A stretch of DNA of 64,000 nucleotides, taken from Patescibacteria group bacterium. GTDB taxonomy: Bacteria; Patescibacteriota; Microgenomatia; UBA8517. Where the stretch lies: the NCBI GenBank assembly GCA_036381415.1, contig DASVCV010000002.1:20091-84090 (forward strand), in the 5' to 3' direction. The notes under the pieces were generated by a model. It saw only the letters and a program-made list of their open reading frames with translations. It was not told the DNA's origin and made no database searches. This document shows, in pieces, positions 1 through 64,000 of the stretch; within the stretch, counting starts at the first letter, position 1, and each line of letters starts with the position of its first letter. A program made the position numbers and the translations under genes.

Positions 1-417
1 CTGGATGGCAGGGCAGCTGGTTTTGCACCCTTAAAACTGACAAAAATTGCTGCAGGGAACCATAAATTAACAGTTGAATACCCAGGCTCGGGGCAGCGCA
101 ATTTAAGCGTAAGGACGCTTAACGGATACAATTTAACTGCTGTTGTTAAGTTAGCTAATAGTACTAATACTTCTACTCTTGGAGTGCAAACTAAGAGTTC
201 ACCTCAGGTTGAGGTTTTAGAGACAGCAGCTGGGTTTTTAATTGCAAGAGAAACTCCAACTACTGCATCAAATGAAGTTGGACATGCGCTTGATGGACAG
301 AAATATAATTTTATTTCTAAGAGCAGTGACTCTCAATGGTATGAGGTCGATCTGGGGGGAGGGAAAAGTGGCTGGATTTCGGTACTATATGCAACTGTAT
401 CAGGTGAATTGAAATAG
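1..417 (+). CDS. 3' (C-terminal) fragment of a larger protein cut by the window edge. The C-terminal ~60 aa resemble a bacterial SH3 (SH3b) domain.
   Basis: Frame 1 is open from nt 1 with no stop until 417. The listed GTG at 184 is internal. The W-Y-E-V...G-W-I motif is typical of SH3b folds. Confidence 0.45.
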   Translation: MDGRAAGFAPLKLTKIAAGNHKLTVEYPGSGQRNLSVRTLNGYNLTAVVKLANSTNTSTLGVQTKSSPQVEVLETAAGFLIARETPTTASNEVGHALDGQKYNFISKSSDSQWYEVDLGGGKSGWISVLYATVSGELK

Positions 418-488
418 ACCCGAAACTCCTATAGTATGTTTACTGTTTTTCACGCGTGTAAACAAATTGGGGAGAGAATTAAATGAAA

Positions 489-1445
489 TTATCTTAAGAA
501 GCTGAAAGTTAAACTTCCGTATAGAATCCAGATGACCATCATTGTCCAAATTACGACTGATGCAACCAATGGAATATCTGACAGCAAAAGCTTTTCTGGA
601 GCCTCAGATCTCCCCTCAAAGATAAGTGCCTGATATCTCATTATTCCGAAAATTGTGACAGGGATTGTTATCATTAAAAGCTTGTTTATTGTTGTAGTGC
701 GTGAAAACTCTGAAAGGAAGAGCCAGAGATTAAGTGGTACTTTGGGAGATTCAAAAAATGTAAAGAGCGCCCAGCTCATCCAAGATGCATTTCCGAACAT
801 AGTTACATATGAATTAAGAAGATCTTTTGGATATTTCTGAAGAGATTTTCTGGTCTCCCCTCCTGGGACAATCCCCAATTCTGCTCTTCTTTTGCCTGAG
901 GCAAGGAAAAGAGCAACTGATATTACACAAAGAAGGAACCAGACTGAAAGATGGGCATCAATTACAAAAGCTCCTGCATAAATTCTTATTACAAAGCCGG
1001 TTGCAATAATGAGGATGTCTAGAACAGGTACGTTTTTAAGGATCAGTGAATAGGCTAACTGGATAAGAAGATAGCTTAGAATAAGTACAAATAACAGGTC
1101 TGAGAGAGCTTTGGAAAGAAGAAGAGCGATAACAGCTAGAAAAAGAGTTTCAGCTATGGCGATTGAGACAGGCAATGTTCCTTTTGCAATAGGTCTCCCC
1201 TTTTTGATTGGGTGAAGCCTATCTGAAGGCGCATCGACAATGTCGTTAAAAATGTAAGTGGCTGAAGCTGCAAGGCTAAATGCCCAAAAGGCCCAGAATG
1301 CTCTTAAAAAGAAAAACTTATCATATAGAAGACCTGAGAAAATAAGTGCAGCAAAGATACTTAAGTTTTTTGTCCAATGAGGAGGGCGAGTGACAAGAAT
1401 GGCAGCTTTTAATGTTTTAGCTATTTGGGACGGTAGGTAAGCCAT
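489..1445 (-). CDS. UbiA-family polyprenyl transferase (decaprenyl-phosphate phosphoribosyltransferase-like).
   Basis: About 8 predicted TM segments. The NDIVDAPSDRLHPIKKGRPIAKG stretch matches the UbiA NDxxDxxxD / RPIxxG motif. Genomic context is glycan carrier-lipid genes. Confidence 0.75.
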   Translation of the reverse strand: MAYLPSQIAKTLKAAILVTRPPHWTKNLSIFAALIFSGLLYDKFFFLRAFWAFWAFSLAASATYIFNDIVDAPSDRLHPIKKGRPIAKGTLPVSIAIAETLFLAVIALLLSKALSDLLFVLILSYLLIQLAYSLILKNVPVLDILIIATGFVIRIYAGAFVIDAHLSVWFLLCVISVALFLASGKRRAELGIVPGGETRKSLQKYPKDLLNSYVTMFGNASWMSWALFTFFESPKVPLNLWLFLSEFSRTTTINKLLMITIPVTIFGIMRYQALIFEGRSEAPEKLLLSDIPLVASVVIWTMMVIWILYGSLTFSFLR

Positions 1446-2488
1446 AATATTAATCCACCAATTGTGAATCCTACACCGATCATTGTATATAACTTAAAGT
1501 CAGTATTCAAATTAAGAGCTAAAATACCTAACAATGCAGTGATTGCCCAGTAAAGAAGTGCTACCTGGGGTTTGGTTAGACCTAAGTCTAGAAGACGGTG
1601 GTGTAAATGTCCCCTATCACCCCAGAACGGAGATTTGCCTGAGGCAATTCTTCTTACAATTACATAACCTGTGTCAATTAAAGGAACGGCAAGAGCTACT
1701 AAAAGAAGTCCAACCTTGGCTGTTGCAAGTATTGCTAATATTGCTAAAAGATAGCCTGCAAGGTTAGATCCAGCAAAGGAGGGCATTATCTTTTGCGGAT
1801 AGATGTGCCATGGAAGAAATCCTAGAAAAGCACCTCCTGTAGCAGCAGCTAAAATAATGACTGGTTTTTGAGTTGGATCTGGGGCAAATCTTAATGAAAG
1901 AATTGCTATGACAAAGGCTGCAATTGCAACTACTCCTGTTAGCTGGCCGTCTACTCCTTTTGCTCCAAAATTTAGAGCATTCATGAGAAGAACAATTAAA
2001 AAGAGAGCAAAAAGATCAGAAAGAATCCAAATACTATGAAAAGAACCAAAAATCTGGAAAGTAATTTGAGGATGAGAAAGATCTATTATTCCTCCAAATG
2101 GGTTTGTAATGTAGGCAATTCCAATTCCTGCTGCAATTGGGAAAAGAGCTGCTATAAACTGAATTACTAATCTAAGGTAAGGGTTAAGATCAAACTTATC
2201 ATCTAGAATACCCATTATCATAATCACAACAGCACCAGCAATAATTCCAAGAAGGTGTTTATCTATGGGAAGAAACACGGCAGTTGCTAAAAGAAATGCA
2301 GTAAAGATGGCAAGTCCTCCCCCTCTTGGTATTGGATAGGTATGGAGGACTTTGGGGTGTTTATGTTTGGCTGGATCATCTATAAGGCCAACTTTCCAAG
2401 AAAGGAGTAGGACAAAAGGTGTTACCAGAAATGAAATAATTGCTGCCAAAATTGCAGGAGGGAAAATAAGCTGGTTTATATTTGTCAT
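1421..2488 (-). CDS. Polyprenyl-phosphate sugar-1-phosphate transferase, MraY/WecA/TagO (GT4) family.
   Basis: Polytopic membrane protein with ILDDKFDLNPYLRL (DDxxD loop), NALNFGAKGVDGQ (NxxNxxDGxDG-like) and GHLHHRLL (HHR) motifs. Confidence 0.7.
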   Translation of the reverse strand: MTNINQLIFPPAILAAIISFLVTPFVLLLSWKVGLIDDPAKHKHPKVLHTYPIPRGGGLAIFTAFLLATAVFLPIDKHLLGIIAGAVVIMIMGILDDKFDLNPYLRLVIQFIAALFPIAAGIGIAYITNPFGGIIDLSHPQITFQIFGSFHSIWILSDLFALFLIVLLMNALNFGAKGVDGQLTGVVAIAAFVIAILSLRFAPDPTQKPVIILAAATGGAFLGFLPWHIYPQKIMPSFAGSNLAGYLLAILAILATAKVGLLLVALAVPLIDTGYVIVRRIASGKSPFWGDRGHLHHRLLDLGLTKPQVALLYWAITALLGILALNLNTDFKLYTMIGVGFTIGGLILWLTYRPK

Positions 2489-2809
2489 TTAAATTTTTCC
2501 TACAAGTAGAATTATTCTTAATACTGTAATTGCAGAAAGAGCTGTTACTACAACTGTAAGGCCAACAAGAATTTGTTTTATGAACTCTTCTTTAGAGGTT
2601 TTACTTATAAAAATATTGGCTCCAATGAAGGCGAGAGCTACAAAAGGAGGAATAATTAGAGCCCAGGTGTTTGCCAGTTGTTCATCTCCATATGGAAGGC
2701 CATAAAAAAGAGGTACAACAGGAGGTAGGTGCGGCTGCAAAAGAAGTATTACTAGAATTATGAGAAGATTTACGACAGCAGCTGCCACTTCTATTTTTTC
2801 TATTAGCAT
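2489..2809 (-). CDS. Small integral membrane protein (3-4 TM), function unknown.
   Basis: 106-aa hydrophobic ORF packed tightly (1 nt gap) between the GT4 and GT-C genes on the same strand. Confidence 0.4.
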   Translation of the reverse strand: MLIEKIEVAAAVVNLLIILVILLLQPHLPPVVPLFYGLPYGDEQLANTWALIIPPFVALAFIGANIFISKTSKEEFIKQILVGLTVVVTALSAITVLRIILLVGKI

Positions 2810-2828
2810 TTACCAAATTGTAGACTAA

Positions 2829-4349
2829 TTACTGTGGTAGACGCAATTGAGGCTTGGGAATGTTGATTTTGATCCAGATTTCATAGTTTGAGCTGGTTTC
2901 AACTGGAACATAGTTTAGAGCAAGAAAACTTCCAAGAGCTGGAAAACTTCCTCCTTCTTCTAGGGTTACTATGAATTTTGGCGGATTACTTTGCAGGGCT
3001 TTTATTACATCTTCTTTTGATGAAAAGTCACTGATATGATAATTTGCTACATATTTAAAAGGCGGAAGCCTTTTAGATAGTGCATAGATTGGTGGAGAAT
3101 CTCCCCAAACAAAAACAGGGTCATTGTAGTTTGATGATATAGAAAGATATTTGGCAATTTTGTAATTTCTATTAACATGAGAATCGAATTCATCAAAATA
3201 TTCTTCTTTTGATATCTGGTGTGTTGCAAATCTGATAAAGCGGCTGTAGTAGGTAAATGTTGAGTAGTAGTAAAACTTGTAATAGACAGGAACTAGAAGA
3301 GCTAAAAATAATGGTATTACTGCAAGAGCTTGTTCAATTCGAGTGGAAGCTAAGAGAATTGCAGTAAGAATAGATATTGGTGCAATAGATTGGATTAGAT
3401 AGTGGGGATACGGACGTTCGGAAAGAGTTGCTGCAAAGAGACTTGTTAATAGCCAAATGGTAGCAAAGATGAATGGTGTTGAAAGCTTCTTATTTTTAAT
3501 TTTAAGAATTACTAATCCTATTAGGATGACAGAGGATCTTAAAAGAAGAGGACCATTTTTAACTAAGAAAGGAGTTTGGTTTTCTCCCCCTCTCCAAGAT
3601 GAAAGGTAGCCAACATTTTGAAGGAATGCTGCAACTAGGTACTCATTAAATGCTCCTTTTGTCCAATACCAAATGAAGGTTGCAAGAATGGGCAGAATAA
3701 AACCTAAAGCAAGAACAAAAGTTTTTTTGATAATGCTAATAACATTTTCTTTATTTATTTTTGAAACTACAATCCAAAAAAGAACTACGGCTGGAACATC
3801 AAAACTTGCAGGGATTTTAAAAAGAGCTGCTAATGAAAAAAGAAGTCCTGCAAAAAAGATCTTTTTGTAATTTGGCTTAGTAAGAAGTATTAAAAAGGCT
3901 AGCATTATTGGGCCAATAAGGAAAAGTTCACTATTTACAATATTTCCTTCTAAAAGTGGAAGAGTGGAAAGAAGAGCAAAAATAACCGTAGCAATTTTTT
4001 GGAGTTTTGTGTTGTTTTCAAAAAGAATAGTTGTAAGTTTCCAGAATACTACCACAGTTACCAGCATCCAGAAGGCTAGAATTACTTTGAACCAAAAAAG
4101 GTTTCCGCCTATGGCTGCTAAAAGGTAAATTAGTGGAGGTTTATTGTCATGAATGTTTTTGTAGAGAGTAAGACCGTGACGAATTCCTTCTCCTAAAGTT
4201 AGATATATCATTTCATCTCCATATGAGTAGGGTTCAAAAAATGAAGGAATACGAAGTATTAATGTTAGACCTAAGAGGCAACAGAGCCAGTTTGGAATTC
4301 CTAACTTTCTATCTAATTCTTTGATCTTATTTATTATCTGACGAACCAT
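2829..4349 (-). CDS. GT-C fold membrane glycosyltransferase (ArnT/PMT-like, GT39/GT83 type).
   Basis: N-terminal YSYGDEMIY DE motif in the first extracytoplasmic loop, a following KPPL motif, and 10+ TM helices. Confidence 0.65.
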   Translation of the reverse strand: MVRQIINKIKELDRKLGIPNWLCCLLGLTLILRIPSFFEPYSYGDEMIYLTLGEGIRHGLTLYKNIHDNKPPLIYLLAAIGGNLFWFKVILAFWMLVTVVVFWKLTTILFENNTKLQKIATVIFALLSTLPLLEGNIVNSELFLIGPIMLAFLILLTKPNYKKIFFAGLLFSLAALFKIPASFDVPAVVLFWIVVSKINKENVISIIKKTFVLALGFILPILATFIWYWTKGAFNEYLVAAFLQNVGYLSSWRGGENQTPFLVKNGPLLLRSSVILIGLVILKIKNKKLSTPFIFATIWLLTSLFAATLSERPYPHYLIQSIAPISILTAILLASTRIEQALAVIPLFLALLVPVYYKFYYYSTFTYYSRFIRFATHQISKEEYFDEFDSHVNRNYKIAKYLSISSNYNDPVFVWGDSPPIYALSKRLPPFKYVANYHISDFSSKEDVIKALQSNPPKFIVTLEEGGSFPALGSFLALNYVPVETSSNYEIWIKINIPKPQLRLPQ

Positions 4350-5662
4350 ATAAATTTAAGGTCTGAAAATGTGTGGATTTCTCCTACATTATAATTTGGG
4401 ATTTTTACTTCATCGACCGGACCGCTTGTTATTACTCCAACTCTAAAAGCATTTTTGGGAAGAGTGTAGACAGTGTCAGAGGGTGTCATCAAAGCAGTTC
4501 CAACAAAGAAAGGAAGAGCACCCTTACTTGTTAAATAAATGGGTGCATCTATGTTGTAATATTTTGCTTCCCATAAATGATGGGCAGTTCCATTCCAGTT
4601 AACAACATAGTCGTCTCCCCTTTTTGATTCATGAACATATTGGGCTAAATCTTTAAAAGGAAGTTTTGTAGGATGAGTGAAGTAGGTGAAATCAATTATT
4701 AAAAAGAGGGAAACAAGAATTGCAATGAATGGTGTTGAGATTTTTCGTCTTGAAGAGGCAAGAACTAACATTCCTGCTGGGATTGCATAAAGAAGGTATC
4801 TGTCAAAAAAAATGGGTTGGAATTTTTGTGAGACAAGCCAAGTTAAAAGAATTGGGCCAAAAAACCAAAGAAGAAGAAAGGCTGATTTTTGTATGTTTTT
4901 GTGCCACTGTCTTAGAACTAAAATAATAAGTCCAAAAATTAGAGCTGGTTTGGCTAATGGGTTATTAATTCCAGTTGCAAGATATTTAGCAGAAAGTCCA
5001 AGAAAATCAGTAATGGTAGGTTTTCCTAACCAGAAGCCAGAGCCAACCATTTTGGTTTGGTTATAGAGTGGGATAAGCCAGGGAATATACAAGACTCCAA
5101 TTGCAAGGAAGGAAAGGAAGTGGGAAATTGCATTTTGCCTTTCTTCTTTTGCCTTTTTGCCTTTTTTTGTGAATGCAAATGCTGCTTGTTTTAGGAACCA
5201 AACTCCTTGGATAAATATTGCAAAGATAGCAAAGTGATGGGTGTAGAGGCTAAGAACAGTTGCTACTACATATGGAATCCACTTTTTGGTGAGCATGAAG
5301 TAGAAGGAAGCAGTTACTGTTAGGGCAAGTAAGCTGTACATTCTTCCTTCAAAAGCATAGTTAAAAAAGAAGGGATTTAGAAACACAAGAATGGCTGCAA
5401 TGGCAGCAACATTTTTGTCCCAAAGATATTCCCCAATTTTATATACAAAAAAGATGGCTAAGAGAAAAAAGAGGAAGGAAAGAAGTCTAATTGCTACTTC
5501 ACCATGTCCAAAAAAACCAAACCAGATATGTTCTAAAATGTTGTATAGAGGTGGAGATGTGTCATGAGTGATTGTAGAAATTATGTCAGGGATAGATTTT
5601 TGAGAAAGAACTGCTGAGAAAGCTTCATCACCCCAAATACTTACATTAAATTGGTTAAGCAT
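4334..5662 (-). CDS. GT-C fold membrane glycosyltransferase (PMT/YkcB-like).
   Basis: N-terminal WGDEAF DE motif, a polytopic membrane body and a C-terminal soluble domain. It overlaps the downstream GT-C gene by 16 nt, consistent with an operon. Confidence 0.65.
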   Translation of the reverse strand: MLNQFNVSIWGDEAFSAVLSQKSIPDIISTITHDTSPPLYNILEHIWFGFFGHGEVAIRLLSFLFFLLAIFFVYKIGEYLWDKNVAAIAAILVFLNPFFFNYAFEGRMYSLLALTVTASFYFMLTKKWIPYVVATVLSLYTHHFAIFAIFIQGVWFLKQAAFAFTKKGKKAKEERQNAISHFLSFLAIGVLYIPWLIPLYNQTKMVGSGFWLGKPTITDFLGLSAKYLATGINNPLAKPALIFGLIILVLRQWHKNIQKSAFLLLWFFGPILLTWLVSQKFQPIFFDRYLLYAIPAGMLVLASSRRKISTPFIAILVSLFLIIDFTYFTHPTKLPFKDLAQYVHESKRGDDYVVNWNGTAHHLWEAKYYNIDAPIYLTSKGALPFFVGTALMTPSDTVYTLPKNAFRVGVITSGPVDEVKIPNYNVGEIHTFSDLKFIWFVR

Positions 5663-5714
5663 TGTACTTTTAGTCTAGCAAGAAAGAGAAGGAAGTTAAA
5701 GTTTGGATTATGGA

Positions 5715-5945
5715 TTATAGATGAAGTGTGTCATCTCCCTCTGACACTTTTGAGTTACCTGCGTCAATTACTCTGTATGTGAAATCTTGTAGGTCGCCAC
5801 ACAGGCATTTACCATCAAAAAGATTAGATTTATTTAAATATTCTTTTGGAGGAAGAAGATTAAGGTGAGCCATATGTGAAATTAATTGTTTCTTTAGGCA
5901 TAATTCACAACCCAAGCATTGAGGAAGAGGACATCTTTCCAACAT
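5715..5945 (-). CDS. Small Cys-rich protein (CPLPQCLGCELC...CLC), possible metal or redox binder.
   Basis: 76-aa ORF with 6 Cys. Shares a CELC motif with the neighbouring 70-aa ORF. No homolog recognised. Confidence 0.25.
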   Translation of the reverse strand: MLERCPLPQCLGCELCLKKQLISHMAHLNLLPPKEYLNKSNLFDGKCLCGDLQDFTYRVIDAGNSKVSEGDDTLHL

Positions 5946-6044
5946 GGTTTATTATAACTTTACAAATTTTGAGGTCAAGGTCAGCAGTAAGAGGGGGATT
6001 TTTTCGATATTGAAAGCTATTGGTGGAGGAGAATATTGTGTTGT

Positions 6045-6257
6045 TCAACGTTTTTTGTGCAGAATAATAGTGTCTACTCCAAAAGTTTTGGACGTATCCA
6101 GCTTGCTCTTAAGATGCACCGATGATAATTCCCTTACCTTTGGACAAGGGGTGACGAATGCCAGGATTTTTTCAAGATCTATTCCTTTTGCTCTTGCTTT
6201 TGATAGCTTTTCCCAGTCGGCACATCCTCCTTCTTTGTTGCAGAGTTCACAGGACAT
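6045..6257 (-). CDS. Small CxxC-containing protein.
   Basis: 70-aa ORF starting MSCELCNKEGGC. Sits in an intergenic gap between the GT-C and GT2 genes on the same strand. Confidence 0.3.
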   Translation of the reverse strand: MSCELCNKEGGCADWEKLSKARAKGIDLEKILAFVTPCPKVRELSSVHLKSKLDTSKTFGVDTIILHKKR

Positions 6258-6289
6258 TGTCAGATATTACCTTAATGAATGGGTGATGT

Positions 6290-7783
6290 CTAGACTTTTT
6301 CCGTTACTTTATATTCTATATATTTACCCAACATAAGGCGTGTGTGCGCATCTAAACCTGGAAGAGCTGAGAAGAAAAACCCTGCAACAGGCATTAATAT
6401 AAATTCAAAAGGAACAAGAAGGGCACGCCATAACGGAAAGGTTGCCGGCCTTTTTGGTTTATAGTAACTATCAATAATAATCATTACTAGAAGAAATACT
6501 AGAGCAACTGTTAAAACAAAAGAGGAAAGTTTTGGAACAGTATAGCCTAGAACGGTTCTTCCAAAAGCTGGATTAAGAATTGTTGGGACTGTGAGTCCAA
6601 TTGTAATAATGAACCAGTTAACTGGCCATAAAAAGTGGGACCAGATTACATATACCAACCTTAATGTTTTTTCAAAGAAGGGAACGTCTGGGGTTAGGAA
6701 GTAATCTCTAATTATCCATGGATCATCTGAAGCTCCCCATGCCCATCTTTTAAGCTGTTCATATTGAGTAACTAGGGTTTTCCAGACAGTTGTTGATTGA
6801 GCAGCGTCTGCAAATAATGGAAGATAGATTGGTTCCACTTCTAGCTTTCCTTTCATTTTGTAAAAAGCTTTAAAAAATATTCCCCAATCTTCTGGAATTT
6901 TATCTGGATCCCAATAGCCTACTTCATCAAGAAGTTTAAAAGAAAGAGAGTAGTTTTGCTGATTAATAAGGCGGTCACGACGAGGTAGTTGAGAAAGATT
7001 CCAGATTGAGCCAAGAGTATTTTGAACACGAGTGATTGCAGGAAGTTCCCAAATGTTGTTGTAAAACATTACTGCTGGCTGCCAGAAGTAATTGTATCTT
7101 CTTGGATTATCTAAGAATTTAAAAGTAAGACAAGAGAAATGCTTGGGGTGGTATTTATGGTCTGCATCACAGGAGGTGACTGTATAGTAATTAATGTCTT
7201 GTCCTTTTGCATCAATTAAATTTTCTTTAACCCAAATTGCAGCAAAGCGTTCGTTAGAGGCCTTTCCGGCAACTTCACCAGGGACTAATTCATGAACTGT
7301 TACAACTAGATTTCCAAAAAGTTTGCCAAATTTTTCTTTTAATATTTTTACTTTAGGAAGACGAGACTCTTCTGGTTCTTTTTTCTCCATTGCCATTACA
7401 ACAATGAGCTGTTTAAGAGGAAGATCTTGAGAAGCCAGAGACTTAAGAGTTCTTTCTAAGATATGTATGGGTTCTTTGTAGGTTGGGATTATTACAACAT
7501 GACGTACCTTTTCCCAGTCGGGGAAAGCTTTAATATCCCCTACCCAATCAAAGTTCATTGAGGCTTGTACTCTTATATGGGAAATAACAACTGTGATTGC
7601 AATTTGGAGTGATTGGTAAAACCAGTAAATATTAAAAAATAAAACAAAGTAAGCAACTGCATTTGGGATAACAAGAATTCCCCAGTATGGAAAAAGAATT
7701 AAATTCCAGGAGACAAAACCTGGAAGGATTTCCAAGAATCTTAAAACACCTTTTTCATGCTTAAGAATAAAATTTCTAATCAT
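6290..7783 (-). CDS. Family 2 glycosyltransferase, processive type (cellulose/chitin-synthase-like) with C-terminal TM helices.
   Basis: VVIIPTYKEP (first D/UDP-binding region), SCDADHKY (DxD), QLKRWAWG (Q-x-x-R-W processivity motif), and N- and C-terminal TM segments. Confidence 0.75.
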   Translation of the reverse strand: MIRNFILKHEKGVLRFLEILPGFVSWNLILFPYWGILVIPNAVAYFVLFFNIYWFYQSLQIAITVVISHIRVQASMNFDWVGDIKAFPDWEKVRHVVIIPTYKEPIHILERTLKSLASQDLPLKQLIVVMAMEKKEPEESRLPKVKILKEKFGKLFGNLVVTVHELVPGEVAGKASNERFAAIWVKENLIDAKGQDINYYTVTSCDADHKYHPKHFSCLTFKFLDNPRRYNYFWQPAVMFYNNIWELPAITRVQNTLGSIWNLSQLPRRDRLINQQNYSLSFKLLDEVGYWDPDKIPEDWGIFFKAFYKMKGKLEVEPIYLPLFADAAQSTTVWKTLVTQYEQLKRWAWGASDDPWIIRDYFLTPDVPFFEKTLRLVYVIWSHFLWPVNWFIITIGLTVPTILNPAFGRTVLGYTVPKLSSFVLTVALVFLLVMIIIDSYYKPKRPATFPLWRALLVPFEFILMPVAGFFFSALPGLDAHTRLMLGKYIEYKVTEKV

Positions 7784-9207
7784 TATTTTAGCCGTGGGAA
7801 AAGAGGATTACCCTTTTTGATTTTAGGCCCTTTAAATTGTTTTTCTATTTTGTTGGCAGTATCGGGAAGGAAGGGTTTGAGATCTACTGCAATTTGTCTA
7901 ATATCATTAACAAGAAATTCAAGTACTTTTTGAAGTTCTTCTCCTTTTAATTCCCAGACTTTTTTACTATTTATTAGAATGTCTGCTTCTTTTATTTTGT
8001 CCCAAATAAATTTTAAAGCATCGTCAAACTCGTAATTAGAAAGAGCGATATCGATGTCTGGTTCTATATTGGATTTATTTTCTGGAAAACTAAATTTAGA
8101 GTTTTGGGCAAGGGTTGAAATTCTAGAGATTAAATTTCCGAGGCCGTTTGCTAGGTCTGCATTATATGCAGTTTCAAATTTTTCGAAAGTGAAATCGCTG
8201 TCTTCCCATGGATGAATTTTTGCTAGTAGATAATATCTAGTTGCATCAGTTCCATATTTTTCTACTAGTTCATATGGAGAAACCACATTCCCCAAACTTT
8301 TGCTGATTTTTTGCCCATCCTTAGTTACAAAACCATGAATGAAGACTTGTTTAGAGTTTGGAAGACCTGCTGACATTAACATTGCTTGCCAGATAGCTGT
8401 TTGTTGACGAAGGTTATCTTTTCCAGCAAATTGGATTACAGGCCACCATTTTTTAAATTCATTTGCTTTATCAGGCCACCCTATTGCTGAAACATAATTC
8501 ACTAAGGCATCGAACCATACAAACATTACATGTTCTGGATCCCCTGGGACATCTATTCCCCATGGCATTTTGCTTTTCAGTCTTGAAATACTGAAGTCTT
8601 GAAGGCCGTTTTTGACGAATGTTTTTATTTCTTTGTACTTTGATTCGGGAACTACAAAATCTTGGTTTTTTTCATAAAACTTTAGTAATTTATCTTGGTA
8701 TTTGGAAAATTTAAAAAAATAATTTTCTTCTTCGTATATTTCTATTTGTAAGTTTGGATGAATTGGGCATCGATTATCTACAAGTTCTGAGTCGGTTTTT
8801 TCCAGTTCGCATCCTACGCAATACTTAATTTTGTAAAGTTTTTTGTAGATATCTCCATTTTTTAAGCATTTTTCCCAGAATTCTTGAGCTGCTTTTATGT
8901 GGTGTTCATCAGTAGTTCTTATGAAGCTATTGTAGGTCAGATTAAGGGCCTTTTTAAGATTGTCAAACTTGGTTGCGTATTCATTTACATATTGTTGCGG
9001 CTTTTTTCCTTGCTCGATTGCTTTTCTATAGATTTTTAGACCATGCTCGTCTGTTCCAAAGTTAAAAAATACGCTATATCCAGACAACTTTTTGTGCCTG
9101 GCATAGGCATCTGCCTGCACTATTTCAAGTGCAAATCCTATGTGTGGATCAGAGTTGACATACGGTAGTGTTGTTGTTAAGTAGATGTTTTTTGTGCTCA
9201 TGCGCAA
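7783..9207 (-). CDS. metG: Methionyl-tRNA synthetase (minimal form, no C-terminal tRNA-binding appendix).
   Basis: PYVNSDPHIGF (HIGH-class motif), KISKSLGN (KMSKS), and a zinc knuckle CVGCE...CPIH. Confidence 0.9.
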   Translation of the reverse strand: MRMSTKNIYLTTTLPYVNSDPHIGFALEIVQADAYARHKKLSGYSVFFNFGTDEHGLKIYRKAIEQGKKPQQYVNEYATKFDNLKKALNLTYNSFIRTTDEHHIKAAQEFWEKCLKNGDIYKKLYKIKYCVGCELEKTDSELVDNRCPIHPNLQIEIYEEENYFFKFSKYQDKLLKFYEKNQDFVVPESKYKEIKTFVKNGLQDFSISRLKSKMPWGIDVPGDPEHVMFVWFDALVNYVSAIGWPDKANEFKKWWPVIQFAGKDNLRQQTAIWQAMLMSAGLPNSKQVFIHGFVTKDGQKISKSLGNVVSPYELVEKYGTDATRYYLLAKIHPWEDSDFTFEKFETAYNADLANGLGNLISRISTLAQNSKFSFPENKSNIEPDIDIALSNYEFDDALKFIWDKIKEADILINSKKVWELKGEELQKVLEFLVNDIRQIAVDLKPFLPDTANKIEKQFKGPKIKKGNPLFPRLK

Positions 9208-10222
9208 ATTTTAGCATGTCTATACCTTTATAGCCATATATTTTATTCCTATAGTTTATGTTTTTAAGTAATTTTTTACAGTCCCTAATTTTTTCTTTAT
9301 GTTTTAGATGTGGCTTTAAGAGTGTGGCAAAACGATAATTATCTATTTTTCGATCTAGGGTTAAAATCCAATAGTTATGGTTGTGTGAGTAACCATCTTT
9401 TCCTGTGTAGCCTTTTTTGACTCCTAGAAAGATTTTAGGATGAAACTTTCTTTTAGCTAGAAAATTAAATATTTGTTTAAGAATTGCTTTGTTATAGTTC
9501 CCAAGAGAAAATTTTGCAGACTTTTTATCTTTTGTAATGTAAAAACTACCCTCTGCGTCTATAAATCCTGCTAGTATGGATAGAAAAATTTCATTCTTTT
9601 TAAAAACCCAGCTGGGAAATTTTGAGTATTTTTTAAGTAGAAATTCGAAAGAGTTGTCTACACTACATTCAATCTGTTGTTTTCCTGTTTTGTAGGTTTT
9701 ACTTATCCAAATTCTTCCGTATGGAAACAGAAGCCTCTTAATTAATTTGATTTGTTCTGCATGAGTTGAGGCACAATCTATAAGAATTGTTTCACTATTT
9801 TTATACATTTTTCTTACTCTTAGATCACCTATTCTAAACCCAAGAATATATGCTTTTTCCTTTAGGTTTTCTGAAAACGGACGTCTTTTTGTAATAATGT
9901 GTGCTGCTGCTAAACTTTTTATGGGAAGATCATAATTTCTTATTTTTCTATCGATTGTGGAATACGCACACTTGTAAATTTTTGCAATTTTTCTACTAGA
10001 TAATTTTTGTTTAACATATAACTTTTTTAGTTCCTCTTTACTTATATTTGGTCCAGGTATTCCTGATGATCTTAGTGGAATTTCTAATTCTTTTGCTCTT
10101 ATTTCGATAGTTCTTACACTAAAACCTAATAGCTTTGATATTTTTAGTAGATTCCAGTGTTTGTTTATGTAGTAATTTTCTAATAGTTCTTTGGTTATAA
10201 TATTTCTTCTTTTTGTCGGCAT
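9149..10222 (-). CDS. Free-standing double-motif LAGLIDADG homing endonuclease with two N-terminal NUMOD1-like HTH modules.
   Basis: Two dodecapeptide motifs, AYILGFRIGDL and LAGFIDAEGSF, separated by about 90 aa. Two HTH-like repeats (LGFSVRTIEIRAKEL; SRKIAKIYKCAYSTIDRKIR). Very AT-rich compared with its neighbours. The 3' end overlaps the metG start by about 58 nt. Confidence 0.7.
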   Translation of the reverse strand: MPTKRRNIITKELLENYYINKHWNLLKISKLLGFSVRTIEIRAKELEIPLRSSGIPGPNISKEELKKLYVKQKLSSRKIAKIYKCAYSTIDRKIRNYDLPIKSLAAAHIITKRRPFSENLKEKAYILGFRIGDLRVRKMYKNSETILIDCASTHAEQIKLIKRLLFPYGRIWISKTYKTGKQQIECSVDNSFEFLLKKYSKFPSWVFKKNEIFLSILAGFIDAEGSFYITKDKKSAKFSLGNYNKAILKQIFNFLAKRKFHPKIFLGVKKGYTGKDGYSHNHNYWILTLDRKIDNYRFATLLKPHLKHKEKIRDCKKLLKNINYRNKIYGYKGIDMLKFAHEHKKHLLNNNTTVCQL

Positions 10223-10272
10223 AATTCATTATTGTCCAAAGATAAACCGAAGTCAAACATTTACCGAAGTTT

Positions 10273-10626
10273 TTATTTGCCTACAAATTTCTTAATTTTG
10301 TCTGCCCATTGGTTTGCCCACTCTTCTGCTTCAAGTTTTTTAATGGCTAACTCAAATCCTTTTTTCTTCATCATATTTGCAACATCTGCAATTGTTGCAG
10401 AGGATACCTTAAGGTTATTTTTAATATTGGTGTAGCTTCTTCCTTTTTTTAACCAATAGGCGACAGCTAATCTTTTTGAGAAACTTTCAAATTCTGCTTG
10501 GGTAAAAAAGTCTTGGAGGAACTGGTGTGATTCTTGGGGGGTCTTAATATCTGCAACTACCTGGGCTAAGGTTTTGCTGATTTGGTTTTTTAGAATGTCG
10601 TTTACTTTACTACTTGATACTCTCAT
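10273..10626 (-). CDS. TrpR-like YerC/YecD family DNA-binding protein.
   Basis: About 117 aa. The RLAVAYWLKKGRSYTNIKNNLKVSSATI stretch is the characteristic YerC/TrpR HTH region. Confidence 0.75.
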   Translation of the reverse strand: MRVSSSKVNDILKNQISKTLAQVVADIKTPQESHQFLQDFFTQAEFESFSKRLAVAYWLKKGRSYTNIKNNLKVSSATIADVANMMKKKGFELAIKKLEAEEWANQWADKIKKFVGK

Positions 10627-10635
10627 GCCATTGGA

Positions 10636-10977
10636 TTAGTGGCTAGTATACCAAAAGTAAAGTTCAAAGGCGAGGGCAGTAGCGGTAATTAAAATTAGGT
10701 TTACGATGTTTCCTACTCCAAAGTATCTAAGAATTATAAATAAAGTAATGGCAGCTGCTGTGATTAATCCACGTCTGACATTTATGAAAATAGTTGTGAG
10801 TGAGAAAAAAAGAGTTGCAAAAACAATGGTAAAAAAGACAGGTACTGCCCCAAAGGTGTCTGGGTCTACAAAGACTATTATTAGAAGGAGTGAAATCCAG
10901 AGAAAAAGAGTGATTGCAAGAAGGGGAAAAAAGTTTTTTCTTTTCCTTATTTGGTTTTTGCGAATCTCACGTCTCAT
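10636..10977 (-). CDS. Small membrane protein (3-4 TM), unknown function.
   Basis: Hydrophobic 113-aa ORF. No motif recognised. Confidence 0.4.
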   Translation of the reverse strand: MRREIRKNQIRKRKNFFPLLAITLFLWISLLLIIVFVDPDTFGAVPVFFTIVFATLFFSLTTIFINVRRGLITAAAITLFIILRYFGVGNIVNLILITATALAFELYFWYTSH

Positions 10978-10994
10978 TGTATACTCATTATACG

Positions 10995-11990
10995 ATGGAT
11001 CCCGTTATAGTTCTGGTATTAGTTGTTGGTGGAATACTGCTTTTAGGTCTTTGGATCAACAAAAGATTTATGGAGTTAAAAGAGAGCCAGAAGACTTCTC
11101 CAGAATTACTTCAGGTTATACAAATGCTACAGAACTCATCGACTGAGGACAGAAAAGTTTTGCTTGAGAACTTGCAGTCTAATACAAGAACTTTAAATGA
11201 CAGACTTGATAATGCTGCAAAAATTATTTCTTCAGTGCAGAGAAATATTGGAGAAATGAGTGAGATAGGAAGAAGTATGAAAGATTTGCAGCAATTTTTA
11301 CAGAGTCCAAAGTTAAGAGGAAATGTGGGAGAACAAGTTTTAAAAGAATTATTGGGACAAATGCTTCCTAAAGGATCATTTCACCTTCAGTATGCATTTA
11401 AGTCTGGTAATAAAGTGGATGCAGCAATCACAACAACAGCTGGTATTGTTCCAATTGATTCAAAGTTTCCAATGGAGAATTTTAGAAGAATGATGGGAGA
11501 TGGAAGTGAAGCAGAGAAAAAAGTATTTGCCAAACAGTTTGAAAAGGATGTGAGAATGCATATTGATGCCATATCTAAAAAATATATTTTGACTGATGAG
11601 GGGACTATTGATTATGCATTAATGTATATTCCTAGTGAAGCTGTTTATTATGAAATAGTCAATAACCCTGATCTTTTTGAGTATTCAAATAAAATGAGAA
11701 TACTTCCAGTTTCCCCTACTACTTTCTATGCATATATGAGAGCCATACTTATGAGTTTTGAGGGACAAAAAATAGAACAAAAGGCAAAAGAAATTCTTTC
11801 TTCAATTAGAGCGGTTCAAAAAGACTACACTAAAGTGGAAGATAATTTAGGAGTATTACAGAAACATTTAAATAGTGCATACAACAAAATGTCTGAAGTT
11901 TTTGTTTCATTTACACAACTGGGGCAAAAGATTTCAACAACTTCAAGTTTGGGTCAGGAAGTAAAAGAAAAAGATACCTTACTTCCCTAA
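10995..11990 (+). CDS. rmuC: DNA recombination protein RmuC.
   Basis: N-terminal TM, a long coiled coil and a C-terminal RILPVSPTTFYAYMRAIL (RmuC VSPTT motif). The likely true start is the MDPVIVLV Met, not the upstream M at 10914. Confidence 0.7.
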   Translation: MDPVIVLVLVVGGILLLGLWINKRFMELKESQKTSPELLQVIQMLQNSSTEDRKVLLENLQSNTRTLNDRLDNAAKIISSVQRNIGEMSEIGRSMKDLQQFLQSPKLRGNVGEQVLKELLGQMLPKGSFHLQYAFKSGNKVDAAITTTAGIVPIDSKFPMENFRRMMGDGSEAEKKVFAKQFEKDVRMHIDAISKKYILTDEGTIDYALMYIPSEAVYYEIVNNPDLFEYSNKMRILPVSPTTFYAYMRAILMSFEGQKIEQKAKEILSSIRAVQKDYTKVEDNLGVLQKHLNSAYNKMSEVFVSFTQLGQKISTTSSLGQEVKEKDTLLP

Positions 11991-12890
11991 TTCTTTTTCT
12001 ATAACTTCTGAACTTTTTTCTGGTTGGTAAGCAAATATATTGTGCCCTGAGTTTGGTATTTCTATAAAATCTGAAATTAAATTTTTTGTTGTAGTTTTTA
12101 GAAGATCGTTTCCACCGTAAATGAAAACTGTTTCATTTTTAACTTTAGGGAGTAATTTTGGAAGATCTTCTTCAATCTCTTTTTTGACATCAATGTCAGC
12201 TGATGTTTTTGGATCATTTTGGGACAGTAACTCTAGGGTTTTTTGTTTGGCTCTAGTACTTTCTTCACCTACATTTCCGTATACAATTGGAATTAAAAAT
12301 GTTTCTTTTCCAAAGCGAGTTGAGGCTAAATATCTTCGTATGCTAAGGGGTACTTTTTCAGCAATTTCTACCTGTGTACCTGTTACTTTGCCTGGGACTC
12401 CAACCAGAATTTGTTTTCCCTGAGTACAGTTCTTTGCTGATGCTCTGATTGCAACAATTGTCCCTAATGAAAAACTAATAATTGGTGATTTTTGCAAGTT
12501 ATTTTGTTGGATAAATTCACAAAGACTTTGGGCGAATAAATCAGTATTATGGATTTCTCCTTCAATTGCATCTGAGGCCCCATAACCGGGTAGGTCTATT
12601 AAATAAACTTTATAGTTCTTAGCAAGTTTTTCTTCCCAATGAGACCAAGGATTACTTAGAAGAGAGCCGTGTACCATAATTACTTCTGGGCCATTTCCAA
12701 TTACACGATAGCTTTGTTTTGTGCTTTTAAACTCAAAAGTTTGGTTATACGGTAGTTGTTGTCGTTTTTCGGGTAGAAAAGTGGACACAGATAAAACTAT
12801 CACTATAAAGATTATACAAGCAATAAAAAGGAGCCATTTTTTCCATCCTTTTTGGTGTGCTTCATAGTATAAATTAGATTGATTCTCCAC
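11979..12890 (-). CDS. Membrane-anchored alpha/beta-fold hydrolase.
   Basis: N-terminal TM, then VIMVHGSLLSNPWSHW...YKVYLIDLPGYGASD. A nucleophile elbow (SLGT) is plausible. Confidence 0.65.
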   Translation of the reverse strand: MENQSNLYYEAHQKGWKKWLLFIACIIFIVIVLSVSTFLPEKRQQLPYNQTFEFKSTKQSYRVIGNGPEVIMVHGSLLSNPWSHWEEKLAKNYKVYLIDLPGYGASDAIEGEIHNTDLFAQSLCEFIQQNNLQKSPIISFSLGTIVAIRASAKNCTQGKQILVGVPGKVTGTQVEIAEKVPLSIRRYLASTRFGKETFLIPIVYGNVGEESTRAKQKTLELLSQNDPKTSADIDVKKEIEEDLPKLLPKVKNETVFIYGGNDLLKTTTKNLISDFIEIPNSGHNIFAYQPEKSSEVIEKELGK

Positions 12891-12907
12891 TGTTATAATG
12901 TTAAAAC

Positions 12908-15814
12908 ATGATAGCTAATATGAACCAAAAACTCAACGAAGAACAACTTGAAGCAATTAAACATGGAGAAGGACCACTTCTTATTATTGCTGGAGCTGGA
13001 ACTGGAAAAACTACAGTAATTACTGAAAGGATTAAGCATTTAATTGAAAAGAAAGTTGCAGAGCCAAGTGAAATTTTAGGACTTACTTTTACAGAGAAAG
13101 CTGCACGTGAGATGGAAGAAAGAGTGGATGTAGCACTCCCCTATGGATATACCCAGATGTGGATTATGACATTTCATTCTTTTTGTGACAGGATTTTGCG
13201 GCGTGATGCACTTCATATTGGGTATGATCCAAAGTACAAACTAATGACTGAAGCTGAGACAGTGCAATTAGTGAGACGTAATCTTTTTAAATTTGATTTA
13301 AAGTATTTTAGACCTTTGGGAAATCCAACAAAATTTATAGGTGGAATGACACAGCATTTTTCCAGACTTCAGGATGAAAATATTTTGCCAAATGACTATA
13401 TAAAATGGGCAAAAGGAAAGATGCAAAAGAGTGAAAGTGAAGAAGAAAAGAAGGATGGAGAAAAGTGGCTGGAGCTAGCCAATGCTTATAAAGCATATGA
13501 GGAGTTAAAAGTTAAAGAAGGTGTAATGGATTTTGGGGATTTAATTGTTAAGACTATAAAACTTTTTAGAGAGAGACCTAATATCTTAAAAGAATATCAA
13601 AAACAATTTAAACATATTTTGATTGATGAATTTCAAGATACAAACTATGCACAAAACGAACTGGCACTTCTTTTATCTAAAACTTCCAAAAATATAACAG
13701 TGGTTGGGGATGATGATCAGTCAATTTATAGATTTAGAGGAGCAGCAGTATCTAATATTATTCAGTTTAGAAAGAATTTTCCTAAAGTAAAAATTGTAGT
13801 TTTAACTAAGAACTACCGTTCTACTCAAGAAATTCTTGATAAGTCATATGAGCTAATACAACACAATAATCCAGATAGGCTGGAAGCAATTGAGAATATA
13901 GATAAAAAACTTGGGTCTCAGAGAAAAACAAAAGGAGAAGATGTTGGTTTTATTCATGTAGATAGGGTGGAAAATGAAGCGGATGCTGTTGCTAAAAAAA
14001 TAAAAGAGTTAGCAAGGCAAGAAAAAAGAAAATATAGCGATTTTGCAATTTTAGTTAGGGCAAATAATCATGCAGAACCTTTTACAAGAGCATTGTCTAG
14101 AAATGGAGTGCCTTATCAGTTTTTAGGTCCTGGAAGACTTTTTAGACAATCTGAAATTGTAGATTTAATTGCTTATTTGAAAGTTTTATACAACTTTGAA
14201 GATTCTGTTTCAATGTATAGATTACTTTCTATTGAACACATTGATATAGAAGGAAGAGATTTGGCTGCAATTGGAAATTATGCGAGAAAATACAATTTAT
14301 CTTTGTTTGAAAGTGCTGAAAAGATAGATGATATTAAAGTAAGTGAGAAAACTAAAGAAAAGGTTAAAAAAATTGTTGATGTAATTAAGAAACACTTAAG
14401 ACTTGCAAGAAAGGAAAGTGCTGGACAGCTTCTTTATTATTTTTTGGAAGATACTGGCCTTCTTACTAAACTTTTGACTCCTAAAACAGTGGATGCTGAA
14501 AAGAAGGCTGCAAATATTTCTAAATTTTTTGATAAGTTAAAAACATATGAGGTAGACCATGAGGATGCAAGTGTAGCAAGTGTTGTTGATTGGATAGATT
14601 TGTCAATGGAGTTAGGAGAGTCACCTGTAGCTAATGATATGGATTGGACAGATGTGAATGCGGTCAACATTTTGACAGCTCATTCTTCTAAAGGACTGGA
14701 GTTTCCTGTTGTATTTTTAGTTAATCTTACCAGTGGACGCTTTCCTACAGTTGAGAGACGGGAACAGATTCCAATTCCGGAAGAGATTATAAAAGAGATA
14801 CTGCCAAAGGGTGATTATCATATGCAGGAGGAAAGAAGGCTTTTCTATGTGGGAATGACTAGGGCAAAAGACAGGCTGTTTTTTGCTGCGGCTAATTATT
14901 ATGGGGAAGGGAAAAGGGAGAAAAAGGTTTCACCTTTTATTTTTGAGGCATTAGGAGATGAGACAGTGGGAAGTGAAGAAGGACAACAGGGAGAACAATT
15001 ATCCTTTTTAGACTATGCAAACAAGGAAGAAAAAATTAAGAGCAAGGCAAATAAGTTTCATATTGATTACTTGTCCTACTCTCAGATTGAGACATTTAAA
15101 GTTTGTCCCCTTCACTACAAGTTAAGATATATTTATAAAGTTCCTACACCTACTTCTGCCAGTCAGAGTTTTGGAATATCTGTTCATGATGCTTTGAAAG
15201 ATTTTTATGCATCTATTAATGAGGGCCAAAAAGCAAGTAAAGATTTGCTTATTAACTTACTTGGCAAGAATTGGATAAGGGAAGGATTTAGTTCTAAAAA
15301 CCATGAAAGTAAGTTTTTAGAGAAAGCAAAAGAGTTTTTGAGCGAGTATTTTGAAAAAGAGTATAACAAGGAAAGAAAAACAGTGCTATTGGAGCAGCCA
15401 TTTACTGTTCCTTTAGAGAATGGGAATCCTAGTAGGCCACTTAAAATTGGAGGAAAGATAGATAGAGTGGATGAACTTGCTAATGGGAAAATAGAGATTA
15501 TTGATTACAAAACTGGAGCAAATGTGCCAACTCAAAAACAGGTGGACCATGATATGCAGCTAACTTTCTATGCTTTGGCTGCAACAATAATGAAGCAACC
15601 TCCTTTTGGGAAAAAGCCTGAGGATGTAAAACTTACTCTATATTATTTTGATAGCCATAAAAAGATTTCTACAGTTAGAACTGGAAGTGATTTAGAAAAG
15701 GCAAAGAAAGAAATATTTAAAATTAGAGAACAAATAGAGAAGTCTGATTTTACCTGTACTAATGGAATACTTTGCAGAAATTGTGAATATAAACTACTTT
15801 GTGCAGGAGAATAA
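12908..15814 (+). CDS. UvrD/PcrA-family superfamily 1 helicase fused to a C-terminal PD-(D/E)xK (RecB/Cas4-like) nuclease domain with a 4-Cys Fe-S cluster signature.
   Basis: Helicase motifs: AGAGTGKTT (Walker A), DEFQDTN, YRSTQEIL, TAHSSKGLEFPVVFL, VGMTRAKDRL. C-terminus: CPLHYK ... GKIDRVDEL ... EIIDYKTG ... C-x2-C-x5-C (CRNCEYKLLC). Confidence 0.8.
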   Translation: MIANMNQKLNEEQLEAIKHGEGPLLIIAGAGTGKTTVITERIKHLIEKKVAEPSEILGLTFTEKAAREMEERVDVALPYGYTQMWIMTFHSFCDRILRRDALHIGYDPKYKLMTEAETVQLVRRNLFKFDLKYFRPLGNPTKFIGGMTQHFSRLQDENILPNDYIKWAKGKMQKSESEEEKKDGEKWLELANAYKAYEELKVKEGVMDFGDLIVKTIKLFRERPNILKEYQKQFKHILIDEFQDTNYAQNELALLLSKTSKNITVVGDDDQSIYRFRGAAVSNIIQFRKNFPKVKIVVLTKNYRSTQEILDKSYELIQHNNPDRLEAIENIDKKLGSQRKTKGEDVGFIHVDRVENEADAVAKKIKELARQEKRKYSDFAILVRANNHAEPFTRALSRNGVPYQFLGPGRLFRQSEIVDLIAYLKVLYNFEDSVSMYRLLSIEHIDIEGRDLAAIGNYARKYNLSLFESAEKIDDIKVSEKTKEKVKKIVDVIKKHLRLARKESAGQLLYYFLEDTGLLTKLLTPKTVDAEKKAANISKFFDKLKTYEVDHEDASVASVVDWIDLSMELGESPVANDMDWTDVNAVNILTAHSSKGLEFPVVFLVNLTSGRFPTVERREQIPIPEEIIKEILPKGDYHMQEERRLFYVGMTRAKDRLFFAAANYYGEGKREKKVSPFIFEALGDETVGSEEGQQGEQLSFLDYANKEEKIKSKANKFHIDYLSYSQIETFKVCPLHYKLRYIYKVPTPTSASQSFGISVHDALKDFYASINEGQKASKDLLINLLGKNWIREGFSSKNHESKFLEKAKEFLSEYFEKEYNKERKTVLLEQPFTVPLENGNPSRPLKIGGKIDRVDELANGKIEIIDYKTGANVPTQKQVDHDMQLTFYALAATIMKQPPFGKKPEDVKLTLYYFDSHKKISTVRTGSDLEKAKKEIFKIREQIEKSDFTCTNGILCRNCEYKLLCAGE

Positions 15815-16075
15815 TTACTTAAAAGACATTATTAGAAGGCCAGATTTTTGAATATCAGATTGAGTCCAGAACTTTTGTTTTTTAGTATTTAAGACGAAAG
15901 TTATCTCTTTTTCTAATTTTCTACCAGTGTATTTTTTAGTTACCGGGTCATATTCTTCAAGAACTAAGATATCTCCTTTTTTACAACTAAAATTAGCAAG
16001 TCTGGCATCAAAGGTTTTTTTACCATCCAAAATTTCTTGAAAGAATGGCATCCAAGTTTTCTTCCTAATTTTCAT
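15815..16075 (-). CDS. ASCH-like / DUF3850 domain protein.
   Basis: 86 aa with the W-x-PFF-x-I-x-x-GKKTF-x-R ... GD-x-LVL-E ... YTGR pattern typical of DUF3850. Confidence 0.55.
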   Translation of the reverse strand: MKIRKKTWMPFFQEILDGKKTFDARLANFSCKKGDILVLEEYDPVTKKYTGRKLEKEITFVLNTKKQKFWTQSDIQKSGLLIMSFK

Positions 16076-16914
16076 AATTTGATTATACTATTTGTTTTTT
16101 TGAAACTTCCAGGATATTCAACTTCGTTTCCTCCAAACCCTTTTTTAAATTTAGTAAAACCTTTCCATGAGTTAAGAGGAAATCTTTCATCATAAATTCC
16201 ATCAAAATCAAATACTTTATGTTTACACTTCTTTCCTAAAAGTATCGCTTGCCAAGTTAGAAGAGTTGGTGCAAACAGTTTTCTTCCTAAACTATTGCTT
16301 GCAGCATACATATAATAAATAGTGTTATTGGTACTTAGAAGCAAAAGACCAGCAATTATTTTTTTGTTCTTTTTTGCAATTAGCGAGTCTGATTTATTTC
16401 CAAAAGCATCATAAATGGCAATTATGCTTTTCTTTTGAGAAAGAAATGGGAATCTTTTCCTTTCAAAATTTTCTCTCCAGAACTTTGCAAATTCATTTAT
16501 ATTTTTGGAGTGGGTAATTTCTACCCCTTTTTTCTTAGAGAGATTAATGTTGTATCTAGTTTTGGAAGACATATCTAAGAGTAGATTCTTTTCAGATTTT
16601 GTAAGATCAATTTGTATAGTTTTAGTTGGAAGAGAAAAAGATTTACCTTTTTTGAAGTTGTTTTTTAATAATAAATTATGAGAAGAGGAGAAGAACGGTA
16701 AATCTGGTTCAATAGTTGTTTGATATATTTTATATTTATTCTGTAAATATTTTATATCTTTAAGAATTAGTTTTTTAGGTCTTTGAACTTTTAATAAATA
16801 TCCAAGTAATGGAATTCTTTTTAAAAAATAATAATTACCATTAATTTTTTCTACTTTCCATCCAATAGATTTTAGATAGCTTGCCCATTCACTGGTTTGT
16901 CTTAAATCTTTCAT
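16072..16914 (-). CDS. FemAB/FemX-family peptidyl (aminoacyl-tRNA-dependent) transferase for peptidoglycan bridge formation.
   Basis: N-terminal region MKDLRQTSEWASYLKSIGWKV and overall about 280-aa GNAT-duplication architecture. Paralog of the 17471..18406 ORF. Confidence 0.6.
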   Translation of the reverse strand: MKDLRQTSEWASYLKSIGWKVEKINGNYYFLKRIPLLGYLLKVQRPKKLILKDIKYLQNKYKIYQTTIEPDLPFFSSSHNLLLKNNFKKGKSFSLPTKTIQIDLTKSEKNLLLDMSSKTRYNINLSKKKGVEITHSKNINEFAKFWRENFERKRFPFLSQKKSIIAIYDAFGNKSDSLIAKKNKKIIAGLLLLSTNNTIYYMYAASNSLGRKLFAPTLLTWQAILLGKKCKHKVFDFDGIYDERFPLNSWKGFTKFKKGFGGNEVEYPGSFKKTNSIIKL

Positions 16915-16946
16915 AATATGGTTAGCTATTATATTATATTAATAAG

Positions 16947-17474
16947 ATGAATAAGTTTTTGAAGTTTGTGCTTGGACTTTCAATTGTAGGAGTGGCTGCA
17001 GTTGTTTTAGTTCCTGTAATTTTTCTTTTGTTATATTTGTTTGTTTTTAAACCTGTAAAAATAGTTGGCTTGTCTATGGCTCCAAGCTATAAGAATGGAC
17101 AATACTATATGGTAAATAAGCTAGGTAGGAATAATATTTCAAGAGGAGATGTAATTATTTTTCGCGTACCACCAGAAGGTAAAAGTGATTACATACAGAG
17201 AGTTGTAGGTTTGCCTGGGGAAAAAGTAAAAATAGAGAAAGGGAAGGTTTATATAAATGGACAAGTGCTAAATGAGAGTTATCTTGATTCTGGTATTACT
17301 ACGAATTCAGGTACTTACTTAGAAGAAGGGAAGGAAGTTACAATTCCAGAAAATAAATATGTGACATTTGGAGACAACCGAGATCATAGTCTTGATTCAA
17401 GAATTTTTGGATTTCTTCCAAGGGAAAATGTTGTTGGTAAAGTGTGGTTTTGCTATTTTGCTTGCAGTCTTTAG
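16947..17474 (+). CDS. lepB: Signal peptidase I.
   Basis: N-terminal TM, then VGLSMAPSY (catalytic Ser box), RVVGLPGEKV and GDNRDHSLDSR boxes. Confidence 0.85.
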   Translation: MNKFLKFVLGLSIVGVAAVVLVPVIFLLLYLFVFKPVKIVGLSMAPSYKNGQYYMVNKLGRNNISRGDVIIFRVPPEGKSDYIQRVVGLPGEKVKIEKGKVYINGQVLNESYLDSGITTNSGTYLEEGKEVTIPENKYVTFGDNRDHSLDSRIFGFLPRENVVGKVWFCYFACSL

Positions 17475-18406
17475 AACTTCGGTTTAGATAAACCTGTTGA
17501 TGATTTTCCTTTTAAGTAAAACCATCTTGCTGTGTCAAATCCTTTATATAGATAGTAGAGAGGTTTGTTTATAATCAAATCCCAAGTTCCTACAAATTCA
17601 ACAACTTCTGGATTAAATCCTTCTTTAAACGGAGTAAAGCCTTTACCTGGTTCTCTTCCCCACATATCAAAAGTTTTTAATCCATTCTTTTTTCCAAATT
17701 TGATGGCCTCCCACATCATTAAATTGTTTGGCATTACATTTTTATATTTGTCTGAGCTTGCTCCATATGGATAATAAAGAAATTCTTTGTATGTAAATAG
17801 AACCCAGGTTGTAACTATTTCATTATTAAAAGATGCAGTTAATAGATGGGCAATGCCTGCAGGATGTAGTGTTTCCCACATTAGTCTGTGGTATTTTTCA
17901 TTATGAGCATAGAAGTTTTGTCGTTGAGTGGTTTGCCTTGTTAATTTGATATATTCATTAAAGGCTTTATCTGAGTTGTCTTCTTTGACTTCTACACCTT
18001 TTCTTTGAGCAAGGCGGATGTTGTACCTGGTTTTTGGCTTAAACGAGGAAAGAAGTTCATCTTCTTTTTTTGTTAGGTCTAGCCAAAATGTAGTTGGAGT
18101 AAAGAAGGTCTTTCCTTTAACACAATGATTTTGTTTTAGGAGATTAATTACGCTTTCATCTTTAAGGGTATTTGGTTCAAGTTTTATAAAAATTAGATTG
18201 CTCTTTTTTGCAAAATCTTTTAAGTACTCTAGCATCTCCTTGGTTGGAGTTGGGCCTTTTATAAACATCCCAAGCTTATATTTAGTAAGAGGAATTTTGT
18301 GAAGAGTAAGGGTGCCGTATTTGGTCTCTACTACTTCATTCCCCCATTTTTTTCTAAATAAGCTCCATGCAGGAGATTGGAGAGGATGTTGAGATGGAAC
18401 TTTCAT
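17471..18406 (-). CDS. FemAB/FemX-family peptidoglycan bridge-forming transferase (second paralog).
   Basis: MKVPSQHPLQSPAWSLFRKKWGNEV N-terminus and overall similarity to the 16072..16914 ORF. Confidence 0.6.
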   Translation of the reverse strand: MKVPSQHPLQSPAWSLFRKKWGNEVVETKYGTLTLHKIPLTKYKLGMFIKGPTPTKEMLEYLKDFAKKSNLIFIKLEPNTLKDESVINLLKQNHCVKGKTFFTPTTFWLDLTKKEDELLSSFKPKTRYNIRLAQRKGVEVKEDNSDKAFNEYIKLTRQTTQRQNFYAHNEKYHRLMWETLHPAGIAHLLTASFNNEIVTTWVLFTYKEFLYYPYGASSDKYKNVMPNNLMMWEAIKFGKKNGLKTFDMWGREPGKGFTPFKEGFNPEVVEFVGTWDLIINKPLYYLYKGFDTARWFYLKGKSSTGLSKPKF

Positions 18407-18407
18407 T

Positions 18408-20276
18408 TTAATAAAGATTGTCTGTATCTATATCTATATTATACTCATCTAGGATATATTCATTGTCTGAAGATTCCAAAAGGCTTTCTGGAATATCAAT
18501 TATGAATCTTGAGATTGGGTTTGAAACTCTTTGTCCAAAGAAAAGTCTGTGAGAAGCGTAGGTGAGGAAAAGTACTTCTTTTGCACGGGTAACTCCAACA
18601 TATGCAAGACGCCTTTCCTCTTCAATTTGATTTGAGTCAAAAAGAGACCTTGAGTGAGGAAAGATTCCATCTTCCATTCCTACTAAAAAGACGACAGGGA
18701 ATTCGAGACCTTTGGCGGCATGAAGAGTCATTAGGGTTACTTTATTTGAATTTGATCCATTGGAAGTGTGGAGTGTCCCATCTGAATTTTGTTCTGCTTG
18801 AACAAGAGCTACATTTTCAAGAAACTCTTGAATATTTGGAAATTGGGTGGCAACAGATCTTAATTCTTTAATGTTTTCTAGCCTTTGAATATTTTCTTCA
18901 GTTTCTTTTTTGTAAGAGGAAAGATAGTCAATTGCAGATACAAGAGAGTCCATTATATCTAGGGTTGTGTAGTTTTCTAAGCTTTCCAGTTTAGATTTAA
19001 ATTCCTCAAACTTTGCTTTTCTTCTGACACCAAGTTTGTCTACCCTTTTTTGAGAAACTTTATCTCTTGGATTAACTAGTAGCCTTAAGAAGGAAAGAAC
19101 GTCTTTAATTTCTTTTCTGTCATAGAATTTGACGCCACCAACAAGGACGTAGGGAATTCCTGCATGAAGAAGGGATTCTTCTAAGACACGAGATTGGGCA
19201 TTTGTTCTATACAAGATTGAAAAATCTCGGAGGGAGTAGCCTTGAGTTTTAAGACTTGCAATTTTGTTTACAATGAAAGCTGCTTCGTCAAAACCGCTTT
19301 TGGCTTGGTAGAGTTTTATTTTTTTGCCAGTATCATTTAAGGTCCAGAGCTTAAGGATTGGGTGAGAGGTGTTTTTGGAAATGATTGCATTTGCTGCATC
19401 AAGAATTGTTTGGGTGGAGCGGTAGTTTTGTTCAAGATTTATTACTTTCAAGTTTGGATAGTCTCTTGAAAGATAATTAATGTTTCTATAGTCTGCACCA
19501 CGCCAAGAATAGATTGATTGGGATGCATCTCCTACACAAGTCAGGTTTCCTGTAGAGCCAACTAAAAGTTTGGTCAGATGATACTGGATTTTGTTTGTGT
19601 CTTGCCACTCATCAACTAGTATGTGAGTTAGTTTTTGCTGCCACTTAGTGCGAACTTGGGGTTTTTCTTCTAGAAGTTTGACAGTTTTATTTAGAAGATC
19701 ATCAAAATCAAGGGCATTGATTTCAGTGAGAAGTTTTTCATAGCTTGCAAAAATTTTAAAAACTTTTTCATCAAAATCTGTTTGTGCATTTTCTCCAAAG
19801 GCAAGTGCATTAATCATTTTGTTTTTTGCACTGGAAATTATATTTGCTACAGCAGCTGGGTTGTATGAATCTTCAGAAAGATTAAAATCAGAAAGCACTT
19901 CTTTGATTGCATCTTTTTGGTCTGCATCATCATATATGACAAAGTCGGGTGAAATTCCAATTTCACGTCCATCGATTCTAAGAAGCTTTACACAGAAAGC
20001 ATGGAAGGTGCCTGCAAAACCAGGCATATCACTTGAAAGCTTTGCAATTCTTTCCTTCATCTCGGTGCTTGCTTTGTTTGTAAAAGTCATGAGAAGGATT
20101 TGAGTTGCGGGTACTCCTTGGGAGATAAACCAGGCAGCACGGTGGGTTAAGACTTTTGTTTTACCTGAACCTGCTCCTGCAAGAACCAGAAGCGGACTTT
20201 TAGGGTATGTGACTGCGTCTATCTGAGCTTTATTTAAATCTGCTAAAATATCCATGATGGTAAAGAAAAGAAACAA
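18408..20276 (-). CDS. ATP-dependent DNA helicase PcrA/UvrD family.
   Basis: LLVLAGAGSGKTKVLTHR (Walker A), DEWQDTN, YRSTQ, TLHAAKGLEFPVVFL, VGVTRAKE. The annotated TTG start (20276) is less likely than the in-frame ATG at 20255 (MDILADLNKAQ). Confidence 0.85.
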   Translation of the reverse strand: MFLFFTIMDILADLNKAQIDAVTYPKSPLLVLAGAGSGKTKVLTHRAAWFISQGVPATQILLMTFTNKASTEMKERIAKLSSDMPGFAGTFHAFCVKLLRIDGREIGISPDFVIYDDADQKDAIKEVLSDFNLSEDSYNPAAVANIISSAKNKMINALAFGENAQTDFDEKVFKIFASYEKLLTEINALDFDDLLNKTVKLLEEKPQVRTKWQQKLTHILVDEWQDTNKIQYHLTKLLVGSTGNLTCVGDASQSIYSWRGADYRNINYLSRDYPNLKVINLEQNYRSTQTILDAANAIISKNTSHPILKLWTLNDTGKKIKLYQAKSGFDEAAFIVNKIASLKTQGYSLRDFSILYRTNAQSRVLEESLLHAGIPYVLVGGVKFYDRKEIKDVLSFLRLLVNPRDKVSQKRVDKLGVRRKAKFEEFKSKLESLENYTTLDIMDSLVSAIDYLSSYKKETEENIQRLENIKELRSVATQFPNIQEFLENVALVQAEQNSDGTLHTSNGSNSNKVTLMTLHAAKGLEFPVVFLVGMEDGIFPHSRSLFDSNQIEEERRLAYVGVTRAKEVLFLTYASHRLFFGQRVSNPISRFIIDIPESLLESSDNEYILDEYNIDIDTDNLY

Positions 20277-21450
20277 GGCTAACTATGAGCCCTCCAACGA
20301 TTTTAGCATGAATGAGGAAGGGAATTCAGATGAAAAGTTGGAATATTCTTCAAATAAGATGTTTGGAATAAAAGATAAAAACTTGGCTAAAAGGAAAGTG
20401 TTTTTGTCTAGAGCTAGAAGAAGATTGTTTAAACATGTTTGGGTTGCAAGAGTGTTTTTAATTATTATTGGCATTTGCTTGCTGGCTATTTTAGGATTTT
20501 TTGGAGTTAATGGACTTAAAGGTACTACCTTTGGCCAATATGTGGGAGTTGGTAAGAATTTTATTTTTCCTCCTAGCGGATTAGTTCCTGAAATTGATGG
20601 GAGGATAAATATTTTACTAATGGGCAAAAGCGGGGAAGGTCAGGACTCACCTGATCTTACTGATACTATGATTCTTGTTTCTATTTCCCAGTCAGACCAT
20701 AAGATAAGTTTAATTTCTATTCCCCGTGATATTTGGATACCTGATTTGCAGGCAAAAATAAACAGCAGCTATTACTGGGGAAAACAAAAATCACAAGGAT
20801 CAGCTCTTGCTGGTATTGTTCTTGCTAAATCAACGGTTGAGGAAATAGTGGGAGTGCCAATACAGTATGGTGTTGTTATTAATTTCTCAGGATTTCAAAA
20901 AGTGATTGATGAGATAGGCGGAGTAGATGTAATGGTTGATAGAGGATTTACTGATACGCAATACCCTTTGCCTGGGCATGAGGCAGATAATTGCAATGGA
21001 GACCCTACCCTGGCTTGCAGATATCAGACGGTTACTTTTAAAGCAGGGCTTAATCATATGGATGGGGCAACTGCTTTAAAGTTTGTTAGGTCAAGACATG
21101 CTCCTGGAGATGAAGGAAGTGATTTGGCAAGAGCACAAAGACAGCAAAAGGTAATTAAGGCAATTATGGAGAAAACACTTAGCCCAGCTACTTTTCTTTC
21201 ACCTTCAAAAATAACTTCATTAGTTGCAATTTTAAATAGTTCTGTAGAAACTGACATGGCTGCTGCTAAGGCTGCAGTAGTTGGACGGTATGTTGTTGAT
21301 GCAAGAAACAATATAGTAACTCATGCAGTTCCAGAAGAGCTTTTGGCTGAAGGTCCTAAATCATATTTATATGGATATCAGTTTGTGTTTTTGCCAAAAA
21401 AGGGAGATTGGTCAGATCTACAAAAATGGGTGAAACAAAATCTTCCTTAA
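20254..21450 (+). CDS. LytR-CpsA-Psr (LCP) family cell-wall polymer phosphotransferase.
   Basis: TM anchor, then INILLMGKSGEGQDSPDLTDTMILVSIS...ISLISIPRDIWIP, the LCP core. The start is ambiguous: the ATG at 20254 overlaps the divergent helicase start, and a later Met (about 20359, MFGIKDK) is also plausible. Confidence 0.8.
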   Translation: MMVKKRNKANYEPSNDFSMNEEGNSDEKLEYSSNKMFGIKDKNLAKRKVFLSRARRRLFKHVWVARVFLIIIGICLLAILGFFGVNGLKGTTFGQYVGVGKNFIFPPSGLVPEIDGRINILLMGKSGEGQDSPDLTDTMILVSISQSDHKISLISIPRDIWIPDLQAKINSSYYWGKQKSQGSALAGIVLAKSTVEEIVGVPIQYGVVINFSGFQKVIDEIGGVDVMVDRGFTDTQYPLPGHEADNCNGDPTLACRYQTVTFKAGLNHMDGATALKFVRSRHAPGDEGSDLARAQRQQKVIKAIMEKTLSPATFLSPSKITSLVAILNSSVETDMAAAKAAVVGRYVVDARNNIVTHAVPEELLAEGPKSYLYGYQFVFLPKKGDWSDLQKWVKQNLP

Positions 21451-21452
21451 AT

Positions 21453-22577
21453 TTAGAAAGCCCATTGGCCTTTGACAAAAAGAACGGAGAAATAAAGTAG
21501 AAGACAGGAAAAGATTAATACCAAAGGTATAAACACTATTTTTCTTTTTGAAATTAAAGCAAGAAATATAAACAAGGGAGGGATTGAAAGAAGGTATCTT
21601 GGAGTGCTTAAAAGAAAACTTGTTGAGGTAATAAAAAGGATAGAAAGAATATAATAGACCCAGTCTCTTACTTTTAATTTTTTAATTATGAAAGGAATAA
21701 GAGCAAAACATAGAATGGCAAGTCCCCCTTCAAAAAGACCAAGCATGAGTGAATCATGAGTCAGAGGTATTTTAAGAAATCCTAGACTGTTTTTTATACT
21801 AACCCATGGAAAATCAAGATGTTTGTACCAATGAGTTTCTAGAACTTCTTTAAAAGCAAAGATTTTACCAAACAATAACCAATTAACAGCAAGGTAAGTA
21901 GAAATAGAAATAATGAATGGAATTGTTATCAGAACTGAGAGAAGAATTTTTTTCTTTAAATTAATTTTTTCTAGTAGTAAAGAAACAAAAAGAGTGGGTA
22001 GTGTTATTAAGCCCATTGTTCTTGTTAAAAAGGTCAGTGCTCCCGAAAGAGAGGACTCATACCAATTTTTGTTTTGAGAAAAGAAGAAGCAGGATACTAA
22101 AAGGAAAAAGAATAATGATTCTGTATATCCAATTGAAAAAAAGTATGAAGTCGGAAAAATATTAAGAAGCACAAGAGATTTTAAGGCAGTTTGTTCATCG
22201 TAGTCTTTTTTTACAAGAAGGTAGAATACTAAACTTCCTAGAATGAAGAAGAAATTGGATACTAATAAAGCTGAAGTAAATACGTTTTTAATTAGCAAAT
22301 TAGCAAAGGTTACAATTGCAGGATATAGAGGTGGGAAAACTATGAAGTTTGCTTCATCTCCACTTGTTCCATACCAATGTTGGGTTATATATAAATAGTG
22401 AGGAGTGTCCCATCTGTTCCAGGTAGAGTCCAGAAGGATGGGTTTATGTGTTTGATAGCCAACTATTAAAAGGGGAAGAATAAGAATAACAATTCTTCCT
22501 AATCCTATTAGAAGAGCAATGGAGATAAGTTTATGTTTTTCTGACTGTAGTTTAAGCCTTTGCATTAAATGTCTCAT
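21453..22577 (-). CDS. Polytopic membrane protein, probable GT-C-type glycosyltransferase (DUF2029/GT87-like).
   Basis: 11+ TM helices with a conserved acidic/aromatic first loop (WNRWDTPHYLYI). The fold assignment is inferred. Confidence 0.45.
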   Translation of the reverse strand: MRHLMQRLKLQSEKHKLISIALLIGLGRIVILILPLLIVGYQTHKPILLDSTWNRWDTPHYLYITQHWYGTSGDEANFIVFPPLYPAIVTFANLLIKNVFTSALLVSNFFFILGSLVFYLLVKKDYDEQTALKSLVLLNIFPTSYFFSIGYTESLFFFLLVSCFFFSQNKNWYESSLSGALTFLTRTMGLITLPTLFVSLLLEKINLKKKILLSVLITIPFIISISTYLAVNWLLFGKIFAFKEVLETHWYKHLDFPWVSIKNSLGFLKIPLTHDSLMLGLFEGGLAILCFALIPFIIKKLKVRDWVYYILSILFITSTSFLLSTPRYLLSIPPLFIFLALISKRKIVFIPLVLIFSCLLLYFSVLFVKGQWAF

Positions 22578-25151
22578 GCTTTTATACTAAATTCTATGCT
22601 GGGGAAGAAATTTAAACAACTTATTATTCCCAAGAATCTCATTTTATCAGTTTTATTTGTACTTGGAGTAAGGCTTGCCTTTTCACTTCTTCCTAGTTTT
22701 CAGATAGATATGGGGACTTGGCTTGCATGGGCAGGAAGGCTTCGTGATTTAGGGTTTGATAAATTTTACTCTGACACTGTTTGGACTCAATATACTCCTG
22801 GATATTTGTATTGGCTTTGGGTTATGGGAAAGACAGGTATTATTTCAGAAGTTGCAATTAAACTACCAGTAATACTAGCTGATATTGGAGTGGGAGTAAT
22901 TATTTGGAATCTAGTCAGAAAGGTTGGCAAGAATACTGCACTTGCTGCATTTTTTGCATATACGCTTAATCCTGTTGTGATATTTAACGGATCAGTTTGG
23001 GGACAAATTGATGGGATATTTACTTTGTTTTTATTTTTGGCAGTTTATTTGATTAATGAGAAGAAAAGTGTTGTTTTGGGATGGAGTATGTGGGCAATTG
23101 CATTTTTAATAAAGCCGCAGGCTTTTGCTATTTTGCCTTTTCTAGTTCTAATAACTTTAAAGAAATATACTATTAAACAAATTCTAAAAGCAGGGATAGT
23201 TACCCTTCTTCTAATATTGGCACTTTCTATTCCATTTTTCCCAACCAATCCAATCTTTGGGTTACCAGATCTAATAAATAAAATGAGTCTTTACTATCCT
23301 TATACTTCTGTTTTTGCTTTTAATGTTTGGACTTTGGTTGGAATGTGGAAGGCAGACAGCACTACTTTTTTGGGAATACAGTATTTTTATATTGGAATTG
23401 GGATGTATGCTCTTTCACTGTTGTTTCTTTTTTGGAAATTTAGAAATAAATTGGATGAGCAAAAGATAGTTTATTTAGTTGTTGCACTTTCATGGATTGC
23501 TTTCTTTTTGTTTCCAACAAGAGTTCATGAAAGATATCTTTTCCCAGCATATGCATTTTTAATTACAGGATCAGCTCTTTCTAAATCAAAAGCATTATCT
23601 ATTTTTTATGTAGTACTTTCTTTTTTAAACTTTTTAAATTTATACCATCCATATGCCTACTATGCTCAGAATTATTTGGTTTCCAAATGGTTGCTTGATT
23701 TTACTGGGAGTGCTTCAGTTTCAATTGGAATTGGAACTTTCTTAATCTTTTTGGCAATTTCATTTAGCGAGAGATTTAAATTCTTGGAAAAAATAAATAT
23801 TTTCTCAAAGAAAAATAGACGTACAATAAAAAATGATTCTAAAGCGGGTAGATTAGGGAATATTTTTATGGGAGGTAAGGATTATGTATTGGGAATGAAA
23901 AATTTGGAAGTTAAGAAAGTAAATTTGCCTCATATTAAATTAACTAAAAAACAAATAAATATCCTTTTAGGAGTAGTAATTGCATTTTCTTTTGTAACAC
24001 GAGTATTTATGTTAGCTAATCCACCTCAGGAATATTTTGATGAGGTATATCATGCATTTACTGCAAGGCAAATGCTGCATGGAAATAAAATGGCTTGGGA
24101 GTGGTGGAACACACCCCCTGTTGGGTTTGCATATGAGTGGACACATCCACCTTTAGCTAAAGAAGGAATGGTTTTGGGAATGTTGGTATTTGGAGAAAAT
24201 CCATTTGGATGGAGAATACCTGGAGCACTTTTGGGGGTGGGAAGTGTAATACTTATCTACTTAATTGCCAGAAAACTTTTTGAGGATGATTTGGCAGGAG
24301 TACTTGCAGCAGGAGTATTTAGCTTAGATGGATTACCCCTTGTACTATCTAGGATTGGGATGAATGACAGCTACTTTTTATTTTTTGCGCTGACTTCAAT
24401 TTATTTTTACTTAGATAATAAAAATAGACTATTTAAAAATAGTAATAACTTTTTGGCTGCATTAACATTTGGGTTGTCCCTTGCTTCTAAATGGAGTGCT
24501 TTATGGGCCATTCCTATCTATGTTGCAATACATTTTCTTTTAAAGAGAAAATTAACTATCTCATATCTGTGGTTTTTGGTCTTACCTCCTTTAGTTTATG
24601 TTGCAACCTATATTCCCATGTTTATCAGCGGACATAATTTCTCAATATTTATTGAGATGCAAAAACAGATGTGGTGGTATCACACTAATTTGCGTGCCAC
24701 TCACCCGTACACATCTCCCTGGTGGAGCTGGCCATTTTTAGTCAGGCCAATCTGGCTTTATACAAGCGGAAGATTAGGAGACACTATTTCAAACATCTAT
24801 GCGATGGGGAATCCAGTTGTATTTTGGTTTGGATTAGGGGCAGTTGTTGTAACGGCAGTGAAAGGGTTAATGGAAAGGAGCAAGAAATTAATATTGGTTG
24901 CATTTGCATATTTAATTTTCTTTGTACCTTGGGCACTATCTCCAAGAATAATGTTTTTGTACCACTATCTTCCTTCAATTCCATTTTTGGCAATTGCAAC
25001 TGGGTATGTTTTAAGAAAGCATAAAGAACTCATTGCTCCTGTATTTATTGTAGGACTTGTTACTTTTATTTACTTTTACCCACATTTAATTGCAATGAAA
25101 GTTCCAGTTGTATTTGATTCTTCATACTATTGGTTTGATAGCTGGAGATAA
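22569..25151 (+). CDS. Fused 860-aa membrane glycosyltransferase. N-terminal GT-C/DUF2029-like half, C-terminal PMT (GT39) family protein O-mannosyltransferase-like half.
   Basis: The C-terminal half carries PPQEYFDEVYHAFTARQ (PMT DE motif) and a PMT_2-like distal region. 20+ TM helices overall. Overlaps the divergent GT-C gene start. Confidence 0.65.
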   Translation: MSHAFILNSMLGKKFKQLIIPKNLILSVLFVLGVRLAFSLLPSFQIDMGTWLAWAGRLRDLGFDKFYSDTVWTQYTPGYLYWLWVMGKTGIISEVAIKLPVILADIGVGVIIWNLVRKVGKNTALAAFFAYTLNPVVIFNGSVWGQIDGIFTLFLFLAVYLINEKKSVVLGWSMWAIAFLIKPQAFAILPFLVLITLKKYTIKQILKAGIVTLLLILALSIPFFPTNPIFGLPDLINKMSLYYPYTSVFAFNVWTLVGMWKADSTTFLGIQYFYIGIGMYALSLLFLFWKFRNKLDEQKIVYLVVALSWIAFFLFPTRVHERYLFPAYAFLITGSALSKSKALSIFYVVLSFLNFLNLYHPYAYYAQNYLVSKWLLDFTGSASVSIGIGTFLIFLAISFSERFKFLEKINIFSKKNRRTIKNDSKAGRLGNIFMGGKDYVLGMKNLEVKKVNLPHIKLTKKQINILLGVVIAFSFVTRVFMLANPPQEYFDEVYHAFTARQMLHGNKMAWEWWNTPPVGFAYEWTHPPLAKEGMVLGMLVFGENPFGWRIPGALLGVGSVILIYLIARKLFEDDLAGVLAAGVFSLDGLPLVLSRIGMNDSYFLFFALTSIYFYLDNKNRLFKNSNNFLAALTFGLSLASKWSALWAIPIYVAIHFLLKRKLTISYLWFLVLPPLVYVATYIPMFISGHNFSIFIEMQKQMWWYHTNLRATHPYTSPWWSWPFLVRPIWLYTSGRLGDTISNIYAMGNPVVFWFGLGAVVVTAVKGLMERSKKLILVAFAYLIFFVPWALSPRIMFLYHYLPSIPFLAIATGYVLRKHKELIAPVFIVGLVTFIYFYPHLIAMKVPVVFDSSYYWFDSWR

Positions 25152-25290
25152 TTACTTCTAGAGAGTAAAAGGGAATTAGGGTGGTGGCTTCAACCATTTT
25201 AGTTCTTTTAGTTTGGTAAATACTAAATTTATTGTTCTAGAGGTACAACACAAAATAATTAAGCAAGTCTAAGACTAGTTAATAGAAGTG

Positions 25291-26019
25291 TTAGAGAGCT
25301 AGTATTACTGCTCCTATTAGAAGGACTATACCTCCTGCAATTGCAAGCCAGGTTGGAGTTGATACTCCAGCTTGTGGAAGAGCAGGTGCAGGGGTTGCCA
25401 CTGTTGGTTTTGGTGTTGCAACTACAGTGGGAGTTGGGGTGGCAAGTGCGACAGGCGTAGGTGTTGGAGTTGCGCATACGCAAGTTGTGCTTGTAGTACA
25501 TGATGGGTTTCTACAAACACCTGTAGTTCCAGAAGTTATATAGCAGGTCATTCCAGACTGACAGTTTGCATCAGATCCGCAAGTTCCACCGCATGCATTG
25601 GGTACCCCTGGCGTTGCAGTAGGAGTTGGAGTTGCAGTCGGGGTTGGTGTTGCAGTTCCTGAGGGAGTAGGAGTTGGAGTTGCAGTTGCAGCAGTAATGG
25701 CAAAACTTGTTGTGCAGATACTTGAAGTGGCTGCACATGCACCATTTACGATGTTTTGTCCTGAAGGACAACAATAAACTGTTGAACCATTAGCTGGACT
25801 TATACAAGAAGTAGAGCCTGCAATGCTGGTTGCATTACAATTTAATCCTGCAGCACATTGTTCTGCTGCTCCAGGTTTACTGGTGGGTGCAGTTGGTGCA
25901 ACTGATTCTTGTCTTAACTGATATAGCCTTAAAGCAGTAAATACTGCAATTCCTGCAAGAATTACAGTTGCTCCTAGTATTAATATTGTTACTAAATTTT
26001 TCTTTACAAATGCTTGCAT
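25291..26019 (-). CDS. Cys-rich, Pro/Thr-linker-rich surface protein B2. N-terminal signal-anchor, C-terminal LPQAG sorting signal plus hydrophobic tail.
   Basis: N-terminus MQAFVKKNLVTILILGATVILAGIAVF. 22 Cys, (TPTP)n linkers, an 8-Cys module NACGGTCGSDANCQSGMTCYITSGTTGVCRNPSCTTSTTCVCA. C-terminus LPQAGVSTPTWLAIAGGIVLLIGAVILAL. Confidence 0.6.
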   Translation of the reverse strand: MQAFVKKNLVTILILGATVILAGIAVFTALRLYQLRQESVAPTAPTSKPGAAEQCAAGLNCNATSIAGSTSCISPANGSTVYCCPSGQNIVNGACAATSSICTTSFAITAATATPTPTPSGTATPTPTATPTPTATPGVPNACGGTCGSDANCQSGMTCYITSGTTGVCRNPSCTTSTTCVCATPTPTPVALATPTPTVVATPKPTVATPAPALPQAGVSTPTWLAIAGGIVLLIGAVILAL

Positions 26020-26023
26020 ATTA

Positions 26024-27520
26024 TTAGAACCATTGGTTTAGAACTTGATGATGTAATTGTCCTGAAACTGTGAAATTGGTGATATTTGTTGGTATTGTGT
26101 ATTCTTCATAGAAATCAGCACTGCTTGGACGCTTAGTGGCTACTTCAGGTTGCAAGGTTCCATTAATAGTGAATCTTGCTTTATCAAATACTCCAGAGGT
26201 TGTTGTACCTGTAAGTGTAAAGCGTATTTTATCTCCTGGTTTTAAAGCCGAAAGCTGAGTTGTGGTTAGAGGATTCCAGTTAGTGTCATAAATTTGTATT
26301 CCAGTGCATGTTGCGGTTGGAGTTGGACCACAGGCTTGTTGTACTTCAGCAGCGGTTGGGTTTGCTCCTGATGAGTTAAGAACATATGAGTTTCCTTGGT
26401 CACGAGCAACGCAGTTATTTGTTGTCCATCCAGTAGGAAGTGTGTCTGGGACGCAATATGTGGTGTTGTTTGTCCCTGTTCCTACTGTACAACTTGGTCC
26501 AACTATGTATCTACAAACTGAGCCTGTTTGACAAAGGCCAAGAGATGCACTGCATGGATTTCCACAGGCATTTAGGCTACTGCAGTCGCAGTTTCTTCCA
26601 GGAATGGTTTTTCCAATACAGCTTGCATTTTGACAGATCCCTGCAACGCATGTAACAGTTCCACCATTTCCTGCAGCAGCGCAGTCACTTGTTTGAGTAC
26701 ATGCCTGTCCACAGGTTGGTTTAGGAGTGGGAGTAGGTGCTGATCCACCTGCACAAGTTGAAGGATTCCAAACACATGCTCCTTGGGGATTTCTTTGACA
26801 TTCCGAGCCTCTTTCTCCTACACCTGCTTCAACACAAGAGCAGCTTCCGCAAGCTCCCCATCCTGGCTGGATTGTTGGAGCTGGGGCTGTTGAACTTGTT
26901 GGAGTAGGTGAAGGTGGGACATAACCGCTTGTGCTACATTGTCCAGATGTAGCTGCGGGACAACCAGACTGGCATCCACAAGAGCTGTTTTGGGATACAC
27001 AATTTACAGTTCCGTCAGAATTGTAGAAACAATTATCGCATTTGTTTGCATTGAATTTATCTCCACATCCAGCAAATCCTCCAGGAGTGTTGTTTGATGC
27101 TCCGCCACAGGCGTCAAGTCTAACACAAGGTCCGTAAGTGTTGTTTGCTTGGCATACTACTCCTGTTCCAGCTCCATTACATTCAATACAGGATTGTTCA
27201 CCTGGGTTAACACATGATGCTCCTGGTGCTGCGCCTCCACCAGCTGCCTTCTGTTTAAAAATTTGCTGTTGTTGAACTAGGAGTAGTCCTGCTCCAACTC
27301 CTACTACTAAGAGAACTAGTCCAAGAATGGTTGGAATGAGTGCCCTTCTTCTGGGTGACGGTGGGGCAAAGTCTGTTTGTGGTGGAGTTGTAATGTTAGT
27401 GTCAGCTGGTCCTCCTGCACCTGTTTCAGGAGGAGTTTCTGTTGGAAAAGTTGGATTTGTCCCTGGGTCACTTGGCGCGATTGTGTTGGTGGAATTTTGA
27501 GGGCTGGTATTATCTTGCAT
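26024..27520 (-). CDS. Large Cys-rich surface protein A2. N-terminal Pro/Thr-rich segment plus signal-anchor, about 45 Cys, and a conserved C-terminal beta-rich domain.
   Basis: PRRRALIPTILGLVLLVVGVGAGLLLV anchor. Many CxC / CxxC disulfide-type spacings. The C-terminal IYDTNWNPLTTTQLSALKPGDKIRFTLTGTTTSGVFDKARFTINGT domain is shared with the 28342..30033 ORF. Confidence 0.6.
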   Translation of the reverse strand: MQDNTSPQNSTNTIAPSDPGTNPTFPTETPPETGAGGPADTNITTPPQTDFAPPSPRRRALIPTILGLVLLVVGVGAGLLLVQQQQIFKQKAAGGGAAPGASCVNPGEQSCIECNGAGTGVVCQANNTYGPCVRLDACGGASNNTPGGFAGCGDKFNANKCDNCFYNSDGTVNCVSQNSSCGCQSGCPAATSGQCSTSGYVPPSPTPTSSTAPAPTIQPGWGACGSCSCVEAGVGERGSECQRNPQGACVWNPSTCAGGSAPTPTPKPTCGQACTQTSDCAAAGNGGTVTCVAGICQNASCIGKTIPGRNCDCSSLNACGNPCSASLGLCQTGSVCRYIVGPSCTVGTGTNNTTYCVPDTLPTGWTTNNCVARDQGNSYVLNSSGANPTAAEVQQACGPTPTATCTGIQIYDTNWNPLTTTQLSALKPGDKIRFTLTGTTTSGVFDKARFTINGTLQPEVATKRPSSADFYEEYTIPTNITNFTVSGQLHHQVLNQWF

Positions 27521-27597
27521 TTAATTTTTTATGAATATGAAGCTAGTCATTTCTAGCCCTATACCCATCATAGAAAGAGCTAGAGCTGGTGTCAAGT
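27521..27597 (-). pseudogene. Remnant copy of the 3' end (sorting-signal-encoding tail) of the 30045..31382 gene. It marks the junction of the tandem duplication.
   Basis: Translates to ...LTPALALSMMGIGLEMTSFIFIKN*, cf. ...DLTPTLALSMMGIGLVVTSFILWKKLEI* at the true gene end. About 70 nt of DNA are near-identical to 30069..30130. Confidence 0.55.
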
Positions 27598-27615
27598 AAA
27601 TTGTTTGTAAATTCT

Positions 27616-28332
27616 TTAGAGAGCAAGTATTACTGCTCCTATTAGAAGGACTATACCTCCTGCAATTGCAAGCCAGGTTGGAGTTGATACTCCAGCTTGG
27701 GGAAGAGCAGGTGCAGGGGTTGCAACTGTTGGTGTAGGAGTTGCAACTGCAATAGGTGTAGGAGTTGGGGTTGGTGTTGCACATACGCAAGTTGTGCTTG
27801 TAGTACATGATGGGTTTCTACATACTCCTGTAGTTCCAGAAGTTATATAACAGGTCATTCCAGATTGACAGTTTGCATCAGATCCGCAAGTTCCATTACA
27901 TGCATTTGGTGCTCCAGGTGTTGGAGTAGGAGTGGGTGTAGGAGTTGGAGTTGGTGTAGGTGTAGCTGTTGCACAAACACAGTTTGAGTTTGATGCACAG
28001 GATGGATTTACACAGATGTTGTTTCCAGATACTGTTTGGCAAGTTAGACCAGTTGGACAATTTGATTGACCACCTGGAGTAGTACAAGCTTCATAGCATT
28101 GAGGTACTGGTGTAGGAGTAGGAGTTGGTGTTTCAGCAGTAAGTGTAAAGGACAGTGCTTGGCAAGCAGGGTTTACTTGAGCACCTGGATTACTAGTAGG
28201 AGCAGCAGGAGAAACAGACTCTTGTCTTAACTGATATAGCCTTAAAGCAGTAAATACTGCAATTCCAGCAAGTATTACAGTTGCTCCTAGTATTAATATT
28301 GTTACTAAATTTTTCTTTACAAATGCTTGCAT
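27616..28332 (-). CDS. Cys-rich, Pro/Thr-linker-rich surface protein B1 (paralog of B2). Two copies of the 8-Cys module and an LPQAG sorting signal.
   Basis: N-terminal 40 aa and C-terminal about 95 aa are identical or near-identical to B2. The first domain is replaced by a second 8-Cys module (CYEACTTPGGQSNCPTGLTCQTVSGNNICVNPSCASNSNCVCA). Confidence 0.6.
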   Translation of the reverse strand: MQAFVKKNLVTILILGATVILAGIAVFTALRLYQLRQESVSPAAPTSNPGAQVNPACQALSFTLTAETPTPTPTPVPQCYEACTTPGGQSNCPTGLTCQTVSGNNICVNPSCASNSNCVCATATPTPTPTPTPTPTPTPGAPNACNGTCGSDANCQSGMTCYITSGTTGVCRNPSCTTSTTCVCATPTPTPTPIAVATPTPTVATPAPALPQAGVSTPTWLAIAGGIVLLIGAVILAL

Positions 28333-28341
28333 ATTATTTTT

Positions 28342-30033
28342 TTAATTCCATGTATTTAACGCTGCATGGTGAATTTGTGCTGTTACTGTGAAACTTGTTA
28401 CACCTACTGGAATTGTGTACTCATCATAGAACTCTTGAGTTGCTGCTGGTTTGGTTGTTGTTACTTCTGGTCTTAAGGTTCCATTAATAGTAAATCTTGC
28501 TTTATCAAATACTCCAGATGTGGTTGTTCCAGTTACAGTAAATCTAACCTTGTCTCCTGCTTTAAGAGCTGATAATTGAGTGGTTGTAAGCAGATTCCAG
28601 TTTGTGTCATATGCTTTTACAGCCTGACATTGTGCAGTGGAAGGAGCGGTTGATCCAGGAGGGTTGGTTGGTGTTGTTCCTCCACCAGTAGTTGGAGTAG
28701 TTGGTGCTTCAATGGTGCCAGCTGGTGCGGCGCAGGACTGGCGGTCGGCATCGTATGAACAAGATATGGTTCCATTGTTGCAGAAGCAGTCGTAATTGCT
28801 TGGTTGGTTGTAATGGTCACCGCAACCTGCAAATCCTCCACTGCCGACTGTGCGGCCATCATATACTCTACATGTGTTGCCAGTAGTTGGGGGAGTGCTC
28901 CCATTACAAGTGTGTGTTGTTTCGTTACAATCACCGCTTAAACAACTTGTGTCGTATATACAAGTTGCTCCGTCTGGCCTGTTGCCGATCTCACCGCAGC
29001 GGTCTGTACGGATACAATCCCATTGACCAAGAGCGTTACAGTATGCTTGTTGAGTTGGACCTGCGCCTCCTGCTGGTTCTCCGTTTGCACCACTACAGTC
29101 TCCGCAAGCTTTTCTGTCTCCTGTGGTACATACTCTTCCTGTAGCATTTGAATAACCTCCGCAGGCTATTAATGTACCAGCGTTGCCGTAGCAGACTTTC
29201 TGTCCGGATTTAACTGTTCCTGCAATACAGGTAATACAATGAAGTGGACTTGAGCAGTTTGCATCTGAGGTACAAGTATCGCCTTCCCCACCTGTTGTTG
29301 TGCCTCCTGGAGTTGTACCTCCGCCGCTGGTGGTTGCAGTTGGACAGCTTTCACCTGCTGGACAACATCTACCTAGATAGCTTCCATTAGATTGTTGACA
29401 ACCTGCACCTGGATATACATAAGTCCATCCTGTAGCTGGGCATTGTCCACGATCAGAACCACTTGATCCAGTACACCAAGCACCTGCAGGAGCCGTTGGT
29501 TGAGTTCCTCCACTACTTGGTTGAGAACACATGCCAAGAGTGTTGCTGCATCCAACTGCAGATCCTCCACCACCTGAACAGTTCCAGTTGTAGTTTCCAG
29601 GACATTCTCCTCTATTACCTACTCTACAATCTCCAGTACACCAGCCGCCTGCTCTTTGATTTAGAAGCTGTTGTCTTTGAGTAAGTGCTAATCCTGCTCC
29701 AACTCCTACTACTAAAAGAACTAATCCAAGAATTGTTGGAATGAGTGCCCTTCTTCTTGGTGAAGGAGGGGCAAAGTCTGTTTGTGGCGGGGTTGAAATT
29801 CCAGAATCAGGTGGAACTCCTCCTCCATTGCCTGTATCTTGTGGTGTTTCTGTTGGGAAGGTTGGACTTGTATCTGCTGGTTGAGTGGTAGTTGTGGTTG
29901 TTGTTTCTGTAACTGTTACAGGTGGTACAGATAATGGCTGGTCTGTAAGAGTTGGTGGAGTACTCGTACTTTGATCAGTAGGAAATGTAGGATTAGTAGA
30001 AGTATTTTGTTGATTTAGAGTACTATCTTGCAT
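28342..30033 (-). CDS. Large Cys-rich surface protein A1 (paralog of A2).
   Basis: Same N-terminal anchor (PRRRALIPTILGLVLLVVGVGAGLAL) and C-terminal domain as A2. A different Cys-rich central region of about 50 Cys, and a longer poly-Thr N-terminal segment. Confidence 0.6.
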   Translation of the reverse strand: MQDSTLNQQNTSTNPTFPTDQSTSTPPTLTDQPLSVPPVTVTETTTTTTTQPADTSPTFPTETPQDTGNGGGVPPDSGISTPPQTDFAPPSPRRRALIPTILGLVLLVVGVGAGLALTQRQQLLNQRAGGWCTGDCRVGNRGECPGNYNWNCSGGGGSAVGCSNTLGMCSQPSSGGTQPTAPAGAWCTGSSGSDRGQCPATGWTYVYPGAGCQQSNGSYLGRCCPAGESCPTATTSGGGTTPGGTTTGGEGDTCTSDANCSSPLHCITCIAGTVKSGQKVCYGNAGTLIACGGYSNATGRVCTTGDRKACGDCSGANGEPAGGAGPTQQAYCNALGQWDCIRTDRCGEIGNRPDGATCIYDTSCLSGDCNETTHTCNGSTPPTTGNTCRVYDGRTVGSGGFAGCGDHYNQPSNYDCFCNNGTISCSYDADRQSCAAPAGTIEAPTTPTTGGGTTPTNPPGSTAPSTAQCQAVKAYDTNWNLLTTTQLSALKAGDKVRFTVTGTTTSGVFDKARFTINGTLRPEVTTTKPAATQEFYDEYTIPVGVTSFTVTAQIHHAALNTWN

Positions 30034-30044
30034 CTTTTATTTTT

Positions 30045-31382
30045 TTATATTTCTAACTTTTTCCAAAGTATGAAGCTAGTCACTACTAGCCCTATACCCA
30101 TCATAGAAAGAGCTAGAGTAGGAGTCAAGTCACCAGACACTGGAATGGCACTCCCCGTGGCTGGAAGAGTAATTCTTGTTGTCCCAGATGTTGTTGAAAC
30201 AGGGGTTGGAGTTGGTGTTGGAATGGGAGTGGGTGTTGGAATAGGTGTAGCAGAACCAGATGCAACAAAAGCTGGTCCTTCAGAAGCTTGAACAACAAAT
30301 GTTTTTGTTAAGGTTTGCAGAATTCCTTGGGCGTCTGTCCAGGAAACTGAAAGAGTGTGAGTTCCTGGATCTAGATTTGCAGGTGGATTCCAGGTCCAGG
30401 TTCCATCAGCAGCAGCTGTAACTGTTGCCGTTTGGGGAGTGGACCTGACAGTAATAGTAATTTTTGTATTAGGAGTGGCAGTTCCCATGATTTGAGGTTT
30501 AGCAGTGGAAATTATTTCGCCATCTTTGATACTTGTAACGGTTACAGTTTTTGTTGTTCCTGAGGTTGTAGCAGTATTTCCTAAGTTAAAACCTGCTGAT
30601 GAAGTTGCTGTGTCAGGCAAATTAAGATTTGATTGAGGATTTCCTCCTTCGGTGTTACCAGGATTACTTCTAAAATCATATGTTTGTCCAAGTTTGATAA
30701 CAGGAGTTGGGTTGGCTGATTTAGGATAGATTTGAGCAGTTGAGACTCCACTTACTCCACCTTGAACAAAAATTTGAAGAAGAGTGGAGTCTGGGGAAAT
30801 AGTTGCATAACTTGTGAGATCTGGTTTAAGTGCAGTGCTAATTGGAATTACCCAATTACCGTTAGCTGAAGTTAAGGCAGACATTGGGTTAAATCCAGTT
30901 CCATTTACATAGACCAGAACTTCTGGAGCTGGAAGGCCACCTGCATCTTCAACTGTTCCTGATATCAAGATCTGAGTAGGAAGAGTGGATGTTGTTTGTG
31001 AGGCAGTTTGGGTGTTCCAAGGGATTCCTGAGTTGTCATAATCAGAGCCAGCTGAATTAATTTTAAAATAGTAGGGAGTTGATGGACTTAAGGTAGTTAC
31101 TTGGACCCAATGAATGGTGGTAGCAGTTTGGGAAGCAAGTGTTGTCTGGCTTAAACTGTCTTGACTTACCCCATATTTGACATATCCAACGGTTGGTTTG
31201 TCAGTAATCCAAGAAATTGCAAAAGAAGAGGAAGATTGGTTTGTTATTCTTACATCTTGGGGTGCAACATCAGGAGAAGCACCAAGCTTAAATTGCTTGG
31301 ATGTTGCAACAAGAAAAATACCTGCTCCCATACCAAGTACAAGAACTAGTATTCCTATTAGTGTTGGGATTTTCCCTCTCAT
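30045..31382 (-). CDS. LPXTG-anchored multi-domain surface protein (Fn3-like, CarboxypepD_reg-like and Ig-like domains, PT-rich stalk).
   Basis: N-terminal signal MRGKIPTLIGILVLVLGMGAGIFLV. Fn3-like region SFAISWITDKPTVGYVKYG...YYFKINSAG. Ig-like region DGTWTWNPPANLDPGTHTLSVSWTD. (PTPTPIPTPTPTP) stalk. C-terminal LPATG plus hydrophobic segment plus KKLEI, a canonical sortase signal. Confidence 0.65.
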   Translation of the reverse strand: MRGKIPTLIGILVLVLGMGAGIFLVATSKQFKLGASPDVAPQDVRITNQSSSSFAISWITDKPTVGYVKYGVSQDSLSQTTLASQTATTIHWVQVTTLSPSTPYYFKINSAGSDYDNSGIPWNTQTASQTTSTLPTQILISGTVEDAGGLPAPEVLVYVNGTGFNPMSALTSANGNWVIPISTALKPDLTSYATISPDSTLLQIFVQGGVSGVSTAQIYPKSANPTPVIKLGQTYDFRSNPGNTEGGNPQSNLNLPDTATSSAGFNLGNTATTSGTTKTVTVTSIKDGEIISTAKPQIMGTATPNTKITITVRSTPQTATVTAAADGTWTWNPPANLDPGTHTLSVSWTDAQGILQTLTKTFVVQASEGPAFVASGSATPIPTPTPIPTPTPTPVSTTSGTTRITLPATGSAIPVSGDLTPTLALSMMGIGLVVTSFILWKKLEI

Positions 31383-31717
31383 GGCGTGGTTCCTCCTGGA
31401 GTTGCTGACTGACTGGCAATTGGAGTTGCTGACTCACTTGCAACGGGTGTTGCAACAGGTGTTGGGGTAGGAAGAGTGGATGCAGTAACGGTATTATTTC
31501 CGATCTGGTCATCACTAAGGTACATTCTTTGTTGTAATTTATTTAGAGCAGCTACGTCAAGAGTGGGATTTAAGGGTGCAACAATTTCAGCAGGTACTGG
31601 GGGAGAAGGCTTTATAGTTAGGGTTCTATAAACCTCAAAAGCAATCCAGAAAAAGATTGTGATTAGGGTAATTATTGCAAGAGTTACTCCTGCTGGTGTT
31701 TTTATTCCTCTTTTCAT
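31379..31717 (-). CDS. Membrane-anchored Pro/Thr-rich protein co-transcribed with pilN/pilO. Possible pilus-associated component.
   Basis: 112 aa: N-terminal TM (MKRGIKTPAGVTLAIITLITIFFWIAF), then a PT/ATP-rich low-complexity tail. ATGA start/stop overlaps with both neighbouring genes. Confidence 0.45.
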   Translation of the reverse strand: MKRGIKTPAGVTLAIITLITIFFWIAFEVYRTLTIKPSPPVPAEIVAPLNPTLDVAALNKLQQRMYLSDDQIGNNTVTASTLPTPTPVATPVASESATPIASQSATPGGTTP

Positions 31718-32379
31718 TTTGTTTGGGCTGTTTGAGCTTCCTGGTAAGGGGCTCTTCCTTCTATGGTTAGATATAAATTTTTAACATTATCAATTTCTGT
31801 TGCAGTAAAATTTAGACTGTCAAAGACAAGAGGACGTCTTAAAAGTTCAATATCTGCAAGGAATGTTGAGATGGTGTTGTAGTCGCCTGCTACTGAAATA
31901 GATACTCCAACCCCTGAACTTCCTTGCGGAAGAGTTTTTCTTTGATCAGGGGGACCTGCAAGAACAGGGGAAGTCCCTGCAAGAGTTATTTGTTCACTTC
32001 CTATGTTTTGAGTAACAACATTATCTTTTTTAATTACTCCTTCAATTTGGCGGATGTATTGACCAAGAGATGGAGATGTGGGAACTGCATCAGAAAGAAG
32101 AGCAATATTTGCCTGTTGGGATGCAAGAATACTCTGAGCTTGCTGAAGGTTTAGGATTTTAGCATCCATTTGTTCTATGGTTTTTTGCTTTTCATTAATT
32201 TCTGTTAAGAGGTTAGAGATGGTAAGGGCAGTTGGCTTAATGGCAAAGATTGAAAAAAGGCCAATAGTAACTATGGAAAGTAGAAGCTCAAGAAAGGCTT
32301 TTAAGTCTGGCCTTCTTTTGTAAAGAGCCATTAAGTTAAATAGATACTGTTGTCCTCTAAAGTAGCTTTTAGGTCCCAT
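31714..32379 (-). CDS. pilO: Type IV pilus assembly protein PilO.
   Basis: Basic N-terminus plus one TM and a coiled coil. C-terminal ISVAGDYNTISTFLADIELLRRPLVFDSLNF is similar to the PilO core. Start uncertain: 32379 or 32331, while the ORF track gives 32484. Confidence 0.65.
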   Translation of the reverse strand: MGPKSYFRGQQYLFNLMALYKRRPDLKAFLELLLSIVTIGLFSIFAIKPTALTISNLLTEINEKQKTIEQMDAKILNLQQAQSILASQQANIALLSDAVPTSPSLGQYIRQIEGVIKKDNVVTQNIGSEQITLAGTSPVLAGPPDQRKTLPQGSSGVGVSISVAGDYNTISTFLADIELLRRPLVFDSLNFTATEIDNVKNLYLTIEGRAPYQEAQTAQTK

Positions 32380-32953
32380 TTGGTTTAGGCGTAGCTGCCA
32401 CTCCTTTCTGTGTAGCAAGAACTTGGAAAGTGATATTGCCTGTTGTTTGGTCAATTGTGGTTTGAGTAAGAGATACTTTATCAAACATATTTGGGATTGC
32501 TTTTAAGTTTGCAATAAATGTACCTGCTCCAACTTCTGAGGTGGAAGTTGCTCTAATTTCAACTGCAGATGCATCTACTGAAAGAAATGTTATTTGGACA
32601 GTATCAGGAAGAGCAGTTGTTAGGGTTTGAAGAAGAGGAATGTATTTGCTTTTGTCATATGCAACAGAAGAGAAAATGGCTAACTCTTTTTGAGCTTCTC
32701 TAAAGTTCTTTTCAACTTGGGCATATGAGGTAATAACTGCCTTTTTTTGATTTATAGCTTCTGTTAGGTCGCTTACTTTGGAGTCAAGCCAGAATCTAGA
32801 GAGAAATGCTCCCATTACGACCATTTCAGTTGCAATGACAATGAGCCTAAATGAAGAAATAAGCCATCTAAAAATTCTTCCTAGAGTGGATGATTCGAAC
32901 TCTTCTTGTGGAAGAAGATTGATCCTTGGTTCTTTAGTGTTGCGGGCAGCCAT
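32369..32953 (-). CDS. pilN: Type IV pilus assembly protein PilN.
   Basis: The hallmark N-terminal INLLP motif (PRINLLPQEE), a single TM, a coiled coil and a C-terminal ALPDTVQITFLSVDASAVEIRATS region. Confidence 0.75.
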   Translation of the reverse strand: MAARNTKEPRINLLPQEEFESSTLGRIFRWLISSFRLIVIATEMVVMGAFLSRFWLDSKVSDLTEAINQKKAVITSYAQVEKNFREAQKELAIFSSVAYDKSKYIPLLQTLTTALPDTVQITFLSVDASAVEIRATSTSEVGAGTFIANLKAIPNMFDKVSLTQTTIDQTTGNITFQVLATQKGVAATPKPNGT

Positions 32954-33019
32954 ACAATTAGAGCCAATGACTATTCAATGGCTACTTCAATATAACATAA
33001 CCGTGAGGTTCACAAAAGA

Positions 33020-33313
33020 TTATTTTTTGGAAGCTTTTTTAGAAGATTTTTTGGGAGCAGCTTTTTTAACTGGCTTAACTGGTTTTGCTAATTTAGAAAG
33101 AGCTGATTTAATTCTTGCTGCTTTATTCTTATGGATTACTTTCTTTTTTGCAGCACGATCTGCAAGAGAAGATGCTTTTTTAATACTTACCTGGCTTTTA
33201 GTTTTCTTTGCTAGTCGTATTGCAGCATCCAAATCCTTTATAATAATTGTGTTAACAGATGCTTTCTGGGCTGACCCTCTTAAAGCTCTTTTGGCTGTTT
33301 TAGTTACAGGCAT
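33020..33313 (-). CDS. rpsT: 30S ribosomal protein S20 with a Lys-rich C-terminal extension.
   Basis: MPVTKTAKRALRGSAQKA...IHKNKAARIKSALSKL matches the S20 signature. Start taken at Met-14 of the listed ORF. Confidence 0.8.
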   Translation of the reverse strand: MPVTKTAKRALRGSAQKASVNTIIIKDLDAAIRLAKKTKSQVSIKKASSLADRAAKKKVIHKNKAARIKSALSKLAKPVKPVKKAAPKKSSKKASKK

Positions 33314-33363
33314 GCCTGAAGTATAATTCAAAATGCTCGTAATTTCAATCAAACACTAAAAAG

Positions 33364-35055
33364 ATGAACAATTTGATTAGACAGGGAAAGAAGATTTTCT
33401 TTTCAGAACAAACAACAGTACTTTCTGCAGCTGGAGTAATAATGCTAATGACCTTTGGGTCACAGATACTTGGGTTTGTTAGGGCAAGGGTTGTTCTTCA
33501 TTTTTTTACAACAAGTGATTCCTCACTTTTTTTTGCTGCATTAAGGCTGCCTGAACTTGTTTTTGAAATATTAATGTATGGAATGTTTTCTTCAGCTTTT
33601 ATTCCTGTTTTTAGCAAGGCAATTAAAAAGGGAGAAGATGCTTGGGATATTGCAGGCAGAGTAGTTAATTTAGGGCTTTTGATTTTTGGAGTGTTTGCAA
33701 TAATCATGGGGATTTGGGCTGACAAAATATATGCGGTTATTGCTCCAGGATATACACCTGATCAGATTATTCAGATTGCAAATCTAGCTCGTGTATTATT
33801 TATTGCTCAAGGAATATTTATTGTAAGTTATGTACTTACTGGAGTACTTGAGTCTTTAAAGAGGTTTTTAATTCCAGCTCTGGCTCCTATTTTTTACAAC
33901 TTAGGACTAATACTTGGGACAATACTATTAAGTAATAGGTTTGGGCTTATGGCTCCTGCAATTGGAGTTGTAGTTGGAGCTTTTGTACATTTTTTGATTC
34001 AGCTTCCTTTGGCATTCAAGCTTGGATTTAGGTTTAGTTTGAGATTAAAGCCCAATAGTGGTGTTAAAAGCATTATTAAACTTGCAACTCCGCGTTTAGC
34101 TGATCTTTCATTTCAACAAATAGTGTCTGTGGTTGAACTTTACTTTTCATCTTTGATTTCAACAGCATCTTATACCTATTTGACTGTTGCTAATTCACTT
34201 CAGTCAGCACCTGTAAGGTTGTTTGGAATATCTCTTGCTAAAGCTGCACTTCCAACCTTGACTCACCAGGATGAGAATCCAGAGGAATTTAAGAGAACAC
34301 TTCTTTCAACTATTTATCAGATGTTTTTCCTAGTTATGCCGGTTGTGACTTTCTTTATAGTGTTAAGAATTCCAACAACAAGACTGTTTTTCGGAACTGC
34401 AAACTTTGACTGGAATGCAACAGTGCAAACAGGAATGGTTCTTTCAGCTTATGCTCTTGGAATTCCATTCCAGGCAGCTGTAGCCATACTTGCCCGTGCT
34501 TTTTATGCATTTCATGACACAAAAACTCCTGTTCTTATATCAATAGTAGGAGACGGGGCAATAATAATTGCTGATTTTGTTCTTATAAAAGGGTTTGGGC
34601 TTCCACTTTGGGCTTTGTCTTTCTCTTTTTCTCTGGGAGCTTTTATAGAAACATTGGTTCTTATCTTTCTTATAAATAAAAAACTTAAAAATATGCCTTT
34701 CCTTTCGGTAATGCCTACAATTTTAAAGAGTGTTTTTGCAGCAACTGTTTCTGGGACAACAATGTATATATTAATGAAGGCACTTGATAAGTCGGTTTGG
34801 GAGAAGCGGGGACTTAACCCATCACTTCTTATTCCTTTTGATAAATTAGTTCTTGATACAAGATATACTGTAAATCTTATAATTCTTACTGCAGTAGTTG
34901 GAGCAATTGGACTTGCAGCTTATGTTGTTACTTCATATTTACTAAAGTCAGGAGAACTAACTAGCTTAATTAGAGTTATCAGAAGAAACCATATTTTAAG
35001 ATTTAGACAAAAGTTAGAGCCTGTTACTGAAAAACCTTCTGCAGATATTCCTTAA
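33364..35055 (+). CDS. murJ: Lipid II flippase MurJ (MviN).
   Basis: 14-TM MOP-superfamily topology. N-terminal SQILGFVRARVV is MurJ-typical. Confidence 0.85.
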   Translation: MNNLIRQGKKIFFSEQTTVLSAAGVIMLMTFGSQILGFVRARVVLHFFTTSDSSLFFAALRLPELVFEILMYGMFSSAFIPVFSKAIKKGEDAWDIAGRVVNLGLLIFGVFAIIMGIWADKIYAVIAPGYTPDQIIQIANLARVLFIAQGIFIVSYVLTGVLESLKRFLIPALAPIFYNLGLILGTILLSNRFGLMAPAIGVVVGAFVHFLIQLPLAFKLGFRFSLRLKPNSGVKSIIKLATPRLADLSFQQIVSVVELYFSSLISTASYTYLTVANSLQSAPVRLFGISLAKAALPTLTHQDENPEEFKRTLLSTIYQMFFLVMPVVTFFIVLRIPTTRLFFGTANFDWNATVQTGMVLSAYALGIPFQAAVAILARAFYAFHDTKTPVLISIVGDGAIIIADFVLIKGFGLPLWALSFSFSLGAFIETLVLIFLINKKLKNMPFLSVMPTILKSVFAATVSGTTMYILMKALDKSVWEKRGLNPSLLIPFDKLVLDTRYTVNLIILTAVVGAIGLAAYVVTSYLLKSGELTSLIRVIRRNHILRFRQKLEPVTEKPSADIP

Positions 35056-35084
35056 ATTTTACTCTTCCCAGAGCTTGACACTTA

Positions 35085-35111
35085 TTAGCAGTCATGATAG
35101 TCTAGTGCCAA
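35085..35111 (+). promoter_or_regulatory. CIRCE-like operator (HrcA binding site) immediately upstream of hrcA.
   Basis: TTAGCAGTC-N9-TAGTGCCAA versus consensus TTAGCACTC-N9-GAGTGCTAA (3 mismatches). A TTGACA -35-like hexamer lies at 35075..35080. Confidence 0.5.
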
Positions 35112-35843
35112 ATGACAACAGGTCTTACTTCCCGTCAAACACAAATTTTAAAAGCAATTGTAGATGAATATATATCAACTGCAGAACCTGTTGGGTCAGT
35201 AGCACTAGATAAAAAGTACAATCTTGGAATTTCTCCTGCAACTATAAGAAGCGAGATGGTTAATTTAACCAAAATGAAATATTTAAAGCAGCCTCATACT
35301 TCGGCAGGACGTGTTCCAACTCCACATGCAATGAAATTCTATATTAATCAATTAATGGAGGAAAAACAGATGAGTGTTACTGATGAAGTAAGAACTAAAG
35401 AACAAGTTATTGATGCAAAAGGAAATTTTGAAAAAATAATGGAGGAAGCAACTGAGGCTTTAGCTGATAGGACTCATTCTTTGGCAATTGCTGCAACAGA
35501 TGATGGAGATGTATGGAGAGCAGGAATGTCTAATATTTTTGATAATCCTGAGTTTGATAATATTGCCATTTGTCATGACATTTTTACATTTTTAGAAGAA
35601 GAAAAAGGATTAATGGATTTATTTTTCCAAAGATTAACTGGACTTACTCCAGTTGAAGTTATCTTTGGACCTGATTTAAATACTCCATCCCTTGCTGATT
35701 TGGGAGTGGTTGCAACTAGGTTTGATATTAATGGAAAACAAGGAGCAATGGGAGTGGTTGGACCTTTTAGACTTAACTATCAGGTAGTTATTCCAACTGT
35801 AAGGTATATTAGAAACTTAATCCAGGAACTGGCTGGAGTTTAA
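35112..35843 (+). CDS. hrcA: Heat-inducible transcription repressor HrcA (short form).
   Basis: N-terminal winged HTH LTSRQTQILKAIVDEYISTAEPVGS...ISPATIRSEM is the HrcA signature. Confidence 0.8.
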   Translation: MTTGLTSRQTQILKAIVDEYISTAEPVGSVALDKKYNLGISPATIRSEMVNLTKMKYLKQPHTSAGRVPTPHAMKFYINQLMEEKQMSVTDEVRTKEQVIDAKGNFEKIMEEATEALADRTHSLAIAATDDGDVWRAGMSNIFDNPEFDNIAICHDIFTFLEEEKGLMDLFFQRLTGLTPVEVIFGPDLNTPSLADLGVVATRFDINGKQGAMGVVGPFRLNYQVVIPTVRYIRNLIQELAGV

Positions 35844-35854
35844 TTACTAATTAA

Positions 35855-36322
35855 ATGAAAAATAAAAAAGTACAGGAAAAGAAAGTAGAAAAAGAAGGAA
35901 AAGAAGTTGGTGAGTTAAAAAACCAACTTGCAAGAGCACTTGCTGACTATGACAATTTAAGAAGAAGAACAGAAGAAGAAAAGAGTATTTGGATAAAGTT
36001 TGCAACAGGAAAATTTATCCAGAGCTTGTTACCTATTTTGGACGCAATTGAGGCATCTTTAACTCATACTAAGGATCAGGGTTTGGCAATTGCAGTAGGA
36101 CAATTAAAAGATTTACTAGCTAGTGAAGGACTTGAGGAAATTAAACCAAAAAAGAGTGAGGAGTTTGATGAGAATTTAGAAGAAGCTATAGAAGTGGTTG
36201 GTGGGAAGAAAGAAGATTTTGGGAAAATTGCAGAAGTGGTAATGTCTGGATGGAAATTTAAAGATGGACCTGTAATAAGACATGCAAAGGTCAAGGTCTA
36301 TCAAAAGGGTCTTGACAACTAA
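35855..36322 (+). CDS. grpE: Nucleotide exchange factor GrpE.
   Basis: LKNQLARALADYDNLRRRTEEEK and a C-terminal beta-domain. Lies between hrcA and dnaK. Confidence 0.85.
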   Translation: MKNKKVQEKKVEKEGKEVGELKNQLARALADYDNLRRRTEEEKSIWIKFATGKFIQSLLPILDAIEASLTHTKDQGLAIAVGQLKDLLASEGLEEIKPKKSEEFDENLEEAIEVVGGKKEDFGKIAEVVMSGWKFKDGPVIRHAKVKVYQKGLDN

Positions 36323-36349
36323 TTGGCACTCGTAGTAGATTAGTGCTAA
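36323..36349 (+). promoter_or_regulatory. CIRCE element (HrcA operator).
   Basis: TTGGCACTC-GTAGTAGAT-TAGTGCTAA is a near-perfect 9-N9-9 inverted repeat matching the CIRCE consensus. It sits directly after the grpE stop. Confidence 0.7.
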
Positions 36350-36362
36350 GAAAGAAATAAAT

Positions 36363-36749
36363 ATGACAGAAAGATTAAACATTGAGGGTAGGAGTCAACT
36401 GGAAAAAGAGTTTGAGACACTTGATGTTTTGATGAAGTACTATATGAAAGACCTTAAACGTGGGGGGAAGATTACACAGGAGCAGGGAGAATTAGTAAGA
36501 GAATATGTACGTGCTGAATTTTCTTACTCAGATGAGAAAAGAAAACTTGGTGATAAAAGTGATATAGAGATTGTTGATAAATTGATTGTAAAGCATCATG
36601 AGTTAGAGGAAAGATGGCAAAACACTGGAGGCTTAAATCGGGGAACTTTGATGAGTAGGGCAGATTCTTTACACAGAATGACGACGGGTAGGTTTAAAAT
36701 TCCCTGGAAGGAAGCGAGAGCAGAATTAAAAGAGAAAGGATTAAGGTAA
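36363..36749 (+). CDS. Hypothetical protein embedded in the heat-shock operon between CIRCE and dnaK.
   Basis: 128-aa charged, helical ORF with no recognisable motif. Tight spacing: 7 nt to the dnaK start. Confidence 0.5.
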
Positions 36750-36756
36750 CGAACGT

Positions 36757-38658
36757 ATGGCAAAAATAGTAGGAATTGATTTAGGAACAACAAATTCAGT
36801 AGTTGCTGTTATGGAGGGAGGACGACCTAAGGTTATCCCTGCAGCTGATACTGGACGAAATATTACTCCATCTGTGGTTGAACCAATTAAGAATTTGGTT
36901 GGGGATGTTGCCAAAAGGCAAATGATTCTTAACTCCAAAAATACAATTTATTCTATTAAAAGGATAATGGGAAGAAGAATTGATGATCCTGAAACTAAAA
37001 GAACTATTGAGATGGTCCCTTACAAAGTTAAATCAGGTAAGGCAAGCATGGCAGTTGTTGAAGTAGATGGAAAAACTTTTACTCCTCAAGAAATCTCTGC
37101 AAGAATTTTGATGAAATTAAAGAAAGATGCAGAAGGGTACTTGGGAGAAAAAGTAACACAAGCTGTTATAACAGTTCCAGCTTACTTTGATGATGCTCAA
37201 AGGCAAGCAACAAAACAGGCAGGAGAAATTGCTGGATTTAAAGTAGAAAGAATAATTAATGAGCCAACTGCAGCAGCTTTGGCATATGGACTTGATAAAA
37301 AGAATGCACAAAAGATTGCTGTTTATGATTTGGGAGGAGGAACTTTTGATATATCTGTACTTGAATTAGGAGATGGAGTATTTGAGGTAAAGGCAACTAA
37401 TGGAGATACACACTTAGGAGGAGATGACTTTGATGCAAAGATTGTTGACTATATAGTAGATGAATTTAAGAAAGAAAATGGAGTTGATTTAAAGAAAGAT
37501 GCACAGGCACTTCAAAGAGTAAGAGATGCTGCGGAAAGAGCAAAGATAGAACTGTCTGCAAGCGAGGAAGTAGAAATAAACCAACCTTACATTACTCAGC
37601 AAGATGGACAGCCACTTCATTTAACAATGAAATTAACTAGGGCAAAGCTTGAGAGCTTGGTTGGTGATTTAATTCAAAAGACAATTGACCCAGTAAAGGC
37701 TTGCTTAAAAGATGCAAAGATTGATGTAAAAGATATTGATGAAGTGGTCTTGGTTGGAGGGATGACAAGAATGCCTAAGGTAATTGAAGCTGTTAAAGAC
37801 TTCTTTGGAAAAGAACCAAATAAAAGTGTAAATCCAGATGAAGTAGTTGCAATTGGAGCTGCAATTCAAGGAGGAGTATTAGGAGGAGAAGTAAAAGATA
37901 TATTACTGCTTGATGTTACTCCATTAACTTTGGCAATTGAGACACTTGGAAGAGTAGCTACTCCAATGATTCCAAGAAATACAACAGTGCCTGCAAGCAA
38001 AACTGAAGTATTTTCAACTGCAGCTGATAATCAGACACAAGTAGAAATTCATATTACACAAGGAGAAAGACCAATGGCAGCTGACAACAAATCTCTTGGA
38101 AGATTTACACTTGATGGAATTCCACCAGCTCCAAGAGGAGTGCCTCAAATTGAAGTTACTTTTGATATTGATGCATCAGGAATACTTAAAGTAACTGCAA
38201 AGGATAAAGCAACTGGAAAGAGTCAAAATATTACAATTTCTGGAGCTGTTGGATTATCTGATGAAGAGGTAAAGAAAATGCAGACTGATGCAGAAAAGCA
38301 CAAAGAAGAGGATGAAAAGAAATCAGAATTGATTAAGGCAAAAAATGCAGCAGAAGGACTAGTTGCTACTGCTGAAAAAGCTTTAAAGGATGCAGGAGAC
38401 AAAGTTCCAGCAGATGTAAAAGAAAAAGTAGAAGAGAAAATAAAAGCTGTTAATGAGGTAAAAGAGAAAGACAACAAGGAAGAAATTGAAGCAAAGACAA
38501 AAGAATTATCTGAAACTCTTTCTCAGGTTGGACAGGCAATGTATGGACAGCAGGGTGCACAAGGACAGCCAAACTCTGAACCACAAGGTGAAGAACCAAA
38601 AGAAGAAAAAAAGAAAAAGAATGAAGGAAAAGTGGAAGAGGGAGAAGTAGTAGAATAA
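36757..38658 (+). CDS. dnaK: Chaperone DnaK (Hsp70).
   Basis: [28 protein letters not shown]. Full-length 633 aa with an acidic C-terminus. Confidence 0.95.
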
Positions 38659-38666
38659 AATAGGGC

Positions 38667-39533
38667 ATGGCGGCCAAATCAGACTACTATGACATCCTTG
38701 GTGTCTCCAAAAATGCTTCAGCTGATGAAATAAAAAAAGCTTACAGAAAGCAAGCTTTAGAGTGGCATCCTGACAAACATCCTACAGAAAAAGATGCTGC
38801 TGAAAAAAGATTCAAAGAAATAAATGAGGCATATCAGATTCTTTCTGATACTTCTAAAAGACAAGCATATGATCAGTTTGGACATGATGCTTTTGCACCA
38901 GGTGGAGCAGGAGCTAGACAAGGGGGTTTTCAGGGAAATCCTTTTGGAGGTGGGGGACCATTTACGTATACTTATACAAATTCTGGTGGTGGGCAGAATC
39001 CTTTTGGAAATTTTGATTTTGGAGATCCATTTGATATTTTTGAACAATTCTTTGGAGGAGGGAGACAAAACAGAGTTCCTAGATACAGCATGACAATTGA
39101 CTTCATGGAAGCAATTAATGGAACTGAGAAAACAGTTGATATAGAAGGCAAGCGTCGTACAATAAAGATACCTGCTGGAGTAGAGGAGGGATCTAGAATT
39201 AACTTTAATGACTTTACTTTGTCTGTAAATATCCGGCCTCATGAAATTTTTGAAAGAGATGGAGCTGATATTTATGTTAGATTTGATATTCCTTTTTCTA
39301 TTGCAGCCCTTGGCGGAACTGTTAAAGTTCCTACAGTTGATGGAGATTTAGCAGTAAAAATAAGACCAGGGACTCAGTCAGGAATACTTGTAAGACTTAG
39401 AGGGAAAGGAGCAACTCACTTGAGAGGACGCGGACGAGGTGATGAGTATGTCAGAATTAATGTTGCAGTTCCCTCTCACCTATCAAGAAGCCAAAAGAGT
39501 TTGGTTGAGGAAATGAAGGAAGAAGGATTATAA
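38667..39533 (+). CDS. J-domain co-chaperone, DnaJ class II (CbpA-like). G/F-rich region but no Cys-rich zinc-finger domain.
   Basis: DYYDILGV...[13 protein letters not shown] (HPD motif), a GGFGG-rich linker and DnaJ C-terminal domains. No CxxCxGxG repeats. Confidence 0.8.
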
Positions 39534-39548
39534 AGGTTTAGTTTTTTT

Positions 39549-39782
39549 CTAACGGGATAAATCTTCTACGGCAGAGTAATTTTCTATAAGTTGATCTAAC
39601 TCCTCATGAAGCTTGGCAATAAATTGCTGGTCTGGTTCTATGCTTTCATATTTTTTAAGCATTTCGACTGCCTTTCCATAATCTTGCCAGTTTTCATCTG
39701 TTGGATTTTTTTCGACACTAAGACTTTTTGCCCAAACATTTAAGTAAAGAGAAAGAGGGTATATTTTTCGTTCGTTGTTCAT
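39549..39782 (-). CDS. Small protein, member 1 of a tandem three-gene paralog family (function unknown).
   Basis: 77 aa. Shared pattern YL-x5-S...(K/E)NP/DP...IV-x-DF(E/Q)-x-GEG...MP-x-Y with the two ORFs downstream. Confidence 0.45.
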   Translation of the reverse strand: MNNERKIYPLSLYLNVWAKSLSVEKNPTDENWQDYGKAVEMLKKYESIEPDQQFIAKLHEELDQLIENYSAVEDLSR

Positions 39783-39833
39783 TGATTTATTCTAACACTT
39801 GAGTAAAGGTGTGTCTTTATGGATGTGTAAAAT

Positions 39834-40058
39834 TTATTTTTTGTCTAGAGGTGGGTAGTACTCAGGCATTTCCTTCATTAGCTCACTTACTATTGACATA
39901 CTTCCCTCACCTATTTGAAAGTCATGTACTATTTTTCTTGCCCTAATTAGGGCATCATGATTTTTTGGGGTTTGGCTTTCATGATATGCGCGGGATTTTA
40001 TTCCTAGATAAATTCTGACTGCCTCTGGAATTGTGTTTGCATGCTCTTTTCCGGGCAT
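39834..40058 (-). CDS. Small protein, member 2 of the tandem paralog family.
   Basis: 74 aa. VRIYLGIKSRAYHESQTPKNHDALIRARKIVHDFQIGEGS...MPEYY. Confidence 0.45.
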   Translation of the reverse strand: MPGKEHANTIPEAVRIYLGIKSRAYHESQTPKNHDALIRARKIVHDFQIGEGSMSIVSELMKEMPEYYPPLDKK

Positions 40059-40064
40059 AAATAA

Positions 40065-40328
40065 TTATAGTTCTTTGTTGATTTTTGCTCTTTGTTCTTG
40101 ATATCCAGGCATGTTTTTAGCAAGTTCTTCATCCATTCTTCTAATGATTTCAGGGTCTCCTTTTCCTTCCTCAAAGTCTCTAACAATATTAAGTGTTTCA
40201 TCAAGAGATCTTTTATTCTCAGCGGTTGGGTCTTTGTCGAACACACTTAACCTGGCAAGAAGATAAATTTGAGCTACAAGAGGTACGTCTCTAAAAGGCA
40301 TATAAAAGATTATAGCAGTCTTTTCCAA
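40065..40328 (-). CDS. Small protein, member 3 of the tandem paralog family.
   Basis: 87 aa. AQIYLLARLSVFDKDPTAENKRSLDETLNIVRDFEEGKGD...MPGY. Confidence 0.45.
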   Translation of the reverse strand: MEKTAIIFYMPFRDVPLVAQIYLLARLSVFDKDPTAENKRSLDETLNIVRDFEEGKGDPEIIRRMDEELAKNMPGYQEQRAKINKEL

Positions 40329-40384
40329 GTTTGACTTCCTTGGAGCCTTGAGCTAGAATATCTCCAGGTTATTAGAGAAGGGTT

Positions 40385-40410
40385 TGGTGGGCATGTCCCA
40401 CCATTTTTTT
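40385..40410 (+). terminator. Intrinsic-terminator-like hairpin plus T-tract, 11 nt upstream of the nusA start (possible attenuator).
   Basis: GGTGGG-catgt-CCCACC followed by ATTTTTTTTT on the + strand. No + strand gene lies immediately upstream. Confidence 0.4.
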
Positions 40411-40420
40411 TAGAAATAAT

Positions 40421-41572
40421 ATGGCACAACAAACAGCTAGAACAGAATTTGCACAAGCTCTTAAGGCAGTAGCTACAGAGAGGGGCTTAGATGCAGAAGT
40501 AATAATAGATACTATTAAACAGGCAATTATTGCAGCTTATAAAAGGGATGCAAGAGATGCTGGTGTTGAGACAGAGGAAATGGATTATGATGTTGATCTT
40601 CATTCAGTAACTGGAGAAACTAAAGTTTATGGATTTCCAATAGGAAAACCTGAAGAAAAGAAAGATGTGACACCTCCTGGATTTGGAAGAATTGCAGCAC
40701 AAACTGCAAAGCAAGTTATTCATCAGAAAATAAGAGAAGCAGAAAAGGGGGCAATTATGAGTGAGTTTAGCGGAAGAGTAGGAACCTTAATTTCTGGAAT
40801 GGTACTTAGATTTGATGGACCAAATGTAAAGGTTGATGTAGGCAGAGCTGAAGCTATTATGCCAACTGAAGAAAGAGTTCCTACTGAGAGACTATCTTTA
40901 AATCAAAGACTAACCTTCTACCTTAAAGGAATTGAGGAAGGACCAAGAGGAAAAAGAATTATTTTATCTAGGGCTGATCCTGAATTTGTAAAAAAGCTTT
41001 TTGCCCGTGAAGTCCCTGAAATTGCATCAGGATCTGTTGAAATTAGAGAAATTGCAAGAGAAGCTGGAGTAAGAACAAAGATTGCAGTCTTTTCTAACCA
41101 ACCAGGAGTTGATCCTGTAGGATCTTGTGTTGGACAAAAAGGAGTAAGAGTTCAGGCAGTTACTAATGAATTAAATGGTGAAAGAGTTGATATTATTCCT
41201 TGGAACAGTGATGCAAAGGAATATGTTAAAGCAGCTTTAGCACCTGTTGAAATACTTACTATTAAGCTTGATAAAAAGGCAAAAATTGCAAAGATTAAAG
41301 TGCCTGAGGATCAGCTTTCACTTGCCATAGGACGTGAGGGACAAAATGTGAGGCTTGCCGGCCAACTTACTAATTGGAAAATTGACATAGAAGGAGATGT
41401 CGTTAAATCAAAAGACAAAGAAGAGAAAAAGGAAGAAGAAAAAGTGGAAGAGAAGGAAGAAAAGGTAGAATCAAAGGTAGAGGAAGTGGAGAAAAAAGAA
41501 GCAGTAGTGGAAGATAGTAAAAAAGATCAGAAAACAAGGACTGAAGAAGTTAAGCCTGAGAGCGAAAAATGA
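40421..41572 (+). CDS. nusA: Transcription termination/antitermination factor NusA, with a Lys/Glu-rich C-terminal tail.
   Basis: N-terminal domain, S1 and two KH regions (GREGQNVRLAGQLTNWKIDI). Followed by infB. Confidence 0.9.
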   Translation: MAQQTARTEFAQALKAVATERGLDAEVIIDTIKQAIIAAYKRDARDAGVETEEMDYDVDLHSVTGETKVYGFPIGKPEEKKDVTPPGFGRIAAQTAKQVIHQKIREAEKGAIMSEFSGRVGTLISGMVLRFDGPNVKVDVGRAEAIMPTEERVPTERLSLNQRLTFYLKGIEEGPRGKRIILSRADPEFVKKLFAREVPEIASGSVEIREIAREAGVRTKIAVFSNQPGVDPVGSCVGQKGVRVQAVTNELNGERVDIIPWNSDAKEYVKAALAPVEILTIKLDKKAKIAKIKVPEDQLSLAIGREGQNVRLAGQLTNWKIDIEGDVVKSKDKEEKKEEEKVEEKEEKVESKVEEVEKKEAVVEDSKKDQKTRTEEVKPESEK

Positions 41573-41679
41573 AAAAAAGCATGGTAGTTACTACTTTTTG
41601 TACCTCTTAATTTAAGGCTTTAACATCTTTGACGCCTTGAAAGTTTTCTTTTTAATTTTGTTTTTTAGTTGTATTTAAT

Positions 41680-43065
41680 ATGGAAATATCAAGAGCACCA
41701 ATAGTAGTAGTTTTAGGGCATGTTGATCATGGTAAAACATCCTTACTGGATGCTGTTAGAAAAACCAATGTAACAGCAAGGGAGGCAGGAGGAATTACTC
41801 AGAAAATAGGAGCTTCAGAGATTAAAACAAAAGATGGTAAAAAGATAACTTTCATTGATACTCCAGGACATGCATTATTTTCTGCAATGAGGCTTAGAGG
41901 AGCAAAATATGCTGATATTGCTCTACTTATAGTTGCAGGAGATGATGGAGTTGCTCCACAAACCAAAGAGGCACTTACTATTATTAGAGAAGAAAAAATT
42001 CCTTTTATAGTTGTAATTACTAAAACAGATTTACCAACAGCTTCTACTGAAACAGCTTTGCAGCAATTAGAAAAAGAAGGAGTTTACTTTGAAAAAAGAG
42101 GGGGAGATACTTCCTATATAGAAGTATCTGCAAAAACAGGTAAAGGAATTGAGGATTTACTTGATTTAATTAGTTTGGTTTCTGAAGTAAGTGATGTTAA
42201 GTCAGATCCTGAAGGAGAATTATCAGCTACTGTTCTTGAAACAAGTAAAGATAAAAAAGGACTTTTGGTGTCAGTTGTTGTAATAAATGGAAAATTGAAA
42301 GTTGGAGATACAGTATATGCTGGAAAAATTGAAGGCAAAATTAAGGGATTATTTAATGATTTAGGGAAAGCTGTAAAAGAATTAAATCCAGGTGAGCCAG
42401 GTCAAATTCTAGGATTTTCAGAACTAGCTCCAACTGGTGCAACTATTAAATCAAAGCCATATGAAATAAATGAAAATTTATCTAGAACTAATGGAGAAAA
42501 AGAATCAAGAGTAAAGATTTATGTGAAGGCAAAGACAGCTGGAGGTTTGGAAGCATTAATTGGAAACCTGCCAAAAGGAGTGTATGTAGTAGGATCCAGT
42601 GTTGGAGATTTAAATGAAAATGATGTTTTTTTGGCAAAAGCAGCTGATGCATCTATTTTTATCTTTGAGGCAAAAACACCATCTTCTGTTTCAAAACTAG
42701 CAGATACTGAAGGAGTAGCTATTGAAAGATTTGATATTATTTATGCCTTAATTGAGAGGCTGACTGATCTTGTTACTTCAGGAGAAACAAAGATTTTAGG
42801 AAGAGCACAGGTAGTTGCCTCATTTCCATTTAATGGAAAGAAAGTGGCAGGATGCAAGGTTGTTGAGGGGGTTATTAAAAAGCAGGATAGACTAGAACTT
42901 CAAAGGGGAGAATCTACTATAGGTAGTGTAAGAGTTACTTCAATTAGAAAGCAAAAAGATGAAGTAAACCAGGTAAGACAAGGGGAAGAATGCGGAATAT
43001 TATTTGAGCCTCAGCTTGATTTTAAAGTGGCTGATATGTTACTATCGGTTTCCAAAAGGCCATAA
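41680..43065 (+). CDS. infB: Translation initiation factor IF-2 (minimal 461-aa form starting at the G domain).
   Basis: GHVDHGKTSLLD (G1), DTPGH (G3), ITKTDL (G4). Position after nusA. Confidence 0.85.
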   Translation: MEISRAPIVVVLGHVDHGKTSLLDAVRKTNVTAREAGGITQKIGASEIKTKDGKKITFIDTPGHALFSAMRLRGAKYADIALLIVAGDDGVAPQTKEALTIIREEKIPFIVVITKTDLPTASTETALQQLEKEGVYFEKRGGDTSYIEVSAKTGKGIEDLLDLISLVSEVSDVKSDPEGELSATVLETSKDKKGLLVSVVVINGKLKVGDTVYAGKIEGKIKGLFNDLGKAVKELNPGEPGQILGFSELAPTGATIKSKPYEINENLSRTNGEKESRVKIYVKAKTAGGLEALIGNLPKGVYVVGSSVGDLNENDVFLAKAADASIFIFEAKTPSSVSKLADTEGVAIERFDIIYALIERLTDLVTSGETKILGRAQVVASFPFNGKKVAGCKVVEGVIKKQDRLELQRGESTIGSVRVTSIRKQKDEVNQVRQGEECGILFEPQLDFKVADMLLSVSKRP

Positions 43066-43067
43066 GT

Positions 43068-43901
43068 ATGGACAAATCATTTAAAAGACTAGTAGATGCA
43101 GCTAAATCAGTATTGATCTTACTTCCAACCAACCCAGTTTTTGATCAAGTAGCTGCAGGATTGGCTCTTTACTTAGCATTAACTGACACCAAAGGAGTTA
43201 ATGTTGCATGCTCTTCTGACATGCTTGTTGAGTTTAATAGGTTAATTGGTGTTAATAAAATTAAAAAGGAATTAGGAAATAAAAACTTAACAATAACTTT
43301 GGCTGGATATAACCCAGATAATATTGAAAAGGTTTCATATGATTTGGAAGAAAATGGAGAAATGAAGCTTAATGTTATTACCAAAGCTGATGGAGTTCCC
43401 CCAACTGCAGATCAAGTTAAACTTGTATTTACTGGAATTGCAGCTGACTTAATAATTTTGATTGGAGGTCAGCAGGGAAGTGATTTTCCAGAGCTTTCAA
43501 ATAAAGATTTGGCTGACAAGAAAGTGGTTCATATTGGAACTAGTGAGGTTAGAGTTGAAGGAAGAGATACTATCTCTTTTGCAAGACCAGCATCAAGTGT
43601 TTCAGAATTAATGGGAAGTTTAATTAAAGAAAGCGGGTTTCCAGTTGATGCAGATGCTGCAACTAACTTAGTAATGGGAATTGAAGAAGGAAGCAGAAAC
43701 TTTACTTCAAAAGATACCACTGCAGATACATTTGCAATGATTGCAGATTTAATGAAATTGGGTGGAAAAAGAATTACAGAAGCACAAATTCCAGGAAGGA
43801 ATTTTCCACCTGGAGCAATACCAGGAGAAGTTCCTCAGTCAGGACAAGCAGCACCTCAATCTTGGATGGAACCAAAGATATATAAAGGTACTTCAGTCTA
43901 A
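43068..43901 (+). CDS. DHH/DHHA1-like (NrnA-like) protein with degenerate catalytic motifs.
   Basis: The architecture and spacing match NrnA (ILLPTNPVFDQV...IGGQQGSD...VVHIGTS...ATNLVMGIEEGSRNF). The H-x-N-P-D-G-D and DHH residues are replaced (PTNPVFDQ; HIG). Confidence 0.5.
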   Translation: MDKSFKRLVDAAKSVLILLPTNPVFDQVAAGLALYLALTDTKGVNVACSSDMLVEFNRLIGVNKIKKELGNKNLTITLAGYNPDNIEKVSYDLEENGEMKLNVITKADGVPPTADQVKLVFTGIAADLIILIGGQQGSDFPELSNKDLADKKVVHIGTSEVRVEGRDTISFARPASSVSELMGSLIKESGFPVDADAATNLVMGIEEGSRNFTSKDTTADTFAMIADLMKLGGKRITEAQIPGRNFPPGAIPGEVPQSGQAAPQSWMEPKIYKGTSV

Positions 43902-43921
43902 CTTGATAAGAAGCTGTTGGT

Positions 43922-44473
43922 TTATTTCTGTAAAGTGATGTCTTTTGCTCCACTTTTAAGAGCTATTTGAACAATTTGTTCTAAATCGGTATTTTTTATA
44001 TCTGGTCCTATAGAATCTGGAATTTTCAGTGAGATGTCTTGGGTTGCTTTAAAAGTGCCGTTTTCTTGTTGGACAACATAGAAGGTGTGTATTTCCGGTT
44101 CGACACCGGGAAGTATTTCTGACAGGCTCTGAGAGAAAGCCGTGATCTTTTGTTCTACGTCTATTTTTGAAGCAGTTAAAGTGCTTTGGGTGGAGGTAAG
44201 AACAAAATTTATCATAACTGTTTTTGTGGGTTCAGGGGGAGTTGTTGGTGATGGGGTTGGTAGACTGTATGGTATTGGTATTGCAGTGGCTTGAGCTGTT
44301 GTACTTGTAGAGGAATTGTTTTGAAGTTTTCTTGATAGATAATCAATGCCTGACCCTATTAGGAAGAGGGCAAGAAGGGAAAGAATAAGTGTAATCCCTG
44401 CTGTTATCCCCCATTTGGCATATGATGAAGTAACGACTTTTTTGAAAGTATTTCTTATTCTTCTAAAGGCCAT
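43922..44473 (-). CDS. Membrane-anchored hypothetical protein with a Pro/Thr-rich linker and a C-terminal globular domain.
   Basis: N-terminal TM (WGITAGITLILSLLALFLIGSGI), then PIPYSLPTPSPTTPPEPT, then a 100-aa domain. Confidence 0.45.
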   Translation of the reverse strand: MAFRRIRNTFKKVVTSSYAKWGITAGITLILSLLALFLIGSGIDYLSRKLQNNSSTSTTAQATAIPIPYSLPTPSPTTPPEPTKTVMINFVLTSTQSTLTASKIDVEQKITAFSQSLSEILPGVEPEIHTFYVVQQENGTFKATQDISLKIPDSIGPDIKNTDLEQIVQIALKSGAKDITLQK

Positions 44474-44570
44474 ATTACTATCCTTGTTATTCTTTAGATA
44501 TTATGATATTATAGCCAAGATGTAAACAAGGTTTACTTTGGAATAAGCCTACTTTGTTTAACATGACTAT

Positions 44571-44837
44571 ATGGCACTACCAACAGACGAGAAGCAAAAG
44601 ATAATTAAGAAGTTTGCCAGAGAGAAAGGCGATACAGGATCTCCTGAAGTACAAATAGCCTTACTTTCTGCACAGATAGATAAATTAGTAGGTCATTTGA
44701 ATGAACATGCAAAAGATGTACATTCAAGACGCGGACTACTTTCAATGGTAGCTAAAAGAAGAAGACTTTTGAGTTATCTTCAAAAGCGAGATAAAGCTCG
44801 ACACGAAGCTCTAAAGAAAGAGCTTGGTTTAAAGTAA
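44571..44837 (+). CDS. rpsO: 30S ribosomal protein S15.
   Basis: [17 protein letters not shown]...[15 protein letters not shown]...RRRLLSYL matches the S15 signature. Confidence 0.9.
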
Positions 44838-44867
44838 TATTAAAATAGAAAATATATACATAAATAA

Positions 44868-47258
44868 ATGACAGAAGTTTCAAAAAGTATTGAGTTAGGC
44901 GGAAGAACACTTACACTTTCCACAGGAAAATTAGCACAACAGGCAAATGCAGCAGTAATGGCCAGATATGGTGACACAGTTGTTTTTGCAACTGTAGTTT
45001 CCTCAGCTCCAAAAGAAGATTTAGGGTATTTTCCTTTAACAGTTGATTATCAAGAGAGACTTTATGCAGGAGGAAGAATTAAAGGATCTAGGTGGGTTAA
45101 AAGAGAAGGAAGACCAACTGATGAAGAAATACTTGCTGCAAGATTAATTGACCGCTCAATTCGTCCTCTTTTCCCATCAACTTATAAAAACGAAGTACAG
45201 GTAATTGTTATGGTTTTGTCAGTGGACATTGAGAATGATCCATCAATTTTGGCAGCTGTAGCAACTTCAGCAGCACTTTCAATTTCATCCATACCTTGGA
45301 ATGGACCAGTTGCACCGGTAAAGGTAGGTCTTAAGGATGGAACTGCTTTTATTAATCCAGTTGAGTCTGAACTTAAATATTCTGATTTAGATTTAGTTGT
45401 AACTTCAACTGCTGAGTCAGTTGTGATGATTGAGGCAGGAGCAAAGGAAGTAACTGAAGAAGAAGTTGCAAAGGCAATTGATTTTGCTAAGGCAGAAGGA
45501 GGCAAAGTAATTGATTTAATTAATGACTTTAAGAAAGAGGTAGGAAAAGAAAAGCAAGTTGCTCCTAAAGAGAAGAAAAATCCAGAACTTGTAAAAAGAG
45601 TAAAGAAATTAGTTGGAACTAAATTAGAGAGTTTGGTAGGAGATATGGCACTTCATGAAGGTGGAGATGCAGGTATGGCAGCATTCCAGCAAGCAATAGT
45701 TGCTGACATGAGCCGCGAAGAGGCTGGAGAGGCACTTTCAATTTTAGAAGAATTAATTCATGAAAAAACCCGTGAGATAATTTTGGCTGGTGGAAGGCCA
45801 GATGGACGTAAGCATGATCAAATTAGAAATTTGTCTGCTGAAGTAGGAATACTTCCTAGAACACATGGATCAGCAATATTTAAGAGAGGACAAACACAAG
45901 CTCTTACTGTAACAACACTTGGTGCACTTTCCTTGGGGCAATTAATTGAAACTGCAGAAGGAGAAGAAACAAAAAGATATATACATCATTATTCTATGCC
46001 TCCTTATGCAACAGGAGAAACAGGAAGATTTGGAAATCCATCAAGACGTGAAATAGGACATGGAGCACTTGCTGAAAGGGCACTCTTGCCTGTTATCCCA
46101 TCTGAAGATAAATTCCCATATGCAATTAGAGTTGTATCAGAAGTAATGAGTTCTAATGGATCAACTTCAATGGCATCAACTTGCGGATCAACTCTTTCAT
46201 TGATGGATGCTGGAGTTCCACTAACATCACCTGTTGCTGGAATTGCAATGGGAGTTGTTATTGAAAATGACAAAAAATATGCAATCTTAACTGACATTGT
46301 TGGATTTGAAGATCATATGGGAGATATGGATTTCAAAGTTGCTGGAACTGAAAAAGGAATTACAGCATTACAGCTTGATGTAAAAACATTGAAGCTTACT
46401 CCAAAAATACTTTCTGAAGCACTTACACAGGCAAAAGAGGCAAGACTTGAAATTATGGAAGTTATTAAAGGAGCAATATCAAAACCTAGGGCACAGGTTT
46501 CCCAATATGCACCTAAAGTAGCAATGGTTAAAGTTGCAGTAGATCAAATTGGGGAAGTAATTGGGTCTGGTGGAAAGACAATTAAGAAGATAATTGCTGA
46601 CACTGGAGCTCAGGTTGAAATGCAAGATGATGGAACAGTAAATATTTCAGGAATCAGCCAGGAATCAATTGATAAAGCAGTTGAGATTGTTAAGAACCTA
46701 ACTAAGAAAGTACAAGCTGGAGAAATATATGATGGAACAGTTGCAAGAATCCAACCTTTTGGAGCATTCGTAGAAATACTTCCTGGAAAAGATGGAATGG
46801 TACATGTTTCTGATATGGGTCAAGAAGGACAGTATGTTAATACTCCAGAAGATGTTGTAAAAATTGGAGATAAAGTAAAAGTAAGAGTAAAGGAAGTAGA
46901 TGCAATGGGAAGAATTAATCTTTCTATGAGAATGGATCCATCTACTGATAAAAAGATAGAAAGAAGACCAAGTAGCGGAGGAGATAGAGGTGGAAGAGGA
47001 GGATTTGGTGGAGATAGAAGAGGTGGGTTTGGAGGAGACAGACGTGGTGGATTTAGTAGAGGTGGAGATAGAGGAGGATTTAGAGGAAGAGAAGGAGGAG
47101 ATAGAGGAGGATTTGGTGGAGATAGAGGTGGAGCAAGATCATCTGGACCACATTTTCCTACAAGTAGATTTGTATCAGGCGGCAGAGGTGGAGATAGAAG
47201 AGGTGGCGGACGAGGTGGAAACGACAGAGGCGGACGCGGGGGATTTAGAGGCGAGTAA
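44868..47258 (+). CDS. pnp: Polynucleotide phosphorylase (PNPase) with an unusually long C-terminal RGG/GDR-repeat tail.
   Basis: Two RNase PH domains, KH and S1 domains ([18 protein letters not shown]). The last ~100 aa are about 15 Gly/Arg repeats (G-G-D-R-G-G-F). Confidence 0.9.
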
Positions 47259-47280
47259 CTTCATGATATAGTGAGATAGT

Positions 47281-48318
47281 ATGGATTCTGCTCACAGCCA
47301 GATTGATGAACTTGTTAACAAAGTAAAAGGTGTAAGACTTCCTGAAGGATTGGCTGAAATAGTACTAACTAGATTAGAACAGCTTTCAAAGCTGACTAAT
47401 TCCCCTACTTTTTTACCTGAGTTTGACAGCATGAATAGATATGTAGATTGGATTGTGAATTTGCCTTGGGATAAAAAGACACAAGATATTTTAGATTTAG
47501 ATCACTCCAAGAAAGTTTTAGATAAAAACCATTTCGGTTTAAATGAAATTAAAGACAGACTTTTAGAATACATATCTGTACTTAAACTTAGAGGAAATAC
47601 TGCAGAGATTGCACGCGCCCCTATTCTTTGCTTTGTAGGGTTAGTTGGAACTGGAAAAACAACTATTGCGTCATCAATTGCAGAAGCACTTGGCAGGAAG
47701 TTTGCCCGCATTCCTTTTGGAGGAATGGGAGATCCACTTGATTTAAGAGGCCAGTCAAGACTGCATGCAGAAGCAGAGCCTGGAAAAATAATTAAAGCTT
47801 TAAAGGGAACTGGATCAAGAAATCCAGTAATTCTTCTTGATGAAATAGATAGGGTTACAGATCAGGGAAGAGCTTCTATTATGGGAGTATTAGTTGAACT
47901 ATTAGATCCAGAACAAAATCATGCCTTTGTTGATCACTATATTGATTATCCTTTTGATTTATCAGAAGTATTATTTATTGCAACTGCAAACAATACAACA
48001 AATATTGCTACAGCAGTATTAGATAGGTTGGAGCCAATTCAAATGCCTTCATATACTGATTTAGAAAAGATAACAATTGGAAAAACCTATGTATTGCCTA
48101 AGGCAGTTAAGACGGCTGGGATTCCTGATGGAGCACTTTCTTTTGATGAAGAAGTGTGGCCACAAGTTGTAAGACCTTTGGGATTTGATGCAGGAATTAG
48201 AACTTTAGAGAGGACTATTGATGGAATAGTGAGGAAAGTGGCAAGAGAAATAGTTGAAGGAAAATCACAATCTGTTAAAATCACTTCACAGAATGTAAAA
48301 CAATACATTCCTCAATAA
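47281..48318 (+). CDS. Lon-family AAA+ ATPase module without a protease (S16) domain.
   Basis: YVDWIVNLPWDK...DHFGLNEIKDRLLEY (Lon pre-AAA helix), PILCFVGLVGTGKTT (Walker A), ILLDEIDRV (Walker B), LLDPEQNHAF, VLDRLEP (sensor/Arg). The ORF ends at the end of the AAA+ alpha-subdomain. No Ser-Lys protease domain follows. Confidence 0.75.
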   Translation: MDSAHSQIDELVNKVKGVRLPEGLAEIVLTRLEQLSKLTNSPTFLPEFDSMNRYVDWIVNLPWDKKTQDILDLDHSKKVLDKNHFGLNEIKDRLLEYISVLKLRGNTAEIARAPILCFVGLVGTGKTTIASSIAEALGRKFARIPFGGMGDPLDLRGQSRLHAEAEPGKIIKALKGTGSRNPVILLDEIDRVTDQGRASIMGVLVELLDPEQNHAFVDHYIDYPFDLSEVLFIATANNTTNIATAVLDRLEPIQMPSYTDLEKITIGKTYVLPKAVKTAGIPDGALSFDEEVWPQVVRPLGFDAGIRTLERTIDGIVRKVAREIVEGKSQSVKITSQNVKQYIPQ

Positions 48319-48324
48319 ATTTAA

Positions 48325-48999
48325 ATGAGTGAAGCCCCAAAATTTTATACAGAAGAGACTTCTATTGATGATTTGTTGAAATCAGTGCCAGCTGACACAA
48401 AGGTTTTATCTTTGTGTGAGGGTCATACAAGTCAAGCAACAAAAAGAGAAGTTGCAGAGTGTATGGAAGAATTAGGAAGGTTAGGTTTTACACATTTAGC
48501 AATGGAAGCTTTTGGAATTGATGCACAGGAGGCATTGAATGAATACCAAGAAAGTTCAACGAATAAAGGTAGAAAGGGTTTACTTAAGTATTTAAAAAGA
48601 GGCTTGGGTGGATGGCTGACCAAAGGGCCTGAATTATATATGGGAATAGTTGATGCTGCTATTAAAAATGGAATAAAGGTAAGAGGAATTGCTTTGCCAC
48701 AAAAAGAAGAGAGTAAATTTTCTGGAGTTTTTGAGTTAAGAGATCTACTAGATAGAAAGGATATACATATGGCGGGAGCTGTAGCATCTATACTAAATGA
48801 GAATCCAAGCAATAGGGTTATTACTTTTACAGGGACTAATCACGTCATATATGGCAAATCAATGGGAGGGTACTTAAGAGAAAGTAAAATTGATACATTT
48901 AATGTTGTGTTTTTGGGTAAAGATTACCCAACTGAAGAATTGACTAAAAGAAAAGGAAATTTGTTATATGATTGTGTTATACAGTTATCTGAAAAATAA
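48325..48999 (+). CDS. Hypothetical protein (possible GExH-type ChaN/TraB/Tiki-like fold, low confidence).
   Basis: 224 aa. SLCEGHTSQ (a G-E-x-H-like motif near the N-terminus) and VITFTGTNHVIYG. Not a Lon protease domain. Confidence 0.4.
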   Translation: MSEAPKFYTEETSIDDLLKSVPADTKVLSLCEGHTSQATKREVAECMEELGRLGFTHLAMEAFGIDAQEALNEYQESSTNKGRKGLLKYLKRGLGGWLTKGPELYMGIVDAAIKNGIKVRGIALPQKEESKFSGVFELRDLLDRKDIHMAGAVASILNENPSNRVITFTGTNHVIYGKSMGGYLRESKIDTFNVVFLGKDYPTEELTKRKGNLLYDCVIQLSEK

Positions 49000-49002
49000 A
49001 AT

Positions 49003-49605
49003 ATGGATAAAAGAGAAAAGTTAAAGAAATTAAGAGAAGAGATGTTAGCTGATGAGAGCTTACCTCTAAGAAAGGGAGCAACTAATTTGGTTTTTGGAGA
49101 GGGAAATGCTGATGCCAAAATACTAGCAATTGGGGAAGGTCCTGGGTTCCATGAAGATAGATTAGGAAGGCCATTTGTAGGTAATGCAGGTAATCTACTT
49201 AACAAACTTCTTGCTACTATAAAATTAAATAGAGAAGATGTTTTTATAACCAACATGGTTTTTTATAGGCCTCCTAATAACCGTGATCCATTTCCTAATG
49301 AACTTAAAGCATTTGAAAAATATATGGATCAGATTATTGAAATAATTAGTCCCAAAGTAATTATTACTTTGGGAAGATTTTCCATGGGTAAGTTTTTACC
49401 AGATGTTAAAATTAGTTCTGTGCATGGGAGGACTTTTAAGCTAAACTTCAAGGGTAGAGGGATAACTGTTGTTCCAATGTATCATCCGGCAGCAGCATTA
49501 AGAAGGAATGATGTGATGGAGCAAATAAAAGCAGATTTCTTAAAATTGCCGACTATCTTAAAAGAGGCTACAAAACCTGAAATAAAACAGGAAGGACTAT
49601 TCTAA
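49003..49605 (+). CDS. Uracil-DNA glycosylase, family 4.
   Basis: LVFGEGNADAKILAIGEGPGFHEDRLGRPFVGNAGNLL matches family-4 UDG motif A (GEGPG...ED) and the PFVG.AG motif. C-terminal HPAA (motif B). Confidence 0.8.
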   Translation: MDKREKLKKLREEMLADESLPLRKGATNLVFGEGNADAKILAIGEGPGFHEDRLGRPFVGNAGNLLNKLLATIKLNREDVFITNMVFYRPPNNRDPFPNELKAFEKYMDQIIEIISPKVIITLGRFSMGKFLPDVKISSVHGRTFKLNFKGRGITVVPMYHPAAALRRNDVMEQIKADFLKLPTILKEATKPEIKQEGLF

Positions 49606-49620
49606 ATTATTTAAAAATAT

Positions 49621-51270
49621 ATGGGACTTAAATTTATTGCAATATCAGGAACTACTGGAGTGACACAAAATTGCTATGTCTATGAGTATGGAAATGACAT
49701 GATTGTTGTTGATTGTGGAGTAGGTTTTCCAGAACCTGAAATGTATGGAGTGGATTTAATTATTCCTGACTTTAGTTATATTATTCAAAACAAAAGCAAG
49801 TTAAAAGGGATTGTAATTTCTCATGGACATGAAGATCATCTAGGGGCACTCCCCTTTCTACTTAAAGAGGTAAATGTTCCGATTTATTCAACTGAATTGG
49901 TTGCTGGATTTATTGAGGATAAGTTTGAGGATCAGGGAATAAAAGCTCCTAAGGTAAATATCTTTAACCCAGAGAGGGATTCTGTAACTCTTGGAGTGTT
50001 TAAGATAACTCCATTTAGAGTTTCTCATTCAGTTCCTGATGGAGTTGGGTTTTGCATTGATACACCAGAAGGAAAAGTATTTCATGTACCTGATTATAAA
50101 TTTGATTGGACACCAGTTGATGGCAAGCCATTTGATGTAGCAAAAGCTGCAAGTTTGGCAAGTGAGGGAGCACTCATGCTTGCATCAGATGCATTAGGAT
50201 CAACAACTGCCGGATATACAGAAAGTGAGAAATCAATTGAGGGAAGAATTGAGATGATTGTAAGTAAAGCTACAAAACAAGTTTTCTTTACGACAATTTC
50301 TTCAAATATTTCTAGAATTCAGCAAGCAATTAATGTTGCTTCACGGTTAGGAAGAAAGGTTTCTATTATCGGCCGCTCAATTGATAGAAAGGCTGCAATT
50401 GCAAAAGAATTGGGGCTTCTTAAATATCCTGAAAATTTAGTAATTAATCCAAAGCAGGCAGGAAAGTTAGATCCTTCAAAGATTATGTACATAATATCTG
50501 GTTCATATGGACAGCCAGGAAGTGCTTTATATAGAACTGCACTTGGAGAACATGACTTTTTACAAATTGATAAAGAAGATATTGTAATATTTTCTTCAGA
50601 TCCAGCTCCTCCTGGGTCTAAAACAAATGTTGATTTTGTGGTTGACCATTTAATAGAAGCAGGGGCTGATGTTCATTATTATGAGATACAAGAAGATTTG
50701 CATGTTTCAGGACATGGATGCCAGGAAGATATAAAAATGCTATTTGCATTAATTAAACCAAAATACTTTATTCCAATTGGAGGAACAATTAGACACATGA
50801 GAGCTTTCAGTGAAATAGCACAGGATATGGGAGCATCTGCCAACCGTGTGTTTGAGCTAAGAGAAGGGGATGTTGTAGAGTTTGCTAATCAGAATGCAAA
50901 GAAGACTGGACATATTCAGGTTAAAAATGTGTTGGTGGATGGGCTTGGAATTGGGGATGTTGGAAACGTAGTATTACGGGATAGACATGTACTTGCTAAA
51001 GAGGGAGTTGTTATTGCAATACTTCATATTGACTCTGACAAACAGATAATAGTAGAAAACCCAGACCTGGTTAGCCGAGGTTTTGTGTTTGAAGGAAAGA
51101 ATTCAAGAATTCTGGAGGAGGCTTCAAAGCAGCTGAAGAATTTTTTGGATAGGAAAAGAAGGGTGGATTCAAAACTGGCAAGGGATGCAGCAGTAGACTT
51201 TTTGGAAAGGTTCTTTTTCAAGCAGATAGGAAGAAGACCAATGATACTTCCTGTGGTAGTTGAAGTGTAA
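49621..51270 (+). CDS. rnj: Ribonuclease J (metallo-beta-lactamase / beta-CASP RNase).
   Basis: VISHGHEDHLGALPFL (HxHxDH), beta-CASP motifs and a C-terminal domain. 549 aa. Confidence 0.9.
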   Translation: MGLKFIAISGTTGVTQNCYVYEYGNDMIVVDCGVGFPEPEMYGVDLIIPDFSYIIQNKSKLKGIVISHGHEDHLGALPFLLKEVNVPIYSTELVAGFIEDKFEDQGIKAPKVNIFNPERDSVTLGVFKITPFRVSHSVPDGVGFCIDTPEGKVFHVPDYKFDWTPVDGKPFDVAKAASLASEGALMLASDALGSTTAGYTESEKSIEGRIEMIVSKATKQVFFTTISSNISRIQQAINVASRLGRKVSIIGRSIDRKAAIAKELGLLKYPENLVINPKQAGKLDPSKIMYIISGSYGQPGSALYRTALGEHDFLQIDKEDIVIFSSDPAPPGSKTNVDFVVDHLIEAGADVHYYEIQEDLHVSGHGCQEDIKMLFALIKPKYFIPIGGTIRHMRAFSEIAQDMGASANRVFELREGDVVEFANQNAKKTGHIQVKNVLVDGLGIGDVGNVVLRDRHVLAKEGVVIAILHIDSDKQIIVENPDLVSRGFVFEGKNSRILEEASKQLKNFLDRKRRVDSKLARDAAVDFLERFFFKQIGRRPMILPVVVEV

Positions 51271-51322
51271 CTTCAAATATTTTATATTGGTTTCTCCATA
51301 CCTTTAGTTGGTATAATGAATT

Positions 51323-53440
51323 ATGAGTCAAAAGAATAAAAAAAGGATGAAGTCCAAGAAAGCCTTTAAGTTAAAACTTAAGAAGGAAACAATGCACTCC
51401 ATTTCTCAGGTAGTTTTCTTTGCATTGACTGCTCTTGTTATTATTTCATTCTCAAGAAGAGGTGAAATTCTTATTCAACTAAATGATTTTTTGATGACTT
51501 ACTTTTCTTGGACAACAATATTTTTGCCTTTCATTTTTCTTTCTTTTGGATTTTTGGTTTCTAAATTTAGAAATCCTCTGTCTTCTCCAAATGTTGTAGT
51601 TGGTGCACTCTTATTTTTTATTTCTCTAATGACTCTTTCAAGGGCAGGCATAGTTGGACAGGCAAGCTGGGAAGGATTATCAGGTCTTATTACAGGAGTG
51701 GGAGCATTTATACTTTTGTGTGGAACAATATTGGTGGGACTTATTATTTTATTTAACACATCTTTGGACCAAGTACTTGCTTTGGTTGGAGATGGACTTA
51801 AACAGTTAAGGTATTATATTTTAGGTGAGAAGAAATTTGAAAAAGGATTAACTGGACTTACACCTAAAAAAGAATTAAAAGTGGTTGGGGGAAGTATTAA
51901 TACTCCAGCTCCTAATTCTAGGAATGATAAGTCAGCAGTTTCTAAAGAACCTCTTGAATCAAAACTTGTAAGTAATGTTCCTGGAGAAAGCAAAGTTTGG
52001 AAGTATCCTCCTTTATCTATTTTGACCCACACTGAGGGAGGTCATGCAGATAGAGGAGACATTAAAGGAAATGCTCATATTATTGAGCAGACATTAGAGT
52101 CTTTTGGAATCACAGCAAGAGTTGTTGAGGTTAACCTTGGACCTGCTGTGACACAATATGCATTAGAAGTTGCACTTGGAACGAAGCTTTCTAAGATTAC
52201 GGCTTTGGAGAGGGATATGGCACGCGCTTTGGCTTCTCCAACAGGTCAAATTAGAATTGAAGCACCCATTCCTGGGAGAAGCTTGGTTGGAATTGAGTTA
52301 CCTAATAGAGCACCTGAGTTTGTTCCTCTAAAGAAAATGATGGAGTCAGAGATACTAACTTCCAGTAGTTCAAAGCTTTCAGTATCACTTGGATTTGATG
52401 TTACTGGAAAACCAGTTGTAGCTGATATTGGACGCATGCCGCATGTTTTAATTGCAGGGCAAACTGGAAGTGGAAAATCAGTTTGTATAAACACTTTTCT
52501 TTCTACGCTATTGTTTAGAGCATCCCCTTCTGAGGTTAAATTAATTTTGGTTGATCCAAAGAGAGTGGAATTAACTGGATATAACGGAATTCCACATTTG
52601 CTTGCTCCTGTAATAGTGGAGCCTGAGAAAGTTATTTCAGCATTAAGATGGGTAATGGCTGAAATGGACAGAAGATATAAATTGTTTGCTCAAGCTGGAG
52701 TAAGAAATATTGATGCATATAATGAGATGAGTGGGTTCCAAGCACTTCCTTTTATTATTCTATTTATTGATGAACTTGCTGATATTATGCTTTTCTCACC
52801 AGTTGAAGTTGAGGATGCAATAACCCGTATTGCTCAGATGTCTAGAGCTACTGGAATTCATATGGTACTTGCTACTCAGAGGCCTTCAGTTGATGTTATT
52901 ACGGGACTTATCAAAGCAAATATTCCTGCTAGAATTGCATTTGCGGTATCTTCTTTGGTGGACTCTAGAGTGATTTTAGATACTCCTGGAGCAGAGAAGT
53001 TATTAGGAAAAGGAGATATGCTTTATCTTCCTCCTGAACAGGCAAAGCCTATGAGAATTCAGGGAGCATATGTGTCTGATAAAGAGATAACAAGTCTTGT
53101 GACATTTTTGAAGAATCAGGGAGTTACTCCACAATATACTGATGAAGTTACAACTATGGCAAAAGCAGGAACAAATATGGTTCCTGGAGTTGAAGGGAAT
53201 TTGGATGATTTGTTTAAAGAGGCAGTTAAAATAGTCTGCCAATTTGATAAAGCATCCGCGTCACTTCTACAGAGACGTCTGTCTGTTGGATATGCAAGAG
53301 CTGCCAAAATTATTGACCAATTGGAGGCAGCACATGTAATTGGTCCAGGACAGGGAGCAAAGCCAAGAGAGGTTTTGATTCAGGATGCTGAAGCTTTTTT
53401 GTCTGCTGGCAAGAATGATGCTCCTCCCCTTTCTGGTTAA
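51323..53440 (+). CDS. ftsK: DNA translocase FtsK/SpoIIIE.
   Basis: N-terminal 4-5 TM, a linker, a motor domain with LIAGQTGSGKSVCINT (Walker A) and FIDELADI (Walker B), and a C-terminal gamma winged helix (LLQRRLSVGYARAAKIIDQLE). Confidence 0.9.
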   Translation: MSQKNKKRMKSKKAFKLKLKKETMHSISQVVFFALTALVIISFSRRGEILIQLNDFLMTYFSWTTIFLPFIFLSFGFLVSKFRNPLSSPNVVVGALLFFISLMTLSRAGIVGQASWEGLSGLITGVGAFILLCGTILVGLIILFNTSLDQVLALVGDGLKQLRYYILGEKKFEKGLTGLTPKKELKVVGGSINTPAPNSRNDKSAVSKEPLESKLVSNVPGESKVWKYPPLSILTHTEGGHADRGDIKGNAHIIEQTLESFGITARVVEVNLGPAVTQYALEVALGTKLSKITALERDMARALASPTGQIRIEAPIPGRSLVGIELPNRAPEFVPLKKMMESEILTSSSSKLSVSLGFDVTGKPVVADIGRMPHVLIAGQTGSGKSVCINTFLSTLLFRASPSEVKLILVDPKRVELTGYNGIPHLLAPVIVEPEKVISALRWVMAEMDRRYKLFAQAGVRNIDAYNEMSGFQALPFIILFIDELADIMLFSPVEVEDAITRIAQMSRATGIHMVLATQRPSVDVITGLIKANIPARIAFAVSSLVDSRVILDTPGAEKLLGKGDMLYLPPEQAKPMRIQGAYVSDKEITSLVTFLKNQGVTPQYTDEVTTMAKAGTNMVPGVEGNLDDLFKEAVKIVCQFDKASASLLQRRLSVGYARAAKIIDQLEAAHVIGPGQGAKPREVLIQDAEAFLSAGKNDAPPLSG

Positions 53441-53454
53441 TATATAAAACTTAT

Positions 53455-54081
53455 ATGAGAAAATTTAGTGATTTTTTAATTGAAGCTAGGCGTGGCAAAG
53501 GACTAAAAGTGTCTGATGTTAGTGAAATGACAAAAATTAAGATGCAGTTTATCACTGCAATAGAAAATGAAGATTGGGAAAAACTTCCTCCTTTTCCAGT
53601 TGTTGTTGGGTTTGTTAAGAGTATTGCACATTTTTTAAATATTAATGAAAGAGAAGCTGTTGCACTCTTAAGAAGAGATTATCCAATTAAACCGGTTGTG
53701 GTAGCTCCTAAGCCAGATATGGAAACTAAATTTGTATGGTCACCAAGAAAAACTTTTGCAACTGGAGTAATTTTAATTGTTCTTGTAGTAGCAGGATATT
53801 TGGGTCTTTCTTATAGAAAATTTTCTAGTCCACCTAGATTGGTTGTTAGCGAACCAAAAGAAGGACAGACAGTAACAATAGGGACTTTGAAAGTTTTAGG
53901 AACAACTGATGTAGATGCAACTGTTAAGGTGAATAATCAACCAGCACTTGTGAGTGATCAAGGAGATTGGTCAACTGATATTAGTGTAGATAAAAATACT
54001 ACCAGTCTAACTATTGAGGCATTATCCAGATCTGGAAAGACTACTACAATTAATAGGAAAATACAGGTACAATCTAAATAG
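53455..54081 (+). CDS. rodZ: RodZ-like cytoskeletal protein (XRE-type HTH, one TM, C-terminal beta domain).
   Basis: N-terminal HTH FSDFLIEARRGKGLKVSDVSEMTKIKMQFITAIENEDW, then a TM, then a DUF4115-like C-terminus. Confidence 0.55.
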   Translation: MRKFSDFLIEARRGKGLKVSDVSEMTKIKMQFITAIENEDWEKLPPFPVVVGFVKSIAHFLNINEREAVALLRRDYPIKPVVVAPKPDMETKFVWSPRKTFATGVILIVLVVAGYLGLSYRKFSSPPRLVVSEPKEGQTVTIGTLKVLGTTDVDATVKVNNQPALVSDQGDWSTDISVDKNTTSLTIEALSRSGKTTTINRKIQVQSK

Positions 54082-54100
54082 AAATAATTAATTAGTAATA

Positions 54101-54343
54101 ATGACAAGCATTCAAACAGTATTAGTAATTGTAATAATAGCTTTAGCTTTTCTTTTATTTATAGTTGGATTTCAGGTGCTCATGATTATTCTTGATTTAA
54201 GAAGAGCAATTAAGAGATTAAACAGTATTTTAGAGGATGCAATCTTAGGTGGAGGATTAATTAGACCTGAGAAGCTTACTGGAATAATGGAGCTGTTTAG
54301 AAAAGGAAAAGATCGAGGGTTGGGAACACATGGACAAAGGTAG
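54101..54343 (+). CDS. Small single/double-TM membrane protein.
   Basis: 80-aa ORF with a hydrophobic N-terminus and a basic C-terminus. Confidence 0.35.
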   Translation: MTSIQTVLVIVIIALAFLLFIVGFQVLMIILDLRRAIKRLNSILEDAILGGGLIRPEKLTGIMELFRKGKDRGLGTHGQR

Positions 54344-54346
54344 ATT

Positions 54347-55063
54347 TTAAAATTTGTGCCTCATCCAATTTTTGGCATTTCTTTTTGCTTCTTCTTTTGT
54401 AATAACTTTAAGATGTACGTCCATCCCCATATTTGGATCCACATTGTCTGAAATAAGGTGTGTGGGGGCATTTTCAATTTTTGTAATAATATTTCTTAAG
54501 TCAAAAATAAAAGATCTGATTGGCAGATGAGTAGTGTCTTTGAGCTTATATATATTTTTTGAAAAGAAACCATTGTCTTTAGGTCCTTTTTGTAGAGATT
54601 TAAGGCACCTAATACCTTCCTCATACCTTACTTCATCAGATTGGAAGTTTTCAAAGTTTGTATAGGTTTGAGGCTTTGCTGTGTTTTGAATATGTATATA
54701 TGGCCACAAAGAGGCAAGGAAGGATTTTAAGTCTTTGTTATCCAGTAGTTTGAAAACTGCGTTTGACTGCAGTCTCCTTTTAATCCATGTATCAAGTGTG
54801 ACGTTTTGTAGTTCTGGGTAGGTAAGATTTAAAAATTCATTTAATTGGGATACTCTTATTCCTAAGCGTTCTGCTTCGATTTTTAGAGAGCAGTTGCGAA
54901 GTTTAAGCCAAGAGGCACCTTCTACTTTTGGCTCTTCCTTTTGTGCCATTGCGTTTTTGGGAACATCGACAGATTGTGGCTGTTGCCCACAAAAACCTTC
55001 TCTTTCCAGGTGGTATGAATAAGCTGACATACGGAAGTTTTCACTTTCGGCTATATGATACAC
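54347..55063 (-). CDS. Hypothetical soluble protein (238 aa).
   Basis: Long ORF with no competing frames. No motif recognised. Confidence 0.45.
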   Translation of the reverse strand: MYHIAESENFRMSAYSYHLEREGFCGQQPQSVDVPKNAMAQKEEPKVEGASWLKLRNCSLKIEAERLGIRVSQLNEFLNLTYPELQNVTLDTWIKRRLQSNAVFKLLDNKDLKSFLASLWPYIHIQNTAKPQTYTNFENFQSDEVRYEEGIRCLKSLQKGPKDNGFFSKNIYKLKDTTHLPIRSFIFDLRNIITKIENAPTHLISDNVDPNMGMDVHLKVITKEEAKRNAKNWMRHKF

Positions 55064-55066
55064 CTT

Positions 55067-56920
55067 TTAGGCAAGTATTTTATATCTTAGGACTCTAAAG
55101 GAGTTAAGTATGGGGAAGAAGTCAGTTACAAAATTATAGGCAGCTGCTCCTTGGGGTCCCATCTGGGAGGTAAGAACTAGTGTTAAGCCTATTGTGTTGA
55201 CTATACCCCAAATTAAAAAGTTTTGTTTTGAAATATTAGTTGTGTAGCGGCCGAGTTTGATTGCCTCAGCTACTTTAGAAAAATTATCCTGCATTAGGGC
55301 TATATCTGCTGCTTCAATTGCAGCATCAGATCCGATTGCACCCATTGCAATTCCAATATCTGCTAAGGCAAGGGAGGCGGCGTCATTTACTCCATCTCCT
55401 ACCATTGCCAATTTACCTTTTTTACTTAAATAAGTTTTGACATATTTAAGTTTGTCTTGGGGAAGAAGATTGGCATGGAATGTTGTAATGCCTACTTCTC
55501 TTGCTACACGGCTTGCCACATTTTCATTATCTCCCGTAAGCATGATAATGTCTTTTACACCTAAAGTTTTGAGCTTTGCGATAGTTGATTTGGCATCAGG
55601 ACGAATTTGGTCTGCAAGGGTTAGAAATGCTGCGAGCTTTCCTTTTATTCCGAGAAAGACCACGTCATATCCATCTTTTTGGTAGTCTTGGGCTGTTTTT
55701 ATCTGGTCTTGGGTTACTTCTACTTTTTCTTCTGAAACAAATCTTTGGCTTCCTACAACAACCTTGCTTCCGTTATAAGTAGCTACAATTCCTTTTCCTG
55801 CTACTTCTTTAAAGTTTTGAGGAGTTTTAATAGGGACACCATCATTTTTTGCATGCTGCGTTATTGCTTTTGCAATTGGATGTTCGGAAACTGATTCAAT
55901 GGATGCAAAAATGGAAAGAGCCTCATGACTTTTTAGCTTGCCAAAAGTGATAATTTTTTCAGTTTTAACAATTCCTTTTGTTAGAGTTCCTGTTTTATCA
56001 ACTATTATAGTATTAACTTTGGCAAGTCCTTCTATGAAGCTTCCTCCTTTAATAATTATTCCTTGTCTTGCCCCTTTTGCTATTGCACTCCAGAAGGCTA
56101 AAGGAATTGCTACTGCGATGTCATCAGCACATGCTACAAGAAGAACTGAAAGAACTATTGAGAGGTTGGAAGTTAAGAGATAAACTGCGATGGATCCAAA
56201 AAGAGTGATAAGAATATAGACAGTTGCAAATTTGTCAGCAACAGTTTGAATTCCAAGTTTCCCTCCTTGGGCTGACTCAACAAGTGCTACTATTTTTTCA
56301 AAAGTGGTGTCTTTACCTACTTTTTCTGTTTTAACAATTAAAGATCCTGTTAGACAAAGAGTGGAGCTTAACACTTTATGACCTTTTGTTTTAGTAACTG
56401 GAATTGATTCGCCTGTAAGGGAGGATTGATCAATTGAGGCATCTCCTTCAACTATTATTCCGTCGATCGGGATTCTATCTCCTGTTTCAACAACAACTAA
56501 ATCCCCTACATTTACATGTTCTACTGGTTCTTGAACAATTCCACCTTCTTTTTTTATTTTTACAATTTCTGGGCGGAGCTTAAGAAGACTTTTAATGGCA
56601 TCATGTGCTTTACCTTCTGTGTAGTCGCCAAAAATACGGGCTGAAGTGATCATTAGATTAATGAAAACTACAGATGCCCACTCACGGTTAAGAAGGGAAA
56701 CAAAAAGTGCAATGGAGGCGAGTAGGTCAACTGTTACTTTTCTATGTCTGACTGCTTTGAGTGCACTTAGCACTACAGGAATTGTTGCAAAGGTGCCAAC
56801 AATAACTATTAGAGTGTTTTCTGTCATGAATGGAAAGAGTTTTAGGTAATAGGTAACTAGAGAGAGAATAAGAGCTATAAGAAGAGCAATATTTAATTTA
56901 AGTGAGAGAGATTTATCCAT
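55067..56920 (-). CDS. P-type ATPase, P1B-like architecture lacking both an N-terminal metal-binding domain and the CPx motif.
   Basis: LTGESIPV (actuator TGES), VDKTGTLT (phosphorylation site), SEHPIAKA (P1B HP motif), MLTGDN, GDGVNDAASL. TM6 reads VACADDIAV where CPC is expected. Confidence 0.8.
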   Translation of the reverse strand: MDKSLSLKLNIALLIALILSLVTYYLKLFPFMTENTLIVIVGTFATIPVVLSALKAVRHRKVTVDLLASIALFVSLLNREWASVVFINLMITSARIFGDYTEGKAHDAIKSLLKLRPEIVKIKKEGGIVQEPVEHVNVGDLVVVETGDRIPIDGIIVEGDASIDQSSLTGESIPVTKTKGHKVLSSTLCLTGSLIVKTEKVGKDTTFEKIVALVESAQGGKLGIQTVADKFATVYILITLFGSIAVYLLTSNLSIVLSVLLVACADDIAVAIPLAFWSAIAKGARQGIIIKGGSFIEGLAKVNTIIVDKTGTLTKGIVKTEKIITFGKLKSHEALSIFASIESVSEHPIAKAITQHAKNDGVPIKTPQNFKEVAGKGIVATYNGSKVVVGSQRFVSEEKVEVTQDQIKTAQDYQKDGYDVVFLGIKGKLAAFLTLADQIRPDAKSTIAKLKTLGVKDIIMLTGDNENVASRVAREVGITTFHANLLPQDKLKYVKTYLSKKGKLAMVGDGVNDAASLALADIGIAMGAIGSDAAIEAADIALMQDNFSKVAEAIKLGRYTTNISKQNFLIWGIVNTIGLTLVLTSQMGPQGAAAYNFVTDFFPILNSFRVLRYKILA

Positions 56921-56970
56921 TGGTTTATTATAACCTAGCTCATAGGTTTTGATTAGGATATAATTGCGTC

Positions 56971-58308
56971 ATGCAAGCAAATGAAGTAAGAGAAAAGTAT
57001 TTAAAGTTTTTTGAAAAGAGGGGCCACAAGCGAATTGACCCGGCTTTACTTGTTTTAAAAGAAGACCCTACAACTTTGTTTACCTCTTCTGGAATGCAAC
57101 CTTTGGTTCCTTATTTAATGGGAAAAGATCATCCAGAAGGAAAAAGACTGGTTGATTCACAACCTTCTTTAAGGGCACAAGACATAGAAGAAATTGGAGA
57201 CAACCGTCATCAGACTCTTTTTGAGATGCTAGGGAACTGGAGTTTAGGAGATTATTTTAAAAAAGAACAGATCCCTTGGTTTTATGAATTTATGACTGGT
57301 GAACTTGGACTTCCAAAAGATAAGCTTTATGTGACTGTCTTTGAAGGGAATGACCAGGTTCCTAAAGATGAAGAAACTCATGATCTTTGGAAATCTTTGG
57401 GGATAGCAGAAGATCACATTTATTTTTATGGAGACAAGAAGAACTGGTGGAGTAGGGCTGGTACTCCTGATCAGATGCCTGATGGAGAAATAGGAGGACC
57501 TGACTCTGAAGTATTTTTTGAATTTGGTTCTGTGAAACATGACAAGAAGTTTGGAGACAAATGTCATCCAAACTGTGATTGTGGAAGGTTTTTAGAAATT
57601 GGCAACTCTGTTTTTATGCAATACAAAAAGCAAGCTGGGAAACTTGTTGCATTGCCTAAGAAAAATGTGGATTTTGGTGGAGGGTTAGAACGTCTGACTG
57701 CTGCAACCAATAATAATCCAGATACTTTTAGTACAGATTTGTTTTCTATGATTATTGAGGAAATCGAAAAGGCTTCTGGGAAATCTTATGGAGAAGAGAA
57801 AAACAAAGGAGCAATAAGAGTGGTTGCGGATCACATGAAGGCTGCTACTTTCTTAATTAAAAGCGGAGTGGTGCCTTCTAATAAATATCAAGGATATATT
57901 TTGAGAAGACTTCTTAGGAGAGCTGCACTTAAGATGAGAGATCTGAAAGGTGAAATAAACGGAAATGTTTTAGCAGGAGTTCTTGATGCAGTAGTTTCTA
58001 CTTATAAAGGTGTTTATTTTGATGAGAAAGATAATGTAGGAAGCTACAAAGATATTGTAAGAGAAGAAGTAGGAAAGTTTGCTAAGAATGTTGAAAAGGG
58101 GTTAAGCAAAATGGAAAAAGTGAGGAAAGAAGATATTAATGCAAAGTTTGCTTTTGATCTTTTTCAGTCAGAAGGATTTCCTTTTGAAATTACTCAAGAG
58201 CTTGCAGCTAAAAAAGGTGTTAGGCTTTTAAGAGAAGAATTTGAAAAAGAGATGGAAAAGCACCAGAATATATCTAGAGAAGGATCAGGGGTATTTAAAA
58301 TAAAATAA
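56971..58308 (+). CDS. alaS: Alanyl-tRNA synthetase, catalytic plus tRNA-recognition domains only (no editing or C-Ala domains).
   Basis: KFFEKRGHKRIDPALLV...TLFTSSGMQP (motif 1), NRHQTLFEMLGNWSLGDYFK (motif 2), FGGGLERL (motif 3). The ORF stops at 445 aa and the next ORF is unrelated. Confidence 0.85.
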   Translation: MQANEVREKYLKFFEKRGHKRIDPALLVLKEDPTTLFTSSGMQPLVPYLMGKDHPEGKRLVDSQPSLRAQDIEEIGDNRHQTLFEMLGNWSLGDYFKKEQIPWFYEFMTGELGLPKDKLYVTVFEGNDQVPKDEETHDLWKSLGIAEDHIYFYGDKKNWWSRAGTPDQMPDGEIGGPDSEVFFEFGSVKHDKKFGDKCHPNCDCGRFLEIGNSVFMQYKKQAGKLVALPKKNVDFGGGLERLTAATNNNPDTFSTDLFSMIIEEIEKASGKSYGEEKNKGAIRVVADHMKAATFLIKSGVVPSNKYQGYILRRLLRRAALKMRDLKGEINGNVLAGVLDAVVSTYKGVYFDEKDNVGSYKDIVREEVGKFAKNVEKGLSKMEKVRKEDINAKFAFDLFQSEGFPFEITQELAAKKGVRLLREEFEKEMEKHQNISREGSGVFKIK

Positions 58309-58310
58309 TT

Positions 58311-58736
58311 ATGGCAGAGGAGAAGAAAAAGGATTCAGGAGCAACGGGATTTTTAAACAAATACTGGTGGGTTTTACTTGGTGGGTGTGGTTGTATTGTT
58401 GTTATTCCATTTGTTATTGCTTTTGTTGTGGGAGTTTTGTTAGTTGCTGTAAATCCAGCTGCTCAGATTAACAAAGCAAAAGATGCAAGAAGAAGTAATG
58501 ATCAGGTTCATGTGCAAACGGCACTTGAGAGCTACTATATTGATAAGAGTGTATATCCAACTTCTTTAGATGAATTGGTACCGTACTATATGGCTCTTGT
58601 TCCAGTTGAAACTGATTCTCAGGTTGCTCCTTATAAATATACAGTTTTAGATAAAGGGATAAATTATCAGTTTTGTGTAACTTATTCATCTGGTGAGTTT
58701 AAGTGTGTTGACTCCAAAAGCGTTATAGGTAGATAA
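58311..58736 (+). CDS. Type IV pilin / pseudopilin-like protein with an atypical N-terminus.
   Basis: A 29-residue hydrophobic segment followed by AAQINKAKDARRSNDQVHVQTALESYYIDKSVYP (pilin alpha1-beta fold signature). It lacks the canonical G|F-x-x-x-E prepilin site. Confidence 0.5.
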   Translation: MAEEKKKDSGATGFLNKYWWVLLGGCGCIVVIPFVIAFVVGVLLVAVNPAAQINKAKDARRSNDQVHVQTALESYYIDKSVYPTSLDELVPYYMALVPVETDSQVAPYKYTVLDKGINYQFCVTYSSGEFKCVDSKSVIGR

Positions 58737-58784
58737 TTTTCAATTTAATAACAGGCTTGGTCGTGCTACAATGATTCTTAACTC

Positions 58785-61031
58785 ATGGAAGAACATTTTT
58801 GGTCTTTAGCTCTTGAAACCGGCTGGGTGCAGGCGGCTATTTGGACGATTAAAGAAAAAGAAGCACATGTTGTTGCAGTTTCAAATGCAGTTGCTTGGGA
58901 AAGTGATGAAGACTTACTTAGTGCCTGTGACACAGTTCTTTCTTCCATAGTTTCAGGACTAGCTGAAAATGCAAAGGAACCTTCTAAGACTGTATTTGGT
59001 GTTCCACCTGGATGGGTAGGAGAAGGGCAAATTAAAAAAGAATATTTAGATAGAATTAGAAATATATGCCACAAATTATCTCTTGAACCTTCTGGGTTTG
59101 TAGTACTGCCTGAAGCTATTGCTCATTTCAAAAAATCTGAAGAGAATGCACCTGTTTCTGGAGTAATTGTTGGAGTAGGAACAGATGCATTAGATATTAC
59201 TGTTGTTAGACTTGGAACAATTATTGGAACAGTTAATGTGGGAAGAAGTTTGTCTGTTTTAGATGATGTTGTTGAAGGAATTGCAAGGTTTGGGGGGGCA
59301 GAGCCATTTCCTTCAAGATTTTTAATATATGATGGGAAGAGTGCTGAATTGGAAGATGTAAGGCAGGAACTTATAAAAGCGGATTGGACAGGTGAGCTTA
59401 AAACAAAAGCTAAGTTTCTTCATACTCCACAGGTGGAAATAGTTGATCCAAAAATGAAAATGGTTGCAGTGAGTCTAGCTGGAGCTAGTGAAATAGGGCA
59501 GGCAAATGTGGTTACTTTTGATTTGGGAGAAGAAAAGGCTGAAAAACTAAAAGAGGAAAAGCCAGAAATAAAAGTAGAACAACCTAAAGAGGATTTGAGT
59601 TCTCATGAGAATTTGAGTGAGGTGGCAAAAGCTACTGATTTTGGTTTTGTAATGGATCAAGATATAAATGAAGTTGCAGGTGCAACAAATCCTAACCCAG
59701 TTCAGACTTCAGCCAATACTCCTAGTTTTGTAACTTCTCCTCATCCAGTTTCTAACCCTTTTCCTCGTAATCCAATTAGTAAAATCAAGCATAATATAGT
59801 AAGGTTACCTTTGATTTTAAGCGGAGCTTGGCCGCTTTCAGCGGTGAAAGGAAAAATGGATCAAAGAAATAAAATTAGCATGCCTGGTGGAGAAGCTAGA
59901 AAGAAAATGCCTATTATTTTGGCAATAGCTGGGGCAGCTCTTTTGATATTTGGATTTATTGGATGGTGGTTTTTACCAAAAGCTGAAGTGACTATTTTTG
60001 TTTCTCCAAAAAAGATTGAACAAAAGCAGCTTATAACATACGATCCAAAACTTACTGATCCTGATATTTCAAAAAGACAACTTCCTATTTCAACTGTTTC
60101 CACTTCAGTAAGTGGAGATAAGACAAAATCTACAACTGGGACTTTAACTATTGGGGATAGGGCAAAGGGATCAGTTGTTATTAGAAATGGAGGATCAGAT
60201 GATATTGGTCTTACAGCTGGAACAATTTTAACAGGACCAAATAGTCTTAAATTTAGTCTTGATAATGGAGCTTCTGTTTCTGCTGCAACATCCCCATCAA
60301 ATCCTGGAACTGCAACAATTTCTGTAACAGCTTCTGGGATTGGAGCAGAATACAATTTGGCTAAGGGAGAAACACTTCAGGTGGGGAATTTTTCAAAAAG
60401 CCAGGTGGATGCTTTAGTGGATTCAGATTTTTCAGGTGGGTCAAGCCAGGAAGTGGTTGCAGTTTCCAAAGATGATTTATCAGTTTTGCAGAAAGATTTA
60501 ACTAGTGAATTGACTGAAAAAGCTCAAAACCAATTAAAGGAAAAACTTGGGGATGATGAGATACTGCTTGATCCTGCTACGATTGCAACAGCTTCTGGAA
60601 TAACTTATGATCATGTTGCAGGGGATCAGGCTTCAACACTTAAACTTAGTGAGAACTTAAGCCTTACCAGTTATGTAGTTTCAAAAAAGAATTTAGGGAA
60701 TTTGGCTAGGGATATTGTAAAAGGACAGGTGCCTAATGGGTTTGTTGTTAAGGATGATCAGATAAGTACTAATTTTGATACAAAATTGGGATTAGTTGAT
60801 GGAGTGTGGAAGCTAGATACTACATTTAATGTTAATTTGTTACCACAGATTAATACTGATGATATTGCTAAAAAAATTGCAGGCAAATCTCAAAAAGCAG
60901 CGCAAGAAATATTATCTAGGATAGCAGGTTATGTGAGAGCTGAGATACACCTGACAAAAGGTTTTCCCAGCTTTGGTACTTTACCTCATGTTGTTAAAAA
61001 TATTTCTGTTGAGTTGTCCTCAGAAAAATGA
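58785..61031 (+). CDS. Bitopic protein: N-terminal actin-like (ASKHA, PilM/GspL-cytoplasmic-domain-like, degenerate) domain, one TM, and a about 340-aa extracytoplasmic Thr/Ser-rich beta domain.
   Basis: SLALETGWVQA and VIVGVGTDALDITVVRLGTIIG resemble the phosphate-1 and phosphate-2 regions of the actin fold with substitutions. TM at about aa 385-405. ATGA overlap with the sortase gene. Confidence 0.45.
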   Translation: MEEHFWSLALETGWVQAAIWTIKEKEAHVVAVSNAVAWESDEDLLSACDTVLSSIVSGLAENAKEPSKTVFGVPPGWVGEGQIKKEYLDRIRNICHKLSLEPSGFVVLPEAIAHFKKSEENAPVSGVIVGVGTDALDITVVRLGTIIGTVNVGRSLSVLDDVVEGIARFGGAEPFPSRFLIYDGKSAELEDVRQELIKADWTGELKTKAKFLHTPQVEIVDPKMKMVAVSLAGASEIGQANVVTFDLGEEKAEKLKEEKPEIKVEQPKEDLSSHENLSEVAKATDFGFVMDQDINEVAGATNPNPVQTSANTPSFVTSPHPVSNPFPRNPISKIKHNIVRLPLILSGAWPLSAVKGKMDQRNKISMPGGEARKKMPIILAIAGAALLIFGFIGWWFLPKAEVTIFVSPKKIEQKQLITYDPKLTDPDISKRQLPISTVSTSVSGDKTKSTTGTLTIGDRAKGSVVIRNGGSDDIGLTAGTILTGPNSLKFSLDNGASVSAATSPSNPGTATISVTASGIGAEYNLAKGETLQVGNFSKSQVDALVDSDFSGGSSQEVVAVSKDDLSVLQKDLTSELTEKAQNQLKEKLGDDEILLDPATIATASGITYDHVAGDQASTLKLSENLSLTSYVVSKKNLGNLARDIVKGQVPNGFVVKDDQISTNFDTKLGLVDGVWKLDTTFNVNLLPQINTDDIAKKIAGKSQKAAQEILSRIAGYVRAEIHLTKGFPSFGTLPHVVKNISVELSSEK

Positions 61032-61714
61032 GAAGTAGTTTCTTCGTAAAAATACTAGCTATTGCTTGTGGAATAGGTGGAGTTGGAATTTTGGCTTGGG
61101 TTTTTTTACCAATCTTTTTTTATGAGTTTACTGCACCACCACTAATGTCTTATCTATCTCCACTTCCTGATAACACTCAAGCTGCAAATAGTACTAACGG
61201 AAGCTTTGATGATACTAAGGCAAGCAACTGGTTTGTGGGATCTAATCCATCTGATTTTAAAAAAGGAAGTGTTACTTTTTATAACTTATCAATTCCGAGA
61301 TTAGGAATTTCTGATGCTGTAGTTGCAGTTGGAGGAGAGGATTTATCACAATCTTTAATTCAATATCCTGGAACTGCCTTACCAGGCAGACCTGGGAATG
61401 CTACAATTTTTGGACATTCGGTACTTCCTCAGTTTTATAGTGCTACAAACTATCTAACTATTTTTTCAGACTTACCTAGCTTACAAAAGGGAGATGGAAT
61501 AAGTATAAGATCTGATGGAATAAGTTATGAATATAGAGTGGAGGAAAAATTTGAAGTACTACCTACTGATGTGCAAGTGCTAGAGCAAAATTTAAGTGAT
61601 TCATTTTTAACTTTGGTTACTTGTGTTCCACCTGGAGATCCAAGACGTCCAAGAAGGCTTATAATAAGGGCAAGGATTGTTCCTTTGCAAAATACAAATA
61701 CGGGACAGAATTAA
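61028..61714 (+). CDS. Sortase (transpeptidase) family protein.
   Basis: N-terminal TM. TIFGHSV (catalytic His), LTLVTCVPPG (TLxTC catalytic Cys) and a downstream Arg-rich region (DPRRPRR). Confidence 0.8.
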   Translation: MRSSFFVKILAIACGIGGVGILAWVFLPIFFYEFTAPPLMSYLSPLPDNTQAANSTNGSFDDTKASNWFVGSNPSDFKKGSVTFYNLSIPRLGISDAVVAVGGEDLSQSLIQYPGTALPGRPGNATIFGHSVLPQFYSATNYLTIFSDLPSLQKGDGISIRSDGISYEYRVEEKFEVLPTDVQVLEQNLSDSFLTLVTCVPPGDPRRPRRLIIRARIVPLQNTNTGQN

Positions 61715-61731
61715 ATTAAAACAAATTTAAC

Positions 61732-62106
61732 ATGAAAATTTTGGGAATTGATTTTGGATTAAAAAAATTAGGGTTAGCAATATCTGATGGAAAGTTGGCT
61801 GAACCTTATGCTGTTGTGAGATACCAAAATGAAGAAAAACTTATTAATCATTTGAAAGGAATTATTAAGAAAGAAGGTATAGAAGAGGTAATAGTTGGAG
61901 TGTCTGAAGGAGGAATGGGAGAGCAGTCAAAAAAGTTTGGAGAGAAGATTAGTGAGTTTATAAGAACTGAATACCAAGATGAGACATTAACTACACAGGA
62001 TGCAAATAATTTAGCTATTTCATCAGGTATTTCAAGGAAGAAAAGAAAAAGTATGGAAGATGCATATGCTGCTTCTTTGATGCTTCAGGACTACTTGGAC
62101 AGATAA
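61732..62106 (+). CDS. ruvX: Holliday junction resolvase-like / pre-16S rRNA nuclease YqgF (RuvX).
   Basis: MKILGIDFGLKKLGLAISDG is a RuvX signature. Confidence 0.85.
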   Translation: MKILGIDFGLKKLGLAISDGKLAEPYAVVRYQNEEKLINHLKGIIKKEGIEEVIVGVSEGGMGEQSKKFGEKISEFIRTEYQDETLTTQDANNLAISSGISRKKRKSMEDAYAASLMLQDYLDR

Positions 62107-62163
62107 TTAAATGGCATTTTTTAGAGTCTTGCGTGGTATACTTAGATATCATAATATAGTCAC

Positions 62164-62364
62164 ATGTTTAAAAATGTAATATCACCAATTCAGGCGTGGC
62201 TTTTATCTCAGGGAAGATGTGTAGGATGTGGAATGCCTTTGTCTCAGGGAAAGGTTGAGAAGCACAAAGGGGGAGATGAAAAAATAACTTGTAAGTGCAA
62301 GAGAATTTATATTAGAGATGGAAAGACTAAAAGATATAGACGTGCACTTCTTGAAGAGGTCTAA
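62164..62364 (+). CDS. Small zinc-ribbon protein.
   Basis: 66 aa. CVGC ... CKCK pair and a basic C-terminus. Confidence 0.35.
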   Translation: MFKNVISPIQAWLLSQGRCVGCGMPLSQGKVEKHKGGDEKITCKCKRIYIRDGKTKRYRRALLEEV

Positions 62365-62385
62365 TTTAGGCTATACTTACTTCTA

Positions 62386-63366
62386 GTGAAGAAAAAACTT
62401 ACTTTAATTCCAGCTTTAATTTTGGTTTTACTTGTTGGTGGGGCTATTTTCGTCTCTTATCAACTCCGTGCTCCTAATACTAATAAAGGAACTCAAAGAT
62501 TTATTATTGAGAAAGGTAGTTCTGGAGCTGCAATTGCCAACAAGCTAGAAAAGCAAGGAATTATTAGAAATGGTTTAGTTTTTAGACTGTATACAAAGTT
62601 TACAGGGGTAGCTACTAGAATCCAGTCTGGAGAATATGAACTAAGTTCTAATCTTACTGTTCCAGTTTTAGTTGCAACTTTACTTAAGGGCCCAACTGAA
62701 GTTTGGGTAACAGTTCCTGAAGGATTAAGAAGGGAAGAAGTAGTACAAACCTTAATAGAGGATATGAAGCTTACTGGAACTAGAGCTAGTACTTTTTCTT
62801 CTGACTTTTTAAATGGAACTATTGGGAAAGAAGGGTATTTGTTTCCTGATACTTATTTAATTTCACTTGATGCTAATGCAAATAGTGTTATTAAAGTAAT
62901 GGAAAGTACTTTTGAGAAAAAATATGCAGATGCTTCCAAAACTCAAACAGCAAGTTTGAATCGTGAACAAGCAGTGATCCTAGCTTCTATTATTCAAAGA
63001 GAAGCAATAACGGCAGAGGATATGAAGGGAGTTGCTTCGGTACTTGAAAATAGGTTAGCAATTGGAATGGCATTGGGGTCTGATGTAACAGTGGAATATG
63101 GATTAGGATATGACCCAGTTGAAAAAACTTGGTGGAAAAAAGATCTGACTGCAGATGACCTTGCAATTAATAGTCCGTATAACACAAGGATAAATGCTGG
63201 TCTTCCTCCTACTCCAATTAGCAACCCAGGATTAGTTGCCTTAGAGGCAGCACTTAATCCGCCACAGACTAATTATTTGTATTATCTTTCTGATTCGGAC
63301 GGAAAACTTCATTTTGCGACAACCCTTGAGGAACATAATGCAAATATACAAAAATACTTACAGTAG
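62386..63366 (+). CDS. mltG: Endolytic murein transglycosylase MltG (YceG family).
   Basis: N-terminal TM, LRAP-like region, SPYNTRINAGLPPTPISNPG (YceG signature). Lies after ruvX as in the conserved alaS-ruvX-mltG neighbourhood. Confidence 0.85.
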   Translation: MKKKLTLIPALILVLLVGGAIFVSYQLRAPNTNKGTQRFIIEKGSSGAAIANKLEKQGIIRNGLVFRLYTKFTGVATRIQSGEYELSSNLTVPVLVATLLKGPTEVWVTVPEGLRREEVVQTLIEDMKLTGTRASTFSSDFLNGTIGKEGYLFPDTYLISLDANANSVIKVMESTFEKKYADASKTQTASLNREQAVILASIIQREAITAEDMKGVASVLENRLAIGMALGSDVTVEYGLGYDPVEKTWWKKDLTADDLAINSPYNTRINAGLPPTPISNPGLVALEAALNPPQTNYLYYLSDSDGKLHFATTLEEHNANIQKYLQ

Positions 63367-63451
63367 GTATTGACAGATGAATTGATGAGTTCTAGACTTT
63401 CTTTTTAGAGATGATTAAGGAAAGGATACGAGGAGGTTTAGATAAGCTGCA

Positions 63452-63476
63452 GGGAGCCGAAGGGCTCCTTTTTTTT
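63452..63476 (+). terminator. Rho-independent terminator downstream of mltG.
   Basis: GGAGCC-gaag-GGCTCC perfect 6-bp GC-rich stem, followed by a T9 tract. Confidence 0.6.
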
Positions 63477-63785
63477 GGACACAATGGGAAAGAAAAAAGT
63501 TATGGGACTATTGAGACTTCAGATGGGCAATTTATAGATGGAGAACCAAAAGAAGGACCCAAAGGACCTTATGACAGAATCATAAAATTTGGCTGCCAGA
63601 ATCATACAAAGGGAAAGATTGCTCCTGTTAAAAGATATACAAGAGGAAGATCTCCTAACCTTACTATTACTGGTTCTGAGGATGAATCTATTAAAGAAGC
63701 ATTGAAAAGTGTGAGCCACCTTGTAAATAATTCTGAGCATTCACATAGTAATGCAGAAGATAGATTAGTCTACCAGGAAACAATA

Positions 63786-64000
63786 ATGCCTGTATTTGAA
63801 AAAAATACAATGGAGTTATATGAGGAACTTAAAAAACAAGGAGTTTTGGAAAATAATAACTATGTAATTTGCGGCCCTTTAAGAGGTGGAGAGTTCACTA
63901 TTGCTGCTTTAATTTACAATGCCCATAAAATTGGATGGGATATACCTTTTGACAGAATTGCCTGCTATGAACTTAAAAGGGTATTGATGGACAATGGAGA
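63786..64000 (+). CDS. 5' portion of a purine phosphoribosyltransferase (HGPRT-like) gene, continuing past the window end.
   Basis: MPVFEKNTMELYEELKKQ...NNNYVICGPLRGGEFTIAALIYNAHKIGWDIPFDRIACYE fits the HGPRT N-terminal hood and flexible-loop pattern. Upstream, the same frame is open from 63441 without an ATG. An ATG at 63485 in another frame precedes an A6 homopolymer, so a frameshifted longer gene cannot be excluded. Confidence 0.4.
   Translation, partial: MPVFEKNTMELYEELKKQGVLENNNYVICGPLRGGEFTIAALIYNAHKIGWDIPFDRIACYELKRVLMDNG

Follow-up and report, generated by a model that had tools for sequence, protein, structure and literature searches.

Here we describe a cluster of six membrane-enzyme genes, all on the minus strand at positions 489-7783 of the window (the 64-kb stretch of DNA analyzed, from a genome of ~1 Mb), which is probably a core envelope-glycan locus of Candidatus Woesebacteria (Microgenomates, CPR), producing a cell-surface glycan via lipid-linked ribose derived from PRPP. 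In the proposed pathway, the UbiA-family enzyme would make polyprenyl-P-ribose-5-P from polyprenyl-P and PRPP at the cytoplasmic face, and dephosphorylation and flipping by proteins encoded outside the cluster would yield the donor, polyprenyl-P-ribofuranose. A GT4 enzyme with a small membrane partner, sTM, would start the glycan on polyprenyl phosphate, and a synthase-like GT2 enzyme would lengthen and perhaps export it. The GT-C transferase GTC1 would add pentofuranose from the lipid donor to the surface glycan, accessory GT-Cs such as GTC2 might share that donor in some strains, and a nearby LCP ligase would attach the glycan to peptidoglycan. In logic the cluster amounts to a minimal counterpart of arabinogalactan assembly in mycobacteria, with a PRPP-derived lipid donor like that with which mycobacteria start arabinan, and it parallels in the same way the pentofuranose systems, built of three components, that Kelly et al. 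(2024) described. Pathways of this pentofuranose, arabinogalactan-like kind are already known; the cluster would be a variant with an oddly rewired initiating enzyme. The genes described in an initial annotation are all present, with the boundaries given below, and the motifs it quoted (YGDE in GTC1, WGDE in GTC2, and DAD, ED and QLKRW in GT2) are all invariant in homologs.

The UbiA-family gene (489-1445, minus strand, 318 aa) matches Pfam UbiA (PF01040) at 69 bits, above the cut-off. NCBIfam places its product in the decaprenyl-phosphate phosphoribosyltransferase clade, with scores on the DPPRS models of 209.6 bits for NF008977 (cut-off 234), 204.3 bits for NF008978 (cut-off 207) and 146 bits for a third; against the 482-aa model NF006088 it scored 153 bits, the match being confined to the UbiA part of that model. 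A quinone or heme-O prenyltransferase was rejected, since the NCBIfam models for these gave no more than 28 bits and the best other prenyltransferase 37 bits. The sole PDB match was Rv3806c (8j8j, E=1e-32), in which twelve residues are ligands of PRPP, Mg and the lipid phosphate (PMC10994848). In the alignment with 8j8j, Rv3806c R22, K28, Y70, N73, D77, K87, R90, Q135, Y138, K143, Y157 and K208 correspond to R20, K26, Y64, N67, D71, K81, R84, Q129, Y132, K137, F151 and K200 of the window protein; across 79 orthologs, eleven of these positions are kept in at least 97%, and K200 in 60-85%. Additionally, the ND-xx-D-xxx-D motif and R/E pair that matter in C. youngae ORF15 (PMC11127046) are found as N67-D68-x-x-D71-x-x-x-D75 and R186...E189. 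Judged by its sequence, the protein is a polyprenyl-phosphate 5-phosphoribosyltransferase (PPPRS) of the Rv3806c type with a full active site, as anticipated when it was put forward as a candidate polyprenyl-phosphate-pentose donor synthase, and it should convert polyprenyl-P and PRPP to polyprenyl-P-ribose-5-P on the cytoplasmic face.

Both presumed GT-C transferases were confirmed as such, GTC2 by profile and GTC1 by fold, rather than falling into unrelated membrane families. GTC1 (2829-4349, minus strand, 506 aa) has no match in Pfam or NCBIfam. Foldseek searches of the PDB with its AlphaFold model (pLDDT 88.9, pTM 0.88) returned only GT-C enzymes, namely STT3, DPY19, AglB, ArnT (TM 0.53), ALG12, PMT, PglB and AftD, and the Emb proteins are also among the fold matches. 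The invariant Y43-G-D45-E46 lies immediately past TM1, a second motif reads S-E-R312-P-Y-P-H-Y, and homologs are labelled ArnT-like or GT39 in their sources. As modelled, GTC1 has a GT-C fold with an acidic motif in the outer loop after TM1, placing it in a class of enzymes that take lipid-linked sugars outside the membrane; its own use of such a donor is predicted. GTC2 (4334-5662, minus strand, 442 aa) overlaps GTC1 by 16 nt and matches Pfam PMT_2 at 36 bits (cut-off 26). Its WGDE occupies residues 10-13, none of its orthologs has a TM helix ahead of the DE motif, and its sequence has no detectable similarity to GTC1, GTC3 or the PMT-like protein. Of the two GT-Cs first listed as parts of the toolkit, GTC1 keeps that place, since almost every such cluster has it (77 of the loci examined), whereas GTC2 is an accessory gene, found in the variable slot of 32 of 80 loci.

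For the last step of the pathway, linkage to the wall, a plausible candidate is the LCP (LytR-CpsA-Psr) glycopolymer-to-peptidoglycan ligase at 20254-21450 on the plus strand, an earlier call that proved real (PF03816, LytR_cpsA_psr, E=3.5e-37; NCBIfam LCP domain at 108.8 bits, cut-off 62.3). It is flanked by two further GT-C genes, one of the PMT_2 type (21453-22577, minus strand, 28 bits) and one with an extra polytopic N-terminal half (22569-25151, plus strand; Pfam PMT 62.6 and PMT_4TMC 66.9 bits; NCBIfam protein O-mannosyltransferase 70 bits, far under the cut-off), and the three lie 13-17 kb from the cluster. As an acceptor route, glycosylation of protein (pilin or S-layer) is plausible on a par with LCP wall linkage. 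A system in which the GT-Cs O-glycosylate pilins or S-layer from polyprenyl-P-pentose, with no wall polymer, would differ in its acceptor alone, the donor chemistry being unchanged; we consider it possible but rather unlikely. TfpW, an enzyme that adds arabinose to Pseudomonas pilin, and the PMT enzymes provide precedents. The 64-kb window encodes the type IV pilus proteins PilN and PilO and large surface proteins as well as the PMT-like GT-C, and oligosaccharyltransferases and PMTs are among the top fold matches of GTC1. Furthermore, a PMT-family gene directly follows UbiA in the distant locus L084, and a DPPRS ortholog has been proposed as the supplier of Araf for pilin in P. aeruginosa (PMC11127046). 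Transfer of a single sugar would, however, make the constant partners of the cluster, a PNPT and a synthase-like GT2, superfluous, the cluster has no acceptor protein linked to it, and the LCP ligase itself sits amid other GT-Cs.

The first of these partners, the GT4 gene (1421-2488, minus strand, 355 aa), overlaps UbiA by 25 nt, which suggests translational coupling, and its product matches Pfam Glycos_transf_4 at 74 bits, above the cut-off. Its description as a "WecA-like" initiator holds for the family, WecA being the closest profile, but not for the canonical WecA type: the score was 91 bits on TIGR02380 (cut-off 326), with 41 bits for MraY, and two aspartates are absent. The kept residues are D96, D97, N170, N173, D180-G-Q, D272, R279, R280 and H294-L-H296-H297. 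MraY D265, the Mg-binding Asp of MGDxGS, is replaced by F238 (80 orthologs: Tyr or Phe in all but one, which has Trp), and MraY D193, the first Asp of NxxNxxDGxDG, by K177 (Lys in all 80); these replacements set apart one PNPT clade among 150 representatives. Because both aspartates belong to the MraY/WecA catalytic site, the reaction may differ from simple priming, and we read the protein as a divergent polyprenyl-phosphate N-acetylhexosamine-1-phosphate transferase. The abutting sTM gene (2489-2809, minus strand, 106 aa) encodes three predicted TM helices and a conserved LPPxVPLFYGxPxGExQL motif. GtrA, SMR and EamA were ruled out, and Pfam gives no convincing family; all 101 homologs are hypothetical proteins, those with named hosts being from Woesebacteria, Daviesbacteria or Patescibacteria (all CPR). 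The sTM profile also matches the N-terminal ~120 aa of ~21 of the 150 GT4 relatives (470-523 aa, E down to 1e-20), these relatives being sTM-GT4 fusion proteins, and by this comparison sTM is a partner of the GT4 enzyme or a domain detachable from it. The placement of GT4 in a PNPT clade without the two canonical aspartates and the identification of sTM as its partner are new.

The GT2 gene (6290-7783, minus strand, 497 aa), which overlaps MetRS by 1 nt, matches Pfam Glyco_trans_2_3 at 33 bits (cut-off 27). The motifs D206-A-D208, E298-D299 and Q343-x-x-R346-W347 (QLKRW, 343-347) are invariant and TM helices are predicted at both the N- and C-terminal ends, suggesting a membrane-embedded enzyme that bears the hallmarks of a synthase-type (processive) beta-glycosyltransferase. 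The family and the QxxRW motif of the "processive GT2" originally described are thus upheld, whereas processivity is a prediction from motifs, and QxxRW occurs too in non-processive, single-transfer lipid glucosyltransferases. The predicted model is poor (pLDDT 55.7), and from it came weak, low-confidence fold matches to Chlorella-virus hyaluronan synthase, PcManGT and BcsA.

Most of 80 Woesebacteria/Microgenomates genomes have these genes in the order GT2, variable slot, GTC1, sTM, GT4, UbiA, and the recurrence of this order in independent genomes is far beyond chance. GT2, GT4 and UbiA are each more conserved than MetRS, GT2 being the best conserved of the set (median identity across Woesebacteria 72%, against 47% for MetRS). 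However, gene order in Woesebacteria is also kept for unrelated housekeeping genes (RmuC, TrpR, MetRS, GroEL), so that synteny within the class is weak evidence and only distant loci carry weight. Among these, L084 reads GT2-GTC1-sTM-GT4-UbiA-PMT, with PMT on the same strand as UbiA, L082 reads GT2-sTM-GT4-UbiA and L085 GT2-(sTM-GT4 fusion)-UbiA, the latter two with a GT2-like gene directly ahead of (sTM)GT4-UbiA. L086 and L088 have the layout of L085, the GT2 position being filled by a protein of 494-512 aa matched by position only, and Daviesbacteria-type loci have the cluster without a GT-C. GT4 touches or overlaps UbiA in nearly all loci examined; an insert of 1.3 kb parts the two in L086, and ~580 nt in L088. 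From these comparisons, GT2, sTM with GT4, and UbiA are co-inherited across deep CPR lineages. Such co-inheritance bears on an improbable reading in which the genes are neighbors without a common pathway, the GT-Cs using polyprenyl-PP-glycans or polyprenyl-P-hexoses, GT2 making a glycolipid anchor or an independent exopolysaccharide, and the UbiA product being separate. Order kept even among unrelated genes would fit this reading, as would the optional GTC2, the single-transfer enzymes among QxxRW-type GT2s, the seeming transcription of GT2 with MetRS, and the slot that parts GT2 from the rest and in the 80 loci also carries unrelated NUDIX, PIN, LepA, MOSC and S20 genes. It is countered by the company of GT2, (sTM)GT4 and UbiA in L082, L084 and L085 despite different surroundings (L086 and L088 being similar by layout) and by the nearly constant contact of GT4 with UbiA; moreover, to our knowledge, the sole use of polyprenyl-P-pentose is as a GT-C donor.

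The toolkit is not as complete as it first looked. Neither a 5-phosphatase (PAP2, HAD, PRP) nor a recognizable flippase (GtrA, SMR, MATE) was found in the cluster, the 64-kb window or the cluster surroundings in related genomes, sTM too matching none of these types, and no FAD-oxidase/DprE2-type gene (DprE1/E2) in the window, the slot ORFs of 80 loci or the annotated contexts of L001 and L082-L088; these steps, or an epimerase, could be encoded elsewhere in the ~1 Mb genome. Since no epimerase was found, the pentose predicted by default is ribofuranose rather than arabinofuranose. A true arabinogalactan-type D-arabinofuranan, with DprE1/E2 homologs elsewhere epimerizing polyprenyl-P-ribose to polyprenyl-P-arabinose and the GT-Cs acting as arabinofuranosyltransferases, is very unlikely given that absence, although the closest characterized relative of the UbiA protein is mycobacterial, AftD and Emb are among the GTC1 fold matches, and the adjacency of GT2, GT-C and UbiA resembles the M. 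tuberculosis aftB-ubiA-Rv3807c-glfT2 region. In the precedent for PPPRS plus GT-C pathways, epimerase content decides which pentose is added, and the Araf producers surveyed by Kelly et al. keep DprE1/E2 within the cluster (PMC11127046).

Inside the variable slot of the window lies a 627-nt gap (5663-6289) with two orphan Cys-rich ORFs on the minus strand (6045-6257, 70 aa; 5715-5945, 76 aa). Neither the gap nor its ORFs have a homolog among the 80 loci, the ORFs have no Pfam match, and the gap has no Rfam match and no RNA structure above expectation (z = +1.1). Both ORFs are probably outside the glycan system, so that of the "six to eight" overlapping genes first counted, six are borne out. 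The gap also holds the sigma-70-like site that scores best within the first 11 kb (5978-5951, minus strand, TTGACC-16-TATAAT, 11/12) and a second such site at 5734-5707, and is a probable promoter region of a GTC2-to-UbiA operon, GT2 being probably co-transcribed with MetRS apart from that unit.

Six minus-strand genes for membrane proteins were found at window positions 489-7783, confirming the cluster described in the initial annotation. They encode a UbiA-superfamily protein (UbiA, 489-1445), a WecA/MraY-type protein of the GT4 family (GT4, also referred to here as the PNPT; 1421-2488, overlapping UbiA by 25 nt), a 106-aa three-helix protein without an assigned family (sTM, 2489-2809), two GT-C transferases (GTC1, 2829-4349, 506 aa, which obtained no family from Pfam or NCBIfam, and GTC2, 4334-5662, 442 aa, PMT_2) and a GT2 glycosyltransferase of 497 aa (GT2, 6290-7783), whose start overlaps the MetRS stop by one base. 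UbiA, GT4, GTC2 (PMT_2) and GT2 (Glyco_trans_2_3) scored above the curated Pfam cut-offs. The window has a GC content of ~35%, contains no tRNA or rRNA, and has its nearest relatives in Candidatus Woesebacteria. The family-level calls of the initial annotation largely held, but the completeness of the pathway, a canonical WecA identity and the processivity of GT2 had been overstated.

Whether UbiA belongs with the decaprenyl-phosphate 5-phosphoribosyltransferases (DPPRS, Rv3806c type) or with the quinone and heme-O prenyltransferases was the key test that the initial annotation had proposed, and its outcome favored the former. The protein has the UbiA-superfamily membrane fold (PF01040, 69.4 bits against a cut-off of 34.2), and the NCBIfam DPPRS models ranked on top with 209.6 bits (cut-off 234), 204.3 bits (cut-off 207) and 146 bits, the two best scores being slightly under their NCBI equivalog cut-offs. 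NF006088 ("UbiA family prenyltransferase", a 482-aa model that we infer to represent a phosphatase-fused form) gave 152.7 bits, the match being confined to its UbiA part at model positions 190-378. Among unrelated UbiA families the best score was 37 bits, and the ubiquinone, menaquinone, chlorophyll and heme-O profiles of NCBIfam all remained at or below 28 bits; a quinone or heme-O prenyltransferase identity was rejected on this ranking, given the ~205-210 bits of the two best DPPRS models. The only PDB relatives of the protein are two M. tuberculosis Rv3806c structures (E=1e-32).

Using the PDB alignment to Rv3806c and the residue roles (Mg, PRPP, lipid phosphate) taken from the structural paper (PMC10994848), a window counterpart was found for all twelve ligands. 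The Mg ligands N73 and D77 correspond to N67 and D71; K28, Y70 and Y157, which contact the 5-phosphate and the lipid phosphate, to K26, Y64 and F151; the ribose ligand Q135 to Q129; and the pyrophosphate ligands R22, K87, R90, K143, Y138 and K208 to R20, K81, R84, K137, Y132 and K200. Phe at the Y157 position is found in some mycobacteria as well (PMC10994848). Across 79 orthologs, eleven of the twelve are conserved in 97% or more, and K200, the K208 equivalent, in 60-85%. The N-D-xx-D-xxx-D and R...E residues that were mutated in Citrobacter ORF15 (PMC11127046) are also present. On the strength of the profile ranking, the ligand match and the ORF15 residues, UbiA is very probably a phosphoribosyltransferase, with the predicted reaction PRPP + polyprenyl-P -> polyprenyl-P-ribose-5-P.

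The synteny comparison that the initial annotation had called for was made with 80 genome loci retrieved with the UbiA protein. Nearly all of them share the order RmuC (minus strand), small membrane protein, TrpR, MetRS, GT2, a variable region (the slot), GTC1, sTM, GT4 and UbiA, followed 3' by a convergent PEGA/SH3 gene. Within the Woesebacteria this synteny by itself says little about a common function, since the housekeeping neighbors are conserved as well. The informative cases are the distant genomes. One of these (L084) has a contiguous GT2 (47% identity), GTC1 (32%), sTM, GT4 and UbiA, then a PMT gene; a Daviesbacteria genome has GT2 (34% identity), sTM, GT4 and UbiA, with the GT-C absent; and at two further loci (L068 and L073) the order is MurJ, LepA, sTM, GT4, UbiA. 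Because these arrangements persist in distant genomes, the constant core is sTM-GT4-UbiA, nearly always accompanied by GT2; GTC1 is usual and GTC2 optional. The trio of GT2, sTM/PNPT and polyprenyl-phosphate 5-phosphoribosyltransferase (PPPRS) occurs together in all but three of the ~90 genomes examined. Median identities across Woesebacteria were 72% for GT2, 65% for GT4, 63% for UbiA, 54% for GTC1, 47% for MetRS and 39% for sTM, so that GT2, GT4 and UbiA are each better conserved than MetRS.

The PNPT of this core is divergent. It matches PF00953 (Glycos_transf_4, 74.3 bits) and has in common with WecA, TagO and MraY this family membership, ~10-11 TM helices and the DD motif of the DDxxD Mg site, whose D96 and D97 do not vary among the 80 orthologs. 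It also retains the WecA-like N-terminal loop (DxP..H....PRGGG) and the WecA-typical motifs PLxD...RR (PLID272, R279, R280) and DRxH-L-HH, the latter as D291-R-G-H294-L-H296-H297 with the His residues invariant in orthologs. In E. coli WecA, the HIHH-type C-terminal motif serves in nucleotide-sugar recognition. The description of GT4 as WecA-like agrees with these features, but not with the score of the WecA equivalog (TIGR02380, 91 bits against a cut-off of 326), nor with two active-site positions. When GT4 was compared with three MraY structures, as a single sequence as well as in a profile of 43 sequences, the alignments to all three agreed in placing Aquifex MraY D265, the catalytic or Mg-binding Asp of MGDxGS, at F238; this position is Tyr or Phe in 79 of the 80 orthologs and acidic in none. 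The residue aligned with MraY D193, in NxxNxxDGxDG, is K177, with one residue inserted, and in place of NxxNxxDGxDGL stands N-x-x-N-[MWF]-G-A-K-G-V-D-G-Q. Unlike WecA, TagO and MraY, these proteins have Lys, Ser or Asn for the first Asp of the motif, which ends in DGQ. Among the best 150 relatives from a search of 1.84 billion representatives, the best-scoring share both changes (...G-x-DGQ and ...IMPG[YF]...), and lower-scoring ones are canonical (LDGLDGL, and MGDxGS with Asp).

About 21 of the same 150 representatives are longer (470-523 aa), owing to an N-terminal extension of ~120 residues that matches the sTM profile (E-values down to 1e-20). Because of this match, sTM is best regarded as a detachable domain of the PNPT and not as an independent flippase. 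The candidacy of sTM as a GtrA, SMR or EamA flippase received no support when 48 members were scanned, none of which matched MATE either; its occurrence fused to GT4 speaks for a subunit of the enzyme. Named homologs of sTM come from the CPR only. Four of these GT4 relatives were checked in their contigs: a UbiA gene lies beside GT4 in all four, and a protein of ~490-510 aa lies just upstream in three, with Glyco_trans_2_3 only in one (L085); the fourth has a contig-end fragment and a 113-aa, sTM-sized ORF 5' of GT4. This PNPT differs from WecA, TagO and MraY in needing, or being fused to, an extra three-helix module and in having a PPPRS always adjacent. Judged from alignments and profiles, an aspartate-less, sTM-dependent PNPT clade is among the most original features of the system, together with the deep conservation of the GT2-PNPT-PPPRS set in Microgenomates.

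GT2 (PF13632, 33.3 bits) was initially taken for a processive QxxRW enzyme. The motifs stand: DAD (206-208), ED (298-299) and QLKRW (343-347) are invariant, comprising D206, D208, E298, D299, Q343, R346 and W347, and predicted TM helices lie on either side of the catalytic domain. GT2 is a candidate processive enzyme, but fold support is weak. The AlphaFold model is of low confidence (pLDDT 55.7) because no homolog with less than 74% identity could be retrieved. Its best Foldseek matches, which with such a model are indicative only, are weak and comprise Chlorella-virus hyaluronan synthase, PcManGT and BcsA (E about 1e-2 for the first and the last). No solved structure in the PDB matches GT2 by sequence. 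Like BcsA, class I hyaluronan synthase, NodC/chitin synthase and PgaC/IcaA, GT2 has TM helices on the N- and C-terminal sides of its GT-A domain and invariant DxD, ED and QxxRW; unlike them, it has A-M-E133 in place of the usual DDG, is without PilZ or partner genes and lacks significant sequence similarity to any solved synthase. A synthase-type character is suggested at the level of motifs.

Both GT-C calls were upheld, GTC1 through its fold and GTC2 through PMT_2. The GTC1 model, built on an alignment of 51 homologs, reached a pLDDT of 88.9 and a pTM of 0.88, and its significant PDB fold matches are all GT-C enzymes: STT3, DPY19, AglB, ArnT (TM 0.53), ALG12, PMT, PglB and AftD. In GT-C enzymes the catalytic acids occupy the first outer loop, which begins after the first TM helix, and in GTC1 an invariant Y-G-D45-E46 directly follows that helix. 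GTC2 carries WGDE at residues 10-13, and in it and all 31 orthologs the first TM helix comes only after this motif. The GTC2 start lies ~9 residues before WGDE in every ortholog, so that the TM helix that usually precedes the GT-C catalytic loop is missing; either the N-terminus is translocated or the helix is supplied by another protein. No sequence similarity was detectable among the four GT-C proteins of the window. One of the other two, an 860-aa PMT-family protein (22569-25151, plus strand), has its PMT domain from near residue 465 and an N-terminal half that forms a second polytopic domain of ~8 predicted helices without a family match; the start of its gene overlaps that of a divergent GT-C gene (21453-22577), and the LCP gene is adjacent. 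In the distant locus L084, a full PMT-family GT-C gene (10428-12104) lies directly 3' of UbiA on the same strand.

As a hot spot, the slot between GT2 and GTC1 varies in content: GTC2 occupies it in 32 of the 80 loci, an SDR epimerase/dehydratase on the opposite strand occupies it in 20, and NUDIX, PIN, MOSC, GNAT, ATP-grasp, LepA, S20 and more were found elsewhere. In the window the slot contains GTC2 and a unique 627-nt stretch (5663-6289), which holds two orphan Cys-rich ORFs on the minus strand (6045-6257, 70 aa, and 5715-5945, 76 aa) that share a 'CELC' motif and have no homolog in the 80 related loci and no Pfam match. The best promoter-like (sigma-70-like) site of the first 11 kb lies in this gap (5978-5951), just upstream of the second ORF. 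The gap is not recognizable as the remnant of a gene (one for an epimerase, for instance, as in C. youngae O1), only the flanking gene ends being similar to ORFs or DNA of the 80 loci, or as a PRPP riboswitch or other structured RNA, with no Rfam match and folding no better than that of shuffled sequences. The slot SDR is an extended SDR of 312-383 aa on the opposite strand (L009, L015, L018, L020, L022, L034 and others among the 20). Its best profiles are dTDP-glucose 4,6-dehydratase, LegB, GalE and UXS, all below cut-off. Because it is a generic extended SDR with such matches, is placed on the opposite strand and is absent from the window, a role as polyprenyl-P-pentose epimerase was not taken as proven. 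The protein may act on nucleotide sugars or, as a mere hint, correspond to ORF13, the epimerase that turns lipid-linked ribose into xylose in Citrobacter.

The cluster had been described as a complete-looking toolkit. Its PPPRS and GT-C parts are indeed present, but no 5-phosphatase, DprE1/E2 or dedicated flippase was found in the regions searched. The Pfam scan covered most larger ORFs of the 64 kb window (~6% of a ~1 Mb genome), the slot ORFs of the 80 genomes and annotated contexts. Within this scope, phosphatases of the PAP2 or HAD families, DprE1/DprE2 and flippases of the GtrA, SMR or MATE types were all absent. The UbiA protein, at 318 aa, has no extra domain that could be a fused phosphatase, and the sole MOP-family gene of the window is a bona fide MurJ (33364-35055, 263 bits against a cut-off of 236). 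In the distant locus L085, a CYTH-domain gene (10440-11096) lies directly 3' of UbiA on the same strand, and its product, a triphosphate-tunnel metalloenzyme, is a possible stand-in phosphatase.

UbiA-type synthases, flippases and GT-C enzymes are known to put pentofuranoses on the outside of the membrane in widespread three-component systems, the pentose being ribofuranose unless an epimerase is present, with an SDR giving Xylf and DprE1/E2 giving Araf (Kelly et al., PNAS 2024, PMC11127046). The Citrobacter youngae O1/O2 set comprises ORF15 (PPPRS-PRP), ORF14 (MATE flippase) and ORF12 (GT-C/GT136), with ORF13 switching Ribf to Xylf (PMC11127046). The cluster resembles this set in its UbiA-type phosphoribosyltransferase, which shares the ND-xx-D-xxx-D and R/E residues, in the one or more GT-C enzymes encoded beside the PPPRS (GTC1 by fold, GTC2 by PMT_2) and in having optional accessory genes in a variable position, where the slot SDR of 20/80 loci recalls ORF13. 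It differs in having neither a fused or adjacent phosphoribose phosphatase nor a MATE, SMR or GtrA flippase, in being a vertically inherited module tied to a PNPT and a synthase-like GT2 instead of an O-antigen add-on, and in its host, a Gram-positive-like CPR bacterium. Since a PPPRS and GT-C enzymes are present and this genome's cluster has no epimerase, polyprenyl-P-ribofuranose is the predicted donor for GTC1 and the accessory GTC2.

The mycobacterial arabinogalactan/DPA pathway uses WecA (Rv1302), GlfT1/2, UbiA (Rv3806c), Rv3807c, DprE1/E2, Rv3789, AftA-D/Emb and Lcp1. A PNPT initiator, a GT2 polymerase, PRPP chemistry, outer GT-C enzymes and an LCP ligase are all represented in the window, and the PRPP, Mg and lipid-phosphate ligands of Rv3806c are conserved one for one. 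In contrast, DprE1/E2, an Rv3807c-type phosphatase and an Rv3789-type protein were not found in the searched regions; GT2 is polytopic with QxxRW and of synthase type, whereas GlfT2 is soluble; the PNPT is without the two canonical aspartates; and the GT-C proteins are small (440-510 aa) and lack the carbohydrate-binding domains of Emb type. The call of an LCP ligase gene at 20254-21450 proved sound (PF03816, E=3.5e-37; TIGR00350, 108.8 bits against a cut-off of 62.3), and the protein has one TM helix (residues 67-85) as an N-terminal membrane anchor. Between two UvrD-type helicases, a signal peptidase gene has a FemAB-family gene on either side (16072-16914 and 17471-18406, both minus strand). 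The two FemAB-family genes imply a peptidoglycan with interpeptide bridges, consistent with a Gram-positive-type wall as the target of LCP.

Because the PNPT and a synthase-like GT2 are constant and LCP lies with two GT-C genes 13-17 kb away, we suggest that the product would be a peptidoglycan-linked polymer, assembled as in mycobacterial arabinogalactan. We consider this overall pathway somewhat more probable than its competitors together. A live alternative is that the acceptor is not a wall polymer and that pilins or S-layer proteins are glycosylated instead, which the constant PNPT and GT2 and the LCP gene do not favor. A far less probable reading, which we regard as a long shot, is that the PNPT with its three-helix module moves sugar-1-P onto the 5-phosphate of polyprenyl-P-ribose-5-P, not onto bare polyprenyl phosphate, and that the trio is a lineage-defining envelope pathway of Microgenomates. 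It would explain the lack of a 5-phosphatase, the translational coupling of GT4 and UbiA and the rewired PNPT active site; this rewiring and the systematic lack of the phosphatase leave room for unconventional chemistry. If true, it would amount to a previously unknown class of lipid-linked glycan intermediate.

To our knowledge, the envelope glycans of the CPR have never been characterized, and almost no CPR bacteria have been cultured; a search of the literature on CPR, Patescibacteria or Woesebacteria with DPPRS, UbiA or teichoic/LCP found nothing relevant. Under the wall-polymer pathway that we favor, the locus offers a concrete prediction, a ribofuranose-containing surface or wall polymer made via a polyprenyl-phospho-ribose donor. 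It is a conserved and strongly constrained part of the genomes of Woesebacteria and related Microgenomates, and would carry both the pentofuranose pathway, itself defined only recently, and the class of drug-target enzymes to which Rv3806c belongs into a very distant lineage. The PNPT clade, which breaks two active-site rules of MraY and WecA and carries an extra three-helix module, bears on the workings of an antibiotic-target family.

Two further features of the window were observed. A 357-aa ORF (9149-10222, minus strand) matches LAGLIDADG_3 (24.7 bits against a cut-off of 22.5) and has HTH-like repeats; its end lies 59 nt inside the MetRS start, a homolog occupies the same position in only one of the 80 loci (L020), and it looks like a free-standing homing endonuclease gene inserted upstream of MetRS. 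Four consecutive ORFs (242, 498, 238 and 563 aa) at 25291-30033 on the minus strand have no Pfam or NCBIfam match and a GC content of 0.45 as against 0.35; the stretch adjoins a Big_13/fn3 surface protein gene (30045-31382) and PilO/PilN-like genes (31714-32953), and may be a pilus-associated or acquired surface-protein block.

Follow-up and report, generated by a model that had tools for sequence, protein, structure and literature searches.

The window analysed here, a stretch of 64,000 nucleotides from an uncultured, Woesebacteria-type member of the Patescibacteria, encodes an 860-residue protein in which two GT-C glycosyltransferase modules are fused. Judged by sequence and predicted structure, the C-terminal module is of the PMT (GT39) type and not of the ArnT type. 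On balance, the fusion is probably a bifunctional, polyprenyl-phosphate-sugar-dependent enzyme at the outer face of the membrane, with a likely role in the general O-glycosylation of secreted and surface proteins.

Architecture of the fusion protein

The fusion gene and its parts are as follows.
22569..25151, + strand: fusion gene, 860 aa, two GT-C glycosyltransferases (open reading frame list, Pfam, AF2)
22569..23798, + strand: N-terminal module (residues 1-410), in structure a GT-C protein like ALG6/ALG3/PIG-M/PimE
22707..22709, + strand: Asp47, invariant, first outer loop of the N-terminal module
23799..23906, + strand: Lys/Arg-rich linker, residues 411-446, disordered (pLDDT <50), predicted cytoplasmic by the positive-inside rule
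23907..25151, + strand: C-terminal module, residues 447-860, compact MIR-less PMT/GT39 type, predicted 7+4 TM helices
24033..24053, + strand: YFDEVYH, catalytic Asp-Glu motif D491-E492, first outer loop (aligned to fungal PMT)
24945..24956, + strand: R793-I-M-F796, Arg-x2-Phe/Tyr motif, fifth outer loop (aligned to RQMF of ScPmt1)

The original prediction of a fused protein of 860 residues was borne out. The open reading frame lies where it had been placed (the NCBI start is 27 nt downstream, giving a product of 851 aa that is nine codons shorter), the AF2 model (pLDDT 86.9) contains two GT-C modules with a disordered linker between them, and the two halves are separate genes in the Daviesbacteria locus L079, where they are divided by a TAA, 9 nt and then an ATG and show 35% and 49% identity to the halves in the window. 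Separate and usually adjacent genes for the two halves were found in Daviesbacteria, the neighbouring pair in L087 being another example. Among Woesebacteria/Microgenomates the fused form is conserved, occurring in 80 species-level genomes and over 120 protein clusters, and 47 of the 150 closest cluster representatives have this architecture. Both modules have catalytic residues that vary hardly or not at all among 42 homologs with 47-81% identity, and the C-terminal half is matched by 944 cluster representatives at E<=1e-30, which points to strong purifying selection on the fusion protein; such selection would be consistent with an active enzyme. Given the basic linker and the basic N-terminus, both catalytic loops are predicted to be extracytoplasmic.

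The C-terminal half gave Pfam matches to PMT (5e-17), PMT_4TMC (2e-18) and PMT_2 (3e-13), all of which exceed the gathering thresholds. PF02366 (62.6 bits, cutoff 22.7) and PF16192 (66.9 bits, cutoff 32.4) follow one another in that order along this half, and they score above threshold in 41 and 42 of the 42 homologs respectively. Both the YFDEVYH motif and the PMT_2-like C-terminus that had been read from the sequence were recovered, the latter by the Pfam match and the former at residues 489-495, where it aligns with FDEVH of fungal Pmt1/Pmt4. D491 is invariant and E492 nearly so in the 42 homologs, and the DE motif is retained in 141 of the 150 closest cluster representatives. H526-P-P (the HPPL motif) is likewise invariant across the homologs, as are R793 and F796 in all 42 sequences. 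These catalytic motifs correspond to residues that are essential in MtPMT and ScoPMT (PMC12331936, PMC12757957). In MtPMT these include D74, which is the equivalent Asp, as well as R441 and Y444, and the named Arg-x2-Phe pair of ScPmt1 is R649-F652 (PMC12331936).

When a profile of 42 sequences was run against the PDB, fungal PMTs were the sole matches (3e-15 to 2e-8), and ArnT was not matched even at E<=10. In the fold comparison PMTs were also the best matches, ahead of ArnT and the oligosaccharyltransferases, so that by sequence and fold this half is closer to PMTs than to ArnT or STT3/PglB/AglB. An ArnT-type identity, under which the original prediction would have been abandoned, was therefore rejected. 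ArnT (GT83, the lipid A Ara4N transferase) does share the GT-C fold and the PMT_2/PF02366 superfamily with the C-terminal half, although it is not known to contain PMT_4TMC.

The helix pattern of the AF2 model fits 7+4, with short strands at 729-745 after the helix at 691-707, the orientation being taken only from the basic linker. No Pfam match to a MIR domain was found in the 860-aa protein and the AF2 model leaves no room for one, which excludes only the eukaryotic PMT subfamily; bacterial PMTs also lack MIR (PMC12757957). The actinobacterial Pmt equivalog model NF058602 scored 70.1 bits against a cutoff of 800, meaning that the C-terminal half is related but is not an ortholog by the NCBI criterion. 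It belongs to a deep branch of compact proteins (~410 aa), which could use a different acceptor.

The N-terminal half has a GT-C fold of the ALG/PIG/PimE class together with the conserved Asp in the first outer loop, and its fold is nearer to ALG6, ALG3 and PIG-M than to PimE. The GT87 Pfam model (PF09594) gave no match to the N-terminal half in the window at E<=0.05. Among the 42 homologs, this model matched seven at the same threshold (best 1.3e-7) and the ALG3 model matched six, while the homolog from a non-syntenic locus, L081, reached 29.8 bits with the GT87 model (cutoff 25).

Surface proteins with Pro/Thr linkers

The genes that lie convergent with the fusion gene, and the context genes mentioned with them, are listed below.
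25291..26019, - strand: B2, 242 aa, surface protein rich in Cys; TM at the N-terminus, (TP)n linkers, LPQAG and a hydrophobic tail at the C-terminus
26024..27520, - strand: A2, 498 aa, P/T-rich N-terminal tail, one TM, hypervariable Cys-rich region and conserved C-terminal domain of ~95 aa
27616..28332, - strand: B1, 238 aa, paralog of B2
28342..30033, - strand: A1, 563 aa, paralog of A2
30045..31382, - strand: 'LPATG protein', 445-aa fn3/Big_13 surface protein with an PTPTPIPTPTPTP linker and a C-terminal sorting-type signal
31379..31717, - strand: 112-aa bitopic protein, C-terminal tail rich in P/T
31714..32953, - strand: PilO- and PilN-like genes (Pfam), with which the string of same-strand genes begins, context only
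61028..61714, + strand: sortase gene (PF04203, 2e-24), context, which could process Px[TSA]G signals

Pro/Thr runs had been reported in five convergent genes and were confirmed in all of them (B2, A2, B1, A1 and the LPATG protein), with the 112-aa protein as a sixth case; the products of all six are membrane-anchored surface proteins. Within the 64-kb window these runs are almost confined to the contiguous genes from B2 through the 112-aa protein, among which the A/B pairs are tandemly duplicated. In 85 related loci, P/T/S-rich linkers are kept in 91% of the B orthologs, 91% of the fn3/Big_13 orthologs and 74% of the A orthologs, the rate of Pro/Thr linkers in orthologs of the remaining neighbour genes being 0-10%. 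The search for homologs of the A family returned 17 matches, all annotated as 'hypothetical'. Thr/Pro linkers are a documented acceptor type of bacterial GT39 enzymes, in agreement with what had been proposed for these runs (PMC12757957, PMC11727336, PMC6151902).

The PT/S linkers of the B and fn3 proteins are predicted to be extracytoplasmic. The TTTTTTT run of A1, which the original prediction counted among the acceptors, is indeed present at about residues 55-61, but it stands N-terminal to an RRR sequence and a single TM (97-115), and by the positive-inside rule it is therefore predicted to lie on the cytoplasmic side. A similar division applies to the LPATG protein, whose Pro/Thr linker is real whereas the pentapeptide is not kept in the orthologs, the conserved signal being the TM-proximal IPVSG-DLTPT. 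The sorting motif [LIVFM]Px[TSA]G occurs in 66 of 74 B orthologs (LPQAG in the window) and adjoins the TM in 49 of 67 orthologs of the fn3 protein (IPVSG in the window). An LPXTG-like pentapeptide with a hydrophobic segment, as in sorting signals, is accompanied by a sortase encoded in the same window, although the TIGR01167 sorting-signal model stays below its cutoff (14 vs 15.9 bits). The positively charged C-terminal tail of sortase substrates is seen in the fn3 protein, with a Lys or Arg in the last eight residues of 64 of the 67 orthologs; the B orthologs end purely hydrophobic in ...LAL in 73 of 74 cases.

Proposed O-glycosylation and its alternatives

Protein O-glycosylation by the fusion enzyme is plausible. 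The GT39/PMT-type C-terminal module would place the first hexose on Ser/Thr of unfolded Pro/Thr/Ser-rich segments in exported proteins, and this hexose is assumed to be mannose, hence 'mannosyl'. The fused N-terminal module would probably extend this O-linked sugar, a role that in mycobacteria belongs to PimE, a GT87 enzyme encoded separately; the solved enzymatic members of the ALG6/ALG3/PIG-M/PimE class each attach one sugar to a glycan that is already present. Variable neighbouring GT-C genes, including a PIG-V-like one of 374 aa, may add more residues. Such a system would most likely be general for secreted and surface proteins, and the neighbouring B, fn3/Big_13 and A proteins are plausible candidate substrates on account of their extracytoplasmic PT linkers, though not necessarily dedicated ones.

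Three more GT-C proteins had been counted in the window, which is essentially correct as two were identified by Pfam and the third by inspection only. These genes and that of an LCP protein are the following.
21453..22577, - strand: 374-aa GT-C, PMT_2 (28 bits) / PIG-V-like, divergent from the fusion gene
4334..5662: GT-C protein, PMT_2/EpsG (Pfam)
2829..4349: polytopic protein with YGDEMIY in the first loop, no Pfam match (inspection only)
20254..21450, + strand: LCP (LytR-CpsA-Psr) glycopolymer transferase (TIGR00350, 3e-31)

Orthologs of the 374-aa GT-C match Mannosyl_trans2 (PIG-V family), and a homolog adjoins the PMT genes in L079 and L081. In the window this protein occupies the GT-C slot between the LCP and fusion genes, which varies among loci and holds YfhO, DUF2298, PMT_2-type, TMEM260-like, PIG-M/GT87 or PIG-V-like proteins. 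This variable GT-C gene island, the initiator-plus-elongator-like fusion and the family assignment give the glycosylation reading better support than gene adjacency does. No Ppm1-like small GT2 was found within the 64-kb window, where the sole GT2 is a 497-aa Glyco_trans_2_3 protein. In L081, a 243-aa PF00535 GT2 with the size of a polyprenyl-P-sugar synthase lies two genes from the fusion, which is further neighboured by an NDP-sugar epimerase and two more GT-Cs.

The same surroundings admit a different product. The fused GT-C, the variable GT-Cs and LCP might instead build and attach a wall glycopolymer or glycolipid (mannan, lipomannan-like or teichoic-acid-like) that is joined to peptidoglycan or receives its decoration on the outer side of the membrane, with the PT-rich neighbours being unrelated; we consider this somewhat unlikely. 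In 68 of 72 loci the fusion is preceded on the same strand, at a distance of up to 4.5 kb, by an LCP gene, and together with teichoic-acid-type GT-Cs (YfhO) as conserved upstream neighbours it suits wall-polymer synthesis equally well. In other bacteria, some proteins of the YfhO, DUF2298 and PMT_2 types found in the slot act on acceptors that are not proteins. The locus is flanked by FemAB and MurJ genes, a weak MptA_B_family match was obtained for one homolog, and the enzymatic structural relatives of the N-terminal half (ALG6, ALG3, GPI-MT-I and PimE) all use lipid-linked acceptors. However, the C-terminal half is specifically PMT-like, with PMT_4TMC and the Arg-x2-Phe motif, which in ScPmt1 and ScPmt2 lines the donor-phosphate and acceptor-peptide pockets (PMC12331936), and according to the GT39 literature consulted, proteins are the targets of those GT39 enzymes that have been characterised (PMC12757957, PMC6151902). 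The adjacency of LCP is also as weak an argument as that of the PT-rich genes, as it is missing in L079, L081, L086 and L087. Moreover, the presence of an LCP gene is compatible with protein targets, since LcpA of Actinomyces oris glycosylates the sortase-anchored protein GspA (PMC6381275).

The fusion could alternatively serve specifically to modify the A, B and fn3 proteins encoded next to it, in which case the adjacency would mark a co-evolving enzyme-substrate module. In 65 of 69 loci the fusion gene has a convergent B, A or fn3 gene no more than 1.5 kb away (85 related loci were mapped), and the linkers are conserved in the orthologs. In the non-syntenic L081 a different Cys-rich protein, containing TPTPTPTPTP...TTTTT...PTPTPTPTPTPT, is again encoded directly upstream of the fusion, though this is a single observation, and in Caldicellulosiruptor bescii a GT39 gene lies inside the locus that encodes its own substrates (PMC6151902). 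Nevertheless, we regard a dedicated pairing as quite improbable. The fusion gene and B2 are convergent with a spacer of 139 bp, an orientation that precludes co-transcription of the PMT gene with the PT-rich genes. The synteny is also not particular to these genes, as a block of ~15 genes is collinear across Woesebacteria in 65 of the 69 informative loci in the order UvrD, two FemAB genes, UvrD, LCP, GT-C and PMT, then B, A, fn3, the small protein, PilO, PilN and S20, then MurJ, HrcA, GrpE and DnaK. Since the whole block is equally conserved and includes the housekeeping genes for S20 (rpsT), MurJ, HrcA and UvrD, adjacency is not specific evidence of coupling. Contexts outside Woesebacteria were covered by a search with the standalone Daviesbacteria PMT and by three Daviesbacteria loci (L079, L086 and L087), in which the PMT gene keeps its GT-C neighbours and has no PT-rich or Pil neighbours. 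Known bacterial PMTs, furthermore, modify many secreted proteins (PMC12757957).

For these reasons, and with the A1 run predicted to be cytoplasmic, the argument from co-localisation to an enzyme-substrate pair is not supported in the form in which it was made; we rejected synteny as specific evidence of coupling, and we give adjacency little weight, as it does not show the neighbouring proteins to be substrates of the fusion enzyme. That the Pro/Thr linkers are unmodified spacers and the function of the GT-C fusion is unrelated or lost, so that two features common in these genomes coincide, is hardly credible given the conserved catalytic residues and the purifying selection described above, even though a promoter/terminator scan of 20000..33500 gave counts at or below the shuffled expectation and hence no regulatory link, with no terminator in the 139-bp spacer, and PT linkers occur in many bacterial surface proteins that are not known to be glycosylated.

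Comparison with known systems and significance

As a candidate O-glycosylation enzyme, the fusion protein can be compared with the actinobacterial Pmt proteins (M. tuberculosis Rv1002c, S. coelicolor SCO3154 and C. glutamicum Cg1014), with which it shares the MIR-less PMT plus PMT_4TMC arrangement and the DE and Arg-x2-aromatic motifs; Thr/Pro-rich sequences, in the window as candidate acceptors, are another common feature, and a second GT-C extends the glycan there with the same lipid-linked donor (PMC12757957, PMC12331936). In the mycobacterial pathway, these steps are carried out by GT39 as the initiating and GT87 PimE as the elongating enzyme (PMC12757957). The two are encoded by separate genes in Actinobacteria, whereas in Woesebacteria two GT-C modules with the predicted activities are fused in one polypeptide. 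The PMT module of the window is also shorter, with ~410 aa compared to the 530 positions of the actinobacterial model, and the N-terminal half resembles ALG6, ALG3 and PIG-M more than it does PimE.

Outside Actinobacteria there is already a precedent for a GT39 gene near genes for Thr-Pro-linker substrates. The gene Cbes_1864 of C. bescii lies in a glucan degradation locus near celA, the product of which (CelA) has alternating Thr-Pro linkers, and its deletion abolishes exoprotein glycosylation (PMC6151902). That gene is unfused, codes for an extra N-terminal loop domain and has the same orientation as the substrate locus in which it lies, while the genes in the window are convergent and their adjacency is inseparable from the lineage-wide synteny. 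The eukaryotic PMT1/2/4 proteins (6P25, 9E61, 9I5K) are the best sequence and fold matches and have the FDEV, HPPL and RxMF-LHHYLP motifs in common with the window module, which in contrast lacks the MIR beta-trefoil, is about half their size, has no evident dimer partner and would use a bacterial polyprenyl phosphate donor instead of dolichyl phosphate. The A. oris LcpA-GspA system resembles the window in having an LCP gene and sortase-type surface proteins in one locus (PMC6381275), although LcpA belongs to a different enzyme family from the fusion and the LCP of the window is tied to the surface proteins by block synteny only.

Patescibacteria (CPR) make up a very large share of bacterial diversity and are almost wholly uncultured. 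Although their lifestyle is one of attachment to other cells, their surface chemistry is barely known. The statement that O-mannosylation had not been described for such organisms agrees with the literature we searched, in which no paper pairs Patescibacteria with O-mannosylation and co-mentions with O-glycosylation are incidental only. Actinobacteria account for the overwhelming majority of the ~4,000 GT39 entries that CAZy has for bacteria (PMC12757957). PMT-type O-glycosylation in this group would extend a modification of the eukaryotic and actinobacterial type to the Patescibacteria radiation. A more far-reaching picture, unlikely as a whole, is that of a surface glyco-diversification module in a bacterium that is ultrasmall and probably episymbiotic: one polypeptide would both initiate (PMT-type) and elongate (ALG/PimE-type) protein O-glycans, the GT-C hot-spot would be swapped between species, and fast-evolving Cys-rich sortase-type A/B adhesins would be decorated beside the type IV pilus PilN/PilO genes, so that glycan and protein co-vary and shape host recognition. 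If true, no system for protein glycosylation would have been described in Patescibacteria before this module. The fusion would also serve as a natural 'Rosetta stone' linking PMT with an elongating enzyme of the ALG/PimE class, and the PMT module of ~410 aa could be used as a minimal system in structural studies and engineering. The GT39 assignment, from which the chemistry discussed here would follow by homology, is already present in public annotation, where such proteins are named GT39 or 'phospholipid carrier-dependent glycosyltransferase'.

The two-module fusion and its PMT-type half

The original prediction of a PMT-type enzyme was upheld, and all the open reading frames that it named were found in the window. 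The gene concerned is

22569-25151, (+) strand: 860-aa fusion protein.

The claimed DE motif (YFDEVYH) lies at residues 489-495, and the C-terminal half, described as PMT_2-like, matches Pfam PMT (5e-17), PMT_4TMC (2e-18) and PMT_2 (3e-13). In an AlphaFold2 model (42 homologs, pLDDT 86.9) the protein consists of two separate polytopic modules joined by a Lys/Arg-rich disordered segment (residues 411-446). Residues found to be essential in bacterial PMTs by mutagenesis (PMC12331936, PMC12757957) have counterparts in the C-module that are invariant or nearly so among the 42 homologs. D491-E492 form the loop 1 DE motif, HPPL is conserved, and R793-x2-F796 aligns to the RQMF of ScPmt1, which has been equated with R441/Y444 of MtPMT (PMC12331936). 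The C-module is devoid of a MIR domain, as are bacterial PMTs, and is unusually compact at ~410 residues. Since it scores only 70 bits, against a required 800, on the NCBI equivalog model of actinobacterial Pmt, it represents a deep GT39-type branch and not an Rv1002c ortholog. This compact PMT family is large, with 944 cluster representatives (50% identity clusters) at E<=1e-30, and the DE motif is retained in 141 of the closest 150 of these 944.

The N-module has the fold of the ALG6/ALG3/PIG-M/PimE-type GT-C proteins. The enzymes among its structural relatives add a single hexose, taken from a polyprenyl-phosphate donor, to a glycan already in place; another relative, PIG-U, is a subunit of the GPI transamidase. 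No Pfam family was matched by the window N-module, and its homologs match only weakly to GT87 (7/42), ALG3 (6/42) and PIG-U (1/42); the module is therefore assigned to the same fold class, without demonstrable membership of GT87. Asp47 in its first outer loop is invariant.

The N- and C-type modules are separate genes in Daviesbacteria. In one locus (L079) the TAA stop of the N-type gene is followed by 9 nt and then the C-type start, the two proteins being 35% and 49% identical to the respective window halves; the genes are also adjacent in L087 and are not adjacent in L086. The standalone C-type form of ~400 aa was found in at least 120 clusters among the matches listed, and the N-module is carried by 47 of the 150 closest C-module representatives (best 150 of 944). 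Fusion in some lineages and separation in Daviesbacteria argues that the two putative enzymes act in one pathway. The arrangement parallels the separate enzymes of mycobacteria, where the GT39 Pmt starts O-mannosylation and the GT-C PimE elongates, both sharing a donor (PMC12757957). From the basic N-terminus and basic linker we infer that both catalytic loops would face outward.

In Actinobacteria, GT39 enzymes are well known to O-mannosylate Thr/Pro-rich regions (PMC12757957, PMC11727336, PMC12331936). A precedent for a GT39 gene near the gene of a Thr-Pro-linker protein is the Firmicute C. bescii, in which a GT39 gene needed for exoprotein glycosylation is a near neighbour of celA, the gene of a protein with linkers of alternating Thr and Pro (PMC6151902). 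The concept is thus not new, and public records already label these proteins as GT39 or 'phospholipid carrier-dependent glycosyltransferase'. Our literature search brought up no account of protein O-mannosylation, or of protein O-glycosylation, in Patescibacteria. The elements that appear to be new are this lineage, a PMT module of minimal size (~410 aa), the joining of that module to a GT-C of the elongating class, and the variable GT-C island adjoining the fusion.

Pro/Thr-rich surface proteins beside the fusion

Pro/Thr-rich runs were claimed for five convergent genes, and they are present in all of them (B2, A2, B1, A1 and the fn3/Big_13 protein gene) as well as in a sixth small gene at 31379-31717. 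Outside these six contiguous genes the 64-kb window has hardly any such runs. Among 85 related loci they are kept in 91% of B, 91% of fn3-protein and 74% of A orthologs, and in 0-10% of the LCP, PilN, PilO, S20, HrcA, FemAB, UvrD and MurJ orthologs. The genes belong to a string on the strand opposite to the fusion gene:

31379-32953 and on to 25291, (-) strand: PilN, PilO, small bitopic protein with a P/T tail, fn3/Big_13 protein, A, B.

This order is conserved across Woesebacteria and, with PilN and PilO at its head, hints at a connection between the surface proteins and the type IV pilus machinery. The string has no adjoining PilM gene.

The B proteins are small and Cys-rich with an N-terminal TM segment and (TP)n linkers. 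They end in the signal LPx[AS]G-xxxPT-hydrophobic-LAL, and 73 of 74 orthologs lack a basic tail. In the fn3/Big_13 protein the conserved signal is a TM-proximal [IV]Px[TSA]G followed by (D/S)LTPT, the TM segment and K/R; the LPATG originally singled out lies just upstream of this signal and is not conserved in orthologs. The two C-terminal signals are related (25291-26019, 27616-28332 and 30045-31382; orthologs in loci L001-L085) and may represent a lineage-specific sortase signal. The window contains a sortase gene:

61028-61714: sortase gene, overlapping the stop codon of the gene for a 748-aa bitopic protein (region 58785-61714).

This bitopic protein has only a weak Baseplate_J match and no LPXTG.

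The A proteins consist, from N to C terminus, of a P/T/Q/N-rich tail, an Arg cluster, one TM segment, a hypervariable Cys-rich region and a conserved domain of ~95 residues; all 17 homologs retrieved are annotated as 'hypothetical'. The linkers of the B and fn3 proteins are predicted to be extracytoplasmic. The TTTTTTT run of A1, also proposed as an acceptor, precedes the TM segment and is predicted to be cytoplasmic, so that it would be beyond the reach of a PMT-type active site.

The A/B pair is duplicated in tandem in the window (A1-B1 and A2-B2; 25291-30033, ~2.3-kb spacing) and is also duplicated in three related loci (L030, L073 and L083). The ends of B1 and B2 are 91-92% identical in DNA sequence while their Cys-rich middles have diverged, and in the A family everything but the TM anchor and the ~95-aa C-terminal domain is hypervariable. 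Such duplication and divergence is the pattern of a putative fast-evolving surface adhesin. The top sigma-70-like site of the region (TTGACA-17-TATGAT, 11/12; 27567-27595, (-) strand) falls in the B1/A2 intergenic spacer and could drive the second A/B pair, in a scan that was overall not above chance.

Gene association and the proposed glycosylation system

An LCP glycopolymer transferase gene lies upstream of the fusion, at most 4.5 kb away in 68 of 72 loci. Between the two is a slot holding zero to three polytopic GT-C-like proteins that vary by species among the related loci (L001-L085); the occupants include PIG-V/PMT_2-like, YfhO, DUF2298, TMEM260-like and PIG-M/GT87-like proteins. The occupant in the window is

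21453-22577: PIG-V/PMT_2-like GT-C protein.

The slot looks like a hot-spot of glycan diversification. Three more GT-C proteins were originally counted in the window; Pfam supports this one and 4334-5662, whereas the third (2829-4349), polytopic with YGDEMIY in its first loop, was recognized by inspection only.

Co-localisation with the convergent Pro/Thr-rich genes, originally offered as enzyme-substrate evidence, is recurrent but was downgraded. In 65 of 69 informative loci a convergent B, A or fn3 gene is found no more than 1.5 kb from the fusion gene, and the adjacency persists down to 37% enzyme identity. The same loci keep the order of ~15 genes, including rpsT, murJ, hrcA and two helicases, and the adjacency is therefore inseparable from lineage-wide collinearity. 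In three Daviesbacteria loci, outside Woesebacteria, the GT-C neighbours are kept but Pro/Thr-rich or Pil genes are absent nearby. Promoter and terminator scans of the region were uninformative. Co-localisation thus supports an enzyme-substrate pair weakly, and what is retained across lineages is the association of the PMT with other GT-C enzymes. A single distant, non-syntenic fusion locus (L081) is suggestive of an enzyme-substrate link, as the fusion there lies directly downstream of another Pro/Thr-repeat protein:

313-4353 of L081: 1346-aa Cys-rich protein with 89 Cys, repeated CGNG/CGDG-type modules and a weak DUF4215 match.

It carries TPTPTPTPTP...TTTTT...PTPTPTPTPTPT, its TP repeats being N-terminal and its TM region C-terminal. 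The locus is a glycosylation gene cluster that, in addition, encodes a GT2 of 243 aa, two more GT-Cs and an NDP-sugar epimerase/dehydratase.

We lean, by a modest measure, towards a general protein O-glycosylation system operating on the outside of the membrane. In this system Ser/Thr in unfolded P/T/S-rich segments would receive a first sugar from the PMT-type module, and the glycan would then be lengthened by the fused ALG/PimE-class module, perhaps with help from the variable GT-Cs. The B, fn3 and A proteins encoded nearby are plausible substrates in this reading, though the system would not be dedicated to them. The main alternative, which we consider rather improbable, is that the GT-Cs and LCP instead make a wall glycopolymer or glycolipid. 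It agrees with the LCP/YfhO context and with the action of the N-module's structural relatives on lipid-linked acceptors, but not with the specifically PMT-like C-module. The sugar transferred may be mannose or another one, and the 64-kb window holds no Ppm1-type GT2 that could serve as donor synthase.

Genomic setting

The window is a bacterial chromosome segment of low GC content (~35%), and the nearest relatives of the 860-aa protein are annotated as Candidatus Woesebacteria. The genes around this locus are unremarkable (MetRS, UvrD-type helicases, two FemAB, signal peptidase, MurJ, HrcA-GrpE-DnaK-DnaJ, NusA, IF-2, PNPase, RNase J, FtsK and AlaRS). The GC content rises to 0.45 at 26-30 kb, where the Pro/Thr/Gly/Cys-rich genes lie; these genes suffice to account for it. 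A second polyprenyl-dependent glycan cluster (489-7783) and a further open reading frame were also observed:

Within 489-7783: UbiA-family prenyltransferase and GT4 (MraY/WecA-type) enzyme.
Within 489-7783: two GT-C proteins (2829-4349 and 4334-5662) and 497-aa GT2.
9149-10222, same strand as the MetRS gene (7783-9207) and overlapping its start: 357-aa LAGLIDADG/HTH_38 protein.

The combination of UbiA and GT-C proteins recalls the decaprenyl-phosphate-sugar pathways of Actinobacteria. The LAGLIDADG/HTH_38 frame may encode a homing endonuclease, either free-standing or degenerate, and one related locus (L001) has an intein in its UvrD-type helicase. Many public MAG records with the Woesebacteria-type gene order (L007, L010, L014, L015, L020 and others) are titled 'uncultured Gammaproteobacteria bacterium', with one record each under 'Methanosarcinales archaeon' and 'Alphaproteobacteria bacterium'; these titles are probably wrong.

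What the first reader, a model, noticed from the sequence alone, without database searches (positions are those of the whole stretch)
25291..31382. Sortase-type C-terminal signals: canonical LPATG on the Fn3/Ig protein, non-canonical LPQAG on both B proteins
The 445-aa protein ends with LPATG plus a hydrophobic helix plus KKLEI, a textbook cell-wall sorting signal. B1 and B2 both end with ALPQAGVSTPTWLAIAGGIVLLIGAVILAL, i.e. LPxAG plus a hydrophobic segment but no basic tail, and they also carry an N-terminal signal anchor.

A sortase with an intact TLxTC/His active site is encoded at 61028..61714 in the same window. The system is unusual for two reasons: a variant LPQAG motif lacking the charged stop-transfer tail, and proteins anchored at both ends, which suggests processing or release rather than simple wall anchoring.
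Basis: partly seen in the sequence, partly recalled or inferred. Interest (0 to 1): 0.6.

Follow-up and report, generated by a model that had tools for sequence, protein, structure and literature searches.

The report
Variant sortase sorting signal in Microgenomates

Summary
The sequences are as described. B1 and B2 end in ALPQAG plus 24 hydrophobic residues with no basic tail. The 445-aa Fn3/Ig protein ends in LPATG…TM…KKLEI. A catalytically intact sortase lies about 33 kb away.

Comparison with about 300 relatives changes the picture. Both protein families share one extended C-terminal domain, in the same register: [LIV]-P-x-[T/S/A]-G, x3, P-T, x6, G, then a hydrophobic stretch.

- In the B family, position 4 is Ala or Ser (about 90%). 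The protein stops exactly 24 residues after the Gly, with no charge.
- In the Fn3 family, position 4 is Thr, Ser or Ala, and a W-K/R tail follows.
- In the window's Fn3 protein the family-conserved motif is IPVSG (residues 413-417), not LPATG (406-410). Close orthologues read LPATQ, LPATD or LPASS at that upstream site.

B proteins also carry a near-invariant N-terminal membrane module. The genes sit in an operon (rpsT-pilN-pilO-X-Fn3-A-B) conserved across Woesebacteria/Microgenomates. The sortase sits in a separate conserved locus (alaS-X-srt-ruvX-mltG).

Best reading: these are substrates of the single housekeeping sortase, using a previously undescribed variant sorting signal. No Pfam or NCBIfam model, and no paper in the library searched, describes it. 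Processing itself is inferred, not shown.

The parts
25291..26019 (-). B1, 242 aa. Layout: N-terminal membrane module, Cys-rich domains, PT linkers, tail-less sorting domain.
   Evidence: ORF. 231 homologues. AlphaFold2 predicts helices at 2-37 and 221-241 and a confident small disulfide-rich domain at 140-180.
25294..25380 (-). B1 C-terminal sorting domain, L214-L242. The LPQAG motif is at 25366-25380, followed by VSTPT and a 19-residue hydrophobic end with no charged tail.
   Evidence: TIGR01167 scores 14.0 bits against a cut-off of 15.9.
25867..26019 (-). B1 N-terminal module, residues 1-51: KK, TM (…LAGIAVFTA), RLYQLRQ, then VAPxAPxSxPxA.
   Evidence: Invariant G23, L32, V40, P42, P45, S47, P49 and A51. 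A profile of this module alone finds 562 representative clusters, always at the N-terminus.
26024..27520 (-). A1, 498 aa. Layout: long Pro/Thr-rich cytoplasmic N-terminus, TM, Cys-rich ectodomain, C-terminal beta-sandwich. It has no sorting signal.
   Evidence: AlphaFold2 model of the C-terminal domain has pLDDT 82.7.
27521..27600 (-). Non-coding remnant of the 3' end of the Fn3 gene. It marks the boundary of the tandem A-B duplication.
   Evidence: the repeat finder family D7. Sequences read.
27616..28332 (-). B2, 238 aa, a paralogue of B1. Its sorting domain is at 27619-27705 (LPQAG at 27691-27705) and its N-terminal module at 28180-28332.
   Evidence: The DNA repeats D1, D4 and D5 are 83-92% identical to B1.
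28342..30033 (-). A2, 563 aa, a paralogue of A1.
30045..31382 (-). Fn3/Ig protein, 445 aa. Layout: N-terminal TM, PAP-N/fn3 domain, CarboxypepD_reg-like region, Big_13 domain, PT linker, sorting domain with a basic tail.
   Evidence: Pfam hits. Orthologues found in 68 of 83 related loci.
30048..30146 (-). Family-conserved sorting domain of the Fn3 protein: IPVSG (30132-30146), then DLTPT, a hydrophobic helix and WKKLEI.
   Evidence: G417 is invariant; P414, L419, T422 and G429 are at least 90% conserved. Register-anchored profile.
30153..30167 (-). It is a genome-specific variant of a subclade box LP[AS]Tx. It is not conserved as a sortase motif.
   Evidence: Orthologues read LPATQ, LPATD, LPASS, LPSTQ or LPSTE at this position.
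31379..31717 (-). X112, a 112-aa bitopic protein (TM plus Pro-rich region) and a conserved operon member.
   Evidence: Present in 74 of 83 loci.
31714..32379 (-). PilO-like protein. The likely start is M36 of the mechanical ORF that begins at 32484.
   Evidence: Pfam PilO scores 22.0 bits, equal to the cut-off. The start matches orthologue L001.
32369..32953 (-). PilN, with the N-terminal INLLP motif.
   Evidence: Pfam PF05137 scores 29.8 bits against a cut-off of 22.8. Annotated the same way in L001 and L003.
61028..61714 (+). Sortase with an N-terminal TM. H130 is at 61415-61417, C199 at 61622-61624 and R210 at 61655-61657.
58785..61031 (+). Conserved 748-aa membrane protein of unknown function. 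Its stop overlaps the sortase start.
   Evidence: The same alaS-X-sortase-ruvX-mltG arrangement occurs in L084, L085 and L086. Alignment.

Best explanation
B1, B2 and the Fn3/Ig protein are substrates of the single housekeeping sortase of this Woesebacteria/Microgenomates-type bacterium.

The signal. They carry a lineage-specific cell-wall sorting domain: [LIV]-P-x-[T/S/A]-G, three residues, P-T, then a glycine-containing hydrophobic helix.

Proposed sequence of events (inferred):
1. The proteins are exported by Sec and held in the membrane.
2. The membrane-anchored sortase cleaves between the fourth residue and Gly. That residue is Ala in B1/B2. In the Fn3 protein it is Ser of IPVSG.
3. The sortase transfers the new C-terminus to the peptidoglycan precursor.

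FemAB-type branch-building enzymes, MurJ, an LCP enzyme and MltG are all encoded nearby.

The two flavours. The Fn3 family keeps the classical basic stop-transfer tail. The B family has lost it and ends exactly 24 residues after the Gly. I infer that B's highly conserved N-terminal membrane module is not removed. It would then hold the precursor in the membrane, making the tail dispensable. Mature B would be a PT-linker 'strap' joined covalently to the wall at one end and embedded in the membrane at the other.

Context. The proteins belong to a conserved envelope operon headed by PilN and a PilO-like protein, so they probably form wall-spanning accessories of that complex.

Shown versus inferred. 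Shown here: the conservation, register, distribution, synteny and enzyme integrity. Inferred: cleavage, the acceptor, retention of the N-terminal anchor and the link to PilN/PilO function.
For: 1. Motif position and conservation. The motif's first residue lies exactly 29 residues from the end in 192 of 219 B-family proteins, against 0.1 in shuffles. L(-4) and P(-3) are 96% conserved, and position -1 is Ala 49% or Ser 40%. P(+4) is 96% conserved, T(+5) 90% and G(+12) 96%. The protein ends at +24 in 178 of 191. There is no K, R or H in the last 8 residues.

2. The unrelated Fn3 family has the same register, P(-3) G(0) P(+4) T(+5) G(+12). Its position -1 is Thr 48%, Ser 40% or Ala 11%, followed by W(+23) and K/R(+24). 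Many orthologues are canonical (LPATG, LPVTG, LPETG, LPITG). 17 of 40 match the curated LPXTG_anchor model TIGR01167 (best E = 0.0018).

3. Profile-profile comparison of the two C-terminal domains gives 93.3% probability and E = 2.7e-7, gapless. The control against the B N-terminal helix gives 0.6%.

4. The same tail-less signal sits on other passenger proteins with different N-termini: L065:2756-3859, L029:10572-11243 and L080:10613-11401.

5. The sortase is intact. Pfam scores it 86 bits. His, Cys and Arg are invariant, and homologues are 55-60% identical across the group. It is the only sorting-type enzyme found among the roughly 50 window ORFs of 110 aa or more that were scanned against Pfam.

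6. Sortase and B lie on the same contig about 30 kb apart in a relative, GCA_040960095.1 (554 kb versus 584 kb). The same is true in the window.

7. Sortase is near-ubiquitous in Microgenomates (PMC6744442). This is the clade to which the 79 B-family genome loci belong.

8. There is precedent for Ala or Ser at position 4: SasF LPKAG is wall-associated (PMC3398289), and LPXAG and LPXSG surface proteins exist (PMC7137321).

9. The window has a cell-wall context: two FemAB genes, an LCP gene, a PMT gene, MurJ and MltG.
Against: - There is no experimental evidence of cleavage or wall linkage in any Patescibacterium.
- The B signal lacks two classical features, Thr at position 4 and the basic tail. 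It stays below the TIGR01167 cut-off (14.0 versus 15.9 bits), and only 4 of 42 family members match at all.
- The sortase is never within 10 kb of the operon in 83 loci. It reaches no NCBIfam class cut-off, so its specificity is unknown.
- The conserved Gly pattern (GxGxG…G) and fixed length of the B helix would also fit a permanent, specifically packed transmembrane helix.
- Some Fn3 orthologues lack the L/I/V-P (TPETG, YDSG, IDAG) or lack the whole C-terminal region.
- Whether the N-terminal module is cleaved could not be tested.
Confidence: 0.6

Rival explanations
1. The C-terminal helix of the B proteins is a permanent second membrane anchor and is never cleaved. LPx[AS]G-xxxPT would be a conserved juxtamembrane turn. 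B would be a two-helix hairpin protein whose N- and C-terminal helices pack with each other or with PilN, PilO or A.
For: - B has no basic tail and no Thr, and stays below the TIGR01167 cut-off.
- The helix has invariant or near-invariant glycines at +8, +10, +12 and +18 and a fixed 24-residue length.
- The signal is almost always paired with a conserved N-terminal helix rich in small residues (LAGxAxFTA). 89 of 122 new representatives found with the N-module alone also carry it, and most of the rest are fragments.
Against: - The same motif in the same register occurs on the unrelated Fn3 family, with canonical LPxTG variants and a basic tail.
- It also occurs on proteins with other N-termini.
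- L, P and G, the classical sortase determinants, are the most conserved positions, while the linker before them is not conserved.
Confidence: 0.2
2. The signal is processed by the sortase, but the conserved N-terminal module is a specialised cleavable signal peptide, analogous to YSIRK-G/S signals of cocci. Mature B would then be an ordinary wall-anchored protein, not a membrane-to-wall tether.
For: - The N-module is always at the extreme N-terminus and has the n-region plus h-region shape.
- Conserved special-purpose signal peptides paired with LPXTG are known; the YSIRK case is from established knowledge.
- All envelope proteins here share a '…[KR]x[KRQG]A' box after the helix, which could be a processing site.
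Against: - The positions after the helix (F-T-A; P-x-A) do not fit the classical -3/-1 rule for signal peptidase I. This comes from reading the sequence and was not run through a predictor.
- Conservation extends about 20 residues beyond the helix (V40…A51), which is unusual for a discarded peptide.
- Related carriers have 30-160-residue cytoplasmic extensions before the helix, which is typical of signal anchors.
- Without a tail or an N-anchor, the precursor would have little to retain it in the membrane.
Confidence: 0.25
3. The domain is recognised by a different sorting enzyme (exosortase/archaeosortase-like, rhomboid-like or an unknown protease) encoded elsewhere in the genome. The sortase would serve other substrates.
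For: - The sortase is unlinked to the operon.
- A few B members give weak hits to ArtA-dependent S-layer glycoprotein models (E = 0.0014-0.08).
- Motifs such as LPDSG or VPDSG recall the VPDSG-CTERM class. This is from memory and no model hit supports it.
Against: - No exosortase, archaeosortase, rhomboid or CPBP family was found among the roughly 50 window ORFs of 110 aa or more that were scanned against Pfam.
- No PEP-CTERM or PGF-CTERM type model matches either family beyond noise.
- Those signals normally carry a basic tail too.
- The best-matching curated model for the Fn3 family is the LPXTG anchor.
Confidence: 0.07
4. The sortase polymerises these proteins into a covalent pilus-like fibre, as class C sortases do with Gram-positive pilins.
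For: The genes lie in a pilus-associated operon (PilN, PilO-like). The proteins are modular with Ig-like and small disulfide-rich domains.
Against: - There is no conserved lysine in the conserved parts of B. K48 varies among K, Q, I, V, E and T.
- No pilin-motif or class C sortase model reaches its cut-off.
- The sortase sits in a housekeeping locus, not next to the substrates.
Confidence: 0.05

Closest known systems
Classical LPXTG cell-wall sorting signal and class A housekeeping sortase (S. aureus SrtA; NCBIfam TIGR01167)
   Same: A pentapeptide with L-P at positions 1-2 and G at position 5, followed by a C-terminal hydrophobic helix. A membrane-anchored Cys/His/Arg transpeptidase is encoded away from its substrates. 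The Fn3-family version often has Thr and a basic tail.
   Different: Position 4 is Thr, Ser or Ala (Ala or Ser in about 90% of B proteins). There are extra conserved positions: P-T at +4/+5 and G at +12. The B flavour has no charged tail and a fixed 24-residue length. The sortase reaches no class cut-off; its best match is class E at 49.8 bits against a cut-off of 160.
S. aureus SasF (LPKAG) and the LPXAG/LPXSG proteins of S. haemolyticus
   Same: Natural sortase-type motifs with Ala or Ser instead of Thr. They are reported on the cell surface or wall (PMC3398289, PMC7137321).
   Different: Those are rare exceptions in genomes dominated by LPXTG, and they keep the basic tail. Here Ala/Ser is the family norm across hundreds of clusters.
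YSIRK-G/S signal peptide paired with LPXTG in staphylococci and streptococci
   Same: A conserved N-terminal element systematically co-occurs with a C-terminal sortase signal on otherwise unrelated passenger domains.
   Different: YSIRK signals are cleaved, and their conserved part lies in the n-region. The B module is conserved through the whole helix and 20 residues beyond it, and it is probably retained.
Class E sortases with LAXTG substrates (Actinobacteria), and class D (C. perfringens SrtD, PDB 4D70)
   Same: A lineage-specific housekeeping sortase paired with a lineage-specific variant motif. The closest sequence matches to the window sortase are class E (NCBIfam) and 4D70 (47.6 bits).
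   Different: The variant position differs: position 2 in LAXTG, position 4 here. Sequence similarity is far below the class thresholds.
PGF-CTERM/archaeosortase A S-layer glycoproteins; PEP-CTERM/exosortase
   Same: A Thr/Pro-rich, probably glycosylated linker followed by a short motif and a C-terminal helix that is removed by a dedicated enzyme.
   Different: The motif is different, a basic tail is present, and the enzyme family is different. No model hit or enzyme was found here.

Membership tests
LPXTG cell-wall sorting signal (TIGR01167) | L-P-x-T-G pentapeptide near the C-terminus | tested here: not met
   B1 and B2 have LPQAG. In the B family, position 4 is Ala 49%, Ser 40% and Thr 3%. 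The window Fn3 protein has LPATG, but at a non-conserved site; the conserved site reads IPVSG.
LPXTG cell-wall sorting signal (TIGR01167) | Hydrophobic membrane-spanning segment after the motif | tested here: met
   About 19 hydrophobic residues follow in both families. AlphaFold2 predicts a helix at 221-241 in B1.
LPXTG cell-wall sorting signal (TIGR01167) | Positively charged tail at the extreme C-terminus | tested here: not met
   B family: no K, R or H in the last 8 residues, and 74 of 75 genome copies have no charged tail. Fn3 family: met, with a basic tail in 55 of 57.
LPXTG cell-wall sorting signal (TIGR01167) | Score at or above the curated HMM cut-off (15.9 bits) | tested here: not met
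   B1 and B2 score 14.0 bits. Only 4 of 42 B members match even at E <= 1. The window Fn3 protein gives no hit. 17 of 40 Fn3 orthologues match, with a best E of 0.0018.
LPXTG cell-wall sorting signal (TIGR01167) | A sortase encoded in the same genome | tested here: met
   The window encodes one at 61028-61714. Sortase and B are on the same contig in GCA_040960095.1.
LPXTG cell-wall sorting signal (TIGR01167) | Cleavage after position 4 and amide linkage to peptidoglycan | not testable with these tools
   This needs proteomics or an enzyme assay.
Sortase (Pfam PF04203, peptidase C60) | Domain score above the gathering threshold and a catalytic His, Cys (TLxTC) and Arg | tested here: met
   86.1 bits against a threshold of 26.6. 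H130, T198-C199 and R210 are invariant in 32 homologues. The sequence aligns to PDB sortases.
Defined sortase classes A-F (NCBIfam class models) | Score at or above the class cut-off | tested here: not met
   Class E scores 49.8 against 160, class C 46.8 against 160, class D 35.1 against 165, and class F 21.9 against 166.
Sortase-assembled pilins | Conserved pilin-motif lysine and an adjacent pilin-specific (class C) sortase | tested here: not met
   There is no conserved Lys in the conserved regions of B. No sortase lies within 10 kb of the operon in 83 loci.
Type IV pilus alignment proteins PilN/PilO (operon context) | Pfam PilN and PilO domains; PilN N-terminal INLLP motif | tested here: met
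   PilN scores 29.8 bits against 22.8 and its INLLP motif is visible in the sequence. PilO scores only 22.0 bits, exactly at the cut-off. No PilB, PilC, PilT or PilM is in the window.
PEP-CTERM / PGF-CTERM (exosortase / archaeosortase) signals | PEP or PGF motif plus TM plus basic tail, with the cognate enzyme present | tested here: not met
   Only noise-level NCBIfam matches to such models appear in either family. No such enzyme is among the scanned window proteins. The rest of the genome was not available.

The most novel reading that the evidence does not exclude
Microgenomates use a previously undescribed two-part sorting system: a conserved, retained N-terminal membrane module plus a tail-less LPx[A/S]G domain of fixed length. 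A sortase with relaxed Thr/Ser/Ala specificity processes the domain. This turns B-type proteins into covalent membrane-to-peptidoglycan tethers. These tethers belong to a clade-specific PilN/PilO-associated envelope complex, so sortase would physically couple a pilus-type machine to the wall.
Probability: 0.3. Interest if true: 0.7.

Novelty: new variant of a known kind. Interest (0 to 1): 0.5.

Why it matters
- Annotation. Hundreds of Woesebacteria/Microgenomates 'hypothetical proteins' would become recognisable as wall-sorted proteins. A profile of the B N-module alone finds 562 clusters at 50% identity. The sorting motif of the sortase that is near-ubiquitous in this uncultured clade would be defined.
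- Cell biology. The operon (pilN-pilO-X-Fn3-A-B) and the sortase locus (alaS-X-srt-ruvX-mltG) give concrete, testable parts of the poorly understood cell envelope of ultrasmall bacteria.
- Mechanism. A signal that works without the basic stop-transfer tail would qualify the textbook model of sortase sorting.
- Biotechnology. A natural sortase that accepts Ser or Ala at position 4 would be a candidate orthogonal ligase. LPXSG-specific enzymes have so far come from engineered sortase mutants (PMC9782347).

Tried and rejected
1. Pilin-motif idea. The Lys in '…SKP' of the B N-module is not conserved, so this was rejected.
2. The Pam pilus of CPR bacteria (bioRxiv 10.64898/2026.03.03.709456). It has a different operon, different proteins and donor-strand assembly, so it is not this system.
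3. Is the A C-terminal domain a PilP or GspC-HR homologue? The AlphaFold2 model is good (pLDDT 82.7), but Foldseek against the PDB gives only non-significant generic beta-sandwich hits. The best are Wzt carbohydrate-binding domains at E about 0.03. No link to PilP or GspC was found.
4. The B Cys-rich domain. It is confidently folded, but the only matches are weak ones to knottin-like and Draxin-like domains (E = 0.13).
5. The N-domain of the 748-aa sortase partner looked actin-like by eye.
7. Sortase next to substrates. No sortase lies within 10 kb in 83 loci, so gene adjacency gives no support.
8. Only the window and fetched 20-kb loci were available. In the window there is one sortase and three signal-bearing proteins.
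9. Literature. No paper in the library pairs LPXTG with CPR, Patescibacteria or Microgenomates. CPR papers mention sortase only in passing.

Full report
**What is in the window**

On the minus strand, eight genes run head to tail with tiny gaps or overlaps:

| Gene | Coordinates | Notes |
|---|---|---|
| PilN | 32953-32369 | Pfam 29.8 bits; INLLP motif |
| PilO-like | 32379-31714 | Pfam 22.0 bits, exactly at the cut-off |
| X112 | 31717-31379 | 112-aa bitopic protein |
| Fn3/Ig protein | 31382-30045 | 445 aa; Pur_ac_phosph_N/fn3 and Big_13 domains |
| A2 | 30033-28342 | |
| B2 | 28332-27616 | |
| A1 | 27520-26024 | |
| B1 | 26019-25291 | |

B1 and B2 end ALPQAGVSTPTWLAIAGGIVLLIGAVILAL*. The Fn3 protein ends TLPATGSAIPVSGDLTPTLALSMMGIGLVVTSFILWKKLEI*.

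A motif scan of all stop-to-stop reading frames of 60 codons or more found a C-terminal LPxxG-plus-helix pattern in these three genes. The only other match was a spurious antisense ORF.

A sortase is encoded at 61028-61714 (PF04203, 86 bits). No NCBIfam sortase class model reaches its cut-off; the best is class E at 49.8 bits against 160. The closest solved structure is the class D sortase 4D70 at 47.6 bits. In 32 homologues the G-H130-S, T198-C199 and R210 positions are invariant.

The factual part of the finding therefore holds.

**The B family**

B1 has 231 database homologues, named Patescibacteria or Woesebacteria where named at all. Of the best 120:

- 117 carry [LIV]PxxG near the end.
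- Position 4 is Ala in 58, Ser in 50, Thr in 7 and Val in 2.
- Exactly 24 residues follow the Gly in 111 of the 117.
- The last three residues are LAL in 82.
- None has K, R or H in the last eight residues.

An unbiased alignment of 42 members (44-86% identity to B1) has invariant P215, G218, P222 and G230. The Pro/Thr linker just before these positions is not conserved.

The positional test is decisive. The motif's first residue lies exactly 29 residues from the end in 192 of 219 proteins, against 0.1 in composition-preserving shuffles. Elsewhere in the proteins the motif occurs at the chance rate.

**The N-terminal module**

The same proteins share a remarkably conserved N-terminus: K/R, then …LAG[IV]A[IV]FTA, then xRLYQLRQxxVAPxAPxSxPxA. 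G23, L32, V40, P42, P45, S47, P49 and A51 are invariant. AlphaFold2 predicts a single helix at residues 2-37.

A profile of these 51 residues alone, searched against 1.84 billion representative proteins, finds 562 clusters. The module is always at the N-terminus. Of the 122 new representatives, 89 also have the tail-less signal, and 86 of those have 24 residues after the Gly. Most of the rest are fragments. Three or four instead carry the A-type C-terminal domain.

The middle parts vary: knottin-like 8-Cys domains, DUF11 and VWA. The B 'family' is therefore really an N-terminal module plus a C-terminal signal flanking exchangeable passenger domains.

**The Fn3 protein: which motif?**

A scan of one genome per species returned 79 loci, almost all Woesebacteria or Microgenomates. 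Orthologues of the Fn3 protein occur in 68 of the 83 loci then held.

Their C-termini have the consensus [LIVT]-P-x-[T/S/A]-G-[D/S/N]-L-T-P-T, then a hydrophobic stretch, then W-K/R-x-x-E. In a 40-sequence alignment G417 is invariant, and P414, L419, T422 and G429 are at least 90% conserved.

That stretch is IPVSG-DLTPT in the window protein. The LPATG eight residues upstream (406-410) belongs to a subclade box LP[AS]Tx. That box reads:

- LPATQ in the closest relative (L001),
- LPASS in L088,
- LPATD in L014,
- LPSTQ or LPSTE in others.

The window protein gives no hit to the curated LPXTG_anchor model, whereas 17 of 40 orthologues do (best E = 0.0018). 'Canonical LPATG' is therefore most likely a coincidence of one Gly. 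I cannot exclude that this particular organism also uses it.

**One signal, two flavours**

The two families were anchored on the Gly and compared position by position:

| Position | B family | Fn3 family |
|---|---|---|
| -4 | L 96% | L, I, V or T |
| -3 | P 96% | P 92% |
| -1 | A 49%, S 40% | T 48%, S 40%, A 11% |
| 0 | G | G |
| +4 | P 96% | P 92% |
| +5 | T 90% | T 94% |
| +12 | G 96% | G 94% |
| End | stops at +24 | W at +23, K/R at +24, then about 4 more residues |

hhalign of the two 30-40-column profiles gives 93.3% probability and E = 2.7e-7, gapless and in register. The control, the B N-terminal helix against the Fn3 tail, gives 0.6%.

The tail-less form also occurs on other proteins with different N-termini. 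Examples are L065:2756-3859 with LPATG-FLTPT…LAL*, and two Cys-rich proteins with an A-type N-terminus and 30-50-residue cytoplasmic extensions.

A common short signal on unrelated passengers is the signature of a sorting signal rather than of a structural element.

**Genomic context**

The order MurJ(-) / rpsT-pilN-pilO-X112-Fn3-A-B / PMT(-) recurs in most of the 83 loci. The exact full order occurs in 37, and PilN, PilO and X112 are present in 73-74.

The window differs by a tandem duplication of A-B. A remnant of the Fn3 3' end sits between B2 and A1 (27521-27600), which shows that the duplicated unit began inside the Fn3 gene.

No sortase lies within 10 kb of the operon in any locus. The sortase has its own conserved locus: alaS, a protein of about 700 aa of unknown function, sortase (overlapping start), ruvX, mltG.

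In a relative with a 750-kb contig, the sortase and the B gene are about 30 kb apart, as in the window.

The window also encodes two FemAB-family enzymes, an LCP enzyme and PMT-type glycosyltransferases. MurJ is called at the syntenic position beside the operon in relatives. This is a peptidoglycan and envelope neighbourhood. Roughly 50 window ORFs of 110 aa or more were scanned against Pfam, and no other sorting enzyme was among them.

**Interpretation**

The simplest account is that the single housekeeping sortase recognises this lineage-specific domain. Published work finds this sortase near-ubiquitous in Microgenomates (PMC6744442). The sortase would cleave before the Gly and attach the proteins to peptidoglycan.

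Ala or Ser at position 4 has natural precedent (SasF LPKAG, PMC3398289; LPXAG and LPXSG proteins, PMC7137321). The equal use of Ser in both families argues for an enzyme that accepts small residues there.

The missing tail in B is the real oddity. I infer that the conserved, probably uncleaved N-terminal anchor retains the precursor. That would make the tail dispensable and would leave a covalent membrane-to-wall strap.

These steps are inferred. Nothing here shows cleavage. The main rival, a permanent second membrane helix with conserved glycines, cannot be excluded.

**Known or new?**

Neither Pfam nor NCBIfam has a model for the B, A or X112 families or for this signal. Papers on CPR bacteria mention sortase only in passing. 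No paper in the searched library pairs LPXTG with these lineages. The recently described Pam pilus is a different system.

I therefore rate this as a new variant of a known kind, of moderate interest.

Noticed in passing
window 27521-27600 (minus strand): A non-coding remnant of the last ~25 codons of the Fn3 gene (…LTPALALSMMGIGLEMTSFIFIKN*) lies between B2 and A1. The A-B pair therefore arose by a ~2.3-2.5 kb tandem duplication that started inside the Fn3 gene's 3' end. The B1 and B2 termini are 91-92% identical at the DNA level, while their middles differ.
   Followed up: yes
window 58785-61031 (+); L084:5993-8008; L085:2692-4827; L086:824-2995: A conserved 670-750-aa membrane protein with no family assignment always precedes the sortase, and its stop overlaps the sortase start. 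It has a conserved ~245-aa cytoplasmic domain, a TM helix and a ~350-aa outer domain. The pair is inserted into the widespread alaS-ruvX-mltG cluster. It may be a sortase partner.
   Followed up: partly
window 22569-25151 (+) and 21453-22577 (-); 59 of 83 related loci: A PMT-family protein O-mannosyltransferase gene lies convergent to B almost everywhere. The Pro/Thr-rich linkers of X112, Fn3, A and B, and the invariant Ser47 in the B N-module, are candidate O-glycosylation sites.
   Followed up: no
window B1 residues 100-110 and A1 26027-26401; alignments A1 and A8: B proteins have a conserved short 'CxxLxFTL' strand just after the N-module. A proteins end in a confidently predicted Ig-like beta-sandwich (pLDDT about 93). 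A and B are always adjacent and were duplicated together, which suggests they interact. A few proteins fuse the B N-module directly to the A-type sandwich (P0274, P0354, P0355).
   Followed up: partly
N-termini of window A1, A2 and Fn3; L065:2756-3859; L029:10572-11243; L080:10613-11401: All these envelope proteins share the same style of N-terminus. A glycine-rich TM helix (…ILGLxLLVGGxGAGxxLV) is followed by a Gln/Arg-rich stretch ending …[KR]x[KRQG]A (QRQEIRKRA, QQQQIFKQKA, SKQFKLGA). This may be a clade-specific anchor or processing box.
   Followed up: no
window 7783-9207 and 9149-10222 (minus strand): The methionyl-tRNA synthetase ORF is overlapped upstream by an ORF with weak LAGLIDADG endonuclease and HTH matches. 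This may be a homing endonuclease or intein-related insertion.
   Followed up: no
window 56971-58308 and 58311-58736 (+): The alanyl-tRNA synthetase core is only 445 aa. It is followed immediately by a separate 141-aa ORF with no Pfam hit. One relative (L085) has a single 595-aa gene that includes tRNA_SAD, so the gene here may be split or truncated.
   Followed up: no
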